Shown here: positions 1-64,000 of the stretch, piece after piece
How positions within the stretch are numbered: the stretch's first letter is position 1
Layout of the letters: each line of letters starts with the position of its first letter
Assembly (NCBI GenBank): GCA_965369655.1
Contig: CBDUQR010000008.1
Span: forward strand, 6,966-70,965
From: an uncultured bacterium
Lineage (GTDB): Bacteria > Zixibacteria > MSB-5A5 > JAABVY01 > JAHJOQ01
Direction: 5' to 3'
Length of the DNA: 64,000 bases
Notes under the pieces: model-generated
The model's input: only the letters and a program-made list of their open reading frames with translations
What the model was told of the DNA's origin: nothing
The model's database searches: none
Position numbers and translations under genes: made by a program

Positions 1-872
1 CCAAACGACTCGGCATGCCGGATGAGATCATTGCGCGCTCAGAGAAAATCGTCGGGACTCAGGAGCACAGCTTGTCAAGACTCATCGAGAAACTGGAGAG
101 TGAACTACGATTGTCGAGACAGGAAAAGTTCGAACTCGACCGTGAAAGACAGCAGGCCGAGGAACTCCGTAAGAATCTGAACGAGCGGGAATCAGGTTTG
201 AGAACGCGTGAGGAAACACTCAAACGGCGTGAAGTCGATGACGCTCGCGAACTTGTCGAATCAACTCGTAAGAAGCTCGAAGACCTCGTCAGGAGCATCC
301 GTGAGAAGCAGGCGGATAAAGAGACTGTGAAGGAAGCGCACGGTCAACTCAGAGAGATGGAAAGCGATTTCACCGAACAGCGGAATCGTCTGGAGCCCCG
401 CAAACGCCGCAAGAAAGAGAAATTGCAGCCGGGCGATGATGTCTTCATCGAGACCCTTCAGACTTCAGGTTCCCTGCTTGAGTACCAGCAAGCATCCGAT
501 TCATGGAGAGTCCAGGTCGGCAATATGATCTCGACCGTCAAGTCAGAATTCCTGTCGAAGCACGAGCAGAGTGATTCCAGGCCTGCGCTCCCGTCCGATG
601 TCAATTATGCGCCGTTCGAGGACATCTCCACTCAGATATCCGTAATCGGCCTGACCGTCGATGAAGCTATCGAAGAGGTCGACCGGTTTCTGGATCGAGT
701 GGCAATCAGCAACCTCGACACTGTTTACATCCTGCACGGCAAAGGCACAGGCGCACTGCGTCGCGCTATAAAGGATTTTCTCTCCAGACACCACCTCGTT
801 GCAGACTTCCGACTCGGATACGTTTCGGAGGGCAGTTCCGGCGTCACAGTCGTCACAATCAAACGTGATTAG
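1..872 (+). CDS. mutS2: Endonuclease MutS2, C-terminal fragment (coiled-coil linker plus Smr domain); the 5' end lies outside the window
   Basis: The frame is open from nt 3 (KRLGMPDEII...). A long charged coiled-coil stretch is followed by the Smr signature LDTVYILHGKGTGALRRAIKDFL near the C-terminus. A hairpin terminator follows. Confidence 0.85.
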   Translation, partial: KRLGMPDEIIARSEKIVGTQEHSLSRLIEKLESELRLSRQEKFELDRERQQAEELRKNLNERESGLRTREETLKRREVDDARELVESTRKKLEDLVRSIREKQADKETVKEAHGQLREMESDFTEQRNRLEPRKRRKKEKLQPGDDVFIETLQTSGSLLEYQQASDSWRVQVGNMISTVKSEFLSKHEQSDSRPALPSDVNYAPFEDISTQISVIGLTVDEAIEEVDRFLDRVAISNLDTVYILHGKGTGALRRAIKDFLSRHHLVADFRLGYVSEGSSGVTVVTIKRD

Positions 873-903
873 AAAATAACACGAATAGGAAAGCATTAAA
901 GAA

Positions 904-937
904 CCCGCAGGCTGTTTTGCCTGCGGGCAATTTTGTT
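904..937 (+). terminator. Rho-independent terminator downstream of mutS2
   Basis: Stem cccgcaggc (904-912) pairs with gcctgcggg (919-927) around a 6-nt loop, followed by caattttgtt. Confidence 0.6.
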
Positions 938-1510
938 GGGAGAGGCGGAGGGGGGATGCCCGACTCTAACGTCAGGTGGTTGGACAAAGTCCAACACGCA
1001 CCTCTCCCAATTCATGAGTACTCGCTATGTACCCCTGTCGTTGTTGTCGTCCGGCATCAGTTAAAGCAAGCCGCATGCCACATAAAGTGACACATCAACG
1101 ACAGGGACCCTTAGACCAAATTATTAAGATAGCCTCCTATCCTTCTGATATGACTCACTTTATTTAACACCTTACAGCGACGGTAAGTTCCATGCCGAAG
1201 CGCCGAAATATCACTCTGAAACATCCAGTGCAAACTTTTTCACATTCTGTGCATGTGTTTATCCAGCTTCGCGGATTTCGTGCTGATGCCAACTGTGGCA
1301 GGTGGCTTTCGTAAACCAACATGCCAGATCGTTTCAGGAGCGTCGCGTCTATCAGGCCTGATTCACGCGGGCAAAACATTCACCTCATCAATCTCAATGC
1401 CGATAATGATAAAAGCCTACTACACTGGCGCCGATGGCCGGGATTAAGGTTCGGAACACGTAACAACCGCTGCCCGCGGGTCGTCGCAGTAGTATACGCA
1501 TTCCGAGAGA

Positions 1511-2668
1511 TTGCTTGAGGTGATGGAGATGCAGCTTGAAACTCAGCGCGGACCGGAAGCAACCCGGATGCAGTCTGTAGAATCCGATGCTTTCGCAGCG
1601 GCTCCTCTGGCGATGCTCATCACAGACAGCTCGTTCCGAATCATAACAACCAACAAGGCAGCGATTCGTCTTCTCTCGCGAGATGATTCCGATCTGTCGG
1701 AACGTTCCATATTCGATTACTGTATTCCGGAGGACAGCTCGCTTGAAATCGATTCATGCGCGGAATCGCTGAGAAGCAGACGGTACGGCAGATTCCTCCC
1801 TGCTGCGGAGTCATCAGATGAGGTGCGAGTCAATCAGCCAATTGACATCTCAATTACAGACCTAAACGATGACAAGTATCTGCTAGTGTGCGAACAAGCT
1901 GCAAACACGGACAGAGAAAGCCCGAACATCGTAGAACTTGACCGTATGTTGACTCGGGGAGAGATGGCCGGAGAGATCGCACACGAAATGAACAACTATC
2001 TGACAATACTCCTCGGTAATGTCGAGATCATTCCGATTTTCTGCGAGAAGAAGAACTGCGATGTCACTCTGAAGAAAATCGGCCTGATGAAGGAAACGCT
2101 AAATAAGATCGGCTCTCTTTCCGAGAAGCTCGCGGCGTATGGCAAATCGCAGAAGGAATCGATCATCGCCGACATCAGCGGCCACATACAGGACATAATC
2201 GATTTCTTCACCCCGCAGAACAGATTTGATGGAATACGAATCGAGACGGATTATGATGACGGTCTCCTCCCCATTCGCGGCGACATCGGCAAAATGCAGC
2301 AGGCAGTCGGAAATCTTCTTCACAACGCTGCTGACGAAGTGAGCGCTTCGGGCGTTGAAAACCCGACAGTCACGGTAACGACACGACTCTCGGATGATAG
2401 CAGCCATGTGATGATCTCAGTTTCCGACAACGGTCGAGGCATTCCGGAGCAAATCAAGCCTCTGCTGTTCAACAGACGAGTCTCGATGAAGGAGTCGGGT
2501 GAAGGCTACGGACTTCTTACCGTGAAGGAAATTATCGACTCACACGCGGGCAGGATCACTTTTAAGGAGAACAAATCCGGTGGCTCGACATTCACCATCA
2601 TGCTGCCGGCAACAACTCCATCAGAGCCAGCCTTACCCGAAATCGACCTCGGAGACTTACTTCAATAA
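1511..2668 (+). CDS. Cytoplasmic PAS-domain sensor histidine kinase with no adjacent response regulator
   Basis: H-box EIAHEMNNYLTILLGNVE. HATPase_c motifs LLHNAADE, DNGRGIP and GEGYGLLTVKEII. No TM segment. The start is ambiguous (TTG 1511, GTG 1520, ATG 1523 or 1529). Confidence 0.85.
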   Translation: MLEVMEMQLETQRGPEATRMQSVESDAFAAAPLAMLITDSSFRIITTNKAAIRLLSRDDSDLSERSIFDYCIPEDSSLEIDSCAESLRSRRYGRFLPAAESSDEVRVNQPIDISITDLNDDKYLLVCEQAANTDRESPNIVELDRMLTRGEMAGEIAHEMNNYLTILLGNVEIIPIFCEKKNCDVTLKKIGLMKETLNKIGSLSEKLAAYGKSQKESIIADISGHIQDIIDFFTPQNRFDGIRIETDYDDGLLPIRGDIGKMQQAVGNLLHNAADEVSASGVENPTVTVTTRLSDDSSHVMISVSDNGRGIPEQIKPLLFNRRVSMKESGEGYGLLTVKEIIDSHAGRITFKENKSGGSTFTIMLPATTPSEPALPEIDLGDLLQ

Positions 2669-3885
2669 TCACATGGCGGGGGGCCGCCTCCGAAAATGTA
2701 CTCTATCAAATATACAACATCATCGATATCAACGTTGTCACTACAATCAACATCGCCCGACAATCCACTGCACGCCGGCTCGTCACCGCCGCCGAATATG
2801 TAGTTGATCAAATATACCACATCGTCGATATCTACGCCGCCGGAACCATCGGCGTCGCCTCGAGCGTATTCACACGGTGGCCCGATGTGACGCACCGCGG
2901 CTACCTGAGCGCCATCGCCTACCGGGAATGTCCTGATGATCGTCCCGGCGCTGTCGAGTTCGGTCACGGAGTCATCGGCGAAGTTCAACGAGAATACAGT
3001 CGAGTCGGAAGCTATCGTGACCGACATCACGCCCCCGTCGGTCAGTATCGGGTTCGATGGTCCCCGCAGAACATCGTACGATTCAGCATCGAAAGTCAGC
3101 ACATGCCCCGGGCTTCCGGGCTGCCACCAGCCCTCGCCCGCAGCGAGGAATCCGATATTGTCGGGCAATATCTCGATATCGGTCGGGTCACCGCCGATGA
3201 GGATTGAGTCGAGCACGACCATCTGGTCCGGGTCGAGCACATACACCGAACCGGTGCCATCGTATTCCCCGGTGCACACGACATAAAGATCGCCATTCGG
3301 TCCGAACGTCAGATCGCTCGGATTCTCGCCGACCTGAACCGGAGCGAGTGTTGAGTCTCCCCTGTTGTCCCATGCCGCCACGAAACCATGATCGTAGCTC
3401 GTATCCTGCCAAACGAATGACACGGTCGTGATAAAGCTCGTGTCACCTCTCACCACGATGCCCTGCGGGTTTTCTCCGCTGATCGGCGACTCGCTGATAA
3501 TCTCACCCGCTGAAGTGAATTTCGAGATCGTGCCGGTCAGCCAGTTTGTTACGAGAAATGTATCAGGCGCAATCTGTGCCATCTTCCACGGATTCCTGTT
3601 GGCGCCGAGAAATATCTCCCGCACTACCTGTCGGTCGATGAGATCATACATGTAAATATCCGATGTGCCCGAGTTGACGATGTACGCCGTGTCGCGCACG
3701 ATCAGAATATCATTCGGCCACAGACCGAGTGTCAGGATGTCGTTTGAGACCTGCTCGGTTTCGAGATCGACCATGCTGAGCGTCTCGGCTGAGCCATTGA
3801 TTACATAAAGTTCGTCTGATTTCAGCGTTGCCGACAGCGATACCACAGCAAGGATCATGGTTGTAAATACTGCGATGCGTAACAT
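2662..3885 (-). CDS. Secreted beta-propeller protein (YncE/YVTN-like repeats) with a C-terminal double dockerin-like module
   Basis: Signal peptide MLRIAVFTTMILAVVSLSA. GGAGG Shine-Dalgarno about 7 nt upstream of ATG 3885. Repetitive strand-rich body. The tail is GDADGSGGVDIDDVVYLINYIFGGG...DVDCSDNVDIDDVVYLIEYIFGGGPPPCDY. It lies 17 nt downstream of the TonB receptor. Confidence 0.75.
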   Translation of the reverse strand: MLRIAVFTTMILAVVSLSATLKSDELYVINGSAETLSMVDLETEQVSNDILTLGLWPNDILIVRDTAYIVNSGTSDIYMYDLIDRQVVREIFLGANRNPWKMAQIAPDTFLVTNWLTGTISKFTSAGEIISESPISGENPQGIVVRGDTSFITTVSFVWQDTSYDHGFVAAWDNRGDSTLAPVQVGENPSDLTFGPNGDLYVVCTGEYDGTGSVYVLDPDQMVVLDSILIGGDPTDIEILPDNIGFLAAGEGWWQPGSPGHVLTFDAESYDVLRGPSNPILTDGGVMSVTIASDSTVFSLNFADDSVTELDSAGTIIRTFPVGDGAQVAAVRHIGPPCEYARGDADGSGGVDIDDVVYLINYIFGGGDEPACSGLSGDVDCSDNVDIDDVVYLIEYIFGGGPPPCDY

Positions 3886-3902
3886 ATCATTACCTCCGGT
3901 TG

Positions 3903-6146
3903 TTATGCGCCAAACGGAACGGTCATCCTGAGCCTAATGGACCAGAGCCGCACTGGCAGCGGGTATCTCTCGATTAACATATATTCCGTGCCTGTCGAAT
4001 TGTCGATTGTGTATTGCAGCCTGAATCTGAACCACTTGATATGATACTTGAGCGCGGCTCTGAAATCTGCGACAGTGTAACCGTCGAGCCACTTGGAGTT
4101 CGCCTCCCGGATAAATCTCTTCGAGACGCTGCGTATCCGGTAGCTGCAATCGATCAGGCTGCTCTCGTATCTGATCGTGAAATCCTGAATGAACCGTGGA
4201 CGATACATCAATTGCTTGTCGTGCGTTGTGCGTTCAAATGAACGATCTTTCGATATCTGGTCGGTGTTGGAGTAGCTTGCTGTCAGATTCAATGGATCGA
4301 GACGCCACATGATATTCATCGTGCGCGTGACGACCAGCGCGCCGCTCAGGTTGCGCGGAGTGAATTTGTTGTCGTTCGTCCTCAGCCAGTATATCAAATC
4401 CCGATAGACCGAATGAGTGTAGCGCACAGTGGCTTTCAGTTCACCGAGTATCGGCGCCGATACACTCAGCGCCGCCGATGACTCCTCGAGGCGTTCGGGT
4501 CGAAGATCAGGGTTGCCTATTGCGAACACGCCGTCATTCCAGAAAAGAGATGTATATAGAGGCGGCCGGAACGACTTGCCGTATGACACCTCACAGCGAC
4601 TGTCAATCCAGTGCGAGTAATTGATGCCAGTCTGAATCGACGGAGAGTAGAGCGGATCGAACAAGCTGCTGTAATCCGCGCGCGCTCTCAAAAGCATGTC
4701 CGACGAAAACCGGTTCTTCCCCCCTGAGTCAAAGACAGACCTGTCCGCCGAGATCACGAACGCCGCCCTGCGTTCGAGGACATCATCGAACACAGCGCCC
4801 GGCCTGATAAAGTTCTCCATCGTGAACGATTCGTGCCCTCCGGTAGCAGAGACATCAAACCTCGTATCGGAGTCGAGGTGATAACCCGCATCAACCTTTA
4901 TCTGGTGGAGCCTGTCCGCATACTCGACATCGGTCTCGAGGTGCCGGAGCGTGTCCCTGTCCCGATATCTCTGATCGTAATCCTTGAAAGAATATCGCGC
5001 GTCATAGGTCACTTTCCCGTCGTGTCCATCAATCGAAGCCGAGAACAAATCGCGCGATTCTTCCTTGCGCGCTTCGGGAGTGAACTGGTCCGGCAGGAAA
5101 CCCGGAAGACCGTTCTTCTGATCGAATCTCATGTATGACAAATGCAGCCAGCCGGGATTCCCGTTGCCGAGTCGGGCCGCAATGCCGCTGTTTCTTCTCG
5201 CAATGTCCGCGTTCCTGCGCCTGATCACGCCTTCTCTTTCATGTTCGTACATGAAATCGTTCTTCGCAGTGAACCGTGAGTATGATGCCGATGCCGATCC
5301 AGCGTCTCCGACTCCCACGGTCGCTCTTGCCGAGGCAGACCCTGCTCCGTGGCTTCCGGCTGAACCATCGAGTTCAAGTTGTGAATCAGCGTACGCCATC
5401 GTCGTAAAAATGCTCAACACGCCCCCCACCGCACCCGCGCCGAACTGCGACGATGAACCTCCCTGCTGAAATTCCACTCTGGACACATTCGATAAGGGTA
5501 TCGAATTGACATCCGCTACGCCCGTGATCGGCGAGTTGATCCTGACTCCGTCGAGCAGCACGAGCACTTCCTTCGACGGCCCGCCCCTGACCGAAACTGA
5601 AGCCTCACCTGAATTTCCTGCGGTGCTGTTGACGATCAGATTCGGAATCTGGTCGAGAATTTCAGCCACTGTGCTCGCAGATTGAAACTCCGGAGACCTG
5701 CGATCAATTACGATCTTCCGCGAATCGTTGTGGAGCTTCGAACCAAGAATCTTCTGCGCCCCAGCATAGTAAAGCAGAGGTTTAAGACACAGATCGCAAG
5801 TCGCAGTCCTGTCGATATATACAACGACCGCCACCTGCGAGTCATAGTATGCCGGAGCGGAGATTTCGATCTCATACGATCCCGGCTTCAGACCATACAC
5901 CCGGAACGATCCGTTCTCGTCTGTCACTATCGCATCCGGAGTCGCGTTGATTCTGATGACACCGTCGGGGACAGGACGATTCGTCTCGCAGTCGGTGAGC
6001 CGTCCGCTGATACTCAGGTCCGACTGCCCGGATGCGACGCCGGACAAGATTGTCAAAATGCAGACCAGAGAGAAAAGCCGCTGCAAAGTCATACTGCTCA
6101 GCACAGCGCAGACAATGTGGATGAAAATCGTACTCGTGACTCTCAC
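3903..6146 (-). CDS. TonB-dependent outer-membrane receptor with an N-terminal CarboxypepD_reg-like domain; probably a corrinoid (BtuB-like) transporter
   Basis: Carboxypeptidase-regulatory-like segment ISGRLTD...GSYEIEISAPAYY. Plug motifs VSVRGGPSKEVLVLLDGVRINSP and VSRVEFQQGGSSSQFGAGAVGGVLSI. Long barrel. A cobalamin riboswitch lies immediately upstream. A better signal peptide starts at ATG 6089 (MTLQRLFSLVCILTILSGVASG). Confidence 0.9.
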   Translation of the reverse strand: MRVTSTIFIHIVCAVLSSMTLQRLFSLVCILTILSGVASGQSDLSISGRLTDCETNRPVPDGVIRINATPDAIVTDENGSFRVYGLKPGSYEIEISAPAYYDSQVAVVVYIDRTATCDLCLKPLLYYAGAQKILGSKLHNDSRKIVIDRRSPEFQSASTVAEILDQIPNLIVNSTAGNSGEASVSVRGGPSKEVLVLLDGVRINSPITGVADVNSIPLSNVSRVEFQQGGSSSQFGAGAVGGVLSIFTTMAYADSQLELDGSAGSHGAGSASARATVGVGDAGSASASYSRFTAKNDFMYEHEREGVIRRRNADIARRNSGIAARLGNGNPGWLHLSYMRFDQKNGLPGFLPDQFTPEARKEESRDLFSASIDGHDGKVTYDARYSFKDYDQRYRDRDTLRHLETDVEYADRLHQIKVDAGYHLDSDTRFDVSATGGHESFTMENFIRPGAVFDDVLERRAAFVISADRSVFDSGGKNRFSSDMLLRARADYSSLFDPLYSPSIQTGINYSHWIDSRCEVSYGKSFRPPLYTSLFWNDGVFAIGNPDLRPERLEESSAALSVSAPILGELKATVRYTHSVYRDLIYWLRTNDNKFTPRNLSGALVVTRTMNIMWRLDPLNLTASYSNTDQISKDRSFERTTHDKQLMYRPRFIQDFTIRYESSLIDCSYRIRSVSKRFIREANSKWLDGYTVADFRAALKYHIKWFRFRLQYTIDNSTGTEYMLIERYPLPVRLWSIRLRMTVPFGA

Positions 6147-6177
6147 CCCCGCCCGCGCAAGGATAAGGTTCAGGTCA

Positions 6178-6340
6178 GGTCCGGCAGGTCTCCTGGCTCA
6201 CGGGTCATCCTACTCGCAGGCGCCTTCCCACCCGAGGGCAGTGGCATTCGATATTACGTGCCTGCTTTCGTCGCCGATTACAGTAGCGGGGCTGCGGTGG
6301 CATCTCACCACCTTCCCTATTAAGCGCTCTGCACCGAACC
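6178..6340 (-). promoter_or_regulatory. Cobalamin (B12) riboswitch in the 5' leader of the TonB receptor gene
   Basis: The minus strand reads AATAGGGAAGGTGGTGAGATGCCACCGCAGCCCCGCTACTGTAA ... GCCACTG ... GGGAAGGCG ... GACCCGTGAGCCAGGAGACCTGCC. This matches the conserved core and B12 box of Rfam RF00174. Confidence 0.85.
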
Positions 6341-6353
6341 GATTTCAGAAAGC

Positions 6354-6382
6354 AATAAAACTGGGGATCAGTCGAGTGTCAA
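6354..6382 (-). promoter_or_regulatory. Candidate sigma70-type promoter for the riboswitch/TonB receptor operon
   Basis: On the minus strand: TTGACA (6382-6377), 17-nt spacer, TTTATT (6359-6354), just upstream of the riboswitch core. It abuts the rlmN stop codon. Confidence 0.3.
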
Positions 6383-6384
6383 CA

Positions 6385-7440
6385 TCAATCTTCGGTTGGG
6401 TCCTGATGGCTCGCCAGTTGTCCGCATGCGGCGAGTATATCTGCGCCTCTCGACTTGCGAAAAGTGACAGCCGGGCATCGGGGATACAGGTAGTCGGTAA
6501 AGCGGATAACGCTCTCCTCTGACGGTCGCCGAAATGCAGGAGGAAGACCCGGCGCAGAGTTGTATGCGAGCAGATTGATCTTGCATGGCAGATCATGTAT
6601 GAACCGCACGAGATCTTTGGCACATTCGAGCGTGTCGTTGATACCGCCGATCAGGCAGTATTCTATCGTCAGGCGTTTGCCGGTAGTATCGGCATAGTGT
6701 TTCATCGCGGCGCGCAGCTCGGACAGCGGATATTTCTTATTGATCGGAACAAGCTTTGACCGAAGATCATCATTGGCCGCGTGAAGCGATACGGCCAGCA
6801 TCGTTTTCAAGCCGGAATCAGCGAGGCGATATATCCCCGGCACAATTCCGACCGTCGAGAATGTGATCCTCTTCTGTGCGATGCCGAGGCCATGGTCGGA
6901 CATCAGGAGTTCCGCCCCCGCGACAACATTGTCGTAGTTCAGAAACGGCTCCCCCATACCCATGAATACGATATTCTGGAAATCATCATCGCCCGACAGG
7001 ACCGACTTGACCGAATAGACCTGCTCCGCAATCTCTCCGGGCGTAAGATCGCGCTGCAGTTTCATCGTCCCGGTCAGGCAGAACGTGCACGCCAGCGGGC
7101 ACCCGACCTGACTCGAAACACATATTGTACTCCTGCTCGATCCGGGAATCCAGACAGTCTCGATCATTGCGCCGTCAGCGAGCCGCAACAGCAGCTTGCG
7201 TGTTCTGTCGATCTCGGATGATGTCGTACTGACTATCTCGGCGCGAGATACATAATATCCGGCGGAAAGAACCTCACGGAATTCTCTCGACAGACTGGTC
7301 ATCCCGGAGAACTCGGTCGCATTGTGCCTGTGAATCCATTGAAATAGTTGCCGACCCGGATACTTCCTTTCGACAAGTTCATCCGACAGGTTTTCAAGCT
7401 CTATAAGGCTGAAATTCTTCAGATCAATTTTCGACCGCAT
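6385..7440 (-). CDS. rlmN: 23S rRNA/tRNA (adenine-C2)-methyltransferase RlmN (radical SAM)
   Basis: Radical SAM cluster motif CVSSQVGCPLACTFCLTG plus MGMGEPFLNYDNV and a C-terminal CGQL. The homology-consistent start is ATG 7440 (MRSKIDLKNFSLIELE), which overlaps the der stop by 1 nt. The ORF track extends to 7590. Confidence 0.9.
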   Translation of the reverse strand: MRSKIDLKNFSLIELENLSDELVERKYPGRQLFQWIHRHNATEFSGMTSLSREFREVLSAGYYVSRAEIVSTTSSEIDRTRKLLLRLADGAMIETVWIPGSSRSTICVSSQVGCPLACTFCLTGTMKLQRDLTPGEIAEQVYSVKSVLSGDDDFQNIVFMGMGEPFLNYDNVVAGAELLMSDHGLGIAQKRITFSTVGIVPGIYRLADSGLKTMLAVSLHAANDDLRSKLVPINKKYPLSELRAAMKHYADTTGKRLTIEYCLIGGINDTLECAKDLVRFIHDLPCKINLLAYNSAPGLPPAFRRPSEESVIRFTDYLYPRCPAVTFRKSRGADILAACGQLASHQDPTED

Positions 7441-8765
7441 CAGTTCCTCACGCCCCGCGCTTTTACTTTGATCCTGATCGGCACGCCCTCGAAATCCCAG
7501 GTCGCCCGCAGGCGATTCTCGATATACCTGAGATACTGTCTCTGCAAGAGTTTCGGGTAGTTGCAGAAAAACACGAACGTCGGAGGACAAACCTCAGACT
7601 GCGTCACGTAGAAAAACTTTATGTGCTTGCCGCGCACCGCCGCCGGATGCTGCCTGTTGACAGTCTCCTCGATGAACCGATTCAACTCTGAAGTCTGGAT
7701 TCGATAGTTCTGACGGTCATTGATTTTCTTGCAGAGCTTCAGGACATTGACTCCGCGCTGACCGGTTGTTGCGGACATGAAGATCATCGGCAAGTATGAC
7801 AACGTTGGGATTTTCCCTCGTATCGACTCCTCGTAAATCCGAGACGTGTTCGTCTCTTTGTCCTCGATAAGATCCCACTTGTTGATCGCAAGCAACGCCC
7901 CCGTCCTGAACGACATCACTTCTTCAAGCACCTGGATATCCTGATGCAACAGGCCTTCGTGCGCCTCGATCAGGATGACCGCGATGTCGCATCGTTCGAC
8001 GCTCTTCAGGGTCCGAAGCGTAGTGTAGAACTCGATGTTCTCTTTGATCTTTGATTTTCTCCTGAGCCCCGCCGTATCTATGAGGATAAACTTCTCCCCC
8101 TCGAATTCGATCTGAGTATCTATCGAATCCCTCGTCGTTCCTGGAATGTCAGTGACAATCTGTCGCTGTTTCCCGCTGAGGAAATTCACAAGCGATGATT
8201 TGCCGACGTTGGGCCGCCCTACTACCGCAATTTTCAGCATGTCGCTTTCGGGAAGCTCTTCGCCCTCAGGCAGGCGCTCGACGATCAGGTCGAGCATATC
8301 CCCTGTGTTATAACCTGATATGGCTGCGATGTCGATCGGTTCTCCGAGTCCTAACGAGAAGAACCGATTCGTCTCGAGCTGGTATGTCTCGTTGTCAGCT
8401 TTGTTGGCAACCACAAGCACCGGCGTTTTCGATCTCTGGAGCCTCCGGGCGATGTCATCATCGAGATCAGTCGCGCCGACCCTGGAATCGACCATGAACA
8501 GCACAAGATCAGCCTCGTCGATAGCGATCTCAGCCTGCTCACGGACGAGTTGGTTGATGAGATCATCGCTGTCGGGAATGAATCCACCCGTATCGATGAG
8601 ATAGAATTCCCTGCCCGCCCAGTCTGCACGGCCAAATAAGCGGTCGCGCGTTACGCCGGGCTGATCATCGACAACCGCGACTCGCTGTCGCAGGATGCGA
8701 TTGAACAGGGTCGACTTTCCTACATTCGGTCGACCTATGATTGCCACGACAGGAAGACGGTTCAA
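7440..8765 (-). CDS. der: Ribosome-associated GTPase Der/EngA (tandem GTPase domains plus KH-like domain)
   Basis: Two G1 motifs (GRPNVGKSTLFN and GRPNVGKSSLVN), two DTGG/DTAG motifs and two NKAD/NKWD motifs. Confidence 0.95.
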   Translation of the reverse strand: MNRLPVVAIIGRPNVGKSTLFNRILRQRVAVVDDQPGVTRDRLFGRADWAGREFYLIDTGGFIPDSDDLINQLVREQAEIAIDEADLVLFMVDSRVGATDLDDDIARRLQRSKTPVLVVANKADNETYQLETNRFFSLGLGEPIDIAAISGYNTGDMLDLIVERLPEGEELPESDMLKIAVVGRPNVGKSSLVNFLSGKQRQIVTDIPGTTRDSIDTQIEFEGEKFILIDTAGLRRKSKIKENIEFYTTLRTLKSVERCDIAVILIEAHEGLLHQDIQVLEEVMSFRTGALLAINKWDLIEDKETNTSRIYEESIRGKIPTLSYLPMIFMSATTGQRGVNVLKLCKKINDRQNYRIQTSELNRFIEETVNRQHPAAVRGKHIKFFYVTQSEVCPPTFVFFCNYPKLLQRQYLRYIENRLRATWDFEGVPIRIKVKARGVRN

Positions 8766-10063
8766 TTCGACAACTCCTCCATGATCCTGATGAGTGTCTC
8801 GCGAGGAGAATATGACGCCTGGACAACAGGGCGATCCAGTTCCCTCGACATATCGTTCAGAGCCAGATCATCCAGAAACAAACCATCATCGTTCAGACAA
8901 TCCGGCGGTACTACCACGCAGTCTCCGATTCGATCCAGCCCTCTTGCGGCATCGATCATATCCGTTCCGCACAACAATCCAGAAACCGAAACAGTACGCC
9001 CCAGGAATTCGTTCTGAACAGGCACAACCTCGCAACTGAGACTGCCGACAGTCGCCCACTTCTCGGCAAGAGTTGAATCGAGAATATCCGAAACCATGCG
9101 ACCCGTCAGCACGGTGAGACTCAGATCGCCATCGATGGATATATCGCCCGCCGTGTCCGAGTCGAGCAACTGCCTGACCATCCCCACTCCATTCTCAACC
9201 TGTGGGAAATCATCGTAGAATGAACTCGGCGGTATCTGCTCACCCACGAGTATGAAGAACTCGTCCGCAGGATAGACAAAACGGCTCGCCAGAGATTCAG
9301 CAAGGGATTCTCCCTTTCTCATCAGATACGACAGGACCTCGCGCGCCAGATCGGGAGTCACCGGATCGATGCGGGGAAGTTTCGATCTGTGCCTCGTCAG
9401 GCCGACAGGCACAACAGCTATCGACGCGACATTCGGACAGAGATCGGCGAGATCATCAATGGTCCGCTCGAGTTGCGCGCCATCGTTCCAGCCGGGGCAT
9501 AACACAATCTGCGTGTGAAGCTCGATCCCGGACTCGACAAGTCGCCTGAGCTGCGGCATCAGATCGGGAATCTTGTCGTTGCTGAGCAGTCGGCGCCGGA
9601 GTTCCTCGTTCGTGGTGTGAACTGAAACATAGAGTGGCGACAGTCTCTGGGATTCGATCCTCTCGAAATCCGATTCGCTAAGATTTGTCAGCGTGATGTA
9701 GTTGCCATGGCTGAACGACAATCGATAGTCCTCATCTTTGATGTAGAGCGATCTTCTGAGACCCTTCGGAAGCTGGTGTATGAAACAGAACACACACTTA
9801 TTCCCGCAGGTTTTAACCCTGTCCGGCTCGAACTCAAGCTCAAGACCGAGCAGGTCCTCAAAACCGATTTCGAGTTCGATCTGTTCGCCATCGGACGTTT
9901 CTATCAGCAGGATCAAGTCTTCTTCTGTCGACAGAAATTCGTAGTCGAGCAGATCGCTGACCTGACGGCCATTCACGGCCAGCAGTTTGGATCCTTCGCC
10001 GATACCGAGGTCCCGCAGCATCGGATCATCGGATGTCGATTTGATTGTCAGCATATCCTGCAT
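8762..10063 (-). CDS. PDZ-domain radical-SAM-like protein of the DUF512 family
   Basis: N-terminal PDZ-like LRDLGIGEGSKLLAVNGRQVSDLLDY, then CGNKCVFCFIHQLPKGLRRSLYIKDEDYRLSFSHGNYITLTN. The 4-nt ATGA overlap with der matches the conserved DUF512-der arrangement. Confidence 0.8.
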   Translation of the reverse strand: MQDMLTIKSTSDDPMLRDLGIGEGSKLLAVNGRQVSDLLDYEFLSTEEDLILLIETSDGEQIELEIGFEDLLGLELEFEPDRVKTCGNKCVFCFIHQLPKGLRRSLYIKDEDYRLSFSHGNYITLTNLSESDFERIESQRLSPLYVSVHTTNEELRRRLLSNDKIPDLMPQLRRLVESGIELHTQIVLCPGWNDGAQLERTIDDLADLCPNVASIAVVPVGLTRHRSKLPRIDPVTPDLAREVLSYLMRKGESLAESLASRFVYPADEFFILVGEQIPPSSFYDDFPQVENGVGMVRQLLDSDTAGDISIDGDLSLTVLTGRMVSDILDSTLAEKWATVGSLSCEVVPVQNEFLGRTVSVSGLLCGTDMIDAARGLDRIGDCVVVPPDCLNDDGLFLDDLALNDMSRELDRPVVQASYSPRETLIRIMEELSN

Positions 10064-10348
10064 TCACAACTCACTCAAAGCCATACCGAAAACATTGCAC
10101 GGAATATACGGCGACAGGGCTGTGAAACAAATACATTCCGGGATCGCCCAGCCTCTCATAGCCTGACCGATCGGAATCTGAAGAGTAGATGTTCCGATAA
10201 GCACCGGCAAACCTGTGGTAGAATGCTGTTCTCAACCGCACACTGATAACCACTGGAAGATACAGTCATCCGCTATCACATGATGTGTGAGACGAGCGAG
10301 ATTGGTGCTTGACTTCCCGAAATGTTTCGAGCAAATTACTGCCCGAGT

Positions 10349-10420
10349 GCACCGGTAATTCAGTGGTAGAATGCAAGCTTCCCAAGCTTGACGTCGCGGG
10401 TTCGAGTCCCGTCCGGTGCT
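10349..10420 (+). tRNA. tRNA-Gly (anticodon CCC)
   Basis: Hand-folded cloverleaf. Acceptor GCACCGG/CCGGTGC, D stem ATTC/GAAT, anticodon stem CAAGC/GCTTG with loop TTCCCAA, T arm GCGGG-TTCGAGT-CCCGT. 72 nt; no encoded CCA. Confidence 0.9.
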
Positions 10421-10732
10421 CTTTTCATTATTCAGATGACTGGAAGTAATCTGAGGCTATAATATTGTCGTAGTCCAGCAGGGCAGGTGTCTCCGACACT
10501 TGCTATCTGTTCTGTCAGAAGCGAAGCGCATCTGCCTTACTCCACTGTCCACCTGCTGTGATACCGGCGAAAGGGCTTGTTGAGAAGCCTCTGTTTTTGC
10601 CGAATGCGTGTCAGATTCATTGTTGCGTCGGGTCTTGATCGCGCGCAGCGCGAGTGTGACCTGACGCATCGCTTGCAGGCCGGCAGGTCATCGGTCGCTG
10701 ATCCCGTCATTGACCCCGATCTTCGAGGGGAT

Positions 10733-10886
10733 CCTGAGGGACACGCCTTCGGCGCAAGACCAGCCGGAACGAAGAATGGACCCCGGTTTTCACCGGGGTG
10801 ACAGTCCTCGGCCGTGTCATTCCGGCGAAAGCCGGAATCTATCTTCATCGTTGCCATTCCGCAAGGCGAGACCGAAGGCGTGTCTT
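10733..10886. repeat. MITE-like GC-rich palindromic element next to tRNA-Gly
   Basis: Terminal inverted repeat gacacgccttcgg (10740-10752) / ccgaaggcgtgtc (10872-10884). It encloses hairpins ccccgg-tttt-ca-ccgggg (10781-10798) and attccggc-gaaa-gccggaat (10819-10838). Confidence 0.5.
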
Positions 10887-10890
10887 AAGT

Positions 10891-12837
10891 TTACGACTTC
10901 AATTCGACATCCCCCTCGCAAATGCTCGCCAGCCCTGCCATCATCTGCAGCACGCGTTGTCTAGGGTTTTCCATCTTCAGCTCGGTGAACACCCGCAACG
11001 CTTCTTTTAATGCATCTTTTGCCTTGGTGCAGTTCTCAAACCTGTTCTCGGCAGTCGCCCACATGCCGTACGCAATCCCGACATTCATCGTAGTCATCGC
11101 ATAGTCCATCGGGAAATCATCGTAAGTATGAACCCGTAGCGCTGCTTTGAATGCGCTCAACGCAAGCTTGCAGTTCGGTGCCTTATCCTCTACCTGAGCA
11201 AGAGTCCAGTAAGCATTCCCAAGATTGTTCTGAGTCATCGCATAGTCCATCGGGAAATCGTCGAAGGTACTGACCCGGAACGCTTCATTGAATGCCTCTA
11301 TCGCAGCCTTGCAGTTAGAGGGCTTATCCTCTACCTCGGCAAAAGACTGGTATGCAGCCCCAAGATTGTTCTGAGTCATCGCATATTGAATCGGGAAATC
11401 GTCGAAGGTACTGACCCGAAGCGCTTCATTGTATGCCTCTATCGCAGCCCTGCAGTTCGATGCCCTATCCTCAACCTCGGCAAGTCTCTGGTAAGCAGCC
11501 CCAAGATTGTTCTGAGTCCCCGCATACTGAAACGGGAAATCGTCGAATGTATAGACCCGAAGCGCTTCATTACAGGCATCTATCGCAAGCCTGCAGTAAG
11601 ATGCCTTATCCTCTACCTCGGCAAGAGTCCGGTAAGCATTCCCAAGATTGTTTTGAGTCATCGTATACTGTCCCGGATTGTCGGATATTGTCCAAGTGTT
11701 CAGCGCCTGTTTGCATGCAGAAATCGCAACCTTCATGTAAGCGGCTTTCTCCAGCTTGACAAGACCCTGTTCATAAGACTTATCCTCAATACTGAGCAGC
11801 GCAGAGGGATCGTCACCGAAAAGCTCAACCAACCTCCTGAAATCCTCAACACCAACGAAATCGCCCTCGACAACATACTGCAGATACGCTTCCTCGAAAT
11901 GGACGCCGCTCTCTTTTTTATCCGCAAAGCCTTGCGTCGCGAGCTTGCCGAATACCTCGTCCCACCAGAGCTTTTTCTTGTCTATCTCGTGGAACTTGCT
12001 TGCAACTTTGTGAATGTTATTGAGCGAGAATATCTCTCGTCCTTCATAGATGCCAGCCTGATAGAGACGTTTCACAGACTGAAGCACAGCCTTGCCGGCA
12101 GCATCGAGTTGCCCGTAGCGTCGCTTCATCTCCTCAATATCGAGGAAGATCGATCCAATATTGCCGTCGAATGTCTCAGGCATCTGCTTGCCTGCTTTTG
12201 CCGCAACATTTTTTGCTACATCAGGAGTGATCTTGTCGAGCATGAGATATTCGGCAATACGAATACCTGCTTCCTGTTCCAGCTTCTGTTGCACAAAATC
12301 CGCTTCAGTCTCCCAGCATGTCCCGACTATTATCGTACCCCGTCTCACAAACTTTCTGAGTACATTTGTGAAGTTTAGTTTTATTAAGAACTTTCCTATA
12401 TCGTCAACAAGCAGGACTTCACGAGTAACCATCTTCATGTTGTACGGTATTTCGATATCAGCAGGAAAACTGTCAACAGCAAGTGTTGGGATCGTTATTA
12501 CCGCAGGTTCTTTGAGAGTCTTGAGTGCATTGAACACGCTCCTCGTCTTTCCAGACAGAGGTTTGCCTATAACAATAACATGTTCCCCTTGATCGATCAA
12601 TTCCCTCAATTTGTCATCAATCGGTCTCGCATAATAGTACTTACGGAAACCGTGCTTCTTTTCTCCGCGAGAGTGCATTGCTTGATCCGGAGTTAGCCGA
12701 GATGCGCGCTTCCAGATTGCTTCGTAATAGCCACTTGCCAAAGCTCTTTTATCTATTCTTCGCCAGAAATACTGAAAAGCAAAAACACTCAATGTAACAA
12801 CAACAGCGACTATCGCCCAGAATATCGGATCACTCAC
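10891..12837 (-). CDS. Membrane-anchored P-loop NTPase with C-terminal TPR-like repeat array (STAND-like architecture)
   Basis: N-terminal TM helix IFWAIVAVVVTLSVFAF. Walker A VIVIGKPLSGKTRS and Walker B VLLVDDIGKF. Then at least 5 repeats of 47 aa carrying QNNLG(N/A)AY...AEVEDK..NC..A(I/L).A..EALRV.T.DDFP. Confidence 0.8.
   Translation of the reverse strand: MSDPIFWAIVAVVVTLSVFAFQYFWRRIDKRALASGYYEAIWKRASRLTPDQAMHSRGEKKHGFRKYYYARPIDDKLRELIDQGEHVIVIGKPLSGKTRSVFNALKTLKEPAVITIPTLAVDSFPADIEIPYNMKMVTREVLLVDDIGKFLIKLNFTNVLRKFVRRGTIIVGTCWETEADFVQQKLEQEAGIRIAEYLMLDKITPDVAKNVAAKAGKQMPETFDGNIGSIFLDIEEMKRRYGQLDAAGKAVLQSVKRLYQAGIYEGREIFSLNNIHKVASKFHEIDKKKLWWDEVFGKLATQGFADKKESGVHFEEAYLQYVVEGDFVGVEDFRRLVELFGDDPSALLSIEDKSYEQGLVKLEKAAYMKVAISACKQALNTWTISDNPGQYTMTQNNLGNAYRTLAEVEDKASYCRLAIDACNEALRVYTFDDFPFQYAGTQNNLGAAYQRLAEVEDRASNCRAAIEAYNEALRVSTFDDFPIQYAMTQNNLGAAYQSFAEVEDKPSNCKAAIEAFNEAFRVSTFDDFPMDYAMTQNNLGNAYWTLAQVEDKAPNCKLALSAFKAALRVHTYDDFPMDYAMTTMNVGIAYGMWATAENRFENCTKAKDALKEALRVFTELKMENPRQRVLQMMAGLASICEGDVELKS
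11095..11659 (-). repeat. In-frame 141-bp tandem repeats (4 full copies) inside the NTPase-TPR gene
   Basis: Copies start at 11095, 11236, 11377 and 11518, each beginning catcgcata.../ccccgcata... and ending ...ccaagattgttctgagt. More degenerate copies flank the array. Confidence 0.85.
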
Positions 12838-12882
12838 TCTCTACTCCTGTATTCCTTTCCCGAAATCATCGTTGCCTGTCCC

Positions 12883-13926
12883 CTACTCTCCCTCGACCGC
12901 GACTTCTTCCGTCACAGAATCATCGCTGGGTTGTCCGCTTTCTTTGAGTGATTCATCGCGGAGTTCGCGGAAACGCAGATGGTCGAAGTACAGAAACATC
13001 AGACCGGCGACAAAGATCGGGATCATATCCATGACATGAAGGATAATCGAAAACGACACCGCACTCGACTTGTCAACGCCGAACAGCGCCATGCTGACGA
13101 TGCATGCCCACTGGAACGTGCCGAGATTGCCGGGCGTGATCGGAAACATCAGGAGCACGGAATTGACGACGAGTATCACCAGCGCGCCCCAGATCGGCAT
13201 GTCGATCCCGAACATCCTGATGATGAATACGATCACGAGCGCATGTGATGCCCAGAGCAGCAGCGAATAGATCGCCGTCAGCGTGGAATGCTTCAGACTC
13301 GTCAGTATATCGAGAGCATCGACAAACGACTTCGAGACATGCCTGATTTTCTCGAACAGTCTCGGAAATCGCAGTTTGAGTCTGCGCCTGCCGTAAATCC
13401 TGAGCTTGCGGCGATTGTGCACGATTAACAACAGTGCGACCGCGAGTGTCACAAGGACTATACCTGCGAGAATTCCCGACCTCGCGAGCCATCCCGGGAA
13501 CACGACAAACGTCGATGCCGCGAGCATGATGATCAGCAGCGAGACGCCGTCGAAGAGCACCTCGATGATTATGGTCGTCGCGCAATACGTCTTTGGAAGC
13601 TTCGCCTGTTTCGACAGAACCAAAACCCGCGCAGCCTGCCCGGTGAGCGCGGGCAGCGAAACATTGATCATCTGGCCAACTGAGTAGATTGAATAGATAT
13701 TGCGAAACGTCAGCTTCGTAACCGGATCCATGATGACTCGCCATCTGAGGGCTTTGCAGACATTCATCAGGAACGCCGCAATGATCGCCGGAATCAAATA
13801 CCAGTAATTTGTCTGAGACAGGATGTCACCTATACGCTCACGGTCGAGATCATGGAACGACAGGAAGAGCAGGACAATCGCAACAATGAGACCGAGAGCC
13901 CGCTTGTATTTTAGCAGAAACCGCAT
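12883..13926 (-). CDS. Polytopic membrane protein, lysylphosphatidylglycerol-synthase TM-region / flippase-like (UPF0104) family
   Basis: N-terminus MRFLLKYKRALGLIVAIVLLFLSF...NVCKALRWRVIM is typical of this family. About 8 predicted TM segments. Confidence 0.65.
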   Translation of the reverse strand: MRFLLKYKRALGLIVAIVLLFLSFHDLDRERIGDILSQTNYWYLIPAIIAAFLMNVCKALRWRVIMDPVTKLTFRNIYSIYSVGQMINVSLPALTGQAARVLVLSKQAKLPKTYCATTIIIEVLFDGVSLLIIMLAASTFVVFPGWLARSGILAGIVLVTLAVALLLIVHNRRKLRIYGRRRLKLRFPRLFEKIRHVSKSFVDALDILTSLKHSTLTAIYSLLLWASHALVIVFIIRMFGIDMPIWGALVILVVNSVLLMFPITPGNLGTFQWACIVSMALFGVDKSSAVSFSIILHVMDMIPIFVAGLMFLYFDHLRFRELRDESLKESGQPSDDSVTEEVAVEGE

Positions 13927-14028
13927 ACGATACTCCGTAAGCGCCGTGATAGAAAAAGATAACGCCCCCGATTTATCAAGTCAACGATTAACAAGCAAAA
14001 GCTTAAATCATGAAGTGGGATGTGCAGG

Positions 14029-14790
14029 TCAGATTTTCACGGCGTCAGTGAGCTTTATCCAGCCTTTGAGACGATTGTCGAATATCCCGAAATACCAGCC
14101 GCTCTCCTGCTTCAGGATATCGAATGTCAGCCCCTCGTGCGCAAGGAACTGTTCGTCGAAATCCTCTCCGGGCCCTGCCCTGACCGATACCTCGGGGACA
14201 ATGATCGCTCCACGCACAGCGTAATAGCCAAAATGAGCATTGACGCCGGTACAGATTCCCGCGCAGATGAGCATCACCAGCAGTACGGACAAAATCGCCT
14301 TGACCACAATCGTGCGCTTCCGGGTCCAGATCATGTATGCGAGCACGACGGAGGACAGGAACAGCAGGCACGACGAAAGCACCGCCCATTCGTCGGTAGT
14401 GTAGAAAAGCACGAGCGATTTATACCACATCCAGATTGGAGACTGCGCAGTCGGATCGACCTTGTCCACCAGATACTGGCGAGCGAATTCGAGATTCGCC
14501 CTGATGTCGTCGTTTCTCGGTTCGAGCCGTAGCGCGCGATGATAGCATGCGATCGCAATCCCGAGGCGGCCTGTCTTGAAATATGCATTGCCGAGATTGT
14601 AATGGAGTGCGGCGTTGTCAACCCCGCCCGAGAGGACGGCAAGGTAGCTCTTTATCGCACCGTCGTAGTCGCCCTTTTGATACAGGTCGTTCGCCACGTC
14701 GAAATCATGTTCGAGCGCGCCTGATGCCCATACCGCGCCGACGCAGAGAGCGGCCACAATCGCGATGATGACTACGAGTCGCAATGTCAT
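14029..14790 (-). CDS. batE: BatE-like protein (TPR repeats, TM segments, C-terminal SH3b-like domain)
   Basis: TPR motifs (LYQKGDYDGAIKSY, YNLGNAYFKTGRLGIAIACY) and C-terminal GWYFGIFDNRLKGWIKL. It is the last gene of the bat cluster. ATG 14790 overlaps the batD stop (ATGA); the ORF track extends to 14820. Confidence 0.7.
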   Translation of the reverse strand: MTLRLVVIIAIVAALCVGAVWASGALEHDFDVANDLYQKGDYDGAIKSYLAVLSGGVDNAALHYNLGNAYFKTGRLGIAIACYHRALRLEPRNDDIRANLEFARQYLVDKVDPTAQSPIWMWYKSLVLFYTTDEWAVLSSCLLFLSSVVLAYMIWTRKRTIVVKAILSVLLVMLICAGICTGVNAHFGYYAVRGAIIVPEVSVRAGPGEDFDEQFLAHEGLTFDILKQESGWYFGIFDNRLKGWIKLTDAVKI

Positions 14791-16601
14791 CTCGATGAAC
14801 CCTCGAACTCGACAATCCATTTCTCTGCCTTGTTCAGCGTGTTGTTCATGTCATCGCTGACGCTGCTCGACTTCGAAAATCGCCCCTCATCGCACTCGGC
14901 AAGAATATCGGCGAATTGTTGCCGTAACTCAGGCGCCACCCGTTTGCCATCAAACAAGGCATCCGCCTGTTGCAGTGTAAGACCGTGAGACGAGATGTTG
15001 AACTTGTCTCCAATGTATTCGGATAATGCCCTGCTCACCTCAGTGTAAAATTTGCTCGCATCATTCTGTCGCAGCAGGTTCCTGGCGGACGAGAGACGCG
15101 CTTTCGCCATCTTCACCGCCCGCTTGAGCCTTCGGTACCCGACATCGCCGGCAAGCCTGTCACGATGTCGCCTTAATACGAACACCGCCACGAGGCCCGC
15201 AATTGGCAGCGCATTGAGGAATATGAACCAGAGGCTAAACAGGTACGGCCTGCCTGAATCAGAACTTCCTCGCCGATCCGTGAAGATGTACCGAATGTCT
15301 TTTGCGATGAGATCCAACCGTCCCGGAAGCAGTCCTGTGTGGGCAGCGATTTCTTCATTGGATACGCCCAGCACGGATATCTCAAAAGATCTTCCCGACA
15401 GCCTCTTGTACTCACCTGTTTTCGGATCGAAATATGTGGTGCCCTCGATGGGGATCGTATAGTTGCCCGGCTCCTTTGGAACGAATGTAGTCTCAAACGT
15501 CTTGGAGCCGCCAACTACATATCCTGCTTTCGAGACATTCTCGGACTTGCCGGAATTGAACACCCTGAATTCATCGAGTTGTGGGATCACCGGTTCTGCA
15601 AGGGTCTTGATATTCCCTGTGCCGGAAAGCTTGATCTTGACTGTTACCGGCTGGTTGACCTCGACTTCAGTCTTGTCAATTGATGCGGACATCTTGAACT
15701 GTCCGACACTGCCGGAGAAATCCGCCGGCCTGCCTTCAGATGGAAGCGGCAACACAACTATCTCGATAGGTTTTGATTCGAGATTCACCGGCTTTGGCTG
15801 AGATCGACGTCTCTGAAATACTCCAAATGGATCGCGGTCGAAAAGCGACATAAGGTCCTCGCCACCGATTTTCAGCGTCGCCTTTCCTACGGTTTTTACT
15901 CCCGGCGACGTCGGAAACAGAGCAGTCTTGACTTCCGCCACATAGTAGTTTTTGCCATGCACGGTCTTGTAGAAATTCTTCTGAGGAGGGAGATCCTCCA
16001 CCCAGAAGCCAGTGGCTGACGGCGGCTCATACTTAGGGTCACCGAACAACCTCTTGCCCTGATAGAACCGGAAAGTGAGCGTGATCTGCTCGTTCACATA
16101 AGCCGTGTCTTTGTCCACAAATGTCTCGACAAAAAAGTCACGATCTCCACCCCTGCCTGACTGAGTCTGCTGTGAAGTCCCCGCACCCATCCCGGAATCC
16201 TGACGCCTCGTTGTGGCACCGCCCGAACTGACTGTGAGCGTGATCGGAGTGGTCGCGTAGTTCTTACCCTTGAAGGACAACTCCTGCGGAGGGATGACGA
16301 TCTTCCCCTTCTGCTGTGGTACAACGAGGTATGTATGCGTAACAGATGACGCCACCTCGCCGTTCACGAATGAATACTGCCGCGATGTCCCCGCACCGAA
16401 GACCTGGCAGCCGGGTATCACAGGCGTATTCGGGGCAGGTAGATTCTCGACACTGCCGGAGATCGTCAACTCCAGCGTGACCTGCTCGCCGACTGAGGGC
16501 TGAGTCGTCGACACATCAGCAACAAAGCTGATGTCCTCGGCCGCTGCATTCATGCAAAGCATGAGAACGATTGTGACAATAATCGACAAACGCAACCGCA
16601 C
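14787..16601 (-). CDS. batD: BatD-like oxygen-tolerance protein
   Basis: Signal peptide, repeated beta-sandwich segments, a single TM helix (LWFIFLNALPIAGLVAVFVL) and a cytoplasmic helical tail. Position is downstream of batC. Confidence 0.75.
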   Translation of the reverse strand: MRLRLSIIVTIVLMLCMNAAAEDISFVADVSTTQPSVGEQVTLELTISGSVENLPAPNTPVIPGCQVFGAGTSRQYSFVNGEVASSVTHTYLVVPQQKGKIVIPPQELSFKGKNYATTPITLTVSSGGATTRRQDSGMGAGTSQQTQSGRGGDRDFFVETFVDKDTAYVNEQITLTFRFYQGKRLFGDPKYEPPSATGFWVEDLPPQKNFYKTVHGKNYYVAEVKTALFPTSPGVKTVGKATLKIGGEDLMSLFDRDPFGVFQRRRSQPKPVNLESKPIEIVVLPLPSEGRPADFSGSVGQFKMSASIDKTEVEVNQPVTVKIKLSGTGNIKTLAEPVIPQLDEFRVFNSGKSENVSKAGYVVGGSKTFETTFVPKEPGNYTIPIEGTTYFDPKTGEYKRLSGRSFEISVLGVSNEEIAAHTGLLPGRLDLIAKDIRYIFTDRRGSSDSGRPYLFSLWFIFLNALPIAGLVAVFVLRRHRDRLAGDVGYRRLKRAVKMAKARLSSARNLLRQNDASKFYTEVSRALSEYIGDKFNISSHGLTLQQADALFDGKRVAPELRQQFADILAECDEGRFSKSSSVSDDMNNTLNKAEKWIVEFEGSSR

Positions 16602-16602
16602 T

Positions 16603-17412
16603 CTACCAGTCCTTTCCAGTATAGCCGCCAGATGGCGCTTTCAACTTGACGAGCTTTTTCAGCACATCCCGGTCATTTCCGGTGACGGCATTCAGCAGCC
16701 TTTCGGCATCCTCCTCGCTCATTTCCATTTCCCGGGGCTGTGACTGCTGAGGTTGCTGTTGCTGATCCTCATTCTGGTCAGCAGAGGATTGCTGTTGCTG
16801 TTGTTCCTCTTGCTGCTCCTGTTGCTCTTGTTCCTGCTGTTGATTCTGATCTTGCTGGTCTTGTTGTTGATCCTGCTTCTGTTGATCCTGTTGGTCCTGC
16901 TGCTGTTGATCCTGATTCTGCTCCTGATCTTCCTTCTGATCTTCCTGCTTCTCCTGATTCTTATCGCACTGTTGCTGTTCCTGTTCCTGAAGTCTCTGTT
17001 GAGTCAGTTCGAGATTGTACTTGGCGTCGAGATCAGTCGGATCGATGTCTAAGCTCTTCTTATACGCGTCGAGGGCTTTCTGGTAATCGCCTTTCCTGAA
17101 TTCGGTGTTGCCCATATTATAGTATGAATATGCCTGCATCATGCTGTCTTCGGAGAGCGCCGAATTCAGGTAGGTCTCGTTTGCCTTGTCATACTCGCCC
17201 TGCTGGTGATAGGCGCTTCCCAGATTATAGTTGACGACCGGATCGGCTGGATTCTTGTCTCTGGCTTCTTCGAGAAGTGTAGTCGCCTGGTCGAACTCTC
17301 CCCTCTCGTACAGCTCTACGGCCTTGTCGTTGATCTTTCTGTACGAATCATCGGCGCGCACAGACCCGATGAGTAAGACTGTAGCGACTATAGCGAACAG
17401 CAACCCTCTCAT
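16603..17412 (-). CDS. batC: BatC-like TPR protein with a long Q/E/D-rich low-complexity segment
   Basis: Signal peptide and three TPR units (YNLGSAYHQQGEYDKA, YNMGNTEFRKGDYQKALDAY). An approximately 85-aa poly-Q/E/D tract is followed by SEEDAERLLNAV. The start overlaps the batB stop. Confidence 0.75.
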   Translation of the reverse strand: MRGLLFAIVATVLLIGSVRADDSYRKINDKAVELYERGEFDQATTLLEEARDKNPADPVVNYNLGSAYHQQGEYDKANETYLNSALSEDSMMQAYSYYNMGNTEFRKGDYQKALDAYKKSLDIDPTDLDAKYNLELTQQRLQEQEQQQCDKNQEKQEDQKEDQEQNQDQQQQDQQDQQKQDQQQDQQDQNQQQEQEQQEQQEEQQQQQSSADQNEDQQQQPQQSQPREMEMSEEDAERLLNAVTGNDRDVLKKLVKLKAPSGGYTGKDW

Positions 17413-18431
17413 CTCCGTCTCCTGCCGTTGAACCTGAGCTTTCTGTCGGTCACAACAAATTCAATTATAAGAAAGAAGAGTCCCGCAGCAAGGGGATACT
17501 GAAATCTGTCTTCGTATTGCGTCATCAGCTTGCCTTCAAGCTCTCTCTTTTCCATGCCGAGAATCTCGTCGTATATCCGGTCGAGCTCGATCTCACCCGC
17601 AGTCGCTCTGTAATACTCGCCGTCAGTGATCTCGGCTATCCTCTGGAGAGTCATCTCGTCGAGGCTGGTCATCACGACCGAACCATCCTCGTCTTTCTTG
17701 AAACCGACAGTCTCTCCTCGGCGATTCTTGATCGGAATCGGCTCGCCCCGCACCGAACCGATGCCTATTGTGAAAATCCTTACGCCCTGATCATGCGCGC
17801 GCTCGGCGATTTCAATTGGCTTCGTATCGTGATCCTCACCATCAGTAAGCAGAATCATTACTTTGTACTTTCTCTCGGACTGATCGAACGCTGTCAGAGC
17901 GGTCTCGATGGCATCACCGATAGCAGTCCCCTGCGTCGGAATAATATCCGAATAGACGACGTCCATGAATATCTTGAACGCCGAATAGTCGAGTGTCAAT
18001 GGACAATGTATGAAACTCTGCCCCGCGAACAGCACAAGCCCGATCCTGTCGCCCGACAGACGTTCGACAACCCCGCGAATCTCCTGCTTGGCTTTTTCGA
18101 GTCGACTCGGCTTCATGTCCTCGGCGTCCATCGATGTCGATGTGTCGAGGAGTATCATTATATCGAGTCCTTCGCGCTTCATCATCACCGCATGAGTACC
18201 CCACTGAGGACGCGCCGCCGCGAAGATCAGAAAAACCAGCCCGATCAGGAGCATGACAAACTTCGTGATCCTTCCGGTCCTCGAATATGTTGCGGCAAGC
18301 CGCTTGAACCGGGATGGCTGCGCGAAACGATCCCTTGCCAGTCGTCGACCGCGACGTGCCCAGAGAAAGAAGAACACGAGCGGAAAAATCAGCAGCAGCG
18401 CATAGAGCATGTCGGCATTGGCGAATTTCAT
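17409..18431 (-). CDS. batB: BatB-like von Willebrand factor A domain membrane protein
   Basis: N-terminal TM helices and the vWA MIDAS motif ILLDTSTSM. LTDGEDH is also present. Confidence 0.85.
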   Translation of the reverse strand: MKFANADMLYALLLIFPLVFFFLWARRGRRLARDRFAQPSRFKRLAATYSRTGRITKFVMLLIGLVFLIFAAARPQWGTHAVMMKREGLDIMILLDTSTSMDAEDMKPSRLEKAKQEIRGVVERLSGDRIGLVLFAGQSFIHCPLTLDYSAFKIFMDVVYSDIIPTQGTAIGDAIETALTAFDQSERKYKVMILLTDGEDHDTKPIEIAERAHDQGVRIFTIGIGSVRGEPIPIKNRRGETVGFKKDEDGSVVMTSLDEMTLQRIAEITDGEYYRATAGEIELDRIYDEILGMEKRELEGKLMTQYEDRFQYPLAAGLFFLIIEFVVTDRKLRFNGRRRR

Positions 18432-18481
18432 TTCTAACCTGTACTAATAACCTTGCGCGTCGTTCATCAGCTTACTTCGGG

Positions 18482-19477
18482 TCATGGCAGCTTCCTGAAC
18501 CGTGTCTGCGACAATACGACCTCGACCATAATCATCCCGAGGCCGCATGCCAGGAAATATAGATACAGTTCATCGAACTGCAGGTATTGCTTCGTCTTCA
18601 TCTTCGTTCTTTCAAGCGAGGATATTTCCTCATAGATATGCTTCAGCCCTTCTACATCTTTTGCGCGGTAATACCGCCCGCCGGTCAGGTCCGCGATCCT
18701 GCGAAGAGACTCCTCGTCGATTTCGTTCTCGATATTCACGTAGCGTCTGCCGAATACCGGATCATCAACCGGATATGGCGCAGGACCGGGACGACCTGCC
18801 CCGATGGCGTAAACCTTGATCTTAAGAGTCTTAGCGATCTCCGCAGCAGTCACAGGATCGATTTCGCCGGCGTTATTGACGCCATCGGTCAACAGCACTA
18901 TCACCTTGCTCTTCGCAGGCGAGTCCTTCAGCCGATTGCAACTGTTTGCCAGCGCCATGCCGATCGCGGTGCCGTCCTCGACCATACCGAATGTAACATC
19001 GTCAAGGAAGTTAAGGAGGATATTGTAGTCTAGCGTCAACGGACACTGAGTGAAACTCTCCCTGGCAAAAACAACAAGCCCGATCCTGTCGCTGGTCCGG
19101 CTGTCGATAAAGTCTCGTATCACCTGCTTTGCGACATGCAGGCGGTTCTTCGGTTTGAAGTCTTCGGCCTTCATGCTGCCAGAAATGTCGAGCGTCAGGA
19201 TAATATCTATTCCCTCGGTCTCAGTTTCGATGTTTACGCTCGATGTGCGAGGCCGCGCGAGAGCCACAATAAGAAGTGCGAGCGCGAGAAGTTTCAGTCC
19301 GGGCGATATGAAATCGGCCCACAACCTGCCGCCCGGTCTGACAGCCTTTATCAGGGTAAGATCCGAGAAAACCACTGTCGATCTTCTCTTTCGTCCATAT
19401 CTGATCAGCCACAGAACCAATAGCGGTATCAGCAGCAGCAGCAACAGGACGGAGGGAGTCGCTAACTCATAATTCAT
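18482..19477 (-). CDS. batA: BatA-like von Willebrand factor A domain membrane protein
   Basis: N-terminal TM helices, MIDAS motif LTLDISGSM, LLTDGVNNAG, and a C-terminal TM helix. Confidence 0.85.
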   Translation of the reverse strand: MNYELATPSVLLLLLLIPLLVLWLIRYGRKRRSTVVFSDLTLIKAVRPGGRLWADFISPGLKLLALALLIVALARPRTSSVNIETETEGIDIILTLDISGSMKAEDFKPKNRLHVAKQVIRDFIDSRTSDRIGLVVFARESFTQCPLTLDYNILLNFLDDVTFGMVEDGTAIGMALANSCNRLKDSPAKSKVIVLLTDGVNNAGEIDPVTAAEIAKTLKIKVYAIGAGRPGPAPYPVDDPVFGRRYVNIENEIDEESLRRIADLTGGRYYRAKDVEGLKHIYEEISSLERTKMKTKQYLQFDELYLYFLACGLGMIMVEVVLSQTRFRKLP

Positions 19478-19542
19478 GGTTCGCGACCTCCAGTTCTACG
19501 GGCTTGTTGAGAAACCCCGTAACAGACATTACCTGTAGATTT

Positions 19543-19660
19543 GTCATCACGAGGAGCGATAGCGACGTGGTGATCTCAGTTCTTGTAATACGCGGCCTGA
19601 CTTGAGATTGCCACGCTCCCTTCCTTCGAGGCTCAGGACTTGTCGGTCGCTCGCAATGAC
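19543..19660. repeat. Composite palindromic intergenic repeat, copy 1, inserted between batA and the upstream gene
   Basis: Left arm gtcatcacgaggagcgatagcgacgtggtgatctc and right arm gagattgccacg...ctcgcaatgac. The right arm carries a nested cccttccttcgaggctcaggac motif. A second copy lies at 52957-53029. Confidence 0.7.
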
Positions 19661-19692
19661 AGCGAATTCCAACGACCACTCTATACACCATG

Positions 19693-20643
19693 TCAACTAC
19701 CTTTTTCAACACGCTCTCGACGCTCCTGTCCCGTCTCTCGCACGAACTGCCATGCTCTCTGGAAATCGTTCTCAGCCTGATTCAACTCCGGATGGAATTT
19801 GGCGAACTTCACAAGATCGGCGCCATCAAACATCTCGAAAAGCCTGTCATACTGCTCCTGATCGAGACTTATTCTCGACATCTCTCCGCGCAACTCGAAA
19901 GTCGTCCTGTCGAGCGCATCGATCCCGTACCGAGGCTCAAGGTATCTCCTGATGATCTTCGTCAGGCGCAGATAGAACGGCTTAAACTCCGAGTCTGCGA
20001 GCAGTGCTGATTCTCGAAGATGCCTGAGTCTCTCCTCCGCCACGACCCAGGGCGGCCTCGTATCGACTGGCTCCGCATCGACGCCGTTACCGGCTTTCCT
20101 TCTCACCAACCAGTACACAAGCGCACCGACAACGACCGCGGCAACGATCAGATACATCCAGAGGAACCTGCTTCCGAAATACATCTCCGGTTTCAGCCCC
20201 CGTATATCAGCCAGCGAGTCTCCCTCGGCGAGGCTCAGGATCGTGACTCTGAGCGAATCGGTTTCGATCTCAGTCATCGTGGAATCCGGCATCAGGAAGC
20301 TGAGCTTGACCCGGGGCAGCCAGATCGTGCCAGTCTCGTAGGCGGCGATGACAAACTTCGCCGTGAGCCGTATCCGACCATCCTCCGTACCCGACATTTC
20401 GTACTCTCTGCCCTTGACCTCGAAGTTGCCGAGCCGGTCACCGATCGGTATCGAGTCGACCGCGATCGAGGAATCAGATACGACCGTCAGAGTATAGTTG
20501 AGACGATCACCGATATATGCCTGCTGCCGGTCGATCTCCGCCTTCACAGATACAGGCTCAGTCTGCGCGAATAGATGTGCCGGACACAACAGCGATACGG
20601 CGAGTAACGCCGACGCCAGCCCTATGTTTATGATCCTGATCAT
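19693..20643 (-). CDS. Bat-operon membrane protein: BatD-like ectodomain, one TM helix, DUF4381-like cytoplasmic tail
   Basis: Signal peptide MIRIINIGLASALLAVSLLCPAHLFA and TM helix WMYLIVAAVVVGALVYWLV. The tail ...PFYLRLTKIIRRYLEPRYGIDALDRTTFEL resembles DUF4381. It sits between DUF58 and batA. Confidence 0.6.
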   Translation of the reverse strand: MIRIINIGLASALLAVSLLCPAHLFAQTEPVSVKAEIDRQQAYIGDRLNYTLTVVSDSSIAVDSIPIGDRLGNFEVKGREYEMSGTEDGRIRLTAKFVIAAYETGTIWLPRVKLSFLMPDSTMTEIETDSLRVTILSLAEGDSLADIRGLKPEMYFGSRFLWMYLIVAAVVVGALVYWLVRRKAGNGVDAEPVDTRPPWVVAEERLRHLRESALLADSEFKPFYLRLTKIIRRYLEPRYGIDALDRTTFELRGEMSRISLDQEQYDRLFEMFDGADLVKFAKFHPELNQAENDFQRAWQFVRETGQERRERVEKGS

Positions 20644-20647
20644 ACTA

Positions 20648-21535
20648 TCAGTGATGCCGCTTAAGTTTTCTCAACTTAAAGAACCGCGTTAATGCCTCTA
20701 TGTAACTACCTGCTGTCGAGAGTGATACAAAATCTACATTGAGGTGTTTGAACATGTCGGCGATATTCTGCTGGCGCCTACGCGCCGCCTCGGCATAACG
20801 TACCTGAATTCCAGCCGAGGCTGTATCGACCCACATCGTCTCACCAGTCTCGGAATCTTTGAGCAGGAGAAGCCCGGCTTTCGGGATTTCCAACTCTCTC
20901 GGATCGGTGATGTTGATCGCAATCGTATCATGCTTGCGTTTAGCCACGAGCAGCGGCTTGCGGAAATCATCCCCGATAAAATCGGAGATTATGAAGAGCA
21001 CCGCTCGCCTCTTGATAACACGGTTGAAATACTCAATGGCGCCTGCGATGTCCGTACCTGTGCCTTCAGGCTTGGTATACAGGACTTCCCTGATCAGTCG
21101 CAGCACATTGCGACGACCCTTTTTCGGCGGGATAAATTTCTCGATCCTGTCAGAAAACGAAATCATGCCGACTTTGTCATTGTTCTTGATCGCCGCGAAA
21201 GCCAGGAGCGCGGTCAGCTCGGCGGCCAGTTCGGACTTGTAGTAATCGGCTGTGCCGAACTGTTTCGATCCCGAAGAGTCCATCAGGATTATCACTGTCA
21301 GCTCGCGTTCCTCGGCGAATTTCTTGATAAACGGCGTACCGTATCGCGCGGTAACATTCCAGTCTATCTGCCGAACGTCATCTCCCGGCTGGTATTCCCG
21401 CACCTCATCGAACTCCATCCCCTGACCCTTGAAGCTCGAGTGATACTCGCCCGATATCAACTCATCGACAATCCGCCGAGTGCGAATCTCGATCCGGCGA
21501 ACTTTCTTCAGGATTTCCCTGGTATCCAGTGCCAA
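20648..21535 (-). CDS. DUF58 family protein (MoxR partner, vWA-like)
   Basis: Motifs GEYHSSFKGQGMEFDEVREYQPGDDVRQIDWNVTAR and ILMDSSGS. It lies immediately downstream of moxR. Confidence 0.85.
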   Translation of the reverse strand: MALDTREILKKVRRIEIRTRRIVDELISGEYHSSFKGQGMEFDEVREYQPGDDVRQIDWNVTARYGTPFIKKFAEERELTVIILMDSSGSKQFGTADYYKSELAAELTALLAFAAIKNNDKVGMISFSDRIEKFIPPKKGRRNVLRLIREVLYTKPEGTGTDIAGAIEYFNRVIKRRAVLFIISDFIGDDFRKPLLVAKRKHDTIAINITDPRELEIPKAGLLLLKDSETGETMWVDTASAGIQVRYAEAARRRQQNIADMFKHLNVDFVSLSTAGSYIEALTRFFKLRKLKRHH

Positions 21536-21537
21536 CC

Positions 21538-22524
21538 TTACGGGACCTCGATTGTGTCGAAGATTTTCCTTACTATGTCTTCGGTAGCGAGTTCTTCGGC
21601 TTCCGCCTCGTAGGTGAGGATGATCCGGTGCCTGAGAACATCCATGCCGATAGTCTTGACATCCTCCGGCGTGATATATCCGCGTCCCCTGAGAAATGCG
21701 TGCGCGCGAGATGCAAGATTGAGGTAGATGGTTGCCCTCGGCGATGCGCCGTACTCCACGAGGTCCCCTATATCCAGACCAAACTTCGCAGGCTCGCGCG
21801 AGGCCATCACGATGTTCACGATGTATTCCTTGACCTTCTCATCCACATAGATCTCTGAAACCACCTTGCGCGCGTTCAGGATTTCTTCAGGCGAGACTAC
21901 CGGTGACGCCGACGGCTTGACGATTCCTGTCATTCGGTCCATGATTTCAAGCTCTTCGTCACGATTCGGATATGTGATCTTCAGCTTCAGCATGAAGCGA
22001 TCAACCTGCGCTTCCGGAAGAGGATACGTGCCCTCCTGCTCGATCGGATTCTGGGTCGCAAGGACCAGGAATGGTTCATCAAGCGGATAGGTCGTATCGC
22101 CGATCGTTACCTGTCTCTCCTGCATAGCTTCGAGCAACGCGCTCTGGACTTTCGCCGGCGCGCGATTGATCTCATCCGCAAGGATTATATTCGAAAAGAT
22201 CGGTCCCTTCTTCGGATAGAACGTCCCCTCCTGGGGCGAGTAGACCAGAGTGCCGATCAGGTCGGCGGGCAGGAGATCGGGAGTGAACTGGATTCTCTGG
22301 AACTTGGTCTTTATTGCGTCGGACAGCGTCTGGATCGAGAGTGTCTTTGCCAGCCCCGGAACACCCTCGAGGAGAATATGGCCGTCAGCCAGCAGACCGA
22401 TCAACAGTCGCTCGACTAAGTAGTCCTGCCCAACGATAACCTTCCTGATCTCGTTGGTGAGGCCTTCGATGAAAGCAGATTCCTGCTCTACTCTCTGTTG
22501 TATTTCTCTGATGTCCTGATCCAT
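21538..22524 (-). CDS. moxR: MoxR-family AAA+ ATPase
   Basis: Walker A LLEGVPGLAKT, Walker B ILADEINRAPAK, and LVLATQNPIEQEGTYPLPEAQVDRF. Confidence 0.95.
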   Translation of the reverse strand: MDQDIREIQQRVEQESAFIEGLTNEIRKVIVGQDYLVERLLIGLLADGHILLEGVPGLAKTLSIQTLSDAIKTKFQRIQFTPDLLPADLIGTLVYSPQEGTFYPKKGPIFSNIILADEINRAPAKVQSALLEAMQERQVTIGDTTYPLDEPFLVLATQNPIEQEGTYPLPEAQVDRFMLKLKITYPNRDEELEIMDRMTGIVKPSASPVVSPEEILNARKVVSEIYVDEKVKEYIVNIVMASREPAKFGLDIGDLVEYGASPRATIYLNLASRAHAFLRGRGYITPEDVKTIGMDVLRHRIILTYEAEAEELATEDIVRKIFDTIEVP

Positions 22525-22570
22525 CGCACCTCCGTTAATGCTTCAGTATTGTCAATTCTACGCTGTGAAG

Positions 22571-23485
22571 TCAGTGATGTTCCGCGACTTGTCTCAATGA
22601 AATCAGCATATCGGTAACCTCTGATTCGCTCACCGGCAGCCCGCCGAACTTCAGGCTCTGATCCCATTCGAGAAGCTGCATGCACTTGTCCGACAATATC
22701 TTAGGCGCACTTGCTTCATTCATTGCTTCACGACATATTTCCCGGTTCGATTCCTGCGGGCGGATTGCGTATTCGTTTTCGATATACTGCATAACTGTTG
22801 TGGTCAGCGCTGACTGCGCATCGGCAACGCGACCATGAGCCAGCATGATTTCGACACGGTCAAGCGAGGCGAGCAGATCGACCCTCGCCACACCGGCAGT
22901 CTCTTCAGGGATGCGCACCGCCCTCCGTTTCCTCAACCTCACATATATTAAAGTTGCGATTGATACAATCAGGATCAGGATGACAACCAGCGGTAGCAGG
23001 CTCTCCATGCCGACCTGACCGGGGCTGCCCGCAGAGACTTCGAGCGGTATCGAGGCTGAACCGAGGGTCGTGATGAGACCCGTCCGCGTATCGACATAAT
23101 CGAGAGTAAGCACAGGGATCGAGAAACTGCCCTGCACTGTCGGCCTGAAGTAATAGATCGTAGTCCTCATCACGGACGGCAGATCGGCATCCAGAGATCG
23201 CATGCTCGAACTGCCGGTCGATATCAGGTCGAAGCTCTCGATCACAAGAGTCGGGATTTCTGCTATATCGATGTCTGACTCTTCGCCGCGTATTGTCACC
23301 CTGAGTTCGACAATCAGAGTGTCATCGGTGGTCAGATCGGTATCGAGAGCGCTTACATCGAAACTGACACCTTCTGGATGAACAGGATCACTGCTCTCTG
23401 ATTCCTGTGGAGCAGTGTCGGCTGCGATGATTGCATTAAAGGCTAACGCGATTGCGAGTATCACATGTAATGCGAGCTTTTTCAT
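22571..23485 (-). CDS. Hypothetical single-pass membrane protein, architectural paralogue of the 19693-20643 product
   Basis: Signal peptide MKKLALHVILAIALAFNAIIA (ATG 23485; the ORF track starts at TTG 23521). Acidic beta-rich ectodomain, TM helix LLPLVVILILIVSIATLIYV, and a helical tail. Confidence 0.5.
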   Translation of the reverse strand: MKKLALHVILAIALAFNAIIAADTAPQESESSDPVHPEGVSFDVSALDTDLTTDDTLIVELRVTIRGEESDIDIAEIPTLVIESFDLISTGSSSMRSLDADLPSVMRTTIYYFRPTVQGSFSIPVLTLDYVDTRTGLITTLGSASIPLEVSAGSPGQVGMESLLPLVVILILIVSIATLIYVRLRKRRAVRIPEETAGVARVDLLASLDRVEIMLAHGRVADAQSALTTTVMQYIENEYAIRPQESNREICREAMNEASAPKILSDKCMQLLEWDQSLKFGGLPVSESEVTDMLISLRQVAEHH

Positions 23486-23523
23486 GCTACTCAGATATGC
23501 ATAGTCAGTGAAACGTGTCAAGA

Positions 23524-24381
23524 CTAAACTGTATACCGTGCGATCAGCAGTGTCAGAAGCCCCGCGGGCATCAGCAGTTTCAGTCTCAACTGAAGCTTCG
23601 ACGATGCAAGTTTGACAGACTCCGAGCGAATCGCATCAACTGAGACAATAGTCATGGCTGACACAAACAGGATCGATGAAATAAGATAGCTGACCGACAA
23701 TCCGAAAAACAGATATGCCGCGAACATCACGCCAGCGAGTACCGCGAATGGAATCATAGCCAACTTCATGCAGAATCCCGGGCCGTATTCAGTGGCAAGC
23801 GTAGTAGTGCCGACCGACGAATCGCCGGATATATCTTCGGCATCCTTTATCATCTCGCGTCCCAGATGGAACAGGAATCCAAACAATGCTCCAAGCAGCG
23901 CCAGCCTGATCTGCATCCATTCCCAATTGTTGCCCGCTGCCGCGGCGTACATAAAAGTCAACGCCGAGACAGACGCTACCCAAATGTTCGAGACTATCAG
24001 CAGGCGTTTACCGAATGCTGAATATGCGTACAGAAGTAATGCCGCTGTCGCCGCAATCAGCAAACACGTAACATTGACCAGCGCCGCCGATGCAAGCCCC
24101 AATACCACATGAATAGTCGCCGACACATATCCCTGCCTGACCGTCAATCTCCCCGACGCTATCAGCCTTCCCGGTTTGTCCAACCGGTCGGCAACGACAT
24201 CGAAACAATCATTGATCGCGTTTCCGAACCCGGCGATAAGTGCCGCGCCGAGAGATGCAAACGCCAGTGTCGCGGCATCAGGAATATCTCGCAGCAGGAA
24301 ACCCGCCACGATTACTGTCACGCCTGCGATCAGATTGTTGACCGGCCTGCCAAGCATTATCATATAGAATAGAGTACGCAT
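23524..24381 (-). CDS. UbiA-family aromatic/isoprenoid prenyltransferase
   Basis: First Asp-rich motif NAINDCFDVVADRLDKPGR. About 8 TM helices. Second acidic motif region REMIKDAEDISGD. The start overlaps the Omp85 stop by 1 nt. Confidence 0.8.
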   Translation of the reverse strand: MRTLFYMIMLGRPVNNLIAGVTVIVAGFLLRDIPDAATLAFASLGAALIAGFGNAINDCFDVVADRLDKPGRLIASGRLTVRQGYVSATIHVVLGLASAALVNVTCLLIAATAALLLYAYSAFGKRLLIVSNIWVASVSALTFMYAAAAGNNWEWMQIRLALLGALFGFLFHLGREMIKDAEDISGDSSVGTTTLATEYGPGFCMKLAMIPFAVLAGVMFAAYLFFGLSVSYLISSILFVSAMTIVSVDAIRSESVKLASSKLQLRLKLLMPAGLLTLLIARYTV

Positions 24382-26024
24382 CAGAACCGGCTCTCCAGTC
24401 TCGCGTACAGCTTTCCATCCGAAAACCTGTCATTCCTGCCCCACGCAACGTCGAGAAGCAACCTTCCCGTCGGCAGGCGGAACTCGAATCCTGCGCCCGC
24501 ACCTTCCCTGAATTCAGACCCGGAGTCCTGCTGCCTGAACCATGCCGCATCAGAGAACAGATGAAACGACGCTTCATCCGACATGTGAAGTTCGGGCTGC
24601 AGAATAGCCAGCGCATACCTGTCGCAGAAAAACTGATCCTCCCTGTATCCGCGCAACCTTTCTGCGCCTCCCAACCGATAGAGGTCCGACTGCGGAATCA
24701 TCCGTTCCTCGGTGACTATACCAGCAGCACTCGCTTTTGCGGAAATATGCAGGAGCTTCCCAAACGAAACGAGCATGTGATAGCCGCCTGTCAACCGCGT
24801 ATCGCTGATCCTGGTGTCGGGCGGCTCGACCCCCGCGAACCGATATTGTTGCTTTATGCCGTAGGCGATGTCAAGCTCGACTGTCTGCCTGACTATCGAA
24901 CCCGCAATCGTCAGGTCTGTACCAATCCCCCACCAGTACCTGCGTGAGTGGAACACACCCCTGAATTCAGAACCGAGCGGAGTGTAGCTGCTCCATCCTC
25001 CCGACATTCTCAGAGAGACCCGAGCGCCCTCGCGGTAGAAAAACCTCGACTCAATCGACAACTGTTGGAAGAGGCTGTCGTATTTCGACTGCTCTATCGC
25101 GAATTCCACCGAGACCGGTCTGTAAAACAAATACGGTTGATAATATCCGAAAGCGACCTCATGCGACAGCGGATCCTTCTTGTTGTACCGAATCGAGAAC
25201 CGCCGGCCTCTCCCGAAAAGATTCTCGAACTGCAGCAGGGCATACCCTTTCACATAGGCGGACCGGTTGCCGACACTCGGCTGATATCCGAGACTTCCAT
25301 CGAGAGAATTGGTCGGCAGTCGATCTACTCTGAAAATCGGGACGCACCGAGTGTAGTCATCCCTGAAATCGAGGTGCACGCTGTCATGGACTCGTATGAA
25401 ACGATGCGCCCTCATGATCCGGCGCGTTTCATCGAGCGCGGCATCGTTGAACGGTTCTCCGGGACTGACAGCCGACACCCGCGACAGGTAATCCGCGGTC
25501 CTGGCGTCAGTACCCTCGACCTTGCACGAGTCGAACAGCGTGCGAGGTCCCGATGCGATCCTTGCAACGAAATAGACTGTACCGATACTATCCAGCGTCG
25601 TTTCCTCAATCGAAACCTGCGCAAACGGATTCCCGGATTCTGTATAGAACCGAAGAAGCTCGCGAGTGAATCGCTCGATGACAGCACCCGAAGCAGGCTT
25701 ACCGGAGTACTCGGCCAGCAGTTCGTCAGTATCCGCCTGACTGTCCCCGATGACTGAGATCGATCCGATACGGTACCGTATTCCGGGAATCACCGCCAGC
25801 GTATCCGGTTCGATCAATTGAACACCAGCTTCCGGGTATGACTCGGACAGGAACAGATCGCGAACAGATTTCACACTCGCAGAATCGGAATCAGCAGCAA
25901 AAAACGCGCGGCAAATTTCGCCATTAGAAATATCGCAGTCCCCGGTAACCACCAGTTCGAGATCACCACAGAATCCGGCAGCATGCATGGTCAGTAGAAT
26001 CATGATTGCCAGAGTGATCTTCAT
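24381..26024 (-). CDS. Omp85/BamA-TamA family outer-membrane protein (POTRA plus surface-antigen barrel)
   Basis: Signal peptide MKITLAIMILLTMHAAGFCG (ATG 26024; the ORF track extends to 26150). Motif LYRLGGAERLRGYREDQF. C-terminal GAGFEFRLPTGRLLLDVAW...ARLESRF. Confidence 0.85.
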   Translation of the reverse strand: MKITLAIMILLTMHAAGFCGDLELVVTGDCDISNGEICRAFFAADSDSASVKSVRDLFLSESYPEAGVQLIEPDTLAVIPGIRYRIGSISVIGDSQADTDELLAEYSGKPASGAVIERFTRELLRFYTESGNPFAQVSIEETTLDSIGTVYFVARIASGPRTLFDSCKVEGTDARTADYLSRVSAVSPGEPFNDAALDETRRIMRAHRFIRVHDSVHLDFRDDYTRCVPIFRVDRLPTNSLDGSLGYQPSVGNRSAYVKGYALLQFENLFGRGRRFSIRYNKKDPLSHEVAFGYYQPYLFYRPVSVEFAIEQSKYDSLFQQLSIESRFFYREGARVSLRMSGGWSSYTPLGSEFRGVFHSRRYWWGIGTDLTIAGSIVRQTVELDIAYGIKQQYRFAGVEPPDTRISDTRLTGGYHMLVSFGKLLHISAKASAAGIVTEERMIPQSDLYRLGGAERLRGYREDQFFCDRYALAILQPELHMSDEASFHLFSDAAWFRQQDSGSEFREGAGAGFEFRLPTGRLLLDVAWGRNDRFSDGKLYARLESRF

Positions 26025-29000
26025 CAGAACCTCGCTCTGACTGTGACGGATGAAACGTGCCTCGTATCGACCGATGGAATCTTCTCTCCATCGTACGACA
26101 GCCTCGCGCTCATGCTCTTGCTGAACCTGAGTTCCGCGCTCAGTCCCCACTGGTAGTTCTCGCCAACGCGTTTTCCATCGGCATACTGAAACGGGACGAA
26201 AGCGTTACCGACCGAGACAGACACATTTTGATAGGCGAATCGCGCGCCCACACGTCCTCTGGAGGGAAACCGTCTCCAGATTTCGGCGCCAGCTTCGAGC
26301 AGAGTCACCTCAAGGTTACCGTCACGACTGATATCCAGAAGATAGCGAGGTTTGAGAACAAGCTCAGTCGTGACAGTCAGATTGTGTCGCAGCACACATT
26401 TCGCCTGATGTTCATCGAATCGTGCATCACCCAGAGACTGGTTGCTCTGCGACATGCCTCGATATCGATATTCGAGCGTGAGGAGATCGCGGGGAGTCAG
26501 CTTCGCCTCGGCGCGATTCAAGATCGACAGCTTGTAGTCGCTGGAGGCTGGTCTTTGCTGCGGCCTCTCCAGTTGAATCTCATCAATCGTGAACAGGAAT
26601 GAAAGCTGATCACTTGCCTTAGCGCGGGCCGACAGCCGCAGGCTCCTGTCGAGCCAACTGCGAGTACCAGAAAACAAACTCACATGAGGAACAAGCCAGA
26701 CGATGCTAAACTGTTCGGATTCACCACCCTGTTCATTGCTTCTTGCGCGTGCCTCTAATGTCAGCCGCTTCAGAAATGCCAGAGATGCCGGACACGATTT
26801 CCACTTGTTGAAGCGAGCGAACAGCGTAGCCCCTCGCTGCATCCTGACGCCGACATTCTCAGCCCCCGAGAACTCGACCACTCGAATGTAATCCCCAAAG
26901 GGATCGGGCACATAGATGTCATCCTCTAACCTGTACTCACCCTGCCCCTCGCCGACGCGGAGAAATGTCTCGGCTGTCCGGTCAACGCCCTCCCTGCTCA
27001 ACCTGTAGTTGACAGACATCTCCACCAAGCTGCTGGAACTGCCTGCGCTGTAATCGAGCGATGTCGTCAACTGAGACTGCTCGAACTTAGTCGGGATAAA
27101 ATAATGCACTCTTCGATGCCGCACACTCAACCTCACGTCGGAGGATTTGAATCCACCGCCACCCTGATACCGCGCCTCGATTTCACGAGCATCGAACTCG
27201 CGCTCGAACACGCCGGTCAGTGCTTCGCGATTCTCGTATGACAACCGTGTCTCGAATCCTCGGAATCCGCAGGCACCCGAATAGCGGTCGAATCGCCTCC
27301 CCCGTGTGAACGAATCGTACGCCCGCAGGTCAGTTTCGTCGTTCCATTCGAATGACGTCTTGATGCCGGATTTCATCCAATTGAGCGAAATCATATCTTC
27401 ATATAGGCGAGAATTGCCGTAAGGCCAGGACCTCTCGGAATTGCGATCGGTGCGCGTGACACGACCGCTAAGTTCAGGTGTCGGACTTAATGTAAGATCG
27501 TATGAATACCTGAAAGCACTTGGGGAATGCATCAAGTTGTAGAAGCCACAGTCAGCCTGAAGCTCGGTTATCTTACTTATACGAAATGTCTCAGTTAGTG
27601 ATAGCTGCAACACTTCTCCTGATACCGAGTCAGTGAGAATTCCCCAGTAGCGATTACGCTCAACACGATCAGATCGTCCCGGGAAAAAGAATTTCTCATC
27701 CTGAAGCCTGGCGTTGAATCCGATATTGAGATACACCTGTTTCGCGTTCCGCCCAAACGGAGTCAGGTTGAATCCGCCGGAAATATCCATGCCATCATTG
27801 TCGTCGTCATCGAGTTCGGACAGAAGATTGCGATCATGCTTTGTAGCAGTGCCATCGAACCTGAGACGAATGTGATCATCGCTGACGGACGTTGACAGCG
27901 ACAGTGCGGACGCGCTCTCCGGTAGCGGGATTCTCACTACCGGCAAGTATTCCCCGCCGCCCTGCGCGACATATTCGTAGACGCCTCCACCGAGATAACG
28001 GTAGTCGCCGTTTCCCGGACCCATGTATGAGAACGAGACGCGGTAATCGCCGTTTCCCGTGCCTGCGAATGTATAGATCGTGTCTGAGCCTGTGACCTCA
28101 AGAGAATAGTCTCCCTGTCCGGAGTCAGCTTTCACCACACCCGACTTCAGAGCCTTCATTGCGTGATCTCCGGCAGCACTTAGCACGTTGATGTCGTCAG
28201 GCGACAGATCGAACTGCGCCGGATCATCCTCCGAGTCAGCCTGTCTCAGGAAATCAATCCTTGCGAAAAGTTGTGATGCGCTGTCACCGTATGCCGCTCC
28301 TCCCGCGAAGAAATCCTGCCTGTAGTCCTCGTCGAGGTATTCGAAATCAGCTTCAATCCTTGTTCTGCTCGTGACGGTTATGGCAGGCGAAAAGGTTATC
28401 TCGCCGAGAAGGTAATCGATCTCATAGTCGGCATCCGCGCCCCTGGCGAGCGGACGACCATCCAGCCAGACTCGATCAGTCGATGGTAAGATCGAGACCG
28501 ACGACTGCCCGACATCCGGCAGCAACCTGTATGGTCCAGACACCCCGTCACGACCGAAAATCTTTTTCGTGGCATGTTTTGACTTGATACCTCCGAGCGT
28601 CGCATCGGCTCCGACCTTGCCGGCACTTACCTGTGCGCTCGCCCCCTTGAGGGCTTTCTTCAACCGCCCGTGCGCGCCCATGCGTCTGTCAAAATCGACG
28701 TCACCGACGCTGGCGCTGAACCTGTCCGACGATAATTTCAGGGCGACCTTGTCAATCTCGCCAATCGACGTCGATATGCCGCCCACCTCAGGAGCAGCCT
28801 GATCTGACAGGACTCCGCTGACCCGCAGATTCTCAGTCAGGTAACCCTCGATCTGCACATTGAGCGTCTGTTTCAATTCGAGATCTGTTCCGCTTCCGGC
28901 TGTGATACCGAAAGACTTGCTCCCGAATATCCGCAGCGACGATGAACCGGAATTCGTCACCGGCAGTCGCTGGGTCGACTCGTAACTCGGCGCATTTCCG

Positions 29001-29344
29001 ATCATACTCCGTGACTTTATAGCTCCCAGCTTTCTCCTGAAATAGTACGACGGTATGTCCACCCAGAAACGGCTGTACTCGACTGTGATAACCACTGGGG
29101 CTACCAACTCGCGGTTGATCTTAAGAGCGCCGGAACCAGCGTCGAGAACGTAATCATCGCCACCGGCAATCTCTCCGTCGATCTCTACGCGCAATGTGTT
29201 GCTGATGATATTGTGGTTGCTCAGCCTTATGACGCCGGGAGACTCATCGAAACGAAATTCTTCCCGTATGATCGGGAGTTCACCATATAGAAAATCTGCG
29301 GAGAAAAGCAGGATTAAAACGATAAGAAAGCCTGAACGACGCAT
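26024..29344 (-). CDS. 1106-aa envelope protein of unknown function (giant beta-rich protein; a TamB-like protein or a large barrel are both possible)
   Basis: N-terminal signal/anchor MRRSGFLIVLILLFSADFLYG. Alternating-pattern beta-rich sequence throughout. OMP-like C-terminus SSVTVRARF. It is translationally coupled to both neighbours. Confidence 0.65.
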   Translation of the reverse strand: MRRSGFLIVLILLFSADFLYGELPIIREEFRFDESPGVIRLSNHNIISNTLRVEIDGEIAGGDDYVLDAGSGALKINRELVAPVVITVEYSRFWVDIPSYYFRRKLGAIKSRSMIGNAPSYESTQRLPVTNSGSSSLRIFGSKSFGITAGSGTDLELKQTLNVQIEGYLTENLRVSGVLSDQAAPEVGGISTSIGEIDKVALKLSSDRFSASVGDVDFDRRMGAHGRLKKALKGASAQVSAGKVGADATLGGIKSKHATKKIFGRDGVSGPYRLLPDVGQSSVSILPSTDRVWLDGRPLARGADADYEIDYLLGEITFSPAITVTSRTRIEADFEYLDEDYRQDFFAGGAAYGDSASQLFARIDFLRQADSEDDPAQFDLSPDDINVLSAAGDHAMKALKSGVVKADSGQGDYSLEVTGSDTIYTFAGTGNGDYRVSFSYMGPGNGDYRYLGGGVYEYVAQGGGEYLPVVRIPLPESASALSLSTSVSDDHIRLRFDGTATKHDRNLLSELDDDDNDGMDISGGFNLTPFGRNAKQVYLNIGFNARLQDEKFFFPGRSDRVERNRYWGILTDSVSGEVLQLSLTETFRISKITELQADCGFYNLMHSPSAFRYSYDLTLSPTPELSGRVTRTDRNSERSWPYGNSRLYEDMISLNWMKSGIKTSFEWNDETDLRAYDSFTRGRRFDRYSGACGFRGFETRLSYENREALTGVFEREFDAREIEARYQGGGGFKSSDVRLSVRHRRVHYFIPTKFEQSQLTTSLDYSAGSSSSLVEMSVNYRLSREGVDRTAETFLRVGEGQGEYRLEDDIYVPDPFGDYIRVVEFSGAENVGVRMQRGATLFARFNKWKSCPASLAFLKRLTLEARARSNEQGGESEQFSIVWLVPHVSLFSGTRSWLDRSLRLSARAKASDQLSFLFTIDEIQLERPQQRPASSDYKLSILNRAEAKLTPRDLLTLEYRYRGMSQSNQSLGDARFDEHQAKCVLRHNLTVTTELVLKPRYLLDISRDGNLEVTLLEAGAEIWRRFPSRGRVGARFAYQNVSVSVGNAFVPFQYADGKRVGENYQWGLSAELRFSKSMSARLSYDGEKIPSVDTRHVSSVTVRARF

Positions 29345-30315
29345 CACTCAGGGATTGCCGGGCGAAACACCGCCACCTTGTCGGCCCCCTGATCCGACAC
29401 ATATATCCAGCCATTGTCACCGACGCAGACAGAATGAGCGCGCATAAACTGATACAGCCCCCGTCCGGTCGATCCAAACGAGTATATCGCCTTGCCGTCT
29501 GAGGAGAAAACCGATATGCTGTTTCTCTTTTGGTCGACTGCGTAAATTCTGTCGGAGCGGTCAATCCAGATTCCGATCAGGTCTGACAATTCGCCATCGA
29601 GAAGCGACCTGACATAACCATCATAGCTGTCGAACACAATTAAGTTTCCCTCCTCCCGATTGACCACGTACAGATTGTCCCTGCTGTCGAATGCCATCGT
29701 TCCCGGATCGAGGAATCCTCCAAGCTCGGTCAACTCTGACAGCAGGTTGAACCCGGAGTCGAATCTGATCACTCGACTGTTCTCAGGATCCGAGACATAG
29801 ATGTCACCGAAAGAGTTGACCGCAATGCTGCCGCCTCTTCCTATCGGGTATTCGAGCGACAAATCTCCCAGGTCTGTGCTTGAAAGCCAATTCAGGTCGT
29901 AGTCAAGGCGGACGATCCTGTCGTTTGAGCTGTCGAAAAGATAGAAATTAACTCTGTCCGAAGTTCCGAGCGATGTTGGCGAATTGAACTTGTCTCTCGT
30001 GAAACCGAATCCGCCTGTCTCCGTGAGGAATGTCCCGTCAGGTTTGACCTTGACGAGCCTGTTGTTACCCGTATCACATATTATCAGGTTCCCCGAAGGA
30101 TCGAGCGATAGGGCACCGGGGCGAGACAATGCGCGAGTACCGAGCTTGCCTTGGATGTCGTTGACATGCACATATCCTGTGATCACACTGGATTGAGATT
30201 CGCGCATATCCCCCAATCGCTTTGCTCCACACGACAGCGCGCAGGATACAATACAGATCGAAATCACTATCGTAAACGATCGCTGCAACATCTTTGATGC
30301 AAGTCTACGGATCAT
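29344..30315 (-). CDS. NHL-repeat beta-propeller lipoprotein
   Basis: Lipobox-like ISICIVSCALSCG. Six NHL-type blades (NNRLVKVKPDGTF, SNDRIVRLDYD, ENSRVIRFDSGFN, GNLIVFDSYDGY, RNSISVFSSDGK, GADKVAVFRP). Confidence 0.8.
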   Translation of the reverse strand: MIRRLASKMLQRSFTIVISICIVSCALSCGAKRLGDMRESQSSVITGYVHVNDIQGKLGTRALSRPGALSLDPSGNLIICDTGNNRLVKVKPDGTFLTETGGFGFTRDKFNSPTSLGTSDRVNFYLFDSSNDRIVRLDYDLNWLSSTDLGDLSLEYPIGRGGSIAVNSFGDIYVSDPENSRVIRFDSGFNLLSELTELGGFLDPGTMAFDSRDNLYVVNREEGNLIVFDSYDGYVRSLLDGELSDLIGIWIDRSDRIYAVDQKRNSISVFSSDGKAIYSFGSTGRGLYQFMRAHSVCVGDNGWIYVSDQGADKVAVFRPAIPE

Positions 30316-30374
30316 AGAACTAATATGAGAGCGATCCCGATCGTGTGCAATAAGAATATCAGAGAAGACCGGCC

Positions 30375-31166
30375 TCAGAAACTGCGGTTGAATGAAAGTC
30401 GAATCTCCGGAGAATCACCGAGGCTATACGGCCCGACCTCGAACTTGAAATTGGAGAACTCGTCGAGGAGTTGGCGATTGTGTCCTTTCGCGCTCCGCCA
30501 TGCGAAGAAAGCGGATACCGCCCTGTTTATGGCTGCCGCCGCGAGCGCGAACCTGGCGACGCGATAGTATGACTTCGAATCATTCTTCAACTCGCGGTAC
30601 GCTTGTTTATCCGTATCGCTTTGCCATTGCCAGTCCCACGCAGCCGTTTCCGGATAAAATGGATTGCTTGGTGTATAGACTCGCGAGAACCTGTTGTATT
30701 CATCTCTACTGTCGTGAAATCCGACCATATCCCAGAATGCGTCATCTTTCCCGGTCGGGTCGACACTTGCGTTTACCACGGCGTATTCGATGTAGTCGTC
30801 CTTTTTCCACTTTCCGAGATGTCTGTGGAGAATGAACGTTGACCAGATACCGACCTCAGCAGTCAGAAAACTCGCAGCCCTTGTCCGTGAATCGCCAACA
30901 TATATCTCACCGAGACCGGGGAGCAGCAGCGAGTAGAGCATTGCTCTGGATCTTGACTTGTAGCCCTCAGGTCTCTGCGCGACCGGGGAAAGACCGGGCG
31001 AGACTCCCCATTCGTCTCCGCCTGCCTGAGCAAGATTGAACGGCGTCTGCGCCGAGAAGAAATATGTATTCGAGACAGCATCAACAGTGTCGGCATAGCT
31101 TGCAGGCAAATCAACCAGGAGCAGGGCCATGAACGTTAGAAAGGTTGCGAAAACTGATCTTGACAT
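30375..31166 (-). CDS. Secreted/membrane protein with SLLLPGLGEIYVG motif (DUF5683-like), paralogue A
   Basis: Signal peptide, PGLGE.YVG motif followed by a hydrophobic helix, ...AINRAVSAFFAWRSAK, and an aromatic C-terminus (FNRSF). Confidence 0.5.
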   Translation of the reverse strand: MSRSVFATFLTFMALLLVDLPASYADTVDAVSNTYFFSAQTPFNLAQAGGDEWGVSPGLSPVAQRPEGYKSRSRAMLYSLLLPGLGEIYVGDSRTRAASFLTAEVGIWSTFILHRHLGKWKKDDYIEYAVVNASVDPTGKDDAFWDMVGFHDSRDEYNRFSRVYTPSNPFYPETAAWDWQWQSDTDKQAYRELKNDSKSYYRVARFALAAAAINRAVSAFFAWRSAKGHNRQLLDEFSNFKFEVGPYSLGDSPEIRLSFNRSF

Positions 31167-31183
31167 GCCATTCCTCTCGCGCT

Positions 31184-32017
31184 CTAATAGAACTTGTAAG
31201 TGAACGTCACCTGCGGAATCCGCTCGCCGTCTCGTTCTGCAAGCCTTGCCTTGACATTGACCTGAGAAAACGTGCTCTTCCTGCTATTAAATCTCTTGGC
31301 CGACAGGGCAGCGTCGAGTGCGGACAGCACATGATTCGCGACGGAGAGCATCGCCCATGTTCTGGCTGTTTCGAACTTGTTGTTGGAATCGCCGCGCATG
31401 CCCAGATACTGCTGTCTTCGGGATGAACTCTCACTGGATCTGTCGACGTCGTCCCAGCCGAACACAAACTGATCCCACTTGCCAATCATCTCGTAGTACT
31501 GCTGTGTCTTTTCGCTCGGCAGATTGTGCGTGAAACCTGTATCGAGAGGAGTATTTTCCGTCTCGACCAGCCAGATCGTATACCTGTCTTTGGACCAGTA
31601 CTGATCAGCAAACTCCTCGAATTCTGTTTCCTTATCCTGCCCGGTCGAATGATTCAAATAGTATTGAGACCAGCTCAGAATATCTATCGTGAAGAATAGG
31701 CCCGCCTTCCACTTTGAGCCGACATAGTACTCGCCGAGTCCCGGTACGAGGAACGAATAGATGAACGCCTTGCTCACGGAACGGTGTTCATATTCGTATA
31801 TGTCGCTGTCAAAGAACGGAAAATCATTATAGTCGCTCGCGTCAGCCAGAGTCATCGGATCGACATCATTCAGCGTACTCAGCTTCTGCAGATACGCCCC
31901 CTGATCGGCCTGCAGCAACTCTCCGATACCGTAGTCGCGTCCATCGGACTGAGATGAGCCGAAAACCGCTGCTGTCAAAAGCGTCAGAGTAATCAATATT
32001 GTCGGGATGATACGCAT
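31184..32017 (-). CDS. Secreted/membrane protein with SFLVPGLGEYYVG motif (DUF5683-like), paralogue B
   Basis: Same architecture as 30375-31166 (VANHVLSALDAALSAK; C-terminal TYKFY). AGGAGG Shine-Dalgarno upstream of ATG 32017. Confidence 0.5.
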   Translation of the reverse strand: MRIIPTILITLTLLTAAVFGSSQSDGRDYGIGELLQADQGAYLQKLSTLNDVDPMTLADASDYNDFPFFDSDIYEYEHRSVSKAFIYSFLVPGLGEYYVGSKWKAGLFFTIDILSWSQYYLNHSTGQDKETEFEEFADQYWSKDRYTIWLVETENTPLDTGFTHNLPSEKTQQYYEMIGKWDQFVFGWDDVDRSSESSSRRQQYLGMRGDSNNKFETARTWAMLSVANHVLSALDAALSAKRFNSRKSTFSQVNVKARLAERDGERIPQVTFTYKFY

Positions 32018-32039
32018 CTATTGCTCCTCCTGTCGACGG

Positions 32040-35000
32040 TCATCTCACGACCGCGATCTTGTGTGATTTCACATCTTTCCGTCCGTTCGAATTCGCCTCA
32101 AGACGACAAATATATACGCCGGACGGATAGCCATCGAGCTTCCACTCATGGTCTTCCTGTATGTTCTCGCTTGTCTCGGTGGCTTCATATACGAGCCGAC
32201 CGGACAGATCGAATATCTGAATGTTGATTGTCCCGGGACTCCGCAATTTGTACCTGATATTAGTCGCCTCGTCAGCAGGGTTGGGCCAGTTGTAGAGCGT
32301 GACGATAAGGTCGTCACCGGATGGCGACGTTGGTGCCAAATCGGATGATCCTCGGAAATTGTGATTCGTCGCTGACCTGCCTGATATTCGCCAGGACTGT
32401 TCGTCATCGAGTGGTCGGCTCTTCGTGCGAAGACCGTACAGCCTGTTGTCGGCGCAAATCGTCAGCAGCATTCCCTCAAAATTGTTAGATATGCTTCCCG
32501 GCATGACCGCCGACCCTGTATTGCGCCCGGAACCCGCAAATCGCGGGAAGCCGTTGACCATAACGCCGTTCGCTCCAAAGGCAAACAGTTCGCCATAAGG
32601 AGTGCCGATGAGAATATCGGGCACATCGTCGCCATCGAGATCAGCAACGATAGGTGCAGCATCGAGCAACCCTGTTGAGACATGAATATCGATATCAACC
32701 GGGAAATTCTCGAACGGCGATCCGTTGTGATTGTAAACATAAAGCTTGTTGTCACCCGCGAATATGATCTGATACACCGCTGCCGTCGGATCGAGCGCCG
32801 CAGTCACGACATTACCGATCAGGCTGTCGCAGACTTTGATCTCGTTGACCGAGTAATCGTCTGAATCTGAAGACTGGCTCAGCAGGATGACAAGATATCC
32901 GTCGGACGTGAGAACAGCGAAGTCCGTCCCGTTCATACCGTCGAGATCGGCGGCGGTGAAGCTGATTAGGTCCGCAGAACCGAAATCATGAATTGCCGAA
33001 TCGGGATAGAGAACGAGAGCCGAACCGCCGTCCGGTCCAACGCCGATATAGTAAGACCGCTGTGATGCGCTATCGATGGCGAACTGCAAGGCATAAGCTT
33101 CTGTCACAACCGGCGGCATACCATACGAGAAATCGACGAGGTGTATGGTACTGTCGGCGAATCCTGCAAGCACCCCGTACGATCCGAGCGGCGCCTGACT
33201 GACATCCACAGGACCAGACACGACCGCAGCAGTACCTTCGTACTTCTCCACCAGATCCGCTCGACCGTCTTTGTCGTCATCAGTCAACTGCCAGACATAG
33301 ATATTTCCTGAACTGGTCCCAACAGCTATTTCAGAGATTTCATCGCCATTGTAGTCGAACACCAACGGTGGTGTTGTAATTACCTCATTGTCGCCGACCG
33401 AAGCAATCGATCTGAGTGTATCGATGATAAAACCGCCGCCCTGAAGCGTGTCGCCGTAGAATACGAATATCGTATCAAGTATTTCTTCACCTGGTAATGG
33501 CTCGATAATTGGTGATCCATCTGGTTCCATCGCAATCAGATGTTTCCTCCCTGACACAAAGATTTCCTCCACCCCATCGAAATCATAATCAACGAGAACC
33601 GGCGCAAAGCGAGAGCCATCGACGAACTTCGGGAAACCATCCAGTTTGGATCGAAGTCTGACATCGAACGTCATGATGATGTCGTTCCTCGATACATTGT
33701 ATATCTCTATTCCGGTATGAGCGCCGGTATTTGACCGGGTCGATGGATTCGTAGTCGGTCCGAAAGTCGTATTGTTTCCCTCTACGAAAAATTCATCCGG
33801 ACTGCCGAAACCGGTTCGGTAGTTCCCACCAAAATCGACAATGCCGTCGGCTTCGACAAGCGAAACGAATCTCGTATTCTCCCACCAGACAGAATCAATG
33901 CAAAGCCCCAGATCATTCGGCACCTTGCATGGATAGAAATTGTACCATTGCAATTTATTGTCGGAAAAGTTATTAAAACCGTTCAGATCGTAATCGAGGT
34001 ACGCCCTTGTTTCGTCAATGTGATAGATCAGTATGCCTGCACCGGGCACGAAGTAATCATAGTCGCGGGTCAGACGTATCTCATAATCATTGTTAGGTCT
34101 GGGTCCCAAAATCACGCCGGTCAGGCTGTCGACTCGCAATCCTGAGCCGCCATCCCGATCCGAGTCAGGCTGCCGATTCTCGATCAGATAATACTCCATG
34201 TCGCTTATCGGGACCTTGATGACCTGAGGCTCATCGGTCAGGAGTTCAGCCGCCGCGACCGACTGATTATTGACGTCGGAAACCTCCACAACCTCGACGA
34301 AACCGAGATATGCCCTCGACCATGCGTCAGGATACACAGGCAGCGGGTCGAGCACGAAACGGGTTCTGTCGGCCTCCGGGAAATAAATCTCCGCCGTTGT
34401 GCCGCGCCCCTGATTGTCCATCAGCGAAAAGTCTCCGATCTGAGTCATGAACGTCCGTGTGTCGTATAAATCGACAAGTCCGAGTTGATGGCCGAATTCA
34501 TGTGCCAACACGCCGTTCAGAGCTATGACGCGATTGTCCTGAGATACGGCTTCAGGCGTCAGGACAGCTTCCCATATCGTGTCAGCGCCGCCATCGACAA
34601 TAGCCCGGTGCTCGGAATCGACACGGATGAATCCGGTGTAAAAATCGTGCGGCGTGTTAGTCGCCGAAAACGTCAGATTCATCTGCTGATCGGCTCCGGC
34701 ATGGAATAACACGAAAGCATCGAATTCGCTGAAATCAATATCATCATCCAGATCAGCCTTCAGCAGGGCGTCCTGGAAAAAATCTGCAAGCCCGTCAAAT
34801 GGGCTCTGCGAACCATAGTAAGACATCGGCTTTTCGAGCGTATATACAGAATCATCTCCCAATGGAAAGACGGTGCTGACGAGTTCGACGCGGCCCTTCG
34901 ACACGACATGCCAGTACTGGTTCAACGCTCTCAGGTGCGTTTCGAAGTACCGCTTATTGTGCGGAGCCATGTCGATTTCATGTTCCTCATCGGCGATAAA

Positions 35001-35345
35001 CTGCGACTGGCTTCGCATGTCAAAATGCCCATCACCGGTGGTGTTGGCGTCATCAGGATCCTCGCGCTCGAATTGCACTCGAATCGCGCAGACGTTGATC
35101 GTAATCGTCTCATCCAATGCGAGAGCTGCGTCAGGCATGGAAAACGGAGCCTTGCGATTCAGACCGATGAGGTTTTTCTGTGAGATCGAACTCTGGAAGT
35201 TCTGTCGCGCTTCACTCTGAATGCGTTCATCAGCATCGACCCGCTGCTTGCTTATGATGGTGAGAACATCTGACCCGGCAAGAGTCACGGCCTGCAACAG
35301 CGCGATCAGAAACAGCAGAGAAGCTGCGCCGAAAATCCTTTTCAT
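32040..35345 (-). CDS. M6-like (immune inhibitor A type) zinc metalloprotease with FG-GAP repeats and a T9SS C-terminal sorting domain
   Basis: HEXXH motif in VLAHEFGHQLGLVDLYD. FG-GAP-type loops (DYDFDGVEEIFVSG, ADLDGDDVPDILIGT). C-terminal NWPNPADEATNIRYKL...IQIFDLSGRLVY...GVYICRL matches Por_Secre_tail. Signal peptide starts at ATG 35345; the ORF track begins at GTG 35372. Confidence 0.85.
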   Translation of the reverse strand: MKRIFGAASLLFLIALLQAVTLAGSDVLTIISKQRVDADERIQSEARQNFQSSISQKNLIGLNRKAPFSMPDAALALDETITINVCAIRVQFEREDPDDANTTGDGHFDMRSQSQFIADEEHEIDMAPHNKRYFETHLRALNQYWHVVSKGRVELVSTVFPLGDDSVYTLEKPMSYYGSQSPFDGLADFFQDALLKADLDDDIDFSEFDAFVLFHAGADQQMNLTFSATNTPHDFYTGFIRVDSEHRAIVDGGADTIWEAVLTPEAVSQDNRVIALNGVLAHEFGHQLGLVDLYDTRTFMTQIGDFSLMDNQGRGTTAEIYFPEADRTRFVLDPLPVYPDAWSRAYLGFVEVVEVSDVNNQSVAAAELLTDEPQVIKVPISDMEYYLIENRQPDSDRDGGSGLRVDSLTGVILGPRPNNDYEIRLTRDYDYFVPGAGILIYHIDETRAYLDYDLNGFNNFSDNKLQWYNFYPCKVPNDLGLCIDSVWWENTRFVSLVEADGIVDFGGNYRTGFGSPDEFFVEGNNTTFGPTTNPSTRSNTGAHTGIEIYNVSRNDIIMTFDVRLRSKLDGFPKFVDGSRFAPVLVDYDFDGVEEIFVSGRKHLIAMEPDGSPIIEPLPGEEILDTIFVFYGDTLQGGGFIIDTLRSIASVGDNEVITTPPLVFDYNGDEISEIAVGTSSGNIYVWQLTDDDKDGRADLVEKYEGTAAVVSGPVDVSQAPLGSYGVLAGFADSTIHLVDFSYGMPPVVTEAYALQFAIDSASQRSYYIGVGPDGGSALVLYPDSAIHDFGSADLISFTAADLDGMNGTDFAVLTSDGYLVILLSQSSDSDDYSVNEIKVCDSLIGNVVTAALDPTAAVYQIIFAGDNKLYVYNHNGSPFENFPVDIDIHVSTGLLDAAPIVADLDGDDVPDILIGTPYGELFAFGANGVMVNGFPRFAGSGRNTGSAVMPGSISNNFEGMLLTICADNRLYGLRTKSRPLDDEQSWRISGRSATNHNFRGSSDLAPTSPSGDDLIVTLYNWPNPADEATNIRYKLRSPGTINIQIFDLSGRLVYEATETSENIQEDHEWKLDGYPSGVYICRLEANSNGRKDVKSHKIAVVR

Positions 35346-35371
35346 CGTTGATCCCTTTGTCTCATCCGCCA

Positions 35372-38300
35372 CTACAGCCTGCCTGTCAGTGAAATCCTGA
35401 GTGTATTCGCCAGCGCAACATTTTTGGATGTCGGAATGTATGCGAAGTCAAATCTGATCCTGTTATACTGCAATCCGGCGCCAACCGTGAAATAGTTAAT
35501 CGAACCGGCGTCATCGTTCCTGTAGCCTGCCCTGAGCGCTATGAACGATCCATACCAGTACTCGAAGCCAGCACTCCAGATTGCTTCCCTGAGCTCTTCG
35601 GAGAAGCCATCGTCGAGGTCCGTGATCCTCTTGTTGATCTCGCCAACGAGAGTGAACTTGTTGTACGGATTCCGCAGCAGGTCGTAAGCAAGTCCAACGG
35701 CTACATTTCTGGGCAACGGATCGGACTGCGCGGCATCGATGTAGGCGATGTTCGGACCTAAATTGGTAATCGCCGCTCCGAATGTCAGCTTGTCAATGGG
35801 CGTATCATAAAGAATGCCCGCATCGACGGCGAATGCCGTCGCGGTACCCGACCCAACCTCTGCACCCGACCCTTGTGGGGAGAGTCGCGAATAGATGATC
35901 TTCGCAGTGAGTCCGAACGACAGACCGGGAGAAACCCGAGTTCCATATGTCATACTCATCGCACCATCAAAGGCATGAAAAGTATCAACTACAGTCGAGC
36001 TGCCCTCGAGAGTCCGGGGGATCGAACCGTACGACATGAATGTCACGTTGAATCCGAGCGTTCCCCACTCATCTCCGAGGTGATGAGCGTATGATATATT
36101 TTCATAGTAGAGGTCGTCGGCAAGTTCCGGTGCGTACTTGGCGTGCATCAAAGATAATTCGCTTTTTGCATGCGCGTACACAACCACCTTTCGCGGAGTG
36201 GCGAACCATCTCTCGCCGTCCTGGAGAATGATCCTGACAGTCCTCTCGGTCTGGAGATTACTGTGAAAATAGCTGCCGAATCGCTCTCCGTCATACGCTA
36301 TCGTTCCGAATACTGTCCCAACAAAGACTCGTCCGTCTGAGGCCGCCAGACTGTAAATATGGCTTCCAAGATGATTCGCATAAATGTGAAACGTCTGGCC
36401 CTGTTTGACAGCATCTCCATCGATATGATTGTAGGTTTTGATCAGATGCGCCACACGCTCGGCATTTGCAGGTGACAGAGTCGGCTCGTGATCGAGCGCC
36501 GCCTCAGTTAAGCTCATATCTCTCGGCGCAGAATACGGCCTCCATCCAAACACTCTGAACTCCCCGTTCGCGAGTATCTTCAGGCCATGCGTGGTTCCGA
36601 CCCACAACTTATTGTCGGGACTATTGTACGCCATCGTCGTAATAGGATGTCTGAAGGCCACCGAGAATGGAATCATGATCTCCGTACCGGCATCAGGGAA
36701 ATCCGTCTGCAGGTCGTTCTTCGATTTCAGTTGCTCTGCAATGTCTCTGATATAGCTCTCGTCCACGACACCAGAGAACTGTCTCACGATTCGCGTCAGC
36801 GTGTCGTTGACAACCGCAGTATATCGATAGTCGCTGCGCCATGTATCGCCGTTGAAAAACCATAGCTCGCTCCCTGCGGCCGCCCATGCCTTGTCTCGCG
36901 AATATCCATAGACTGTTGTGAATTCTTTGTCTACGAGTCCTGTCTCGGCAGCATAGAATGACCAACCGCCTTTGTAGTAGTGAGCGACGCCTCTGCCTGT
37001 AGCAACCCACATTCTATTCCCGTCATAGACGGAAAGATTGTTGATCTTATTTGATGGAAGCCCGTCCTCGACAGTGTACTTCTGCCATGCTCTGCCGTTG
37101 AACAAAAAGAGGCCGTCCTCAGTGCCGACCCAGAGAAGCTTCTCTGTCGCAGCGATACATGTAGGATCTTTGTCGAACGGAAGAGAATACGGCACGTACA
37201 GAGCTTCGGGCAAATGGCCTGCGTTCACCGAGTGAATCGAAAACTCAAGTCGGGTTAACTCTTCCCCGGTCAGGCTGTCATCCGCAGTTGCCGTCTCGTA
37301 TGCCGACATGAATGCAGAAAACCTCTCCGGAGAAAGCGTCATGTTGTCATACCACTCCGAAAGATTGTTCAAGTCAAAACTGAACATCGCTGTCGGCTCT
37401 TCGCCGTCATTGAAGCCGGCTTTCAGGTTGGCGACTACATCATCAATATCATTGCCGGTGACGCCGTAATTGACGAACGACACCTTCTGCTTGAGCAGAC
37501 TGAGTCTCTCCTCATCCGTCTCTGAAGTAAACGAGGAAATCAGATCGTCAAAAAGCTCTCCCCTTCTGGGAATCAGTCGCAAACTGGACTCCCATGATTG
37601 TGATTCACCGTCCCATCTGGCCAGCCCGGTTGAAGTAATCGCCCAGACGTCATACTTCGTGTAGTTCTCCTGAGGAATATCATTCTGAAAGATCGCGATA
37701 TCCACGATCCTGGTCTCCCAGGGAAGCGAGTAGTCTTTCCAGATCGCCACAAGCACGACATACGGTACCCTGACCATCCGAGGCCTGCTCTTCTTCGAGG
37801 CACTCTTAAGTGTCTCCAGGACATCCGCATATTCCCGGTCTGTCAGCGACTCATCCTGCAAGACATGGTTGAGTCGTTCTTCGAGAAATGTAATAGATTC
37901 TGAGACGATCTTCAGGTTGTGCCAGTCGATCAAGATTTTCTCGAAAAGCCTGTTGACCTCAGGTCCCTGGGAATCGTTCAGATATACCAGCAGATGTTGC
38001 CGCTCGGCTTCGATCTGATCGTACGACACTCCTGTATTTTCCCGGGCGATCGATCTCACCGAGACCTTGAGCAGTTCGCGGTCATCCATCCTTGCGTTGG
38101 ATGCGATATACTGCACGACAGGCATACTCGGGTCGACTTCATACTCGATATAACGCTCTTCGCCCGACTCAGTAACTCGAGTCATGCCATCCGTGTCCAG
38201 CTTAAACTCACCTATCGTCTCAGCGTAAGCATCAGGTACTCGTCCCAGGAGTATGTCGATAGCCTTGGACCGCATCCCTTCATCTTTTCTCATGCTGAAT

Positions 38301-38530
38301 TCGTGGTACTGGCTGGTGAGCGGGTATCTGCCGAGACCGGCCGGATTCCAGTGCGTAGCCGTGGCATCATCCGCAACCGCAACGAAAGCCTCCCCCATGC
38401 CGGCGGCCCTGGCGCCCGGGGCGATCCTCAGAAAAAGAACGCCTGCATCCGACACGCCTGCGTGAGATTCGCCACAGAGCGCCATGACGCCAATTATTGC
38501 AGTCAGAATGACCAGAGTTCTGCTTCGCAT
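35372..38530 (-). CDS. porV: PorV-like T9SS outer-membrane barrel protein carrying a roughly 700-aa internal insertion with propeller-type repeats
   Basis: N-terminal PorV signature VLFLRIAPGARAAGMGEAFVAVADDATATHWNPAGLG. C-terminal barrel ITNLGPNIAYID...ALRAGYRND...FTVGAGLQYNRIRFDFAY. The middle has WVGTEDGLFLFNGRAWQKY-type repeats. AGGAGG Shine-Dalgarno. It lies directly downstream of porU. Confidence 0.7.
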   Translation of the reverse strand: MRSRTLVILTAIIGVMALCGESHAGVSDAGVLFLRIAPGARAAGMGEAFVAVADDATATHWNPAGLGRYPLTSQYHEFSMRKDEGMRSKAIDILLGRVPDAYAETIGEFKLDTDGMTRVTESGEERYIEYEVDPSMPVVQYIASNARMDDRELLKVSVRSIARENTGVSYDQIEAERQHLLVYLNDSQGPEVNRLFEKILIDWHNLKIVSESITFLEERLNHVLQDESLTDREYADVLETLKSASKKSRPRMVRVPYVVLVAIWKDYSLPWETRIVDIAIFQNDIPQENYTKYDVWAITSTGLARWDGESQSWESSLRLIPRRGELFDDLISSFTSETDEERLSLLKQKVSFVNYGVTGNDIDDVVANLKAGFNDGEEPTAMFSFDLNNLSEWYDNMTLSPERFSAFMSAYETATADDSLTGEELTRLEFSIHSVNAGHLPEALYVPYSLPFDKDPTCIAATEKLLWVGTEDGLFLFNGRAWQKYTVEDGLPSNKINNLSVYDGNRMWVATGRGVAHYYKGGWSFYAAETGLVDKEFTTVYGYSRDKAWAAAGSELWFFNGDTWRSDYRYTAVVNDTLTRIVRQFSGVVDESYIRDIAEQLKSKNDLQTDFPDAGTEIMIPFSVAFRHPITTMAYNSPDNKLWVGTTHGLKILANGEFRVFGWRPYSAPRDMSLTEAALDHEPTLSPANAERVAHLIKTYNHIDGDAVKQGQTFHIYANHLGSHIYSLAASDGRVFVGTVFGTIAYDGERFGSYFHSNLQTERTVRIILQDGERWFATPRKVVVYAHAKSELSLMHAKYAPELADDLYYENISYAHHLGDEWGTLGFNVTFMSYGSIPRTLEGSSTVVDTFHAFDGAMSMTYGTRVSPGLSFGLTAKIIYSRLSPQGSGAEVGSGTATAFAVDAGILYDTPIDKLTFGAAITNLGPNIAYIDAAQSDPLPRNVAVGLAYDLLRNPYNKFTLVGEINKRITDLDDGFSEELREAIWSAGFEYWYGSFIALRAGYRNDDAGSINYFTVGAGLQYNRIRFDFAYIPTSKNVALANTLRISLTGRL

Positions 38531-38545
38531 ATATCCTCCTGATTT

Positions 38546-41500
38546 CTACTTGAGAACGACGAGTTTTCCAAATCCTTCTATCAAATCATTGTCACCTTCC
38601 GACGGGAAGATCAGCCTTCCCGAAGCGGTGATTCTGTATATATAGACTCCGTTAGCCAGCTTGTCCCCCCGGTTATCGAAAAGGCTCCACACCGAGGAAA
38701 GATTGTGACCTGCATCTGATGGTTGACTGCGCAATGTTTCAATCAATCTACCACGCAACGTATATACTTCTATCGAGACGTCCCGAACCGGTTCGGACAG
38801 GAAGTACGAAAACCTCGTGTCGCTCGAAGCCGGATTCGGGTAGTTGGCAATCCCTGTTATCCTGAGGTCCTCGGTTTCACCGACCGCCACATTGAGAACC
38901 AGCATGCTCGAGTTGTTGGCCGAATCCCACGACTTGACCCTCAGAGTATGAGAACCATGTTCGAGGGACGGTACTATAAACTCGACCTCACCCGACCGAA
39001 AACTTCCGGGATAATAAGCAAAATCATCCGTCAAGTCCATATCATACAGAAGCTCATCATCGAATCCGACCTCGATCCCATGTCCCACCTCTCCGGAGAG
39101 ATTGATCCCCGAGCTGTCCGACAGCGTTATCGTAAGGCGTTCACCTGCTTCGAGAAGCCCGCCGTTGAACTTGCCGCCCGCAGCCAGCCTCAGTTCGATC
39201 ACGGGGCCTGCCGTGTCGGTTATGGTCGGATTGGACCCCGACACCTCAATCGAATCGACTGCGCCTGACGCCTGAGCAAATTCGTTCACAGCGTACGCGA
39301 GAATCTTAGCTGAGTTCTCGCCATAAGAAATATCTTTGGGCACTATAAAACTAAGCTCGAATCGTCCATCCGTAACTGGCCCCCTGCCTCGGAATATCCT
39401 CGGTCCCGGCAACTTGTAATGGAGAGAGTCGTGATGAAGGGTGTCATTTGGGACAAGTTTCTTAGCTTTATTCCTGATCGCATCGTAGACCGTCACATAG
39501 ACATCGCCGTCGAAGCTTTCGTCAATAGAACCATCGGTGTCCACCACATATCCTTCGACCGTTGTAAGAGCGAGAGCAGTAAGCGAATCCGGACTGACCG
39601 ATGTGAAAGTGATACCTCTGTCCGGAATACCAAACTTCATGAGCGGATCACCGAATACTATATATAGTCGGTCGTTTTCGTTTGTCGGTATCTGGCGAAG
39701 CAGCTTAGCGACATAGACAACCTCACACAGAGAATACCCGCCCTCACCGAACAGGAGATCAAACGTCTTGTAGTTAAAACCCGCGTTGTCGCCTGAGAAG
39801 ACAAACCGGGTAGCCGCCAGTGATCCGATCGCCCCACCCCCGCTGTATCTGAAAAGCTCCTCCGCCATAGCTTCTCTCAGAGGTGAATCGAACTTCCCGA
39901 TAGAGCAGGAGGCATTGAAAAACACCGAGAGCTTATCGCTGTTGGCCAGCTTGAACATATCTTCCTTCCAGTAGAAAACCCTCTCGTCGGCCCACAGATC
40001 GGGATTGCCATGACCGATGTAGTTTATCAATACTGTGCCGTCATTGACAGCCTGGATTATCCTGTCCCGGGCTTTCGGTTTGTGATTGAATGAATCGAAT
40101 GGGTAATCGGTCAGATATATCTTCTGAACATCCACAGTGGATGGCGTATGCTCATTAGCGAGAATCTCCGTCTGATTTGTATGAGCGGCCTCGCTCACCT
40201 TGCTGCGGTTTTTCTTGAACTCATCGTCCGCGACAAGTGTAATCAGATTGCGCCATGGCCCGTAGTTCGACCTGTTTTCATACGAGATTAGTTTCTGGAC
40301 ATACGATCCGATCTCGCCGAGCGACCTGACCGGCCATCGGGCTATGACCATATCGACCCCGCGGTCGACGCCGTACGACGTGTCGGAATCGAGAACCCCT
40401 CTTCCCGCGAAATTTACGAAATTCTCGTCGGTCACCGCCCTGTCCTCAGCGGCGACATACGGCGGAATGTATATGGTCTGGTTCCTGCCTAAGTAGTTCC
40501 TATAATCGTAGTGGCCGTCCCCTACAATCAGCGCAGCACCGGGCGCAGAGACGGAATTCTCGAAACTGTACTTCAGGAAATCCCGTATCGCAACCGGATC
40601 GAACATACCGGCGGAATACTGCCTGAAAATATCATCGAGATCGACAAGCGCGACCGAGTAGCCCTGCGCCTCCCGATACAATACATATTCTTCGATGGCG
40701 TTGTGGAATTCCATGGGAGGTATATTTGGAGCAATGATTATCAGATCATCGTCGTAAGCGACCCGTGGCTCAGCCTGTGGAGTTACCTGCAGAACCGAAG
40801 GCGTTAGCATCTGTGACTTCGAGACAAGAGCGAAACGCTCGAATCGTGAACCGGCAGTGGACCAGTCAAAACTGAGAGAGCCGCCGTCGATCACAAAATC
40901 TGTCAGGAATGCCTGATTGTCGACATCCGCGATGCTCAGGAGAATCATATCCGATCCAGAATTGCCAACAGTATATCTGTGCACGCCGGGTCCATTCCAG
41001 GTGTAGAAATCGAGCGAACCTGATGTGTACGCCAGGTCTGTCGGATAAATAATCTCGAAATAGTCGAGTAGTGGGATCAGGTAGTACCTCTCCTGACGGA
41101 ATTCAATTTTGTTCAAGCCGCTGAAGTGCTCCACCGTAATCACTTTCGGATTCTCAGTTGGATTTGTTCCGTAATGTGCCCCGTTGACAACGACCGTAAG
41201 TGAATCATCAACCGATGTCACGAGAAGAGTACAGGTTGGGAATGGTTGAATATCATCAAGCTGAAAATCTATTTCAAAGTCGCCATCATCACGCCAGAAC
41301 CACCTGTAGTAGTCTCTGATATATCCACCCGACCCAATTTCGAGGAACCGGTTCTCTTCGTATCTCCGGAACTTGTGAAACTCGGTGTGAAGGGTTGGAC
41401 TGTCCGAATCAGGCGCAACCTGTACTGTCTCCATTCGTTTCGGTAGTTCCGGGAAACTGCCGCCGTGTGTCAGCCACAGATAGGCTGTCGATGTATAGCC

Positions 41501-42610
41501 ATTCCTGACAAGCTCGGGTCTTTTCCTAGATGGATCGACATTCAGGAAATCCGCTCCGTGCGCATAGAAGATGATCTCATCGCCAACGTCGAGTATCCCA
41601 TCGGATTCACCCTCGACTCGTATCGCTATTTCACGGAATTCAGGTCTCGCTACACTGTTATCATTCGGCAACTCTCGGCCACCCATCCAGAAAACCCGAA
41701 GCGTCTTCGGATCAATGGACGCTGTATCCATACCTGCATTGCTGAGCGCGGTTCCGCTAATACTGTAGACGCCTGCATCTTCAATCCCGATCTTGACCCA
41801 TGACGCAGAGTGCGCAAACGGATCAAACGTCTCTGCTCTCTTCAGTGCGATAAGAGACGGCTGACGTGGCACGCGCCAGTTTTTCGCCTGCTCGTAGTTG
41901 AGAAGAGTCGCTCTGAAGATTCTCTCGAATGCATCATCCCTGAGCGAAAGAACGCCTGTCTCTGGTGCGGGATCGAATTCGACAAGGACTTCTATCTCAC
42001 CCGCTACAGCCGAGGCTATCCCGCCAGATGAAATCCTGACCGGACTGATCAGCAGTTCGAGAATCCTCTGGTCCCGGATGAAATACGGCCCACGTGTTGA
42101 TAATACCGGATAGCTCGCCGTCGCCTTAGCCTGCTGAAACCGGGCGTTGTCGAACAGGGTCTCCTCACGGGGACGGTTCAAAGGTTGTGTGATTGGATCT
42201 ATTCCCTTGTAACTCGATGAAACTACCGACACTCTCGGCTCCGATCCGACCGGAATACCCATTATCACTTTGCGGATCGGAATCCTCGCGAATCCCGTCT
42301 CTTCGTTCAGAGCGCACCTCGAGATATCAACCATGCGCTCGCCTGACACCTCATCGACTCGTATCTCATACGGCTCGGGTATATATATGAAGCGAATATG
42401 CGAATCGCTCGATTCGAGAATTCGAACATCTCTGTATTCCGGGAGGGAGTCCGCTCTAACCGAGAGGACAGAAATGAGGACAGCAACAGTCGCGAGAACG
42501 ACTGGCCGTATCGACCGACTAAATCTTTTGATCACTAAAGCTATCATAACGAAAACCGACAGCAAAAAAGCCGGAGTGTCAGACTTCCGGCCGCAAAGCC
42601 GCCCGAACAT
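38546..42610 (-). CDS. porU: Peptidase C25 (gingipain-fold) protein, PorU-like T9SS C-terminal signal peptidase/sortase
   Basis: C25 catalytic His and Cys contexts INYIGHGNPDLWADE and VFFNASCSIGKFD. T9SS CTD at the C-terminus (NYPNPASSDTRFSY...VYTLRGRLIE...GVYIYRI). It is adjacent to porV, as in Bacteroidota. An alternative start is ATG 42547. Confidence 0.8.
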   Translation of the reverse strand: MFGRLCGRKSDTPAFLLSVFVMIALVIKRFSRSIRPVVLATVAVLISVLSVRADSLPEYRDVRILESSDSHIRFIYIPEPYEIRVDEVSGERMVDISRCALNEETGFARIPIRKVIMGIPVGSEPRVSVVSSSYKGIDPITQPLNRPREETLFDNARFQQAKATASYPVLSTRGPYFIRDQRILELLISPVRISSGGIASAVAGEIEVLVEFDPAPETGVLSLRDDAFERIFRATLLNYEQAKNWRVPRQPSLIALKRAETFDPFAHSASWVKIGIEDAGVYSISGTALSNAGMDTASIDPKTLRVFWMGGRELPNDNSVARPEFREIAIRVEGESDGILDVGDEIIFYAHGADFLNVDPSRKRPELVRNGYTSTAYLWLTHGGSFPELPKRMETVQVAPDSDSPTLHTEFHKFRRYEENRFLEIGSGGYIRDYYRWFWRDDGDFEIDFQLDDIQPFPTCTLLVTSVDDSLTVVVNGAHYGTNPTENPKVITVEHFSGLNKIEFRQERYYLIPLLDYFEIIYPTDLAYTSGSLDFYTWNGPGVHRYTVGNSGSDMILLSIADVDNQAFLTDFVIDGGSLSFDWSTAGSRFERFALVSKSQMLTPSVLQVTPQAEPRVAYDDDLIIIAPNIPPMEFHNAIEEYVLYREAQGYSVALVDLDDIFRQYSAGMFDPVAIRDFLKYSFENSVSAPGAALIVGDGHYDYRNYLGRNQTIYIPPYVAAEDRAVTDENFVNFAGRGVLDSDTSYGVDRGVDMVIARWPVRSLGEIGSYVQKLISYENRSNYGPWRNLITLVADDEFKKNRSKVSEAAHTNQTEILANEHTPSTVDVQKIYLTDYPFDSFNHKPKARDRIIQAVNDGTVLINYIGHGNPDLWADERVFYWKEDMFKLANSDKLSVFFNASCSIGKFDSPLREAMAEELFRYSGGGAIGSLAATRFVFSGDNAGFNYKTFDLLFGEGGYSLCEVVYVAKLLRQIPTNENDRLYIVFGDPLMKFGIPDRGITFTSVSPDSLTALALTTVEGYVVDTDGSIDESFDGDVYVTVYDAIRNKAKKLVPNDTLHHDSLHYKLPGPRIFRGRGPVTDGRFELSFIVPKDISYGENSAKILAYAVNEFAQASGAVDSIEVSGSNPTITDTAGPVIELRLAAGGKFNGGLLEAGERLTITLSDSSGINLSGEVGHGIEVGFDDELLYDMDLTDDFAYYPGSFRSGEVEFIVPSLEHGSHTLRVKSWDSANNSSMLVLNVAVGETEDLRITGIANYPNPASSDTRFSYFLSEPVRDVSIEVYTLRGRLIETLRSQPSDAGHNLSSVWSLFDNRGDKLANGVYIYRITASGRLIFPSEGDNDLIEGFGKLVVLK

Positions 42611-43296
42611 CTAAAGGGTTGTACCGCACACAATTCAAACAAAAAAACCTCAATCAGCGTTACAAGTCGTACCCTTTAGCTGTGTTCGATGGCAACTCCT
42701 CTGTCTACGTTTTCGTCGCTAAATTAGATTAAATTAGCCTTAGTGTCAAGGTTTTTCCATGCGTTATAACACCTTAAGGGCTGTCAGGTTTCATCTGAAT
42801 GTGTCAGCCCCGATCCGGTGTCGGCAATCAACTCTACAACGCTTGCAATAAAGCTGCCAGGACTGCTGCATTATTTCGCATATATGCCCCAAACTCAATT
42901 GACAACAGCGAATTACATAACCGTTATCATGTAGCAAATCAGCACGGGTGTTCGATGCTTAGCGAAGAAGCATCGCAAATCCGGCAGGAGATTGCCAGCG
43001 ATCTGCAATCTGATTCAGCCTCGATGAGATTTCTTGTAGGGCAGCGACCCGTCCCTCAAGGATCGGGATCAGCGACCGATAGCGAAGCGAAGTGATCCTG
43101 CCATTCATACAGAGTGGCAGAGCCGCTTCGGGTTTTGTCCTACGGCTGACTACCTTTGTTCAAAAATGTGATTGACCTCCGCGCTCTGCATACTATATGT
43201 TGTCTGCGATCAGGAGTAAACAATCGACGATTGACAGCGTCATTAGATCAAGGCCGGTGACTTTGTCGAAATCGCAATCCCTGCGAAGGAGGAAAC

Positions 43297-43656
43297 ATGC
43301 CGGGTACATTATGCCACTTTGAGATTATCACGAATGATGTCCTGAAAGCTGAGAAATTCTACACTGAGCTTTTCGGATGGACAATATCGCGTGCATATGG
43401 CGACGACTACTTGTTCGTGCACACCGGTCAGGAGCCGGATGGCGCGATTGGAAAGGCTGACGAAGAACTGAAGCCGGGCAATGGCGTCTGCTTCTATTTC
43501 GAGGTCGATGACTGCGCAGCGTATTGCGACAAAGCTGTCAGCCTCGGCGGATCGCAGATCAAAGAGAAAGCTGAGATTTCGGGTCACGGCTGGTACGCAC
43601 TCTTCGGCGATCTCGACGGCAACTGCATCGGCCTGTTCGAAGCGTTGAAGAAATGA
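43297..43656 (+). CDS. VOC (glyoxalase/bleomycin-resistance fold) family protein
   Basis: N-terminus LCHFEIITNDVLKAEKFYTELFGWTI and C-terminal GWYALFGDLDGNCIGLFE. AAGGAGG Shine-Dalgarno at 43286-43292. Confidence 0.85.
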   Translation: MPGTLCHFEIITNDVLKAEKFYTELFGWTISRAYGDDYLFVHTGQEPDGAIGKADEELKPGNGVCFYFEVDDCAAYCDKAVSLGGSQIKEKAEISGHGWYALFGDLDGNCIGLFEALKK

Positions 43657-43677
43657 AGAAGGAAACAGCAATGAGAG

Positions 43678-45132
43678 TTGAATATGAATGACAAACCACC
43701 CAAAGCTTTCGTCTCATACAGTTGGTCGTCACCAGGCCATTGTGACAGAATCCGCTCGTACGCCGAACGCCTCGTCGGCGACGGAGTCGACATCATTCTC
43801 GACCAGTGGCATCTGTCCGAAGGACAAGACAAGTACGCTTTCATGGAGAGGATGGTGAGTGATGAATCGGTGACCCATGTACTCATCTTCTCCGACCAAG
43901 AATATGCTACGAAGGCCGATGGCCGGAAGGCTGGTGTCGGTACTGAGACCCAGATCATCTCCAAAGAGATTTACGATAAGACAGACCAGAACAAGTTCAT
44001 ACCAATAGTCTGCGAGAGGCAGGAAGACAACGAGCCGTGCTTGCCAGTTTTCCTAAAGTCTCGCATAATGATTGACTTCAGTTCCCCCGAATCAACGAAT
44101 GAACATTGGGAGAAGTTACTTCGTGCGCTATATGGCAAGCCAATTCATACGAAGCCTAGTCTTGGAAAACCACCATCATACATTACTGATGATGCCCAGA
44201 AACCATCCCTTCCAACCTTGGGCAGATATTTAACATTACGAGATGCCTTGTTGAACGGCAAACCCACTATCCCTCTTTGTAGGCAAGATTTCATAGACTC
44301 CGCGATCTCTTATGCGGATGCATTGCGCGTTCGAGAGGATCCCAATGTCGATCACATCGACGAGAAAGTTCTGGAGGACCTCCATACCATGCTTCCGCTC
44401 CGGGATCAATTGATTGACTGGCTACTTATTGAGACTGCTCTTCAAACGGACTCGGAGTTCAAGGAAGTTCTTCTTGGTTTCCTTGAAAAATTGCTTGCCC
44501 TCAAGTATCGTCTACCTGAACTGACTCAATGGAACGAATCATGGTTCGATGCCCAGAGGTTCTTCGTGTATGAAATGTTTCTGTATCTTATCGCAATACT
44601 TATCAAGAACAACAGATACGGCACTATTCAGTCATTCCTGACAACTAGCTACTTACTGCCCGAGTCGGAACAGCGGTTGAGAAGAGATTTTGTCTCATTT
44701 GATGAGTTCCACACACACTCTGAAGCGTTAGCATATCGGAATGATCGTCTGAAGCTCAATCGGCTCAGTCCTATCGCAGACCTTGTTAAAGAACGTGCAA
44801 CAAGAAAAGATTTACCGTTTCGGGACATTATGCAAGCAGAACTAGTTGTCCTTCTAGTTTCACTTCTTTCTGATGGCCAGCTTTGGTATCCTCACACGAT
44901 CGTTTACGCCAGCCGAAACCAACGTTTCCCGTTATTTGTGCGAGCCGCCCAACACAAGTACTTTGAAAGATTGAACACGATCACAGGAATCAAGTCAGGC
45001 GATGAGCTACGAGAGAAATTCAAAGATGGGTGGGAAGAACATAATACCAACCAATGGATACCCTGGATGTTTAGGACAAATGTATCAATTTGGGATTCAA
45101 TGAACATGGATGCCTTGGATACAATAACATGA
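43678..45132 (+). CDS. SEFIR/TIR-like N-terminal domain protein with an unassigned helical C-terminal domain
   Basis: KAFVSYSWSS...GVDIILDQWHLSEGQDKYAFMERMVSDESVTHVLIFSDQEYATKADGRKAGVGTETQII fits the bacterial SEFIR/TIR_2 pattern. About 320 further residues have no motif I recognise. The likely start is ATG 43684 (TTG at 43678). Confidence 0.7.
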   Translation: MNMNDKPPKAFVSYSWSSPGHCDRIRSYAERLVGDGVDIILDQWHLSEGQDKYAFMERMVSDESVTHVLIFSDQEYATKADGRKAGVGTETQIISKEIYDKTDQNKFIPIVCERQEDNEPCLPVFLKSRIMIDFSSPESTNEHWEKLLRALYGKPIHTKPSLGKPPSYITDDAQKPSLPTLGRYLTLRDALLNGKPTIPLCRQDFIDSAISYADALRVREDPNVDHIDEKVLEDLHTMLPLRDQLIDWLLIETALQTDSEFKEVLLGFLEKLLALKYRLPELTQWNESWFDAQRFFVYEMFLYLIAILIKNNRYGTIQSFLTTSYLLPESEQRLRRDFVSFDEFHTHSEALAYRNDRLKLNRLSPIADLVKERATRKDLPFRDIMQAELVVLLVSLLSDGQLWYPHTIVYASRNQRFPLFVRAAQHKYFERLNTITGIKSGDELREKFKDGWEEHNTNQWIPWMFRTNVSIWDSMNMDALDTIT

Positions 45133-45188
45133 CCAACCGGTAGCCCACCCAGAACGCAGTGCCGGGTGGGGTTGACCACCAGACGACA

Positions 45189-46607
45189 TCACGTCTGCGC
45201 ATCGACTGTCGAGCCTGTCGACTCTTTCTCCTTTAGCTTCATCGTGAAATGCCGCAGGTATTTCGCCTGGTATGTTATCTCGAACCCGCGCAGTTTGTCT
45301 CTGTAATCATTTATTTTCCCGCAGACGCGTGCGACGAAATCGAGATGCGAATTCGTGTAGACCCGTCGCGGAATAGCCAACCGCACAAGCTCCAGCGGTG
45401 GGCTGGTCTCTTTTCCTGTGACAGGATCCTGTTGCGCAAACATCAACCCGCCGATCTCGACGCCTCGAATGCCTCCCTCGCGATACAGCGCAACAGTCAG
45501 CGTCTGCCCGGGATAATCGGATGGCGGTATGTGCGGAAACATCTGACCGGCATCGATAAAGACAGCATGCCCTCCGACCGGCTGAATGATCGGCACGCCA
45601 TTCTCGATCAAACGATCCCCGAGATATTTCACCTGCGCAATCCTGAATTCGAGATAGTCCGGTTCGAGCGCTTCGCGAATGCCTCGTGCGACAGCTTCGA
45701 GATCGCGTCCGGCAAGACCGCCGTATGTCCTGAATCCTTCGATCAGGATCAGCAGTCTGGTCATCTCCTCTTCGAGCGCATCATCGTTGCAGGCGATAAA
45801 CCCGCCCATGTTCACGAGGCAATCCTTCTTGGCCGACATCACGCACCCGTCGGCATATGAAAACATCTCGCGGGCGATCTCTATCGGCGACCTGTCACGG
45901 TAGCCATCCTCACGTTGCTTGATAAACCAGGCGTTCTCGGCAAAGCGCGCCGCATCGAAGAAAAACGGTATTCCATGCTTCCTGCAGACTTCGGAGGTCT
46001 TCCTGATATTCTCCATCGACACCGGCTGCCCGGCGGCGGTATTGTTCGTGATAGTCATCATCACAAGCGGGATACGGTCCTTTCCTTTCTCGATGATGAA
46101 ATCCTCCAGCGCGGCAATATCCATATTGCCCTTGAATGGATCCATGCTTTTCGGATCCTTGCCTTCTTTCACGATCAGGTCGACAGGCTTTCCGCCCTTG
46201 TGCATCGTGTTGGCGCGAGTCGTATCAAAATGCGTGTTGTTCGGAACGAAATCACCCTTCTTGAGCATGGTAGAGAACAGAATGTTCTCGGCAACACGCC
46301 CCTGATGCACAGGTATGATATATTTGAACCCGCAGATACCCTGTATCGACTCGACAAAATGGTGGTAGTTCTTGCAACCGGCGTACGACTCGTCGCCCTT
46401 CATCATGCCCGCCCATTGGTCATCTGACATTGCCGACGTCCCGGAGTCTGTAAGCAAATCGATGAAGACATCTTCAGCGGCAATGTTGAAAATATTGAAG
46501 TGAGATTCCCGGATTATCTGTTCGCGCTCTGCGCTGGTCAGCTTCTTTATCGGCTCGACAACTTTTATTCGATACGGCTCTATCGGAAAGTCAAATTCGT
46601 TTTCCAT
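45189..46607 (-). CDS. tnaA: PLP-dependent beta-eliminating lyase, tryptophanase-like (tryptophanase / tyrosine phenol-lyase family)
   Basis: DLLTDSGTSAMSDDQWAGMMKGDESYAG. PLP lysine context SAKKDCLVNMGG. DAARFAENAWFIKQRE, HIPPSDYPGQTL and LRHFTMKLKE resemble E. coli TnaA more than TPL. Confidence 0.85.
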   Translation of the reverse strand: MENEFDFPIEPYRIKVVEPIKKLTSAEREQIIRESHFNIFNIAAEDVFIDLLTDSGTSAMSDDQWAGMMKGDESYAGCKNYHHFVESIQGICGFKYIIPVHQGRVAENILFSTMLKKGDFVPNNTHFDTTRANTMHKGGKPVDLIVKEGKDPKSMDPFKGNMDIAALEDFIIEKGKDRIPLVMMTITNNTAAGQPVSMENIRKTSEVCRKHGIPFFFDAARFAENAWFIKQREDGYRDRSPIEIAREMFSYADGCVMSAKKDCLVNMGGFIACNDDALEEEMTRLLILIEGFRTYGGLAGRDLEAVARGIREALEPDYLEFRIAQVKYLGDRLIENGVPIIQPVGGHAVFIDAGQMFPHIPPSDYPGQTLTVALYREGGIRGVEIGGLMFAQQDPVTGKETSPPLELVRLAIPRRVYTNSHLDFVARVCGKINDYRDKLRGFEITYQAKYLRHFTMKLKEKESTGSTVDAQT

Positions 46608-46737
46608 GTCTCGATCTCCGACTTGGATGTTGTTGTTTGCAACGTCGATAAGATCGGGAGCGATTACGGAATGTCTTTGATTTTCTCCTCTACCATCCGC
46701 ATTGTGCTAATCCTCAATTGCTGATCGATGTACATCC

Positions 46738-47742
46738 TTATGCCTTCTTCAGCTTGAAGCATGGTACGACATCACCGTAATGAATGTCACGATAATTACG
46801 AAGCTCCGGTTTGACAAATTCACTGACGTAAGACAGCCGATCCTCGGGCAGGATTTCGAGTTGCCTGAGCGCTTCGATGACAGCGGGATAAAGGGCGCGC
46901 ACATTCCCATCGGAGACCTTTGCCGCAAGCCCCCAGCCTCTCTTCGCGATCCCGACACATTCGACACCCTCGCCGCCGACTTTGCAGATGATTTCGCCCG
47001 GCAACGCCTGCATCAACGCCAGATCGAATCTGCCGTCGCCTGAAACCATGAACGGATCGGTCTGTATCGCAGTTACGATCCGCTCGAAGACTTTTTCACG
47101 CCCTGAGACGCTTGTCCCGCCTGTGATGATATTCGCAAAAGCAACTGCCATATTTCTCAATGGCATGCCGAAGTTGGGCAACGAGCAGCCATCAATGCCG
47201 ATCTTCACATCGTCTGGCTTCATCTCATAAATCTGACAGACAGCCTCGAACACCCGCTGCTGGACATCATACTCGAATTCGAGATACCTTGCGGGATCAC
47301 AGTTCATCTGCAGAGCAAGCGCAAGCTGACCGGAATGTTTGCCGGAACAGTTGTGCTGGAGAGGCGAAAAGGTCTCTTCCCGTCTCGGAAGGATATTCTT
47401 GATGCGATATTCGGATGGCGGATGAACACCGCATTTGAGATACGATTCATCGAGTCCGATCTTGTCAAGATTCTCCTTCGTTTGAGCAACGTGCCGCTCC
47501 GATCCGTTGTGCGACCCGCACATGATCGCCTGACCGGAGACAGAAAACCCGTAGTGATCGACAGCCCCGGATTCAAAGACCGGCACAGCCTGGATCGGTT
47601 TCGCCGATGAGCGTGTGAACGTGAACATCTCCGGATCACCGGCATAGTAGAGGACATTTCCTTTGTTGTCAGTGACAACTATCGAGCCGTAATGAACCGA
47701 CTCGATTCCATCACCACGCGTTGTATGAGCAAGCGGTTCCAT
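46738..47742 (-). CDS. Asparaginase II family protein (Rhizobium-type L-asparaginase fold)
   Basis: Motifs RSSAKPIQAVP, MCGSHNGSERHV, HNCSGKHSGQLALA and GGEGVECVG. Confidence 0.8.
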   Translation of the reverse strand: MEPLAHTTRGDGIESVHYGSIVVTDNKGNVLYYAGDPEMFTFTRSSAKPIQAVPVFESGAVDHYGFSVSGQAIMCGSHNGSERHVAQTKENLDKIGLDESYLKCGVHPPSEYRIKNILPRREETFSPLQHNCSGKHSGQLALALQMNCDPARYLEFEYDVQQRVFEAVCQIYEMKPDDVKIGIDGCSLPNFGMPLRNMAVAFANIITGGTSVSGREKVFERIVTAIQTDPFMVSGDGRFDLALMQALPGEIICKVGGEGVECVGIAKRGWGLAAKVSDGNVRALYPAVIEALRQLEILPEDRLSYVSEFVKPELRNYRDIHYGDVVPCFKLKKA

Positions 47743-47857
47743 AGCGACATAAAGTTAGCATATAAGCAGACAAAAGCAAGGCGATTCGAGTGGGGAATCT
47801 GAACCACGCGCCTGCGCGGCGGTGACGGTTTCTAAAGCAGGGCAAGCGCGCTCGCCT

Positions 47858-47901
47858 GTCCTGAGACTTGCGAAGGGCGTTTGACTGGTGAGCCACCAGT
47901 C
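47858..47901. repeat. Intergenic repeat module (GTCCTGAG-N-CGAAGGG motif plus hairpin)
   Basis: gtcctgagacttgcgaaggg (47858-47877), followed by hairpin gactggtg-agc-caccagtc (47883-47901). Related motifs occur at 61939, 62059 and (reverse complement) 19618. Confidence 0.55.
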
Positions 47902-48002
47902 AGGAGTTTCTCGAATGGCATATACACCTAACCAAATACTGATCTGATTTGTCAAGCAAGTATGAGCGAAGATAGATTATTGTGAGCGTGATATGACAAC
48001 AC

Positions 48003-48035
48003 AAAGCCCGCCTGCTATGAACGCAGGCGGGCTTT
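48003..48035 (-). terminator. Hairpin terminator downstream of the 1294-aa FG-GAP gene
   Basis: 13-bp perfect stem aaagcccgcctgc / gcaggcgggcttt with a 7-nt loop. On the minus strand it is followed by gtgttgt. Confidence 0.6.
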
Positions 48036-48065
48036 ACTCGTGAGCAGGGTTTTGCTATGCGGCAA

Positions 48066-51000
48066 TCAGCATTCATCGCACGGCGCAGGACCGCCTGCGA
48101 AGATGTAATTGATCAGGTAGACGACGTCATCAATGTCAACATCGCCTGAGCAATTAGCATCTCCAGCTTCAATTGGGTTCGGAGCAGGGCCACCTGCGAA
48201 GATGTAGTATATCAGATAGACGACATCATCTATGTCAACTCCTCCGCTCGCATCGGCATCGCCGCATGTCCATGACATCAGGAGCCTTGACATCGCATCT
48301 TCCACGTCTCCATCGTCGTCGAGGTCCCATCCGAGCATCAACTGATGAAGCTCGCCCGACTTCGGCTCGGTGAATTCGACTCCAACACTGATCACAGCCG
48401 AATCCCCAGGCGCGATTTCAAGTGAGTCCTCTACACCGGTGCCCGGCGGTAAGCCATTCAAGCTGACATACGGATCAGGGCTTCCGTCGGCCAACAGGGC
48501 CGTGAATTCGTAATGGAACATGGTTTCAGAGCCTGTGTTGGTAATCATGGCACCTATGTCTGAAGGGGAAGCCTTCGTATCATCAACCCATTTGCCGCAC
48601 CATTCATCAGATCTTGTGATCTTTCCATATGCGCAGTACACGTCGACGCCGTTGCATTGGTCGACAACCACCAGTTTGTAACAGGCATACTGTCCTATTG
48701 GCAAGGGCGGTACGAGAGAATTACGGTCGATATCGAACTGTACCGTGATGGGCGAGCCGCCCGAGAAGTCCAGCGTACCGCCGGCGGGAGCGAATTGCAG
48801 GCCGTCGGAATAGCACCAACCTCCCACTGGTTCCGGTACAAGGTACCATCGATAATCGTTGCAGGCTACAGGAGGCTTATTTACGGTGAAGCTCGTTTCC
48901 TTGATAAACTTATTCGCACAAAAAGTCACCGTGGGAAGATATGCAACAATATCGTAGGTGCAATGGACCGAGTCGCGATGCGCGTTGCCGAAATTGACGT
49001 ATTTTACGTATTGACTCTCCTGAAGATCCAGCTCGTGGTATCCGGCATTGGGAGTAGTCTGAAACCATTGGGTTGGGTCCCACGGAGACTCCGTCACCTC
49101 ATAGACTCGGTAGACCCAAGGATATGGGAGAGGCTTCAGACATGTGAAGCTGTATGCACCTGAAGCGTCCGTATGGCGGGGTTCGAGACACAGAATTTCT
49201 CCGGTATTAGGGTTATACATCCGGAGGTCAATGAACCAGTCGAATAACCCTGGATCAGGGTAATTCTTTATGCCGTCGAGATTCAAGTCCTCGAACTTCC
49301 AACCGGAAATAGAACTTCGGCAATCAGCCCTCAACCACTCGCAGCAGCAGTTGTTGGTCTCGTCGTACTCCGGAATCGTGCCAACGCCAAAGCCATTGTC
49401 ATCGACGCAAGCTTCTACCAACATCCAATCCAGACAATGTTGGGTCTCTATGAATTCGACGTCTTCTGTCTGTCCCATCCCTAACGTTGTCGTTGTAAAC
49501 GCGGTGCCCAGAAGGTCACCTGGATCGCAGTTATCTGGGGGAGTCCCACCGGGACAATGGTAGAAGGCGACCTCGACTGGTGGATCTACCGGCACAGGTC
49601 CGTTGTTGACTACGGTGGCAGTGAAAATGGCGTTACCGTAACCGTCGCAGTCGGGATAATCCTGAGGACGCAACAGGTGGACACACAGGTCCGGTTGGAG
49701 AGTTGGATCCTCATGCCAGTACATCTGCTTCCGGAAGTTGTTGAAAGCTGGTGAGGTCGAGAGCCAGTTTGTAAGCCGGTTCTGGGGAATCTTGCCATCA
49801 TCATTAACATTCGTAATGGAATAGGCATGCTGGTTCCAGATCTTGCGTGTATTCACCCAGCAGTTTTGCGCATCTCCGAAGACGCGTATCCCGCAATTAG
49901 TCACGCAGGAAGCCCCGACTTCGTTATTGGCGCAGACGATAATCTCGGCGTGCCCGTCAGCATTACAATCGGCGACGCTGATACCCTCCACACCTGTCCT
50001 GGAACTGTTCGGCGTTGTGTAGAGTGTTGAACCACCCTGGTCGTCAGCGTGATAGATTCGCAGGTAGCACTCATCACTGTAGATCAATTCCGTGGCACCG
50101 TCATCGTTGAGATCGAACATTGTTGAGCTTGTTATCCTCGATGACCCGTCCTGGGTTGCGAAACTGCAAAGAATACCTCCATCACTTCCCTTAAGCACAA
50201 AATACTTATCACCTCCGGCGACTCCAATTTCAGGGTAAGGGGAAGCAGGCCAGCACTCCCCGATACATGGTGGACCCCCTCTGGTCTCGCCCGGAAGAAC
50301 GGTCGTCCACAGAATATTCGCAAAATCAGGTGGTATTCCAGTATAGTCAACCAGATGCACTTTGCCTCCCGCCACGACGATCACTTCACCATCGTCATCA
50401 AGGTCGAAGTTGCCAACGCCAGCCCACCCGGAGTCTATGTCGTCCACCAGTGACCACAACACAGAACCGTCAGCATTGTAAACCGTGCGACCATTGACCA
50501 CTTCAAGATAATCATCATCCGCGACAACATCGGCTGCAAAGGATAGATACATCTGCTTAAATCCGGCGTCTTGATCAGCCCAGGACCTGTTCTCGCCCCA
50601 GAAGGCGCCAGGTACGCCGGTGAACAGCTGACCGTCAACGGAGTTCAGTACGACGTTGCCCACGATAATCTCTGGAGTTCCATCTTTGTTGATGTCGGCG
50701 ATGGATATGCCGGAAAAGCGAATGCCTTGTGACGGTTGTGTGCTTGTCCACTCGATCCAAACTTCGTCCGGATCGTTCGGATCGTAAATACCGTCATTGT
50801 TAAAATCAAGGACATCTATGCGGAAAAGTCCCTGCCCGAGGGTTGCATAATCACCTCCTATTGGCGCTCCGCGCCGAGTTCCAATAATCTCCATTAGACC
50901 ATCATTATCTATGTCAGCCACCGCCAGTTGGCTGTGTGCGTAGAACACATCGAGTGATGGCGGATAGGTGACAGTGGTCGGGTAACTGAAGACTGGGGAT

Positions 51001-51950
51001 CCTCCATCTTGACCGCTGATGACTCTTAGCACACCGCTGGAATTGGCAGGACTCATTCCGGTTCCGTCGTCGCGATACGAGATGAAGAATATTTCCGGGA
51101 TACCGTCATTCTCAAGATCAGCGACAATTGGAGTCATCAGTACCTGTTCGTGATCGAGGAGGACGGTGGGGGGGGCGCCAGGGTCTGGCCAGACCAATTC
51201 CTGGACAGGGTTGATGCTCTCGCAAGGCTCAAATCCTAAGCCTGAGTCCGGATCGATCTCGCAGCATGTGTCAGGAAGGGGTGGCGCCACGTAGCAGACC
51301 TCGGCTGCTATCAGGAAGTTGATATCCGCGCCGTAGTGATCGAGCATGGTTTCCCATGTGCCAGTATAGTAGTGTGGGGAGCGCAAATCTCCACAAGAAC
51401 CGTCGTCAGCAAGGATACCGTAGCAGTCATTTACCTGATCGACAGTAGTGTACCCGATATGGAAATCATCATTGAAAATCAGCCCAGCTGACTCGACATC
51501 GAGGAACATACTGCCGGGGTAGTATACTATTTCTGCCGAAGGGACGTTGACAGTATGGACAAGGTCTCCGGGAAATCCGAAACCATCATCGTTCCAGATC
51601 ATGACATCGATACCCATACCTGATATGTCACTGAATTCCTCAAAGTCGCTATAGAGCGTCATTTCGATATTCACCAGTGTACACGCTTCAGGATTATTTA
51701 TAGGTCCGAACCGCATGGCAAATGGATCACCGTCCTCGTCACTTGGGATATAAGCATAGTAGTATATATCACATGCATAATCCCACCAGATGCAACCCCT
51801 TTCACTCCGAAGTGTCTGCTCAGTCTGTTCAGACACCAGCTCTACATCTATTTCTTTCAGGGCGCCAAGCCCCTCGGTCGTTAAGCTCGTCACCGCCAGT
51901 ACGACCAGCAGCAGAGCCAGCATTAAAGTAAAAACCTGGAAGCGTCTCAT
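48066..51950 (-). CDS. 1294-aa secreted FG-GAP/VCBS-repeat (integrin-alpha-like propeller) protein with a C-terminal double dockerin-like module
   Basis: Signal peptide. At least 7 FG-GAP calcium loops (DLENDGIPEIFF, ADIDNDGLMEIIG, ADINKDGTPEIIVGN, FDLDDDGEVIVVAGG, FDLNDDGATELIY, ADCNADGHAEIIVC). Tail CGDADASGGVDIDDVVYLIYYIFAGGPAP...DVDIDDVVYLINYIFAGGPAPCDEC. Confidence 0.8.
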   Translation of the reverse strand: MRRFQVFTLMLALLLVVLAVTSLTTEGLGALKEIDVELVSEQTEQTLRSERGCIWWDYACDIYYYAYIPSDEDGDPFAMRFGPINNPEACTLVNIEMTLYSDFEEFSDISGMGIDVMIWNDDGFGFPGDLVHTVNVPSAEIVYYPGSMFLDVESAGLIFNDDFHIGYTTVDQVNDCYGILADDGSCGDLRSPHYYTGTWETMLDHYGADINFLIAAEVCYVAPPLPDTCCEIDPDSGLGFEPCESINPVQELVWPDPGAPPTVLLDHEQVLMTPIVADLENDGIPEIFFISYRDDGTGMSPANSSGVLRVISGQDGGSPVFSYPTTVTYPPSLDVFYAHSQLAVADIDNDGLMEIIGTRRGAPIGGDYATLGQGLFRIDVLDFNNDGIYDPNDPDEVWIEWTSTQPSQGIRFSGISIADINKDGTPEIIVGNVVLNSVDGQLFTGVPGAFWGENRSWADQDAGFKQMYLSFAADVVADDDYLEVVNGRTVYNADGSVLWSLVDDIDSGWAGVGNFDLDDDGEVIVVAGGKVHLVDYTGIPPDFANILWTTVLPGETRGGPPCIGECWPASPYPEIGVAGGDKYFVLKGSDGGILCSFATQDGSSRITSSTMFDLNDDGATELIYSDECYLRIYHADDQGGSTLYTTPNSSRTGVEGISVADCNADGHAEIIVCANNEVGASCVTNCGIRVFGDAQNCWVNTRKIWNQHAYSITNVNDDGKIPQNRLTNWLSTSPAFNNFRKQMYWHEDPTLQPDLCVHLLRPQDYPDCDGYGNAIFTATVVNNGPVPVDPPVEVAFYHCPGGTPPDNCDPGDLLGTAFTTTTLGMGQTEDVEFIETQHCLDWMLVEACVDDNGFGVGTIPEYDETNNCCCEWLRADCRSSISGWKFEDLNLDGIKNYPDPGLFDWFIDLRMYNPNTGEILCLEPRHTDASGAYSFTCLKPLPYPWVYRVYEVTESPWDPTQWFQTTPNAGYHELDLQESQYVKYVNFGNAHRDSVHCTYDIVAYLPTVTFCANKFIKETSFTVNKPPVACNDYRWYLVPEPVGGWCYSDGLQFAPAGGTLDFSGGSPITVQFDIDRNSLVPPLPIGQYACYKLVVVDQCNGVDVYCAYGKITRSDEWCGKWVDDTKASPSDIGAMITNTGSETMFHYEFTALLADGSPDPYVSLNGLPPGTGVEDSLEIAPGDSAVISVGVEFTEPKSGELHQLMLGWDLDDDGDVEDAMSRLLMSWTCGDADASGGVDIDDVVYLIYYIFAGGPAPNPIEAGDANCSGDVDIDDVVYLINYIFAGGPAPCDEC

Positions 51951-52312
51951 CGCTTCACTCCTTTCCTGTTGGGTCCATTCCTATGTCGTTACCGATTGGC
52001 ATGCGCGGAATTGAGAGAAATGGTGCCGCGTGCCCGGGGATAGAATCCACACTTTCGCCGGCGTCACCTCCTCTCGCGCCATCAGCCAGATTTTGTCTAT
52101 AGTTGCAGGCTCAAGGTGCAAATCGTATGCTGACGAGTTGTCTGAATCTATAAATATTTGTAGCGCTAATATAGATGATGAAGTCCAAATGTCAAGGATT
52201 ATCAAAATCCAAAAGGCCTCGATTGCTCAAGACCTCAATTCTGATTCACTTTATGCAGATGTTAATCAATAGATATCAACCGGCGCAGGACCGCCGGAGA
52301 AGATGTATTGGA

Positions 52313-52834
52313 TCAGTAAGGACAATCGGCGCACGGTACCGGACCGCCGCCGAATATGTAGTTGATAAGATACATCACGTCGTCGATATCCACTGCATCG
52401 AGGCAGTTAACATTCCCCACGATCGGGTCCGGTGCCGGGCCACCACCGAAAATATAGTTGATGATAAACATGACATCATCGATATCGACTCCACCGCTCT
52501 CATCGGCATCGCCGCATGGGTAACTCGGGCCGAAGTCCTGCCAGTAACCATGATGAATGCCGATATCCACTGTCGAGCCGCTTCCGACAGCGAATTGTCC
52601 CATCGTGCCGGAGAGAATGAACCCGGTCGTGGTCGTTCTGCGGCCACCGCCGGACAGGACCTCCCAGTTGATCTCCAGACTGTCTGAGGATGGTCGTTGC
52701 GGATGGTACTGCGGGGGCGAATTCTTCAGGTCGAAAAATACTGCTTTACCAGCAGGGTCTTTGCCGGATACGGGGGCTGCCTGCATCAGTACGAGCATTA
52801 CCGCTACACACGTAAATGTCAATATCCTTAGCAT
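52313..52834 (-). CDS. 173-aa secreted protein: a small beta-rich module plus a double dockerin-like tail
   Basis: Signal peptide MLRILTFTCVAVMLVLMQAAPVSG. Tail CGDADESGGVDIDDVMFIINYIFGGGPAP...AVDIDDVMYLINYIFGGGPVPCADCPY. Confidence 0.7.
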   Translation of the reverse strand: MLRILTFTCVAVMLVLMQAAPVSGKDPAGKAVFFDLKNSPPQYHPQRPSSDSLEINWEVLSGGGRRTTTTGFILSGTMGQFAVGSGSTVDIGIHHGYWQDFGPSYPCGDADESGGVDIDDVMFIINYIFGGGPAPDPIVGNVNCLDAVDIDDVMYLINYIFGGGPVPCADCPY

Positions 52835-52956
52835 CGCAATACCTCGCGGGATTTCCTAACTAATATACACAGAAATCCTGGTTTTTTCAATAGTTACTTA
52901 ACTCTTCATTGGGGACTTGTTGAAGAACCCCTCATCGAGCAAAAGCCGGTGACGTC

Positions 52957-53029
52957 GTCATCGCGAGAAGCATTAGCGACGTGGCGATCTCCATTTAGTG
53001 CGAGATTGCCACGCTGCGCTCGCAATGAC
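52957..53029. repeat. Composite palindromic intergenic repeat, copy 2, at the left edge of the ATPase/Toprim island
   Basis: gtcatcgcgagaagcattagcgacgtggcgatctc ... gagattgccacgctgcgctcgcaatgac. The arms are imperfect reverse complements, and the left arm nearly matches 19543-19577. Confidence 0.7.
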
Positions 53030-53549
53030 GGCACGCTGCAGTGGTTCTCGGCATCACTCATCAGGGACCTTTCTCGACAAGTCTCTTATGAAGGCCAAAT
53101 TTGATATGCTCCTATTTGGAATATCTACTCTCAATCGAGATATCGCGTAGATTGACACACGTCACATATATGTATTCATCGGCCTTGCGAACCACAAACT
53201 CAAGGAATCTGATTCACGTTTCCTGAACAACGGACGCCACATACGCCAAACAAAAAGACGATGACTGTATAGGTGTGGCTGTGGTAGTCCTTGACATGTT
53301 GATGGGCGGCAGACGTTCCCTCTGCCTCAATCTGAGAGACGGATTTCTTCGCTTGTTGCGGAACACAGACCTGTATGCTGCGTGATGTAATAATCAATGG
53401 TAAAGTAGTAAACACGTGGAAATCATCCAGCCATAATGGCTATCTGGCGTATTGTCAACTATCCGCACCTCATTGTCGATATGTGAATAGAAGCTGATTG
53501 CATTGTGGGACAACAACGTAAGATTGCAGCTATTCAGGTATGTTTTTCA

Positions 53550-53578
53550 TTGACGACCAATGGAGACAGCCATAGATT
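53550..53578 (+). promoter_or_regulatory. Candidate sigma70-type promoter for the ATPase/Toprim pair
   Basis: TTGACG (53550-53555), 17-nt spacer, TAGATT (53573-53578). A transcript from here would leave a short leader with GAGG 6 nt before ATG 53630. Confidence 0.35.
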
Positions 53579-53629
53579 CAGATGTCGCTCATTGACGAGT
53601 TGGTTCCTCAAGAGAAAACGAGGTTCAAT

Positions 53630-54808
53630 ATGTTACAAGAACTGAAAGTGGACAACTTCCTATCTTGGATAAACCTTAGTTTCAAACCGAGTTCAGAGAA
53701 TCTGATTGTTGGCTTGAACAATACTGGCAAGACCAATCTCTGTAGAATCATGCAGTTTCTTTCGCTTACCGCGGCCCTCAACCTGAATGATTGCGCGTCG
53801 GCAATTGGAATACCTATTTTCAACTTTCAAAACTTCTCATTCAAGGAGGCTACCACTACTGATTTCTATGTTCGTGCCTCTATTCCATTCCGAGACGAAG
53901 AAGCTGTCTTTGAATACAATTTGACTATCAGTTCCAGAGAGCAAAGTTCGTCTCTGCCCATCCTGGAAGTCAGCAGTGAGGAACTTCGTGTATCTTGCGA
54001 GGGATTTACTGATGCAATTCTTCTCGAGAATAAGCTCTCGAAAGTCCGACTCCTGCATGAGGGTGAGGCGGAGCGCGGAAACATGAGGTATTTCGAGACC
54101 ACAGCTCCACCTGAAATGACTATGCTCAACAGGCTTTATGACCCTCAGACCAACCCGCGGGCAAACTGCTTCAAAGACTATCTGAGAATGTGGCAGTACT
54201 ACAATCTGTCCGATGCCAACATGCGAAATCAGTTGTACGTACCCAATCAACAACTACTTAGTCCCGACGGAAGCAATCTCTCCTCCGTCATCCACGATCT
54301 CAAGAAGGCTGACGAAAGAACATATCGACAGTTACTTGAAGCCATGAGGTCGATTGAGCCAAATTTCGATGTCATCAATTTTTTCGGGGGAGGCGCCGAA
54401 CGACAAATTTCCATGTATTTCGCGACTTCCGACCGCAAGAACATACCGGCGTGGACCGCTTCTGGGGGTACACTCCGCTATCTAGCTTTGGCTTACATAC
54501 TGATTGCGCAGCCAGCTCTGCAAGTCAGACCACTGATGATTATTGAAGAACCTGAAAACGGCATATATGTTGGCTTGTTGAAAAATCTATTGAGGATGGC
54601 TGAATTGGCTCCTTCCAGGCCACAGATCATTTTCACTTCCCATTCCCCTTATGTAATTGACCTTTTTGAAAAACACTTGGATGGTATATTCGTTACTAAG
54701 AAGAAACAGCACAGTTCCAGCATTGGACCGATTGACAAAGACAAGATAGCCAAGAGACTTGAAGACTTCCCACTTGGTGAATTGCACTTCAGGGACATGC
54801 TGGCATGA
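53630..54808 (+). CDS. ABC/SMC-like AAA_21-type ATPase (OLD/PARIS AriA-like ATPase module)
   Basis: N-terminus MLQELKVDNFLSW. Walker A GLNNTGKTN, signature-like SGGTLRYLALAYIL, Walker B LMIIEEPENGIY, H-loop FTSHSP. Start 53630 is preferred (Shine-Dalgarno plus a family-typical N-terminus); the ORF track allows 53582. Confidence 0.85.
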   Translation: MLQELKVDNFLSWINLSFKPSSENLIVGLNNTGKTNLCRIMQFLSLTAALNLNDCASAIGIPIFNFQNFSFKEATTTDFYVRASIPFRDEEAVFEYNLTISSREQSSSLPILEVSSEELRVSCEGFTDAILLENKLSKVRLLHEGEAERGNMRYFETTAPPEMTMLNRLYDPQTNPRANCFKDYLRMWQYYNLSDANMRNQLYVPNQQLLSPDGSNLSSVIHDLKKADERTYRQLLEAMRSIEPNFDVINFFGGGAERQISMYFATSDRKNIPAWTASGGTLRYLALAYILIAQPALQVRPLMIIEEPENGIYVGLLKNLLRMAELAPSRPQIIFTSHSPYVIDLFEKHLDGIFVTKKKQHSSSIGPIDKDKIAKRLEDFPLGELHFRDMLA

Positions 54809-55401
54809 AGATCGGATACTACGTCGAAGGTGATGCCGACAAAGCCTTTGTTGAAGGTGTGACGCAGAAATATTGTTCAGGAGCAACTCTTACTCAGGCG
54901 AAGTTCCGGGGACGCTCTATTACAAAACGCCTAAAAAAGGAACTGAGAAAAGCACTACTTGAATTGTCGGAGAAGCATCAATGCGAGTACTTCGTAGTTC
55001 TTGTTGATGCTAACAATCAGAAATGGCGGGACGTAAAGAAGAACGAATGGGTGAAAGTCCCTGAGGAATTCGAGCACATGACGGTTTACGGAGTCGCGGA
55101 AAGAAATATTGAATGCTGGCTCGCAATCGATCGTGACAGTCTGGCGAAAGAACTGGACTGCTCCACCAATGAAATTCCGAAAGATGACCCCTCGGATTTC
55201 ATTAAGAGCAAGTTCCGCGTGACAGAAAGCGGGCTTATCGATAAAGGAGAATCCGAGCGCATACGGAATTTCGTGGCCGCAGCAGACTTCCGCACTTGGA
55301 TCAAACGCTCCGAGTCGTTTAAGGATTTCTGGAAACAGATATACGACAAGGGTAAGGATCACAACGACTGCATCCCCAACGAACAACAGAATCCAGACTG
55401 A
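54805..55401 (+). CDS. Small Toprim-like protein (DUF4276/DUF4435-like), putative nuclease partner of the ATPase
   Basis: ATGA overlap with the ATPase stop codon. MKIGYYVEGDAD (conserved Glu after strand 1), FVVLVDANN (DxD-like, second Asp replaced by Asn), and VAERNIECWLAID (E..W..D motif seen in DUF4276/DUF4435 proteins). Confidence 0.65.
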   Translation: MKIGYYVEGDADKAFVEGVTQKYCSGATLTQAKFRGRSITKRLKKELRKALLELSEKHQCEYFVVLVDANNQKWRDVKKNEWVKVPEEFEHMTVYGVAERNIECWLAIDRDSLAKELDCSTNEIPKDDPSDFIKSKFRVTESGLIDKGESERIRNFVAAADFRTWIKRSESFKDFWKQIYDKGKDHNDCIPNEQQNPD

Positions 55402-55428
55402 TCAGTAACAGTAGTTTAAATACCGTTC

Positions 55429-57600
55429 TCACACATTCCAGAACGTCGATTGGTCTTCGGTGGGCATTGTTGTGCGGACCCAGTCGTATGACGGCCAGCG
55501 TTCGATCTGTTCGCCCTTGCGGTTGACTTCTATCGCCAACTGCGCGCGGAATTCATCATCGAATTCAATGTCTGCGCGAGGAATCGCCAGTTCGATGACT
55601 TTCCTTACACCAACTTCTCCATGAAACTCGGATCGCTGACAGGTATCACTCTTATCATCTTTGACGAACATCTGTACATCAGAGCCGCGTAGATCGAACG
55701 CGTAGTCCTTGACTGTCTGAAGTACGCACCGAAACTCGAATTCAGCAGCGGATTCGTCTTCCGCGCTTGTGAACAGATCGAGTCTGATATAGATATTGTC
55801 GTCGTCGAAACCGAAGTGGAATGCCCGCAGCACATTCACGGCTCTGTGCATAGCCGACCCGGCTTTCATACAATCGAAAATGCCTGCGTCATGCCACTCG
55901 TAGAAACTTGTAACAAGTCCATCAATCACAGGCGAAATCAACCCGAGTGGCTGCTCGATTCCACTTACGCCACGTATACCGCGTATCGGTTTCAGGAGAT
56001 TATCCGGCGGAGTCTTCCCGATCATACGATAGACTGCGCTCAAATGAGACCTGAACAGCCTGTCGAACACGTCGTCTTGCGCAGATGAATGCTCATCGCC
56101 GTACCACCAGCACCAGTCCGATCCTTCCGCGATATATATCTCTTTCCACGCTTGATTGATGACTTCAGGATCGGCGTCCGAGTCGGTTCGCTCATGGTCG
56201 ACAAGAGCATTGCGCGCCGCTGAGAGCAGGTCCCATGCCTTATTGTCCTCTTCATGGCCGATCCATACTCTGAAATTATGATTGATCCACGAACCGGCGA
56301 AGAGCCGAGGGATATTCTCCAGCGAATCGGTGTCAGCGAACGCCTCAGAGGCAGTGATAGTCTCGATCGAATCGTCGTGAACGAGGCGTGAATAGAGTTC
56401 TCTTAAGAAATCCGCACCGTCATTCGAATAATACTCCCAGGCATTCTCGCCATCGAGTATGATCGAAACCACCGCGCGTTCGAGTTCATCAGGCTGCAAC
56501 GAGTCTCGCACCGCATGCAGACTCCTGATGAAATCATTGGCGGCATCGTCCGCATCCCAGCCTGAATAGACAAAACCGATTTTGTCTGACAGCGTGTGAT
56601 CGCGAAACAGGATGCCGATCTCCTGCTTGTCTCTTCGCAACACGTACGGTTGATGGAAAGAAAGATTATTTCCCCGACTCATATCACACTCAGCCCAGAC
56701 CTCATCGTCTGTCGCGATCCATTTGATTCCGTATTCGGCGAGGATCGGAATCAACGGCTCCGCAACCGATCCCTCCGATGGCCACATCCCGCGCAGGTCA
56801 CACCCAAACAGTTCGCGATACATCTCACAGGACATCTCGATCTGCTTGCGAGCATCTTCCGGATGAGAAAACCTCTCGTTCGGTAACTGCATGTGTGGAA
56901 GCGCCTCTTTCGCCAGATCGGTATCGATGAGCAGCGGCAGAATCGGATGGAAGTACGGCGAAAACGAGACCTCTGCCTGGCCGCGCTCCTGAGCGTCCCT
57001 GTGAGCCGGAATAATCTGCGCAAGAATCTTCTTCTGGAAATCGATCAGACTGACCTTGTCGTCCTCCGTGAAATCGTGCCTCTTCTCGAACAGGTACGAG
57101 ACATCCGGATCATGCCGAAACATCGGATCAATCCAGACAAGGTTCGACCAGACAGCCAGATCGATCCACTCCTGCTCGGTGAACTCCCGGGCGGCTTTCG
57201 ACACGTCCGACCGGCTCAGGATCAATTTTTCGTGAAGCTGGTAGTACCGGGGATACGGTCTTATCATTGTGGCAACATTTGCGGAGAAGAACGAGGCCAG
57301 CATTTCCTGTTTGTCGGTCTCGGTCAGATTCTGTGCGCGTTTCAATGTCAGCGCCATGTGGTCATCGACGCCGTCATGACGCACATAGTCATCTATCTGT
57401 TCGATGAGTGATGGAACAAGATTGAACGTCTGCCTGAGTCCGGGAAAGTCCTCGAGGATCCTCACCATGTCAAGATAGTCTTTGATGCCGTGCAGCCGCA
57501 CCCACGGGAGAACAAGTCTTCCGGTTTCGAAATCCTTGTAATACGGTTGATGCTGATGCCAGAGAAAGACTACCCGAAGCCTGGGTTGATCCGTCGACAT
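55429..57600 (-). CDS. Glycoside hydrolase family 57 protein (alpha-amylase / 4-alpha-glucanotransferase type with C-terminal extension)
   Basis: FLWHQHQPYYKD, VRLHGIKDYLDM, nucleophile region MWPSEGSV, and ILDGENAWEYY. Confidence 0.9.
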   Translation of the reverse strand: MSTDQPRLRVVFLWHQHQPYYKDFETGRLVLPWVRLHGIKDYLDMVRILEDFPGLRQTFNLVPSLIEQIDDYVRHDGVDDHMALTLKRAQNLTETDKQEMLASFFSANVATMIRPYPRYYQLHEKLILSRSDVSKAAREFTEQEWIDLAVWSNLVWIDPMFRHDPDVSYLFEKRHDFTEDDKVSLIDFQKKILAQIIPAHRDAQERGQAEVSFSPYFHPILPLLIDTDLAKEALPHMQLPNERFSHPEDARKQIEMSCEMYRELFGCDLRGMWPSEGSVAEPLIPILAEYGIKWIATDDEVWAECDMSRGNNLSFHQPYVLRRDKQEIGILFRDHTLSDKIGFVYSGWDADDAANDFIRSLHAVRDSLQPDELERAVVSIILDGENAWEYYSNDGADFLRELYSRLVHDDSIETITASEAFADTDSLENIPRLFAGSWINHNFRVWIGHEEDNKAWDLLSAARNALVDHERTDSDADPEVINQAWKEIYIAEGSDWCWWYGDEHSSAQDDVFDRLFRSHLSAVYRMIGKTPPDNLLKPIRGIRGVSGIEQPLGLISPVIDGLVTSFYEWHDAGIFDCMKAGSAMHRAVNVLRAFHFGFDDDNIYIRLDLFTSAEDESAAEFEFRCVLQTVKDYAFDLRGSDVQMFVKDDKSDTCQRSEFHGEVGVRKVIELAIPRADIEFDDEFRAQLAIEVNRKGEQIERWPSYDWVRTTMPTEDQSTFWNV

Positions 57601-57603
57601 GCT

Positions 57604-58299
57604 TTAGTTGAAAGAGCTTACGGTCGGATCGAGAATGCCCTTCTCGAACAGGAATTGTTTCAGCTCCAGCGATCTCGTTGACTCTTCGGGGATTTCCCTT
57701 AGCAGCTCATAGAGCCCAAGCGCGCCGTCACTGTCGCCAGCCGATGCGAAACTCTTGGCGCCAAAGAACAGGCAATCGGTCGCCACGTAGCTGTCGGGAT
57801 ATCTGCTATAGGTGTCGCTGAAAGCTTCGGCTGCCTCTGCCATCATCCCTTTCGCTCGCAGACATTGCGCACGACCTGCCATGGCATTCGCGGTGAGCAT
57901 GTCATCATACCGGTACTTGTCGAGATGCAGATTGAAATACTGCTCAGCCTGGTCATAATTGTTCAGGGCAAAGTAGGCATTCGCGATGTAGAAACTCGCC
58001 AGCCTCGCCGCATCTGAGCCGCCATGCTGGTCGAGGATGGTCTGATAATCTACTGCGGCCAGTTGGTAATTCCCACTTCGGAATTCGACGCCGGCCCTTC
58101 CAAGCAGGTCATTCGCTTCCTGCTCGGATGACCGACTGCTCGATACGAGCAGGAAAACTATCGCGACCACGGCGACCAGTGCGACTATTCCACCGATAAA
58201 TGCCATCAGATGCTCGGTGAAATATTCCTGCGCTCTGAATACCGAACTTATGAACTTGTCTTGTTTAATCTGACCCTTAGTCAGCCTTTTAGCCGCCAT
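57604..58299 (-). CDS. Membrane-anchored TPR protein (YfgM-like)
   Basis: N-terminal basic segment, one TM helix (FIGGIVALVAVVAIVFLLV), then TPR units (FRSGNYQLAAVDY, YIANAYFALNNYDQAEQYF). Confidence 0.65.
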   Translation of the reverse strand: MAAKRLTKGQIKQDKFISSVFRAQEYFTEHLMAFIGGIVALVAVVAIVFLLVSSSRSSEQEANDLLGRAGVEFRSGNYQLAAVDYQTILDQHGGSDAARLASFYIANAYFALNNYDQAEQYFNLHLDKYRYDDMLTANAMAGRAQCLRAKGMMAEAAEAFSDTYSRYPDSYVATDCLFFGAKSFASAGDSDGALGLYELLREIPEESTRSLELKQFLFEKGILDPTVSSFN

Positions 58300-58419
58300 T
58301 GCTCGACTTCCTTCCGGGGAATATTCCCGTTCCTCTAATACTGATTATCGCCTCACAGCCCGAATACTTGATTCGGATTGCAGTGCGTCTCACTATCCGG
58401 TATTGCTTCGTCGCCTCCG

Positions 58420-60051
58420 TTAGAAATAGCCGGTGAACCCGACGACGATCGCAATAGTCTCGTACTTGTCCTCGCCAGTAAACTTAGTGTGTCCGACTGG
58501 CATGAATCCTTCCATTCTAATATCTCTTCCGTCAATACCGCTGACATCTCTGCTGTCAGTATAGTACTCGAACATCGCATCGAGCCAGATTCTCTCCCAG
58601 TGTATGCCTGTACCTAAGCTAAACCCGAATCCGGTGATCCGGTCACCTGCTTCCTCGCCCCAATAGGAGGAAAGCACGCTTGTCTTGTAGTCACGCTCGT
58701 AAATAGTAGGTACTTCATACTCGCTCTCATCTATTATTCCCTCGTAATCTATCTCGGGGTACACTAAAGCTGTGGCATCTGCAAGATAGTGCTGAACATA
58801 CCTGAATCCGCCACGTAGAGGGATAATGCCTTTTTCTGTTTCAAGGTTGTATTCAAAACCAAACCTGCCCTCGCCTGCGTTGTAGTAGTTCAGAGGAAAA
58901 GGAGTATAGAATTCTTCGCTTTCCCCTGATAGCTTCTGTACGATCGTGTCGAGTGTCGATCGCTCAGACGTGCCGAACCTGCGCCACTCGACATCGCCCG
59001 AAATAGTGAAACTGGGGGACACCTTGTAGCTTGCGCCGACGCCGATCGTCAACGGGATATCGATTCTCTGCTTCCTTTTACCACCCGCGTATCGGTCGTC
59101 CTTCCATCCGGGTGTGGTACTCGGAACCATGACATAGACCTTGCCACTATCAGGATTATACTCCCACACTGTGTCGTTCTGGATCGGATCCCATTCGCTC
59201 TCGAGTTCGAACGGCGTTTTCACAACCATACCGAGCTTGAATTTCTCCAGTCGGTACTGGAGGCCGAATGTAAGATTGAAACCGGAATGACTAATCTCTG
59301 AAAGCGAGTGTCCACGAAACCTCCGCTTCCTCGGCTCGGCATTGTCACCTACTCCCTCGATGGCGTCCCACTCTGCCACGATATCATAGCCTTCTTCAGA
59401 GTTGCCGAAGTAGATGTTCGCTGACATTCCAAAGGAAAGCTTGTCGACAACATCGGTTCCGAAACCGAGATTCACAACATCGATCGAACCAGTACTCCAT
59501 ACTTCGTGACTTGTGGGGACGATATCTATCCAATCTGCATCCTCCTGTACCCACCAGAATGTTGGCCACACAGCCACCCCCGGATTAAGCCATGTTGCGC
59601 GCGCGATATTGGTCAGTCGCTGATAGGCTATGCTCGCGGAAAACTGTTTCCCGGCCACTTTGACCGGTGCCAGGAATGAAGCGTAGTCGATCATCCACTT
59701 GTTGTCATCGACAACATACTCCCCGCCTGGAGCAGATTCATACGAAAGGCTGTAAGTGTCCCTCGGCCTGGTGAATGTGCCCGAGAAAGATATTTGCGGG
59801 TCGAGCGTCTGGATCAATCCAGCAGGATTCCAGGTTATCGCAGATGCATCATCGGCTATACTGATAAACGCCCCACTCATCGATCTGGCGCGTACGCCGG
59901 CCCCAGTCCAGTTCAAGTCGGTGCGATCGAGGGCTCTTGCCCAGTCCTCAAGCACCCGATCCTCTGCCGCCGACGCTCCTGACGCGAAGGTCAGGACCAA
60001 AATCACTGTGCATAACAATCTAATCTTCATCAGGGTGTTTCCTCCTGTCAT
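58420..60051 (-). CDS. Outer-membrane beta-barrel protein, PorV/FadL-like
   Basis: Signal peptide MKIRLLCTVILVLTFASGASA (ATG 60030). Motif ARSMSGAFISIADDASAITWNPAGL. Aromatic C-terminus VVGFTGYF. Confidence 0.65.
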   Translation of the reverse strand: MTGGNTLMKIRLLCTVILVLTFASGASAAEDRVLEDWARALDRTDLNWTGAGVRARSMSGAFISIADDASAITWNPAGLIQTLDPQISFSGTFTRPRDTYSLSYESAPGGEYVVDDNKWMIDYASFLAPVKVAGKQFSASIAYQRLTNIARATWLNPGVAVWPTFWWVQEDADWIDIVPTSHEVWSTGSIDVVNLGFGTDVVDKLSFGMSANIYFGNSEEGYDIVAEWDAIEGVGDNAEPRKRRFRGHSLSEISHSGFNLTFGLQYRLEKFKLGMVVKTPFELESEWDPIQNDTVWEYNPDSGKVYVMVPSTTPGWKDDRYAGGKRKQRIDIPLTIGVGASYKVSPSFTISGDVEWRRFGTSERSTLDTIVQKLSGESEEFYTPFPLNYYNAGEGRFGFEYNLETEKGIIPLRGGFRYVQHYLADATALVYPEIDYEGIIDESEYEVPTIYERDYKTSVLSSYWGEEAGDRITGFGFSLGTGIHWERIWLDAMFEYYTDSRDVSGIDGRDIRMEGFMPVGHTKFTGEDKYETIAIVVGFTGYF

Positions 60052-60253
60052 ATCGAGAAAATTTTCGCAAAAGATATAACAAATAGCATGTATGTGTCAA
60101 ACGCTTTCTGAACATTTCTCGCTCACGTAACCTGTGCGCTCACTGTGAATTGACGCAGACAAGCAGGGAATGTTCAACCAGATGCTTATCGCTGGCAGTG
60201 TCATATCATCATAATCATCAGCAAGACCCACGGCATCGCGCTGGAATCAAAAA

Positions 60254-60326
60254 TACCCCCGGCAGGAATCGAACCTGCGGCACGTGGTTTAGGAAACCAC
60301 TGCTCTATCCCCTGAGCTACGGGGGC
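60254..60326 (-). tRNA. tRNA-Arg (anticodon CCT)
   Basis: The minus strand reads GCCCCCG-TA-GCTC-AGGGGATA-GAGC-A-GTGGT-TTCCTAA-ACCAC-GTGCC-GCAGG-TTCGATT-CCTGC-CGGGGGT-A. The cloverleaf was folded by hand and has a G1-U72 pair. Confidence 0.9.
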
Positions 60327-60427
60327 AGCGAGTCACAATCTTAACTCGAAACCGACAGACAGTCAATCAAAATTGCATGGATCGGTTCAGGATGCCAGAA
60401 ATGATACAGTGAGAAAAAACGGAGGGA

Positions 60428-60964
60428 TTAGATCGTTTCGGAGTCATATTCGGCCAGAGAGATAAGGCTGTACTCGCTCAGGCGGTCTCGGCCTCCAAGG
60501 GATGTGAGTTCAACCAGCACAGCGATACCGGCTACACTCGCACCGAGGTCCTCGACCAAGTCACAGGTTGCGCGAAGAGTGCCGCCGGTCGCAAGCAGAT
60601 CATCGACCACGAGCACCCTCTCGTCGCGAGAGAGCGCATCGGCATGAACTTCGAGAGCATCGGTCCCGTACTCCAGCGAATAGGTCTCCTTTATAGTCTT
60701 TGATGGTAGCTTGCCAGGCTTTCGGACAGGGACGAATCCGCAGCCCAGTTTATATGCGAGCGTGGAGCCGAAAATAAACCCGCGAGATTCCACAGACACC
60801 ACTTTTGTGACAGCGAGGTCACGGCATTCCTCATAGATAGTATCGATGGCTTCGCGGAAGGCTTCCGGATCGCCGATCAGCGTCGTTATGTCGCGGAACA
60901 GGATGCCCTTCTTCGGAAAATCGGGGATGGAGCGAATCCTGTCTTTGAAATACTCTGCTGTCAT
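60428..60964 (-). CDS. apt: Adenine phosphoribosyltransferase
   Basis: IPDFPKKGILFRDITTL and the PRPP-binding motif VLVVDDLLATGGT. Confidence 0.95.
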   Translation of the reverse strand: MTAEYFKDRIRSIPDFPKKGILFRDITTLIGDPEAFREAIDTIYEECRDLAVTKVVSVESRGFIFGSTLAYKLGCGFVPVRKPGKLPSKTIKETYSLEYGTDALEVHADALSRDERVLVVDDLLATGGTLRATCDLVEDLGASVAGIAVLVELTSLGGRDRLSEYSLISLAEYDSETI

Positions 60965-60968
60965 CGTA

Positions 60969-61214
60969 TCACTTATACTTCACAAAAAAATTCTCGTGAC
61001 TGCTCTCGTATTTTTTCCATTCGATCTGGAAATTCTCGATTTGCGAATAGGCGGGACCTTTCCTGAGTGCCATCAAGAATTGCATGACCACTTCTTTCGT
61101 CCCCTCGACTTCGATTTCGACATCACCGGTATCGAGGTTTCTCACGTAGCCATTGATCGGAAACTTCTCTGCTGTAGATGTCGCGAAATATCTGAAACCT
61201 ACGCCCTGCACCAT
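60969..61214 (-). CDS. acyP: Acylphosphatase (the annotated ATG probably truncates the first beta-strand)
   Basis: VQGVGFRYF signature and GYVRNLDTGDVEIEVEG. In-frame upstream codons read ...CARVLISG-MVQGVGFR with no ATG, GTG or TTG available. Confidence 0.8.
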   Translation of the reverse strand: MVQGVGFRYFATSTAEKFPINGYVRNLDTGDVEIEVEGTKEVVMQFLMALRKGPAYSQIENFQIEWKKYESSHENFFVKYK

Positions 61215-61249
61215 GCCTGAGATCAGGACTCTCGCGCAGACATATCCAT

Positions 61250-61720
61250 CTATTGTGCTGTCGTTTGGAGCGCTAATTGGACTGCCTCCTCTGCATTTGA
61301 AGCTTTTCGTGCGGCATCGGATACATTCCAGCCGCCAAAATCTATTACATATTTTCCAACCTTGAGCGCAAAAGCGAGTTCCGAGAGCGTTCCCGATCCG
61401 CCCGGCAACGCGATTACAACATCGCTGCTTCGGACAACGAGCAAATTTCGAGCTTCACCCAATCCTGTCGGGATCGCGTGATCTATAAAACTGTTGGCAT
61501 CTTGCCGATCAGCTCCCGGGAGAATGCCAATCGTTACGCCACCTGCGGACTTCGCGCCTTCAGCAGCGGCAGCCATCACTCCGCCCAGCCCTCCGCACAC
61601 AAGAACGGCGTCTGCTTCGGCAATCCTCCTGCCGACTTCAAACGCCAACTTCGCGACTTTTTCTGAGCAATGTCCTGCGCCAATAACTCCGATATATATT
61701 CTCTTGTCGGATTCGGACAT
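61250..61720 (-). CDS. TIGR00725-family (LOG/DprA-like Rossmann fold) protein
   Basis: IGVIGAGHCSE, VCGGLGGVMAAAAEGAKSAGGVTIGILPG, and ALPGGSGTLSELAFAL. Confidence 0.8.
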   Translation of the reverse strand: MSESDKRIYIGVIGAGHCSEKVAKLAFEVGRRIAEADAVLVCGGLGGVMAAAAEGAKSAGGVTIGILPGADRQDANSFIDHAIPTGLGEARNLLVVRSSDVVIALPGGSGTLSELAFALKVGKYVIDFGGWNVSDAARKASNAEEAVQLALQTTAQ

Positions 61721-61755
61721 TATCCAAATCTCACAGCTTCTCTCGGTTCATAATA

Positions 61756-61829
61756 TCGGGGTGACTGGATTTGAACCAGCGACTCCTTAGTCCCGAACCA
61801 AGTGCTCTACCATGCTGAGCTACACCCCG
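61756..61829 (-). tRNA. tRNA-Pro (anticodon CGG)
   Basis: The minus strand reads CGGGGTG-TA-GCTC-AGCATGGTA-GAGC-A-CTTGG-TTCGGGA-CTAAG-GAGTC-GCTGG-TTCAAAT-CCAGT-CACCCCG-A. 74 nt. Confidence 0.9.
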
Positions 61830-61919
61830 ATACCGTCAGACCTACTGATGTTATCGACTTTTCTCCGATTGTCAACATGTTTTTGCGATTCGACGAACTG
61901 TTACCAATGCAATCACATG

Positions 61920-62155
61920 TAGGTCAAGCGGCCTGCTTGTCCTGAGCGTAGCGAAGGGTCCGCTTGACATCTTGATCCATCCGTCAAGCGCGAGCGCGCT
62001 TGACCTACAAGACTTATGTCATATTGTAACATCGTGTGCGCGGCAGACCTCCCGGCGAGTCCTGAGCTTCGAAGGGTCTGCCCGGTCTTTTGCGCTTATC
62101 GTTGGGGCAGACGAGGACGTCTGCCGCCCACAGGATCACGGGTCGCTGCCCTACT
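61920..62155. repeat. Cluster of nested GC-rich palindromic repeat modules between tRNA-Pro and the SBBP gene
   Basis: gtcaagcgg...gtcctgagcgtagcgaaggg...ccgcttgac; palindrome gtcaagcgcgagcgcgcttgac; ggcagacc...gtcctgagcttcgaaggg..tctgcc; acgggtcgctgccctac (62138-62154), which is the reverse complement of 43036-43052. Confidence 0.65.
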
Positions 62156-62160
62156 CAAGA

Positions 62161-64000
62161 CTAACAATCCGGCACTCCATCTCCATCTGTGTCGCATGGC
62201 TCTGGGCCTCCTCTGAAGATGTAATTCACAAGTCCGACTATATCGAGCAGGTTGATCGCCTGGTCGCAGTTTACATCTCCAGATTCAAGTGGATCAGGCT
62301 CAGGTCCGCCCAAGTACACGTAGCTGATCAGACATATCACGTCATCGATATCGACTCCGCCGCTGGCGTCAGCATCGCCGCAAAGGAAAGCCTCACTACT
62401 CAGCTTAGTCACAAAAACATCCTCGGAACCTTGACAAGTTCCCTGATACGGGTTTAGAGTGGGAAAATCTGTAGAATTTGTATATCCCGTCACATACGCC
62501 ACCCCGGAGCCGTCCACCGCGATGCTACGGCCAGCGTCCCAGTCGCTCCCCCCCAGGTAGGTGGAGTAGACCAGGCTGTTTCCCGAACTGCTGAGTTTGG
62601 TTACAAATACATCAGCGTTGACTTGATCAGTCTGGTACGGGTTTAGAGTGGGGAAATCTGTTGAACCTGTAAATCCCGTCACATAAGCTGAGCCGGAGCC
62701 GTCAACTGCGATGCTTGAGCCTTCATCATAATTACTCCCACCCAGGTAGGTGGAGTACAGAAGGCTGTTTCCCGAACTGCTTAGCTTGGTAACAAATACA
62801 TCCTCCGAACCTTGATCAGTCTGGTACGGGTTTTGAGTGGGAAAATCTGTAGAATATGTATAACCCGCCACATAAGCTGAACCGGAGCCGTCAACTGCGA
62901 TGCTTCTGCCCTTATCATCACTATTCCCTCCTAAGTAGGTGCTGTAGACCAGGCTGTTTCCCGAACTGCTTAGTTTGGTTACAAAAGCATCGTAGTCAGC
63001 TTGATAAGTCTGGTACGGGTTTAGAGTGGGGAAATCTGTAGACAATGTAAAACCAGTCACATACGCTGAGCCGGAGCCGTCAACTGCGATGGCATAGCCT
63101 TCATCATTACTATTCCCCCCCAGGTAGGTGGAGTAGACCAGGCTGTTTCCCGAACTGCTTAGTTTGGTTACAAACAAATCGTAGCCACCTTGATAAGTCT
63201 GGTACGGATTGAGAGTAGGGAAATTTGATGAAGATGTATAACCCGTCACATAAGCTGAACCGGAGCCGTCAACTGCGATGCCGGAGCCTCCATCATAATT
63301 ACTCCCACCCAAGTAGGTGGAGTACAGAAGGCTACTGCCCGAACTGCTTAGTTTGGTTACAAATACATCTTCCGCACCTTGCTTAGTAGCCTGATACGGG
63401 TTTAGAGTTGGAAAATCTGTAGACGTTGTATAACCCGTCACATAAGCTGAGCCGGAGGCGTCAACTGCGATGCTCTTGCCAATATCACTATCAATACCGC
63501 CAAGGTAGGTGGAGTAGACCAGGCTGTTTCCAGAACTGCTTAGTTTGGTTACAAATACATCAGTACCACCTTGATTAGTCTGGTACGGGTTTAGAGTGGG
63601 AAAATCTGGAGAATCTGTATAACCCGTCACATAAGCTGAACCGGAGGCGTCAACTTCGATGCTGTAAACACGTTCACCACCACTACCCCCAAGGTAGGTG
63701 GAGTAAGATAAAACAGGATCAATAACCAGAGGTAAGGCCGGATTGTAGCCACTCAGTTCAAACCCGAAGGCGATTGCGCCTTTCAGACTGTACTCGCCGA
63801 CAATAGTAACACGGGAGTCGTTCTCTATCTGATAAATGACAGGTTTCTGTTCGACAACCTCGCCCCACATAGTTGTTACAACTAACTCACCATTATCATT
63901 AACAGAAATAAATTCAGCACCCTCATATTCTATTTTGATTTGAGAAAAATCAGCACCTGGAGAAACAATAAAATCATACTCCATCTGTTTGCCGTTGCCG
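62161..64000 (-). CDS. SBBP (beta-propeller repeat) exoprotein with a C-terminal dockerin-like module; the N-terminus lies outside the window
   Basis: The frame stays open to nt 64000. At least 7 repeats of about 63 aa: YSTYLGG...G.SIAVDGSGSAYVTGYT.STDFPT.NPYQT...G..DVFVTKLSSSGNSL. Tail CGDADASGGVDIDDVICLISYVYLGGPEP...AINLLDIVGLVNYIFRGGPEPCDTDGDGVPDC. Confidence 0.8.
   Translation of the reverse strand, partial: GNGKQMEYDFIVSPGADFSQIKIEYEGAEFISVNDNGELVVTTMWGEVVEQKPVIYQIENDSRVTIVGEYSLKGAIAFGFELSGYNPALPLVIDPVLSYSTYLGGSGGERVYSIEVDASGSAYVTGYTDSPDFPTLNPYQTNQGGTDVFVTKLSSSGNSLVYSTYLGGIDSDIGKSIAVDASGSAYVTGYTTSTDFPTLNPYQATKQGAEDVFVTKLSSSGSSLLYSTYLGGSNYDGGSGIAVDGSGSAYVTGYTSSSNFPTLNPYQTYQGGYDLFVTKLSSSGNSLVYSTYLGGNSNDEGYAIAVDGSGSAYVTGFTLSTDFPTLNPYQTYQADYDAFVTKLSSSGNSLVYSTYLGGNSDDKGRSIAVDGSGSAYVAGYTYSTDFPTQNPYQTDQGSEDVFVTKLSSSGNSLLYSTYLGGSNYDEGSSIAVDGSGSAYVTGFTGSTDFPTLNPYQTDQVNADVFVTKLSSSGNSLVYSTYLGGSDWDAGRSIAVDGSGVAYVTGYTNSTDFPTLNPYQGTCQGSEDVFVTKLSSEAFLCGDADASGGVDIDDVICLISYVYLGGPEPDPLESGDVNCDQAINLLDIVGLVNYIFRGGPEPCDTDGDGVPDC
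62450..63720 (-). repeat. In-frame approximately 189-bp tandem DNA repeats encoding the SBBP blades
   Basis: The block gtaggtggagta(g/c)a(c/g)(c/a)aggct(g/a)(t/c)t(t/g)cc(c/a)gaactgct(t/g)ag(t/c)ttggt(t/a)acaaa recurs near 62557, 62745, 63125, 63313 and 63505, with a more diverged copy at 62936. Confidence 0.8.

Follow-up and report, generated by a model that had tools for sequence, protein, structure and literature searches.

In the 64-kb window (the whole stretch of Zixibacteria DNA that was analysed), we identified a two-gene cassette encoding an ABC-type ATPase and a small DUF4276-family protein, and it is probably a horizontally acquired defence cassette of the HEC-01 type. A phage-defence mechanism involving a nuclease is proposed by analogy with PARIS, OLD, and Gabija. 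Judging from the PADLOC HMM matches, the pair appears to belong to HEC-01, which is already catalogued as a candidate family, and the kind of system is therefore not new.

Gene organization of the cassette

The features of the gene pair are as follows.

53550–53578, + strand: sigma-70-like site TTGACG-17-TAGATT (consensus scan, 9 of 12 positions match), upstream of the ATPase gene
53630–54808, + strand: ABC-type ATPase, HEC-01A-like, 392 aa; the upstream ATG at 53582 is an alternative start giving 408 aa
54805–54808, + strand: ATGA overlap, ATPase stop TGA over the small-gene start ATG, read from the sequence
54805–55401, + strand: DUF4276-like small protein, HEC-01B-like, 198 aa; Toprim superfamily by homology

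Both genes were present in the ORF list, as a 408-aa ORF for the ATPase (53582–54808, + strand) and a 198-aa ORF for the small protein (54805–55401, + strand). The likely ATPase product is the 392-aa protein starting at 53630, as estimated in a first-pass annotation of this DNA, because the homologues are approximately 390 aa long, their consensus start MLQEF corresponds to M17 of the 408-aa ORF, and a GAGG lies 6 nt ahead of ATG 53630. The annotation had also described the ATGA overlap at 54805–54808 leading into a 198-aa protein; both were read directly in the sequence, and the overlap is predicted to couple the translation of the two genes. This arrangement was conserved elsewhere: naive ORF calling recovered a 4-nt overlap at 44 of 52 related loci, and taking the start of the tblastn match instead raised the number to at least 48. 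The promoter-like site proposed in the same annotation was found at 53550–53578, but such sites were not above chance in the upstream region (five, compared with 3.4 ± 1.9 in shuffled sequence). Transcription from this site, if used, would begin past ATG 53582, and this points to 53630 as the start. The upstream gap, annotated as AT-rich, has a GC content of 45.8% and is thus AT-rich only relative to the window.

The ATPase

The sequence motifs of the ATPase are as follows.

K34, codon 53729–53731, + strand: Walker A, G28-x-NN-x-GKT
S278-x-GTLR, + strand: ABC signature
E306-E307-PEN, codons of E306-E307 at 54545–54550, + strand: Walker B
H338, + strand: H-loop

The ATPase matched Pfam AAA_21 (1.8e-25) and AAA_15 (2.5e-10), in agreement with the family call of the annotation. 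It also matched the PADLOC HEC-01A model PDLC04177 (1e-38), with residues 16–402 aligned to model positions 3–383 of 393, and several more HEC-01A models. All the motifs quoted for the two proteins in the annotation were present, which for the ATPase were GLNNTGKTN, SGGTLRYLALAYIL, LMIIEEPENGIY, and FTSHSP, and the residues of the Walker A, signature, Walker B, and H-loop motifs were invariant across 36 ATPase homologues. Foldseek matched the AF2 model (mean pLDDT of 88) to Rad50, SMC, PtuA, retron Eco8 OLD, and OLD with E-values down to 1.8e-13, the value obtained for Rad50 (TM of about 0.5–0.6). The best solved sequence relative retrieved with the ATPase family profile was the Thermus scotoductus OLD protein (2.5e-7), followed by AriA, Rad50, and RecF. 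The protein is an SMC/Rad50/OLD-like ABC ATPase with intact motifs and an ABC fold.

The small DUF4276-like protein

The small protein matched Pfam DUF4276 (PF14103) over model positions 1–190 of 192 with 24.5 bits (E = 3.6e-5), which is under the gathering threshold of 30.2 bits, and only five of the 37 members of its family matched this model at E ≤ 0.01. A Pfam hmmscan, proposed as a check in the first-pass annotation, thus recovered AAA_21 and AAA_15, gave DUF4276 below threshold, and returned no match to DUF4435. Alignment of the family with bona fide DUF4276 by hhalign yielded a probability of 99.7% (E = 2e-26, 177 columns), and the family profile retrieved, from 1.84 billion representative proteins, sequences scoring 34.8–51.6 bits as Pfam DUF4276. 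Because of this hhalign result, and despite the sub-threshold Pfam score, we assign the small protein as a full-length DUF4276 homologue, in line with its earlier description as DUF4276-like. Its match to the PADLOC HEC-01B model PDLC04194 was modest (4.5e-9, with three further HEC-01B models at E ≤ 1e-4) and therefore suggests a divergent member; 32 of the 37 family members matched the same model.

The candidate metal-site residues are as follows.

E8 (54826–54828), D12, D68 (55006–55008), and N70 (55012–55014), + strand: candidate metal-site residues of the small protein
E99, N101, E103 (55111–55113), W105, and D109, + strand: further candidate metal-site residues of the small protein

The motifs YYVEGDAD and AERNIECWLAID (residues 98–109) were found as annotated, and FVVLVDANN was present at residues 63–71 and not 64–71. 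The codon annotated as the Toprim glutamate (54826–54828) encodes E8. The acidic site is conserved: D12, D68, N101, E103, and W105 were invariant among 110 relatives, and E8, D68, E103, W105, and D109 lined up with invariant DUF4276 residues. In the AF2 model (mean pLDDT of 92.4), the secondary-structure elements run b1-a1-b2-a2-b3-a-a-b4, an order that fits Toprim, and the C-terminal part after them is helical. E8 follows predicted strand 2–6, the position of the conserved Toprim glutamate, and D68-A-N70 lies at the end of strand 62–68, giving DxN and not the Toprim DxD.

No PDB structure matched this model in Foldseek at E ≤ 0.001. MogA, ExoVII, and riboflavin synthase ranked highest, the best match (E = 0.05) was not a Toprim protein, and the entry for the PARIS complex, 8ux9 (chain A), was matched at E = 0.26. 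The best informative match in BFVD was a phage RloB-like protein (TM of 0.47 and probability of 0.98, with a weak E of 0.03), and searches of PDB sequences with the family profile returned only noise. DUF4276 has been placed in the Toprim superfamily (PMC12065111), and HEC-01B is said to be TOPRIM-like and to have a metal site resembling that of OLD (10.1101/2024.01.29.577857). The putative Toprim assignment of the small protein is based on this literature, by homology, and by analogy the protein is predicted to be a metal-dependent nuclease.

Relationship to HEC-01 and other systems

HEC-01 is a PADLOC candidate system whose initial definition placed it inside Hma systems, and its original representative did not protect E. 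coli against any tested phage (Payne et al., bioRxiv 10.1101/2024.01.29.577857). A HEC-01 representative was protective against at least one of T7, T5, and T4 in another preprint (10.1101/2024.09.26.614923). The pair shares with HEC-01 the adjacent, same-strand arrangement of an AAA_21-type ABC ATPase and a small TOPRIM-like protein of the DUF4276 type. HEC-01 was described as not enriched beside defence systems (10.1101/2024.01.29.577857), and the same was observed in the related loci here. The pair differs from HEC-01 in that it is not embedded in Hma, its B protein belongs to a divergent clade below the Pfam DUF4276 threshold, and this clade was found solely in uncultured environmental phyla and varies between E8/DxN and Q8/DxD in a coupled fashion.

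The first-pass annotation had proposed a PARIS, AbiL, or split-OLD type of module. The split architecture of an ATPase plus a Toprim-type protein was supported, but the identity was not: by their models, the pair is not PARIS, AbiL, OLD/Gabija, or MADS, and it matches PADLOC HEC-01A/B instead. PARIS likewise encodes a split ABC ATPase and a Toprim-family nuclease, whereas AriB is a DUF4435 protein of about 35 kDa and the small protein here is a 198-aa DUF4276-like protein. It had no DUF4435 or AriB match at E ≤ 1, and the AriA models matched only the generic C-terminal part of the ATPase. OLD and Gabija GajA also combine an ABC ATPase with a Toprim nuclease; both domains are fused in proteins of about 500–600 aa, while they are encoded by separate genes here, and the Old (4.4e-10) and GajA (1.3e-9) models covered only parts of the ATPase. 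AbiL (AbiLi/AbiLii) resembles the pair as an ATPase with a small Toprim-superfamily protein, and AbiLi matched the ATPase at 2.9e-22. AbiL membership was rejected, and the small protein matched neither the AbiLii nor the RloB sequence model.

In MADS, Mad3 and Mad4 correspond to an ABC ATPase beside a DUF4276 protein, and the literature counts Mad4 among the DUF4276 homologues (PMC12065111). MADS comprises multiple genes centred on a methyltransferase, whereas no other mad gene was found near the pair. The ATPase matched PADLOC mad3 weakly (3.2e-13) and scored 88.9 bits with NCBIfam MAD3, whose cut-off is 420 bits, and one member of the small-protein family matched mad4; MADS membership was rejected. 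The MANTIS preprint was considered and found irrelevant to the pair.

Genomic context and composition

The features around the cassette are as follows.

43678–45132, + strand: bSEFIR (SEFIR/TIR) single-gene defence protein, 8.5 kb upstream of the pair
52948–53037: imperfect palindromic (REP-like) element with indels, near the left edge of the low-GC stretch
55402–55428: 27-nt spacer to the GH57 stop; right-hand synteny breakpoint
55429–57600, − strand: convergent GH57 gene, stop codon at 55429–55431

The GC content of the pair is 46.1%, compared with 52.0% for the window (standard deviation of 1.9% in same-size windows), and the ten lowest-GC windows of the size of the pair in the 64 kb all begin at 53001–53451. 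The annotated low-GC island thus corresponds to the lowest-GC stretch of the window. The palindrome that had been annotated at its left border is real, with a predicted fold of −49.6 kcal/mol (z = −4.3) that was equalled by none of 200 shuffles, but it is imperfect. It sits within a 795-nt divergent intergenic region (52835–53629) and, as a putative REP-like element, is a candidate island boundary only. A half-copy related to this element was observed at 19543–19577.

On the right-hand side, the convergent GH57 gene was located 27 nt away, as annotated. The blastn alignment with the closest relative (L009, 90% nucleotide identity) stopped at window position 55427, 2 nt past the GH57 stop, and no similarity to L009 was found by blastn beyond this position. 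In the relatives, HMG-CoA-synthase-like, thiolase, and acyl-CoA carboxylase genes are clustered after GH57. As this cluster was found nowhere in the 64-kb window, a replacement or rearrangement is indicated and not a clean insertion, and the left insertion edge cannot be defined because synteny with the relatives is wholly lost beyond GH57. The slot after GH57 is variable: the cassette was missing from it in four related Zixibacteria contigs, and one of these four (90% nucleotide identity) carried a convergent SIR2_2-TPR gene there (PADLOC Aga_SIR2, 4e-32).

The neighbours of the pair in the window encode a GH57 hydrolase, a TPR protein, a dockerin-like protein, and an FG-GAP protein. Pfam was run on seven genes flanking the pair on either side and PADLOC on five of these, and neither revealed a methyltransferase, a helicase, or another mad or Hma gene. 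Rfam returned no match over 52000–56000. No tRNA gene was found beside the cassette, either in this window or at 36 related loci, no integrase adjoined it, and the flanking repeats were just short pairs at chance level. The bSEFIR gene, which matched Pfam SEFIR (1.7e-12), Pfam TIR_2 (1.8e-10), and PADLOC bSEFIR (9.6e-105), has a GC content of 46.0% and a GC3 of 0.50.

Distribution and mobility

Among about 185,000 species genomes, 53 species carried the pair, and these belong to more than 10 phyla of uncultured bacteria. The family profile had only 205 matches among 1.84 billion representative proteins. The ATPase gene was directly upstream of the small gene in all 53 genome loci, and the identity matrices of the two proteins correlated with r = 0.89, a value reached in none of 999 Mantel permutations. 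The two proteins are therefore strictly paired and co-evolving. The gene tree mixes phyla and is at odds with taxonomy, and the GC content of the pair was below that of the host locus in 51 of 52 loci. By tblastn, no relatives of the small protein were found in the phage and plasmid collections.

Horizontal acquisition, which the first-pass annotation had proposed, appears to hold, because the cassette has a low GC content, does not occur at this slot in related Zixibacteria, and is patchily distributed across phyla. A conserved core locus of native composition in relatives had been named there as evidence to the contrary. The lack of the pair at the slot in related Zixibacteria and the foreign GC content at 51 of 52 loci do not fit such a locus, but the pair occupies one conserved syntenic position in several Latescibacterota. 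In its composition and distribution, the cassette behaves as an accessory, apparently mobile, and compositionally foreign two-gene unit in a variable slot.

A survey for defence islands, also suggested in the annotation, found the pair in other genomes mainly beside metabolic genes (sulfatases, oxidoreductases, and PrmC-like methyltransferases) with few defence genes, and in the window the bSEFIR gene 8.5 kb away. An HmaB neighbour was present at one related locus. The mad2 and MTase_II matches near related loci were rejected as defence context; each had five members, equal to the count of PrmC-like methyltransferases, and from these per-family counts they were taken to be the same ORFs and left out.

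Coupled substitution in the candidate metal site

Position 8 of the small protein is glutamine and not the canonical Toprim glutamate in 104 of the 110 nearer relatives, which are metagenome proteins. Position 70 is asparagine whenever position 8 is glutamate, except for a single E/D and a single Q/N protein, and D68 is invariant while position 70 varies. This coupled exchange between E8/N70 (DxN) and Q8/D70 (DxD) recurs at least four times, which implies selection on one shared site. DxN in place of DxD, which had been regarded as distinctive, does not set the protein apart by itself: ordinary DUF4276 proteins have D, H, E, or N at position 70, and one of them carries VDANG. We tentatively raise the rather unlikely reading that the clade is a distinct, undescribed lineage of ATPase plus DUF4276-like pairs with a rewired metal site, in which the carboxylates at positions 8 and 70 traded places repeatedly, in at least four independent coupled switches. 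The phyla concerned are uncultured and environmental (Planctomycetota, Latescibacterota, Zixibacteria, Acidobacteriota, Armatimonadota, and others).

Proposed function and alternative explanations

In the proposed mechanism, one transcript would yield the ATPase and the small protein in a fixed proportion, because the genes overlap by ATGA, and the two proteins would form a complex. Through ATP binding and hydrolysis, the ATPase may act as a sensor or gatekeeper, and upon sensing a phage or other invader it would release or activate the small protein. As a putative metal-dependent nuclease, the small protein would then cut nucleic acid (tRNA or DNA) and halt the infection, perhaps sacrificing the cell. 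The model for this mechanism is PARIS, whose ATPase restrains the nuclease until a phage trigger frees it and tRNA is cut (PMC11464382). Several findings count against a horizontally acquired defence cassette, namely the negative result in the original HEC-01 test, the mostly metabolic neighbours, the conserved position in Latescibacterota, the lack of relatives in the phage and plasmid collections, the lack of an adjoining tRNA gene, integrase, or flanking repeat, the loss of synteny that hides the left edge of the insertion, the lack of a significant Toprim match in the structure searches, and glutamine at position 8 in 104 of 110 relatives.

Alternatively, the cassette might be a selfish toxin–antitoxin-like or addiction module, or a barrier to plasmids and other mobile elements instead of phages, in which the small nuclease is the toxin, the ATPase restrains it, and the unit is kept since its loss is costly and not for any effect on phages. 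The tight two-gene organization with predicted translational coupling and partner co-evolution would suit such a module, as would its usually solitary position among metabolic genes outside defence islands, and AriA is labelled an antitoxin in PDB entries. The failure of the first HEC-01 representative to protect against phages (10.1101/2024.01.29.577857) points the same way, whereas the protective representative reported later (10.1101/2024.09.26.614923) and the absence of plasmid or phage relatives in the tblastn searches speak against it. We regard this explanation as unlikely, and since the line between abortive infection and toxin–antitoxin action is blurred, it is to some extent a different label for one mechanism.

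RecF and RecR also combine an ABC ATPase with a Toprim protein, and a cellular pair for DNA repair or nucleic-acid processing, similar to RecF/RecR or Rad50/Mre11 and separate from immunity, would explain the resemblance of the ATPase fold and profile to Rad50, SMC, and RecF, the housekeeping or metabolic neighbours in most other genomes, and the syntenic position shared by several Latescibacterota. A repair function is nevertheless quite improbable for a pair with so sparse a distribution (53 of about 185,000 species genomes and 205 protein matches), which is missing from the slot in close Zixibacteria relatives, is compositionally foreign at nearly all loci, conflicts with taxonomy in its gene tree, and has defence families as its top model matches. 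The remaining explanation, an orphan piece of a larger methylation-based system (MADS Mad3/Mad4, an Hma-embedded unit, or a type I R-M system with RloA/RloB-like genes) that is inoperative alone, is highly improbable. The weak mad3 and MAD3 matches of the ATPase, the mad4 match of one family member, the original definition of HEC-01 inside Hma systems, and the single HmaB neighbour would be accounted for. The MAD3 score, however, is far under its cut-off, the scanned flanking genes hold no methyltransferase, helicase, mad, or Hma gene, and the cassette stands alone at nearly all 53 loci, which argues for autonomy.

Implications

As a probable HEC-01-type defence cassette, the pair would extend the reach of HEC-01 to Zixibacteria and a set of uncultured phyla, in which it behaves as an autonomous unit. 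Because the phage-protection results for HEC-01 conflict, well-defined divergent members such as this one are useful test material. The exchange between E8/N70 and Q8/D70 marks residues that probably build the active site and supplies natural mutants for testing. If the carboxylates at positions 8 and 70 did trade places, the catalytic geometry, and perhaps the substrate or the trigger, would be unlike those of PARIS, OLD, and Gabija.

Gene structure and composition of the pair

Both plus-strand ORFs described in the first-pass annotation were found, and the ATGA stop/start overlap was confirmed at 54805-54808 in the sequence.

53582..54808, plus strand, long ATPase ORF (ORF call, 408 aa)
54805..55401, plus strand, small gene (ORF call, 198 aa)

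As the ATPase homologues are approximately 390 aa long with the consensus start MLQEF, which is M17 of the 408-aa ORF, and GAGG lies 6 nt 5' of the ATG at 53630, the 392-aa product (53630..54808) is the likely ATPase. The motifs quoted earlier were all in the translation, the sole correction being that FVVLVDANN occupies residues 63-71.

The GC content of the pair was 46.1%, compared with 52.0% for the window (sd 1.9%, same-length windows), and across the 64 kb the ten windows of pair length with the lowest GC all start within 53001-53451, in agreement with the low-GC island noted from the sequence. By composition, the left limit of this stretch is near 52.85-53.0 kb. On the right, the convergent GH57 gene was found as described, with its stop 27 nt beyond the small gene. 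The palindrome reported at the left border folds strongly (-49.6 kcal/mol, z = -4.3) but is imperfect; the promoter-like site TTGACG-17-TAGATT is present, but sites of this kind are not enriched here over shuffles. The imperfect palindrome (52948-53037) looks like a REP-type repeat, with a related half-copy at 19543-19577, and spurious ORFs cross the element.

Comparison with named systems

The ATPase matched HEC-01A (1e-38, full length) and the small protein matched HEC-01B (4.5e-9), the PADLOC models for the two components of a catalogued candidate defence system; the genes are adjacent and in the same orientation, as in HEC-01. Of 37 small-protein relatives, 32 also matched HEC-01B. The earlier candidate assignment to a PARIS/AbiL/split-OLD-type module did not hold, since the defining features of PARIS, OLD/Gabija, and AbiL are missing. 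PARIS was rejected because the small protein has no match to DUF4435/AriB, the defining partner; AbiL, because it has no AbiLii/RloB model match; and OLD/Gabija, which are fused, because the two proteins here are not. MADS was likewise rejected (MAD3 score of 88.9 against 420 bits; other mad genes not found). By analogy, the pair would function as split OLD and PARIS systems do, while being a member of neither.

Families of the two proteins

The small protein scored 24.5 bits against Pfam DUF4276, below the threshold of 30.2 bits, and just five of 37 relatives matched at E <= 0.01. Despite this, its family profile, searched against 1.84 billion representative proteins, found remoter proteins above the Pfam threshold, and hhalign aligned the family with DUF4276 over 177 columns (99.7% probability, E = 2e-26); on these profile comparisons, the small protein is a divergent but true DUF4276 homologue. 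DUF4276 is assigned to the Toprim superfamily (PMC12065111), and HEC-01B was described as resembling TOPRIM, with a metal site like that of OLD (10.1101/2024.01.29.577857). The AF2 model was confident (pLDDT 92.4), and its element order (b1-a1-b2-a2-b3-...-b4) fits Toprim, with E8 after b1, D68-x-N70 after b3, and E99/N101/E103 after b4. Foldseek of this model gave no significant match in the PDB and a weak RloB-like match only among viral models (E = 0.03, TM 0.47).

The ATPase matched Pfam AAA_21 (1.8e-25) and AAA_15. Its Walker A (G28-x-NN-x-GKT), signature (S278-x-GTLR), Walker B (E306-E307-PEN), and H-loop (H338) are invariant in 36 ATPase homologues. The confident AF2 model (pLDDT 88) matched Rad50, SMC, Septu PtuA, retron Eco8 OLD, and OLD nucleases, and the best solved relatives by family profile were Thermus scotoductus OLD, retron Eco8 OLD, AriA, Rad50, and RecF.

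A coupled switch in the putative active site

Twelve residues were invariant in 110 metagenome relatives of the small protein (G4, G9, D12, R35, G36, D68, W74, G96, N101, E103, W105, and W165). D68, E103, W105, and D109 were invariant in the comparison with bona fide DUF4276 proteins, among which E8 is itself invariant. The DxN had been proposed as a distinguishing mark, but ordinary DUF4276 proteins carry D, H, E, or N at position 70. In the small-protein family, position 70 varies together with position 8.

54826-54828 and 55012-55014, plus strand, codons of residues 8 and 70, the coupled swap positions

Table. Residues 8/70 of the small protein
110 metagenome proteins: Q8/D70, 104; E8/N70, 5; E8/D70, 1; Q8/N70, 0
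49 genome loci: Q8/D70, 28; E8/N70, 19; E8/D70, 1; Q8/N70, 1

The pairing of E8 with D68-x-N70, or of Q8 with D68-x-D70, held for 109 of the 110 metagenome proteins and for 47 of the 49 genome loci; the window protein is E8/N70. Parsimony on 200 bootstrap NJ trees, built with columns 8 and 70 left out, required position 8 to change 5-7 times and position 70 to change 4-6 times, so the coupled switch is indicated to have occurred several times; at least 4-5 independent switches would be needed over these trees. The window protein adjoins the largest Q8/D70 clade in the NJ tree and in 56% of the bootstrap replicates (columns 8/70 excluded). From the coupling, we infer that selection acts on a single shared site, one that probably binds metal.

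Distribution of the pair

A scan of 185,579 species, each represented by one genome, retrieved 53 loci, all from MAGs, in Latescibacterota, several orders of Planctomycetota, Acidobacteriota, Gammaproteobacteria, Chloroflexota, Ignavibacteria, Hydrogenedentes, Verrucomicrobiota, Sumerlaeota, WOR-3, Lentisphaerae, Armatimonadota, Nitrospirota, and others. At each of the 53 loci the ATPase gene was directly upstream of the small gene, overlapping it by the same 4 nt in almost every case, and the identity matrices for ATPase and small protein were correlated (r = 0.89; 0 of 999 Mantel permutations as high). Phyla are intermixed in the gene tree. In 51 of the 52 related loci the pair had a lower GC content than the locus around it, typically by approximately 6-7 points; this may reflect either transfer that is recent in every case or a constraint intrinsic to the genes. 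The low GC spans hosts of 42% to 70% GC, including syntenic Latescibacterota positions.

Neighbours in the related loci were mostly metabolic (sulfatases, enolase-superfamily enzymes, oxidoreductases, and PrmC-like methyltransferases), and defence matches nearby were isolated (HmaB, MzaA, a DUF1156 methyltransferase, and a few others). Relatives on phage or plasmid records, and tRNA genes or flanking repeats accompanying the cassette, were looked for and not found.

Genomic slot in Zixibacteria

GH57 homologues placed the window in Zixibacteria. The order of a TPR gene then GH57 is kept in four related contigs, with synteny to ~61.9 kb of the window, and similarity ends at position 55427, at the GH57 stop. 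Beyond it, the closest relative (L009; GH57 with 90% nucleotide identity) carries a convergent SIR2_2-TPR gene directly after the GH57 stop, in a slot equivalent to window 52.8-55.4 kb; two relatives carry a TPR/PMT_2 gene, and two have no gene before a conserved HMG-CoA-synthase-like/thiolase/carboxylase cluster. Judging by this differing content, the slot seems to be variable and may be a defence hotspot. As the cluster was not found anywhere in the 64-kb window, comparison does not define where the acquired segment begins on the left.

L009 1538-3664, minus strand, SIR2_2 + TPR gene (708 aa; defence SIR2 models, Aga_SIR2 4e-32)
43678-45132, plus strand, bSEFIR gene (SEFIR/TIR; 484 aa; PADLOC bSEFIR 9.6e-105)
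48066-51950, minus strand, FG-GAP protein gene (1294 aa, native GC)
52313-52834, minus strand, small dockerin-like protein gene (173 aa, native GC)

The bSEFIR gene, 8.5 kb upstream of the pair, was probably acquired too, as a second defence gene; its GC is 46.0% (GC3 0.50), and it lies on the plus strand amid minus-strand genes of native composition. The FG-GAP and 173-aa proteins have a common C-terminal dockerin-like repeat (GDA..SGGVDIDDVVYLI.YIFAGGPAP), and their genes stand where relatives carry the HMG-CoA-synthase-like/thiolase cluster after GH57. Another variable spot of the same neighbourhood is 1489-3991 of a related contig (L010), where an IS200-like Y1 transposase and a restriction-type gene (Mrr_cat/NA-iREase1) are flanked on one side by a phosphoribosyltransferase gene and on the other by the genes that lie upstream of GH57; the window lacks both the transposase and the restriction-type gene.

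Proposed mechanism

We somewhat favour a cassette of HEC-01 type whose ABC ATPase and DUF4276-like nuclease would be co-translated and form a complex; the ATPase would sense infection and gate the nuclease, which would then cut nucleic acid. OLD and Gabija are precedents for a mechanism combining an ATPase and a nuclease. The proposal draws on PARIS, a precedent for an ATPase-gated nuclease (PMC11464382), and by this analogy we infer the complex, its activity, its substrate, and its trigger. A toxin-antitoxin-like or anti-plasmid module is an unlikely reading of the same genes, a RecF/RecR-like cellular function is less probable still, and an orphan part of a methylation-based system is very improbable.

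Experimental support for the HEC-01 family is thin and mixed: protection was not seen in the original study (10.1101/2024.01.29.577857), and a later preprint reported that one or more of the phages T7, T5, and T4 were protected against (10.1101/2024.09.26.614923). The pair is a divergent addition to HEC-01, an already known candidate kind, and belongs to a clade that is restricted to uncultured phyla and consistently foreign in composition.
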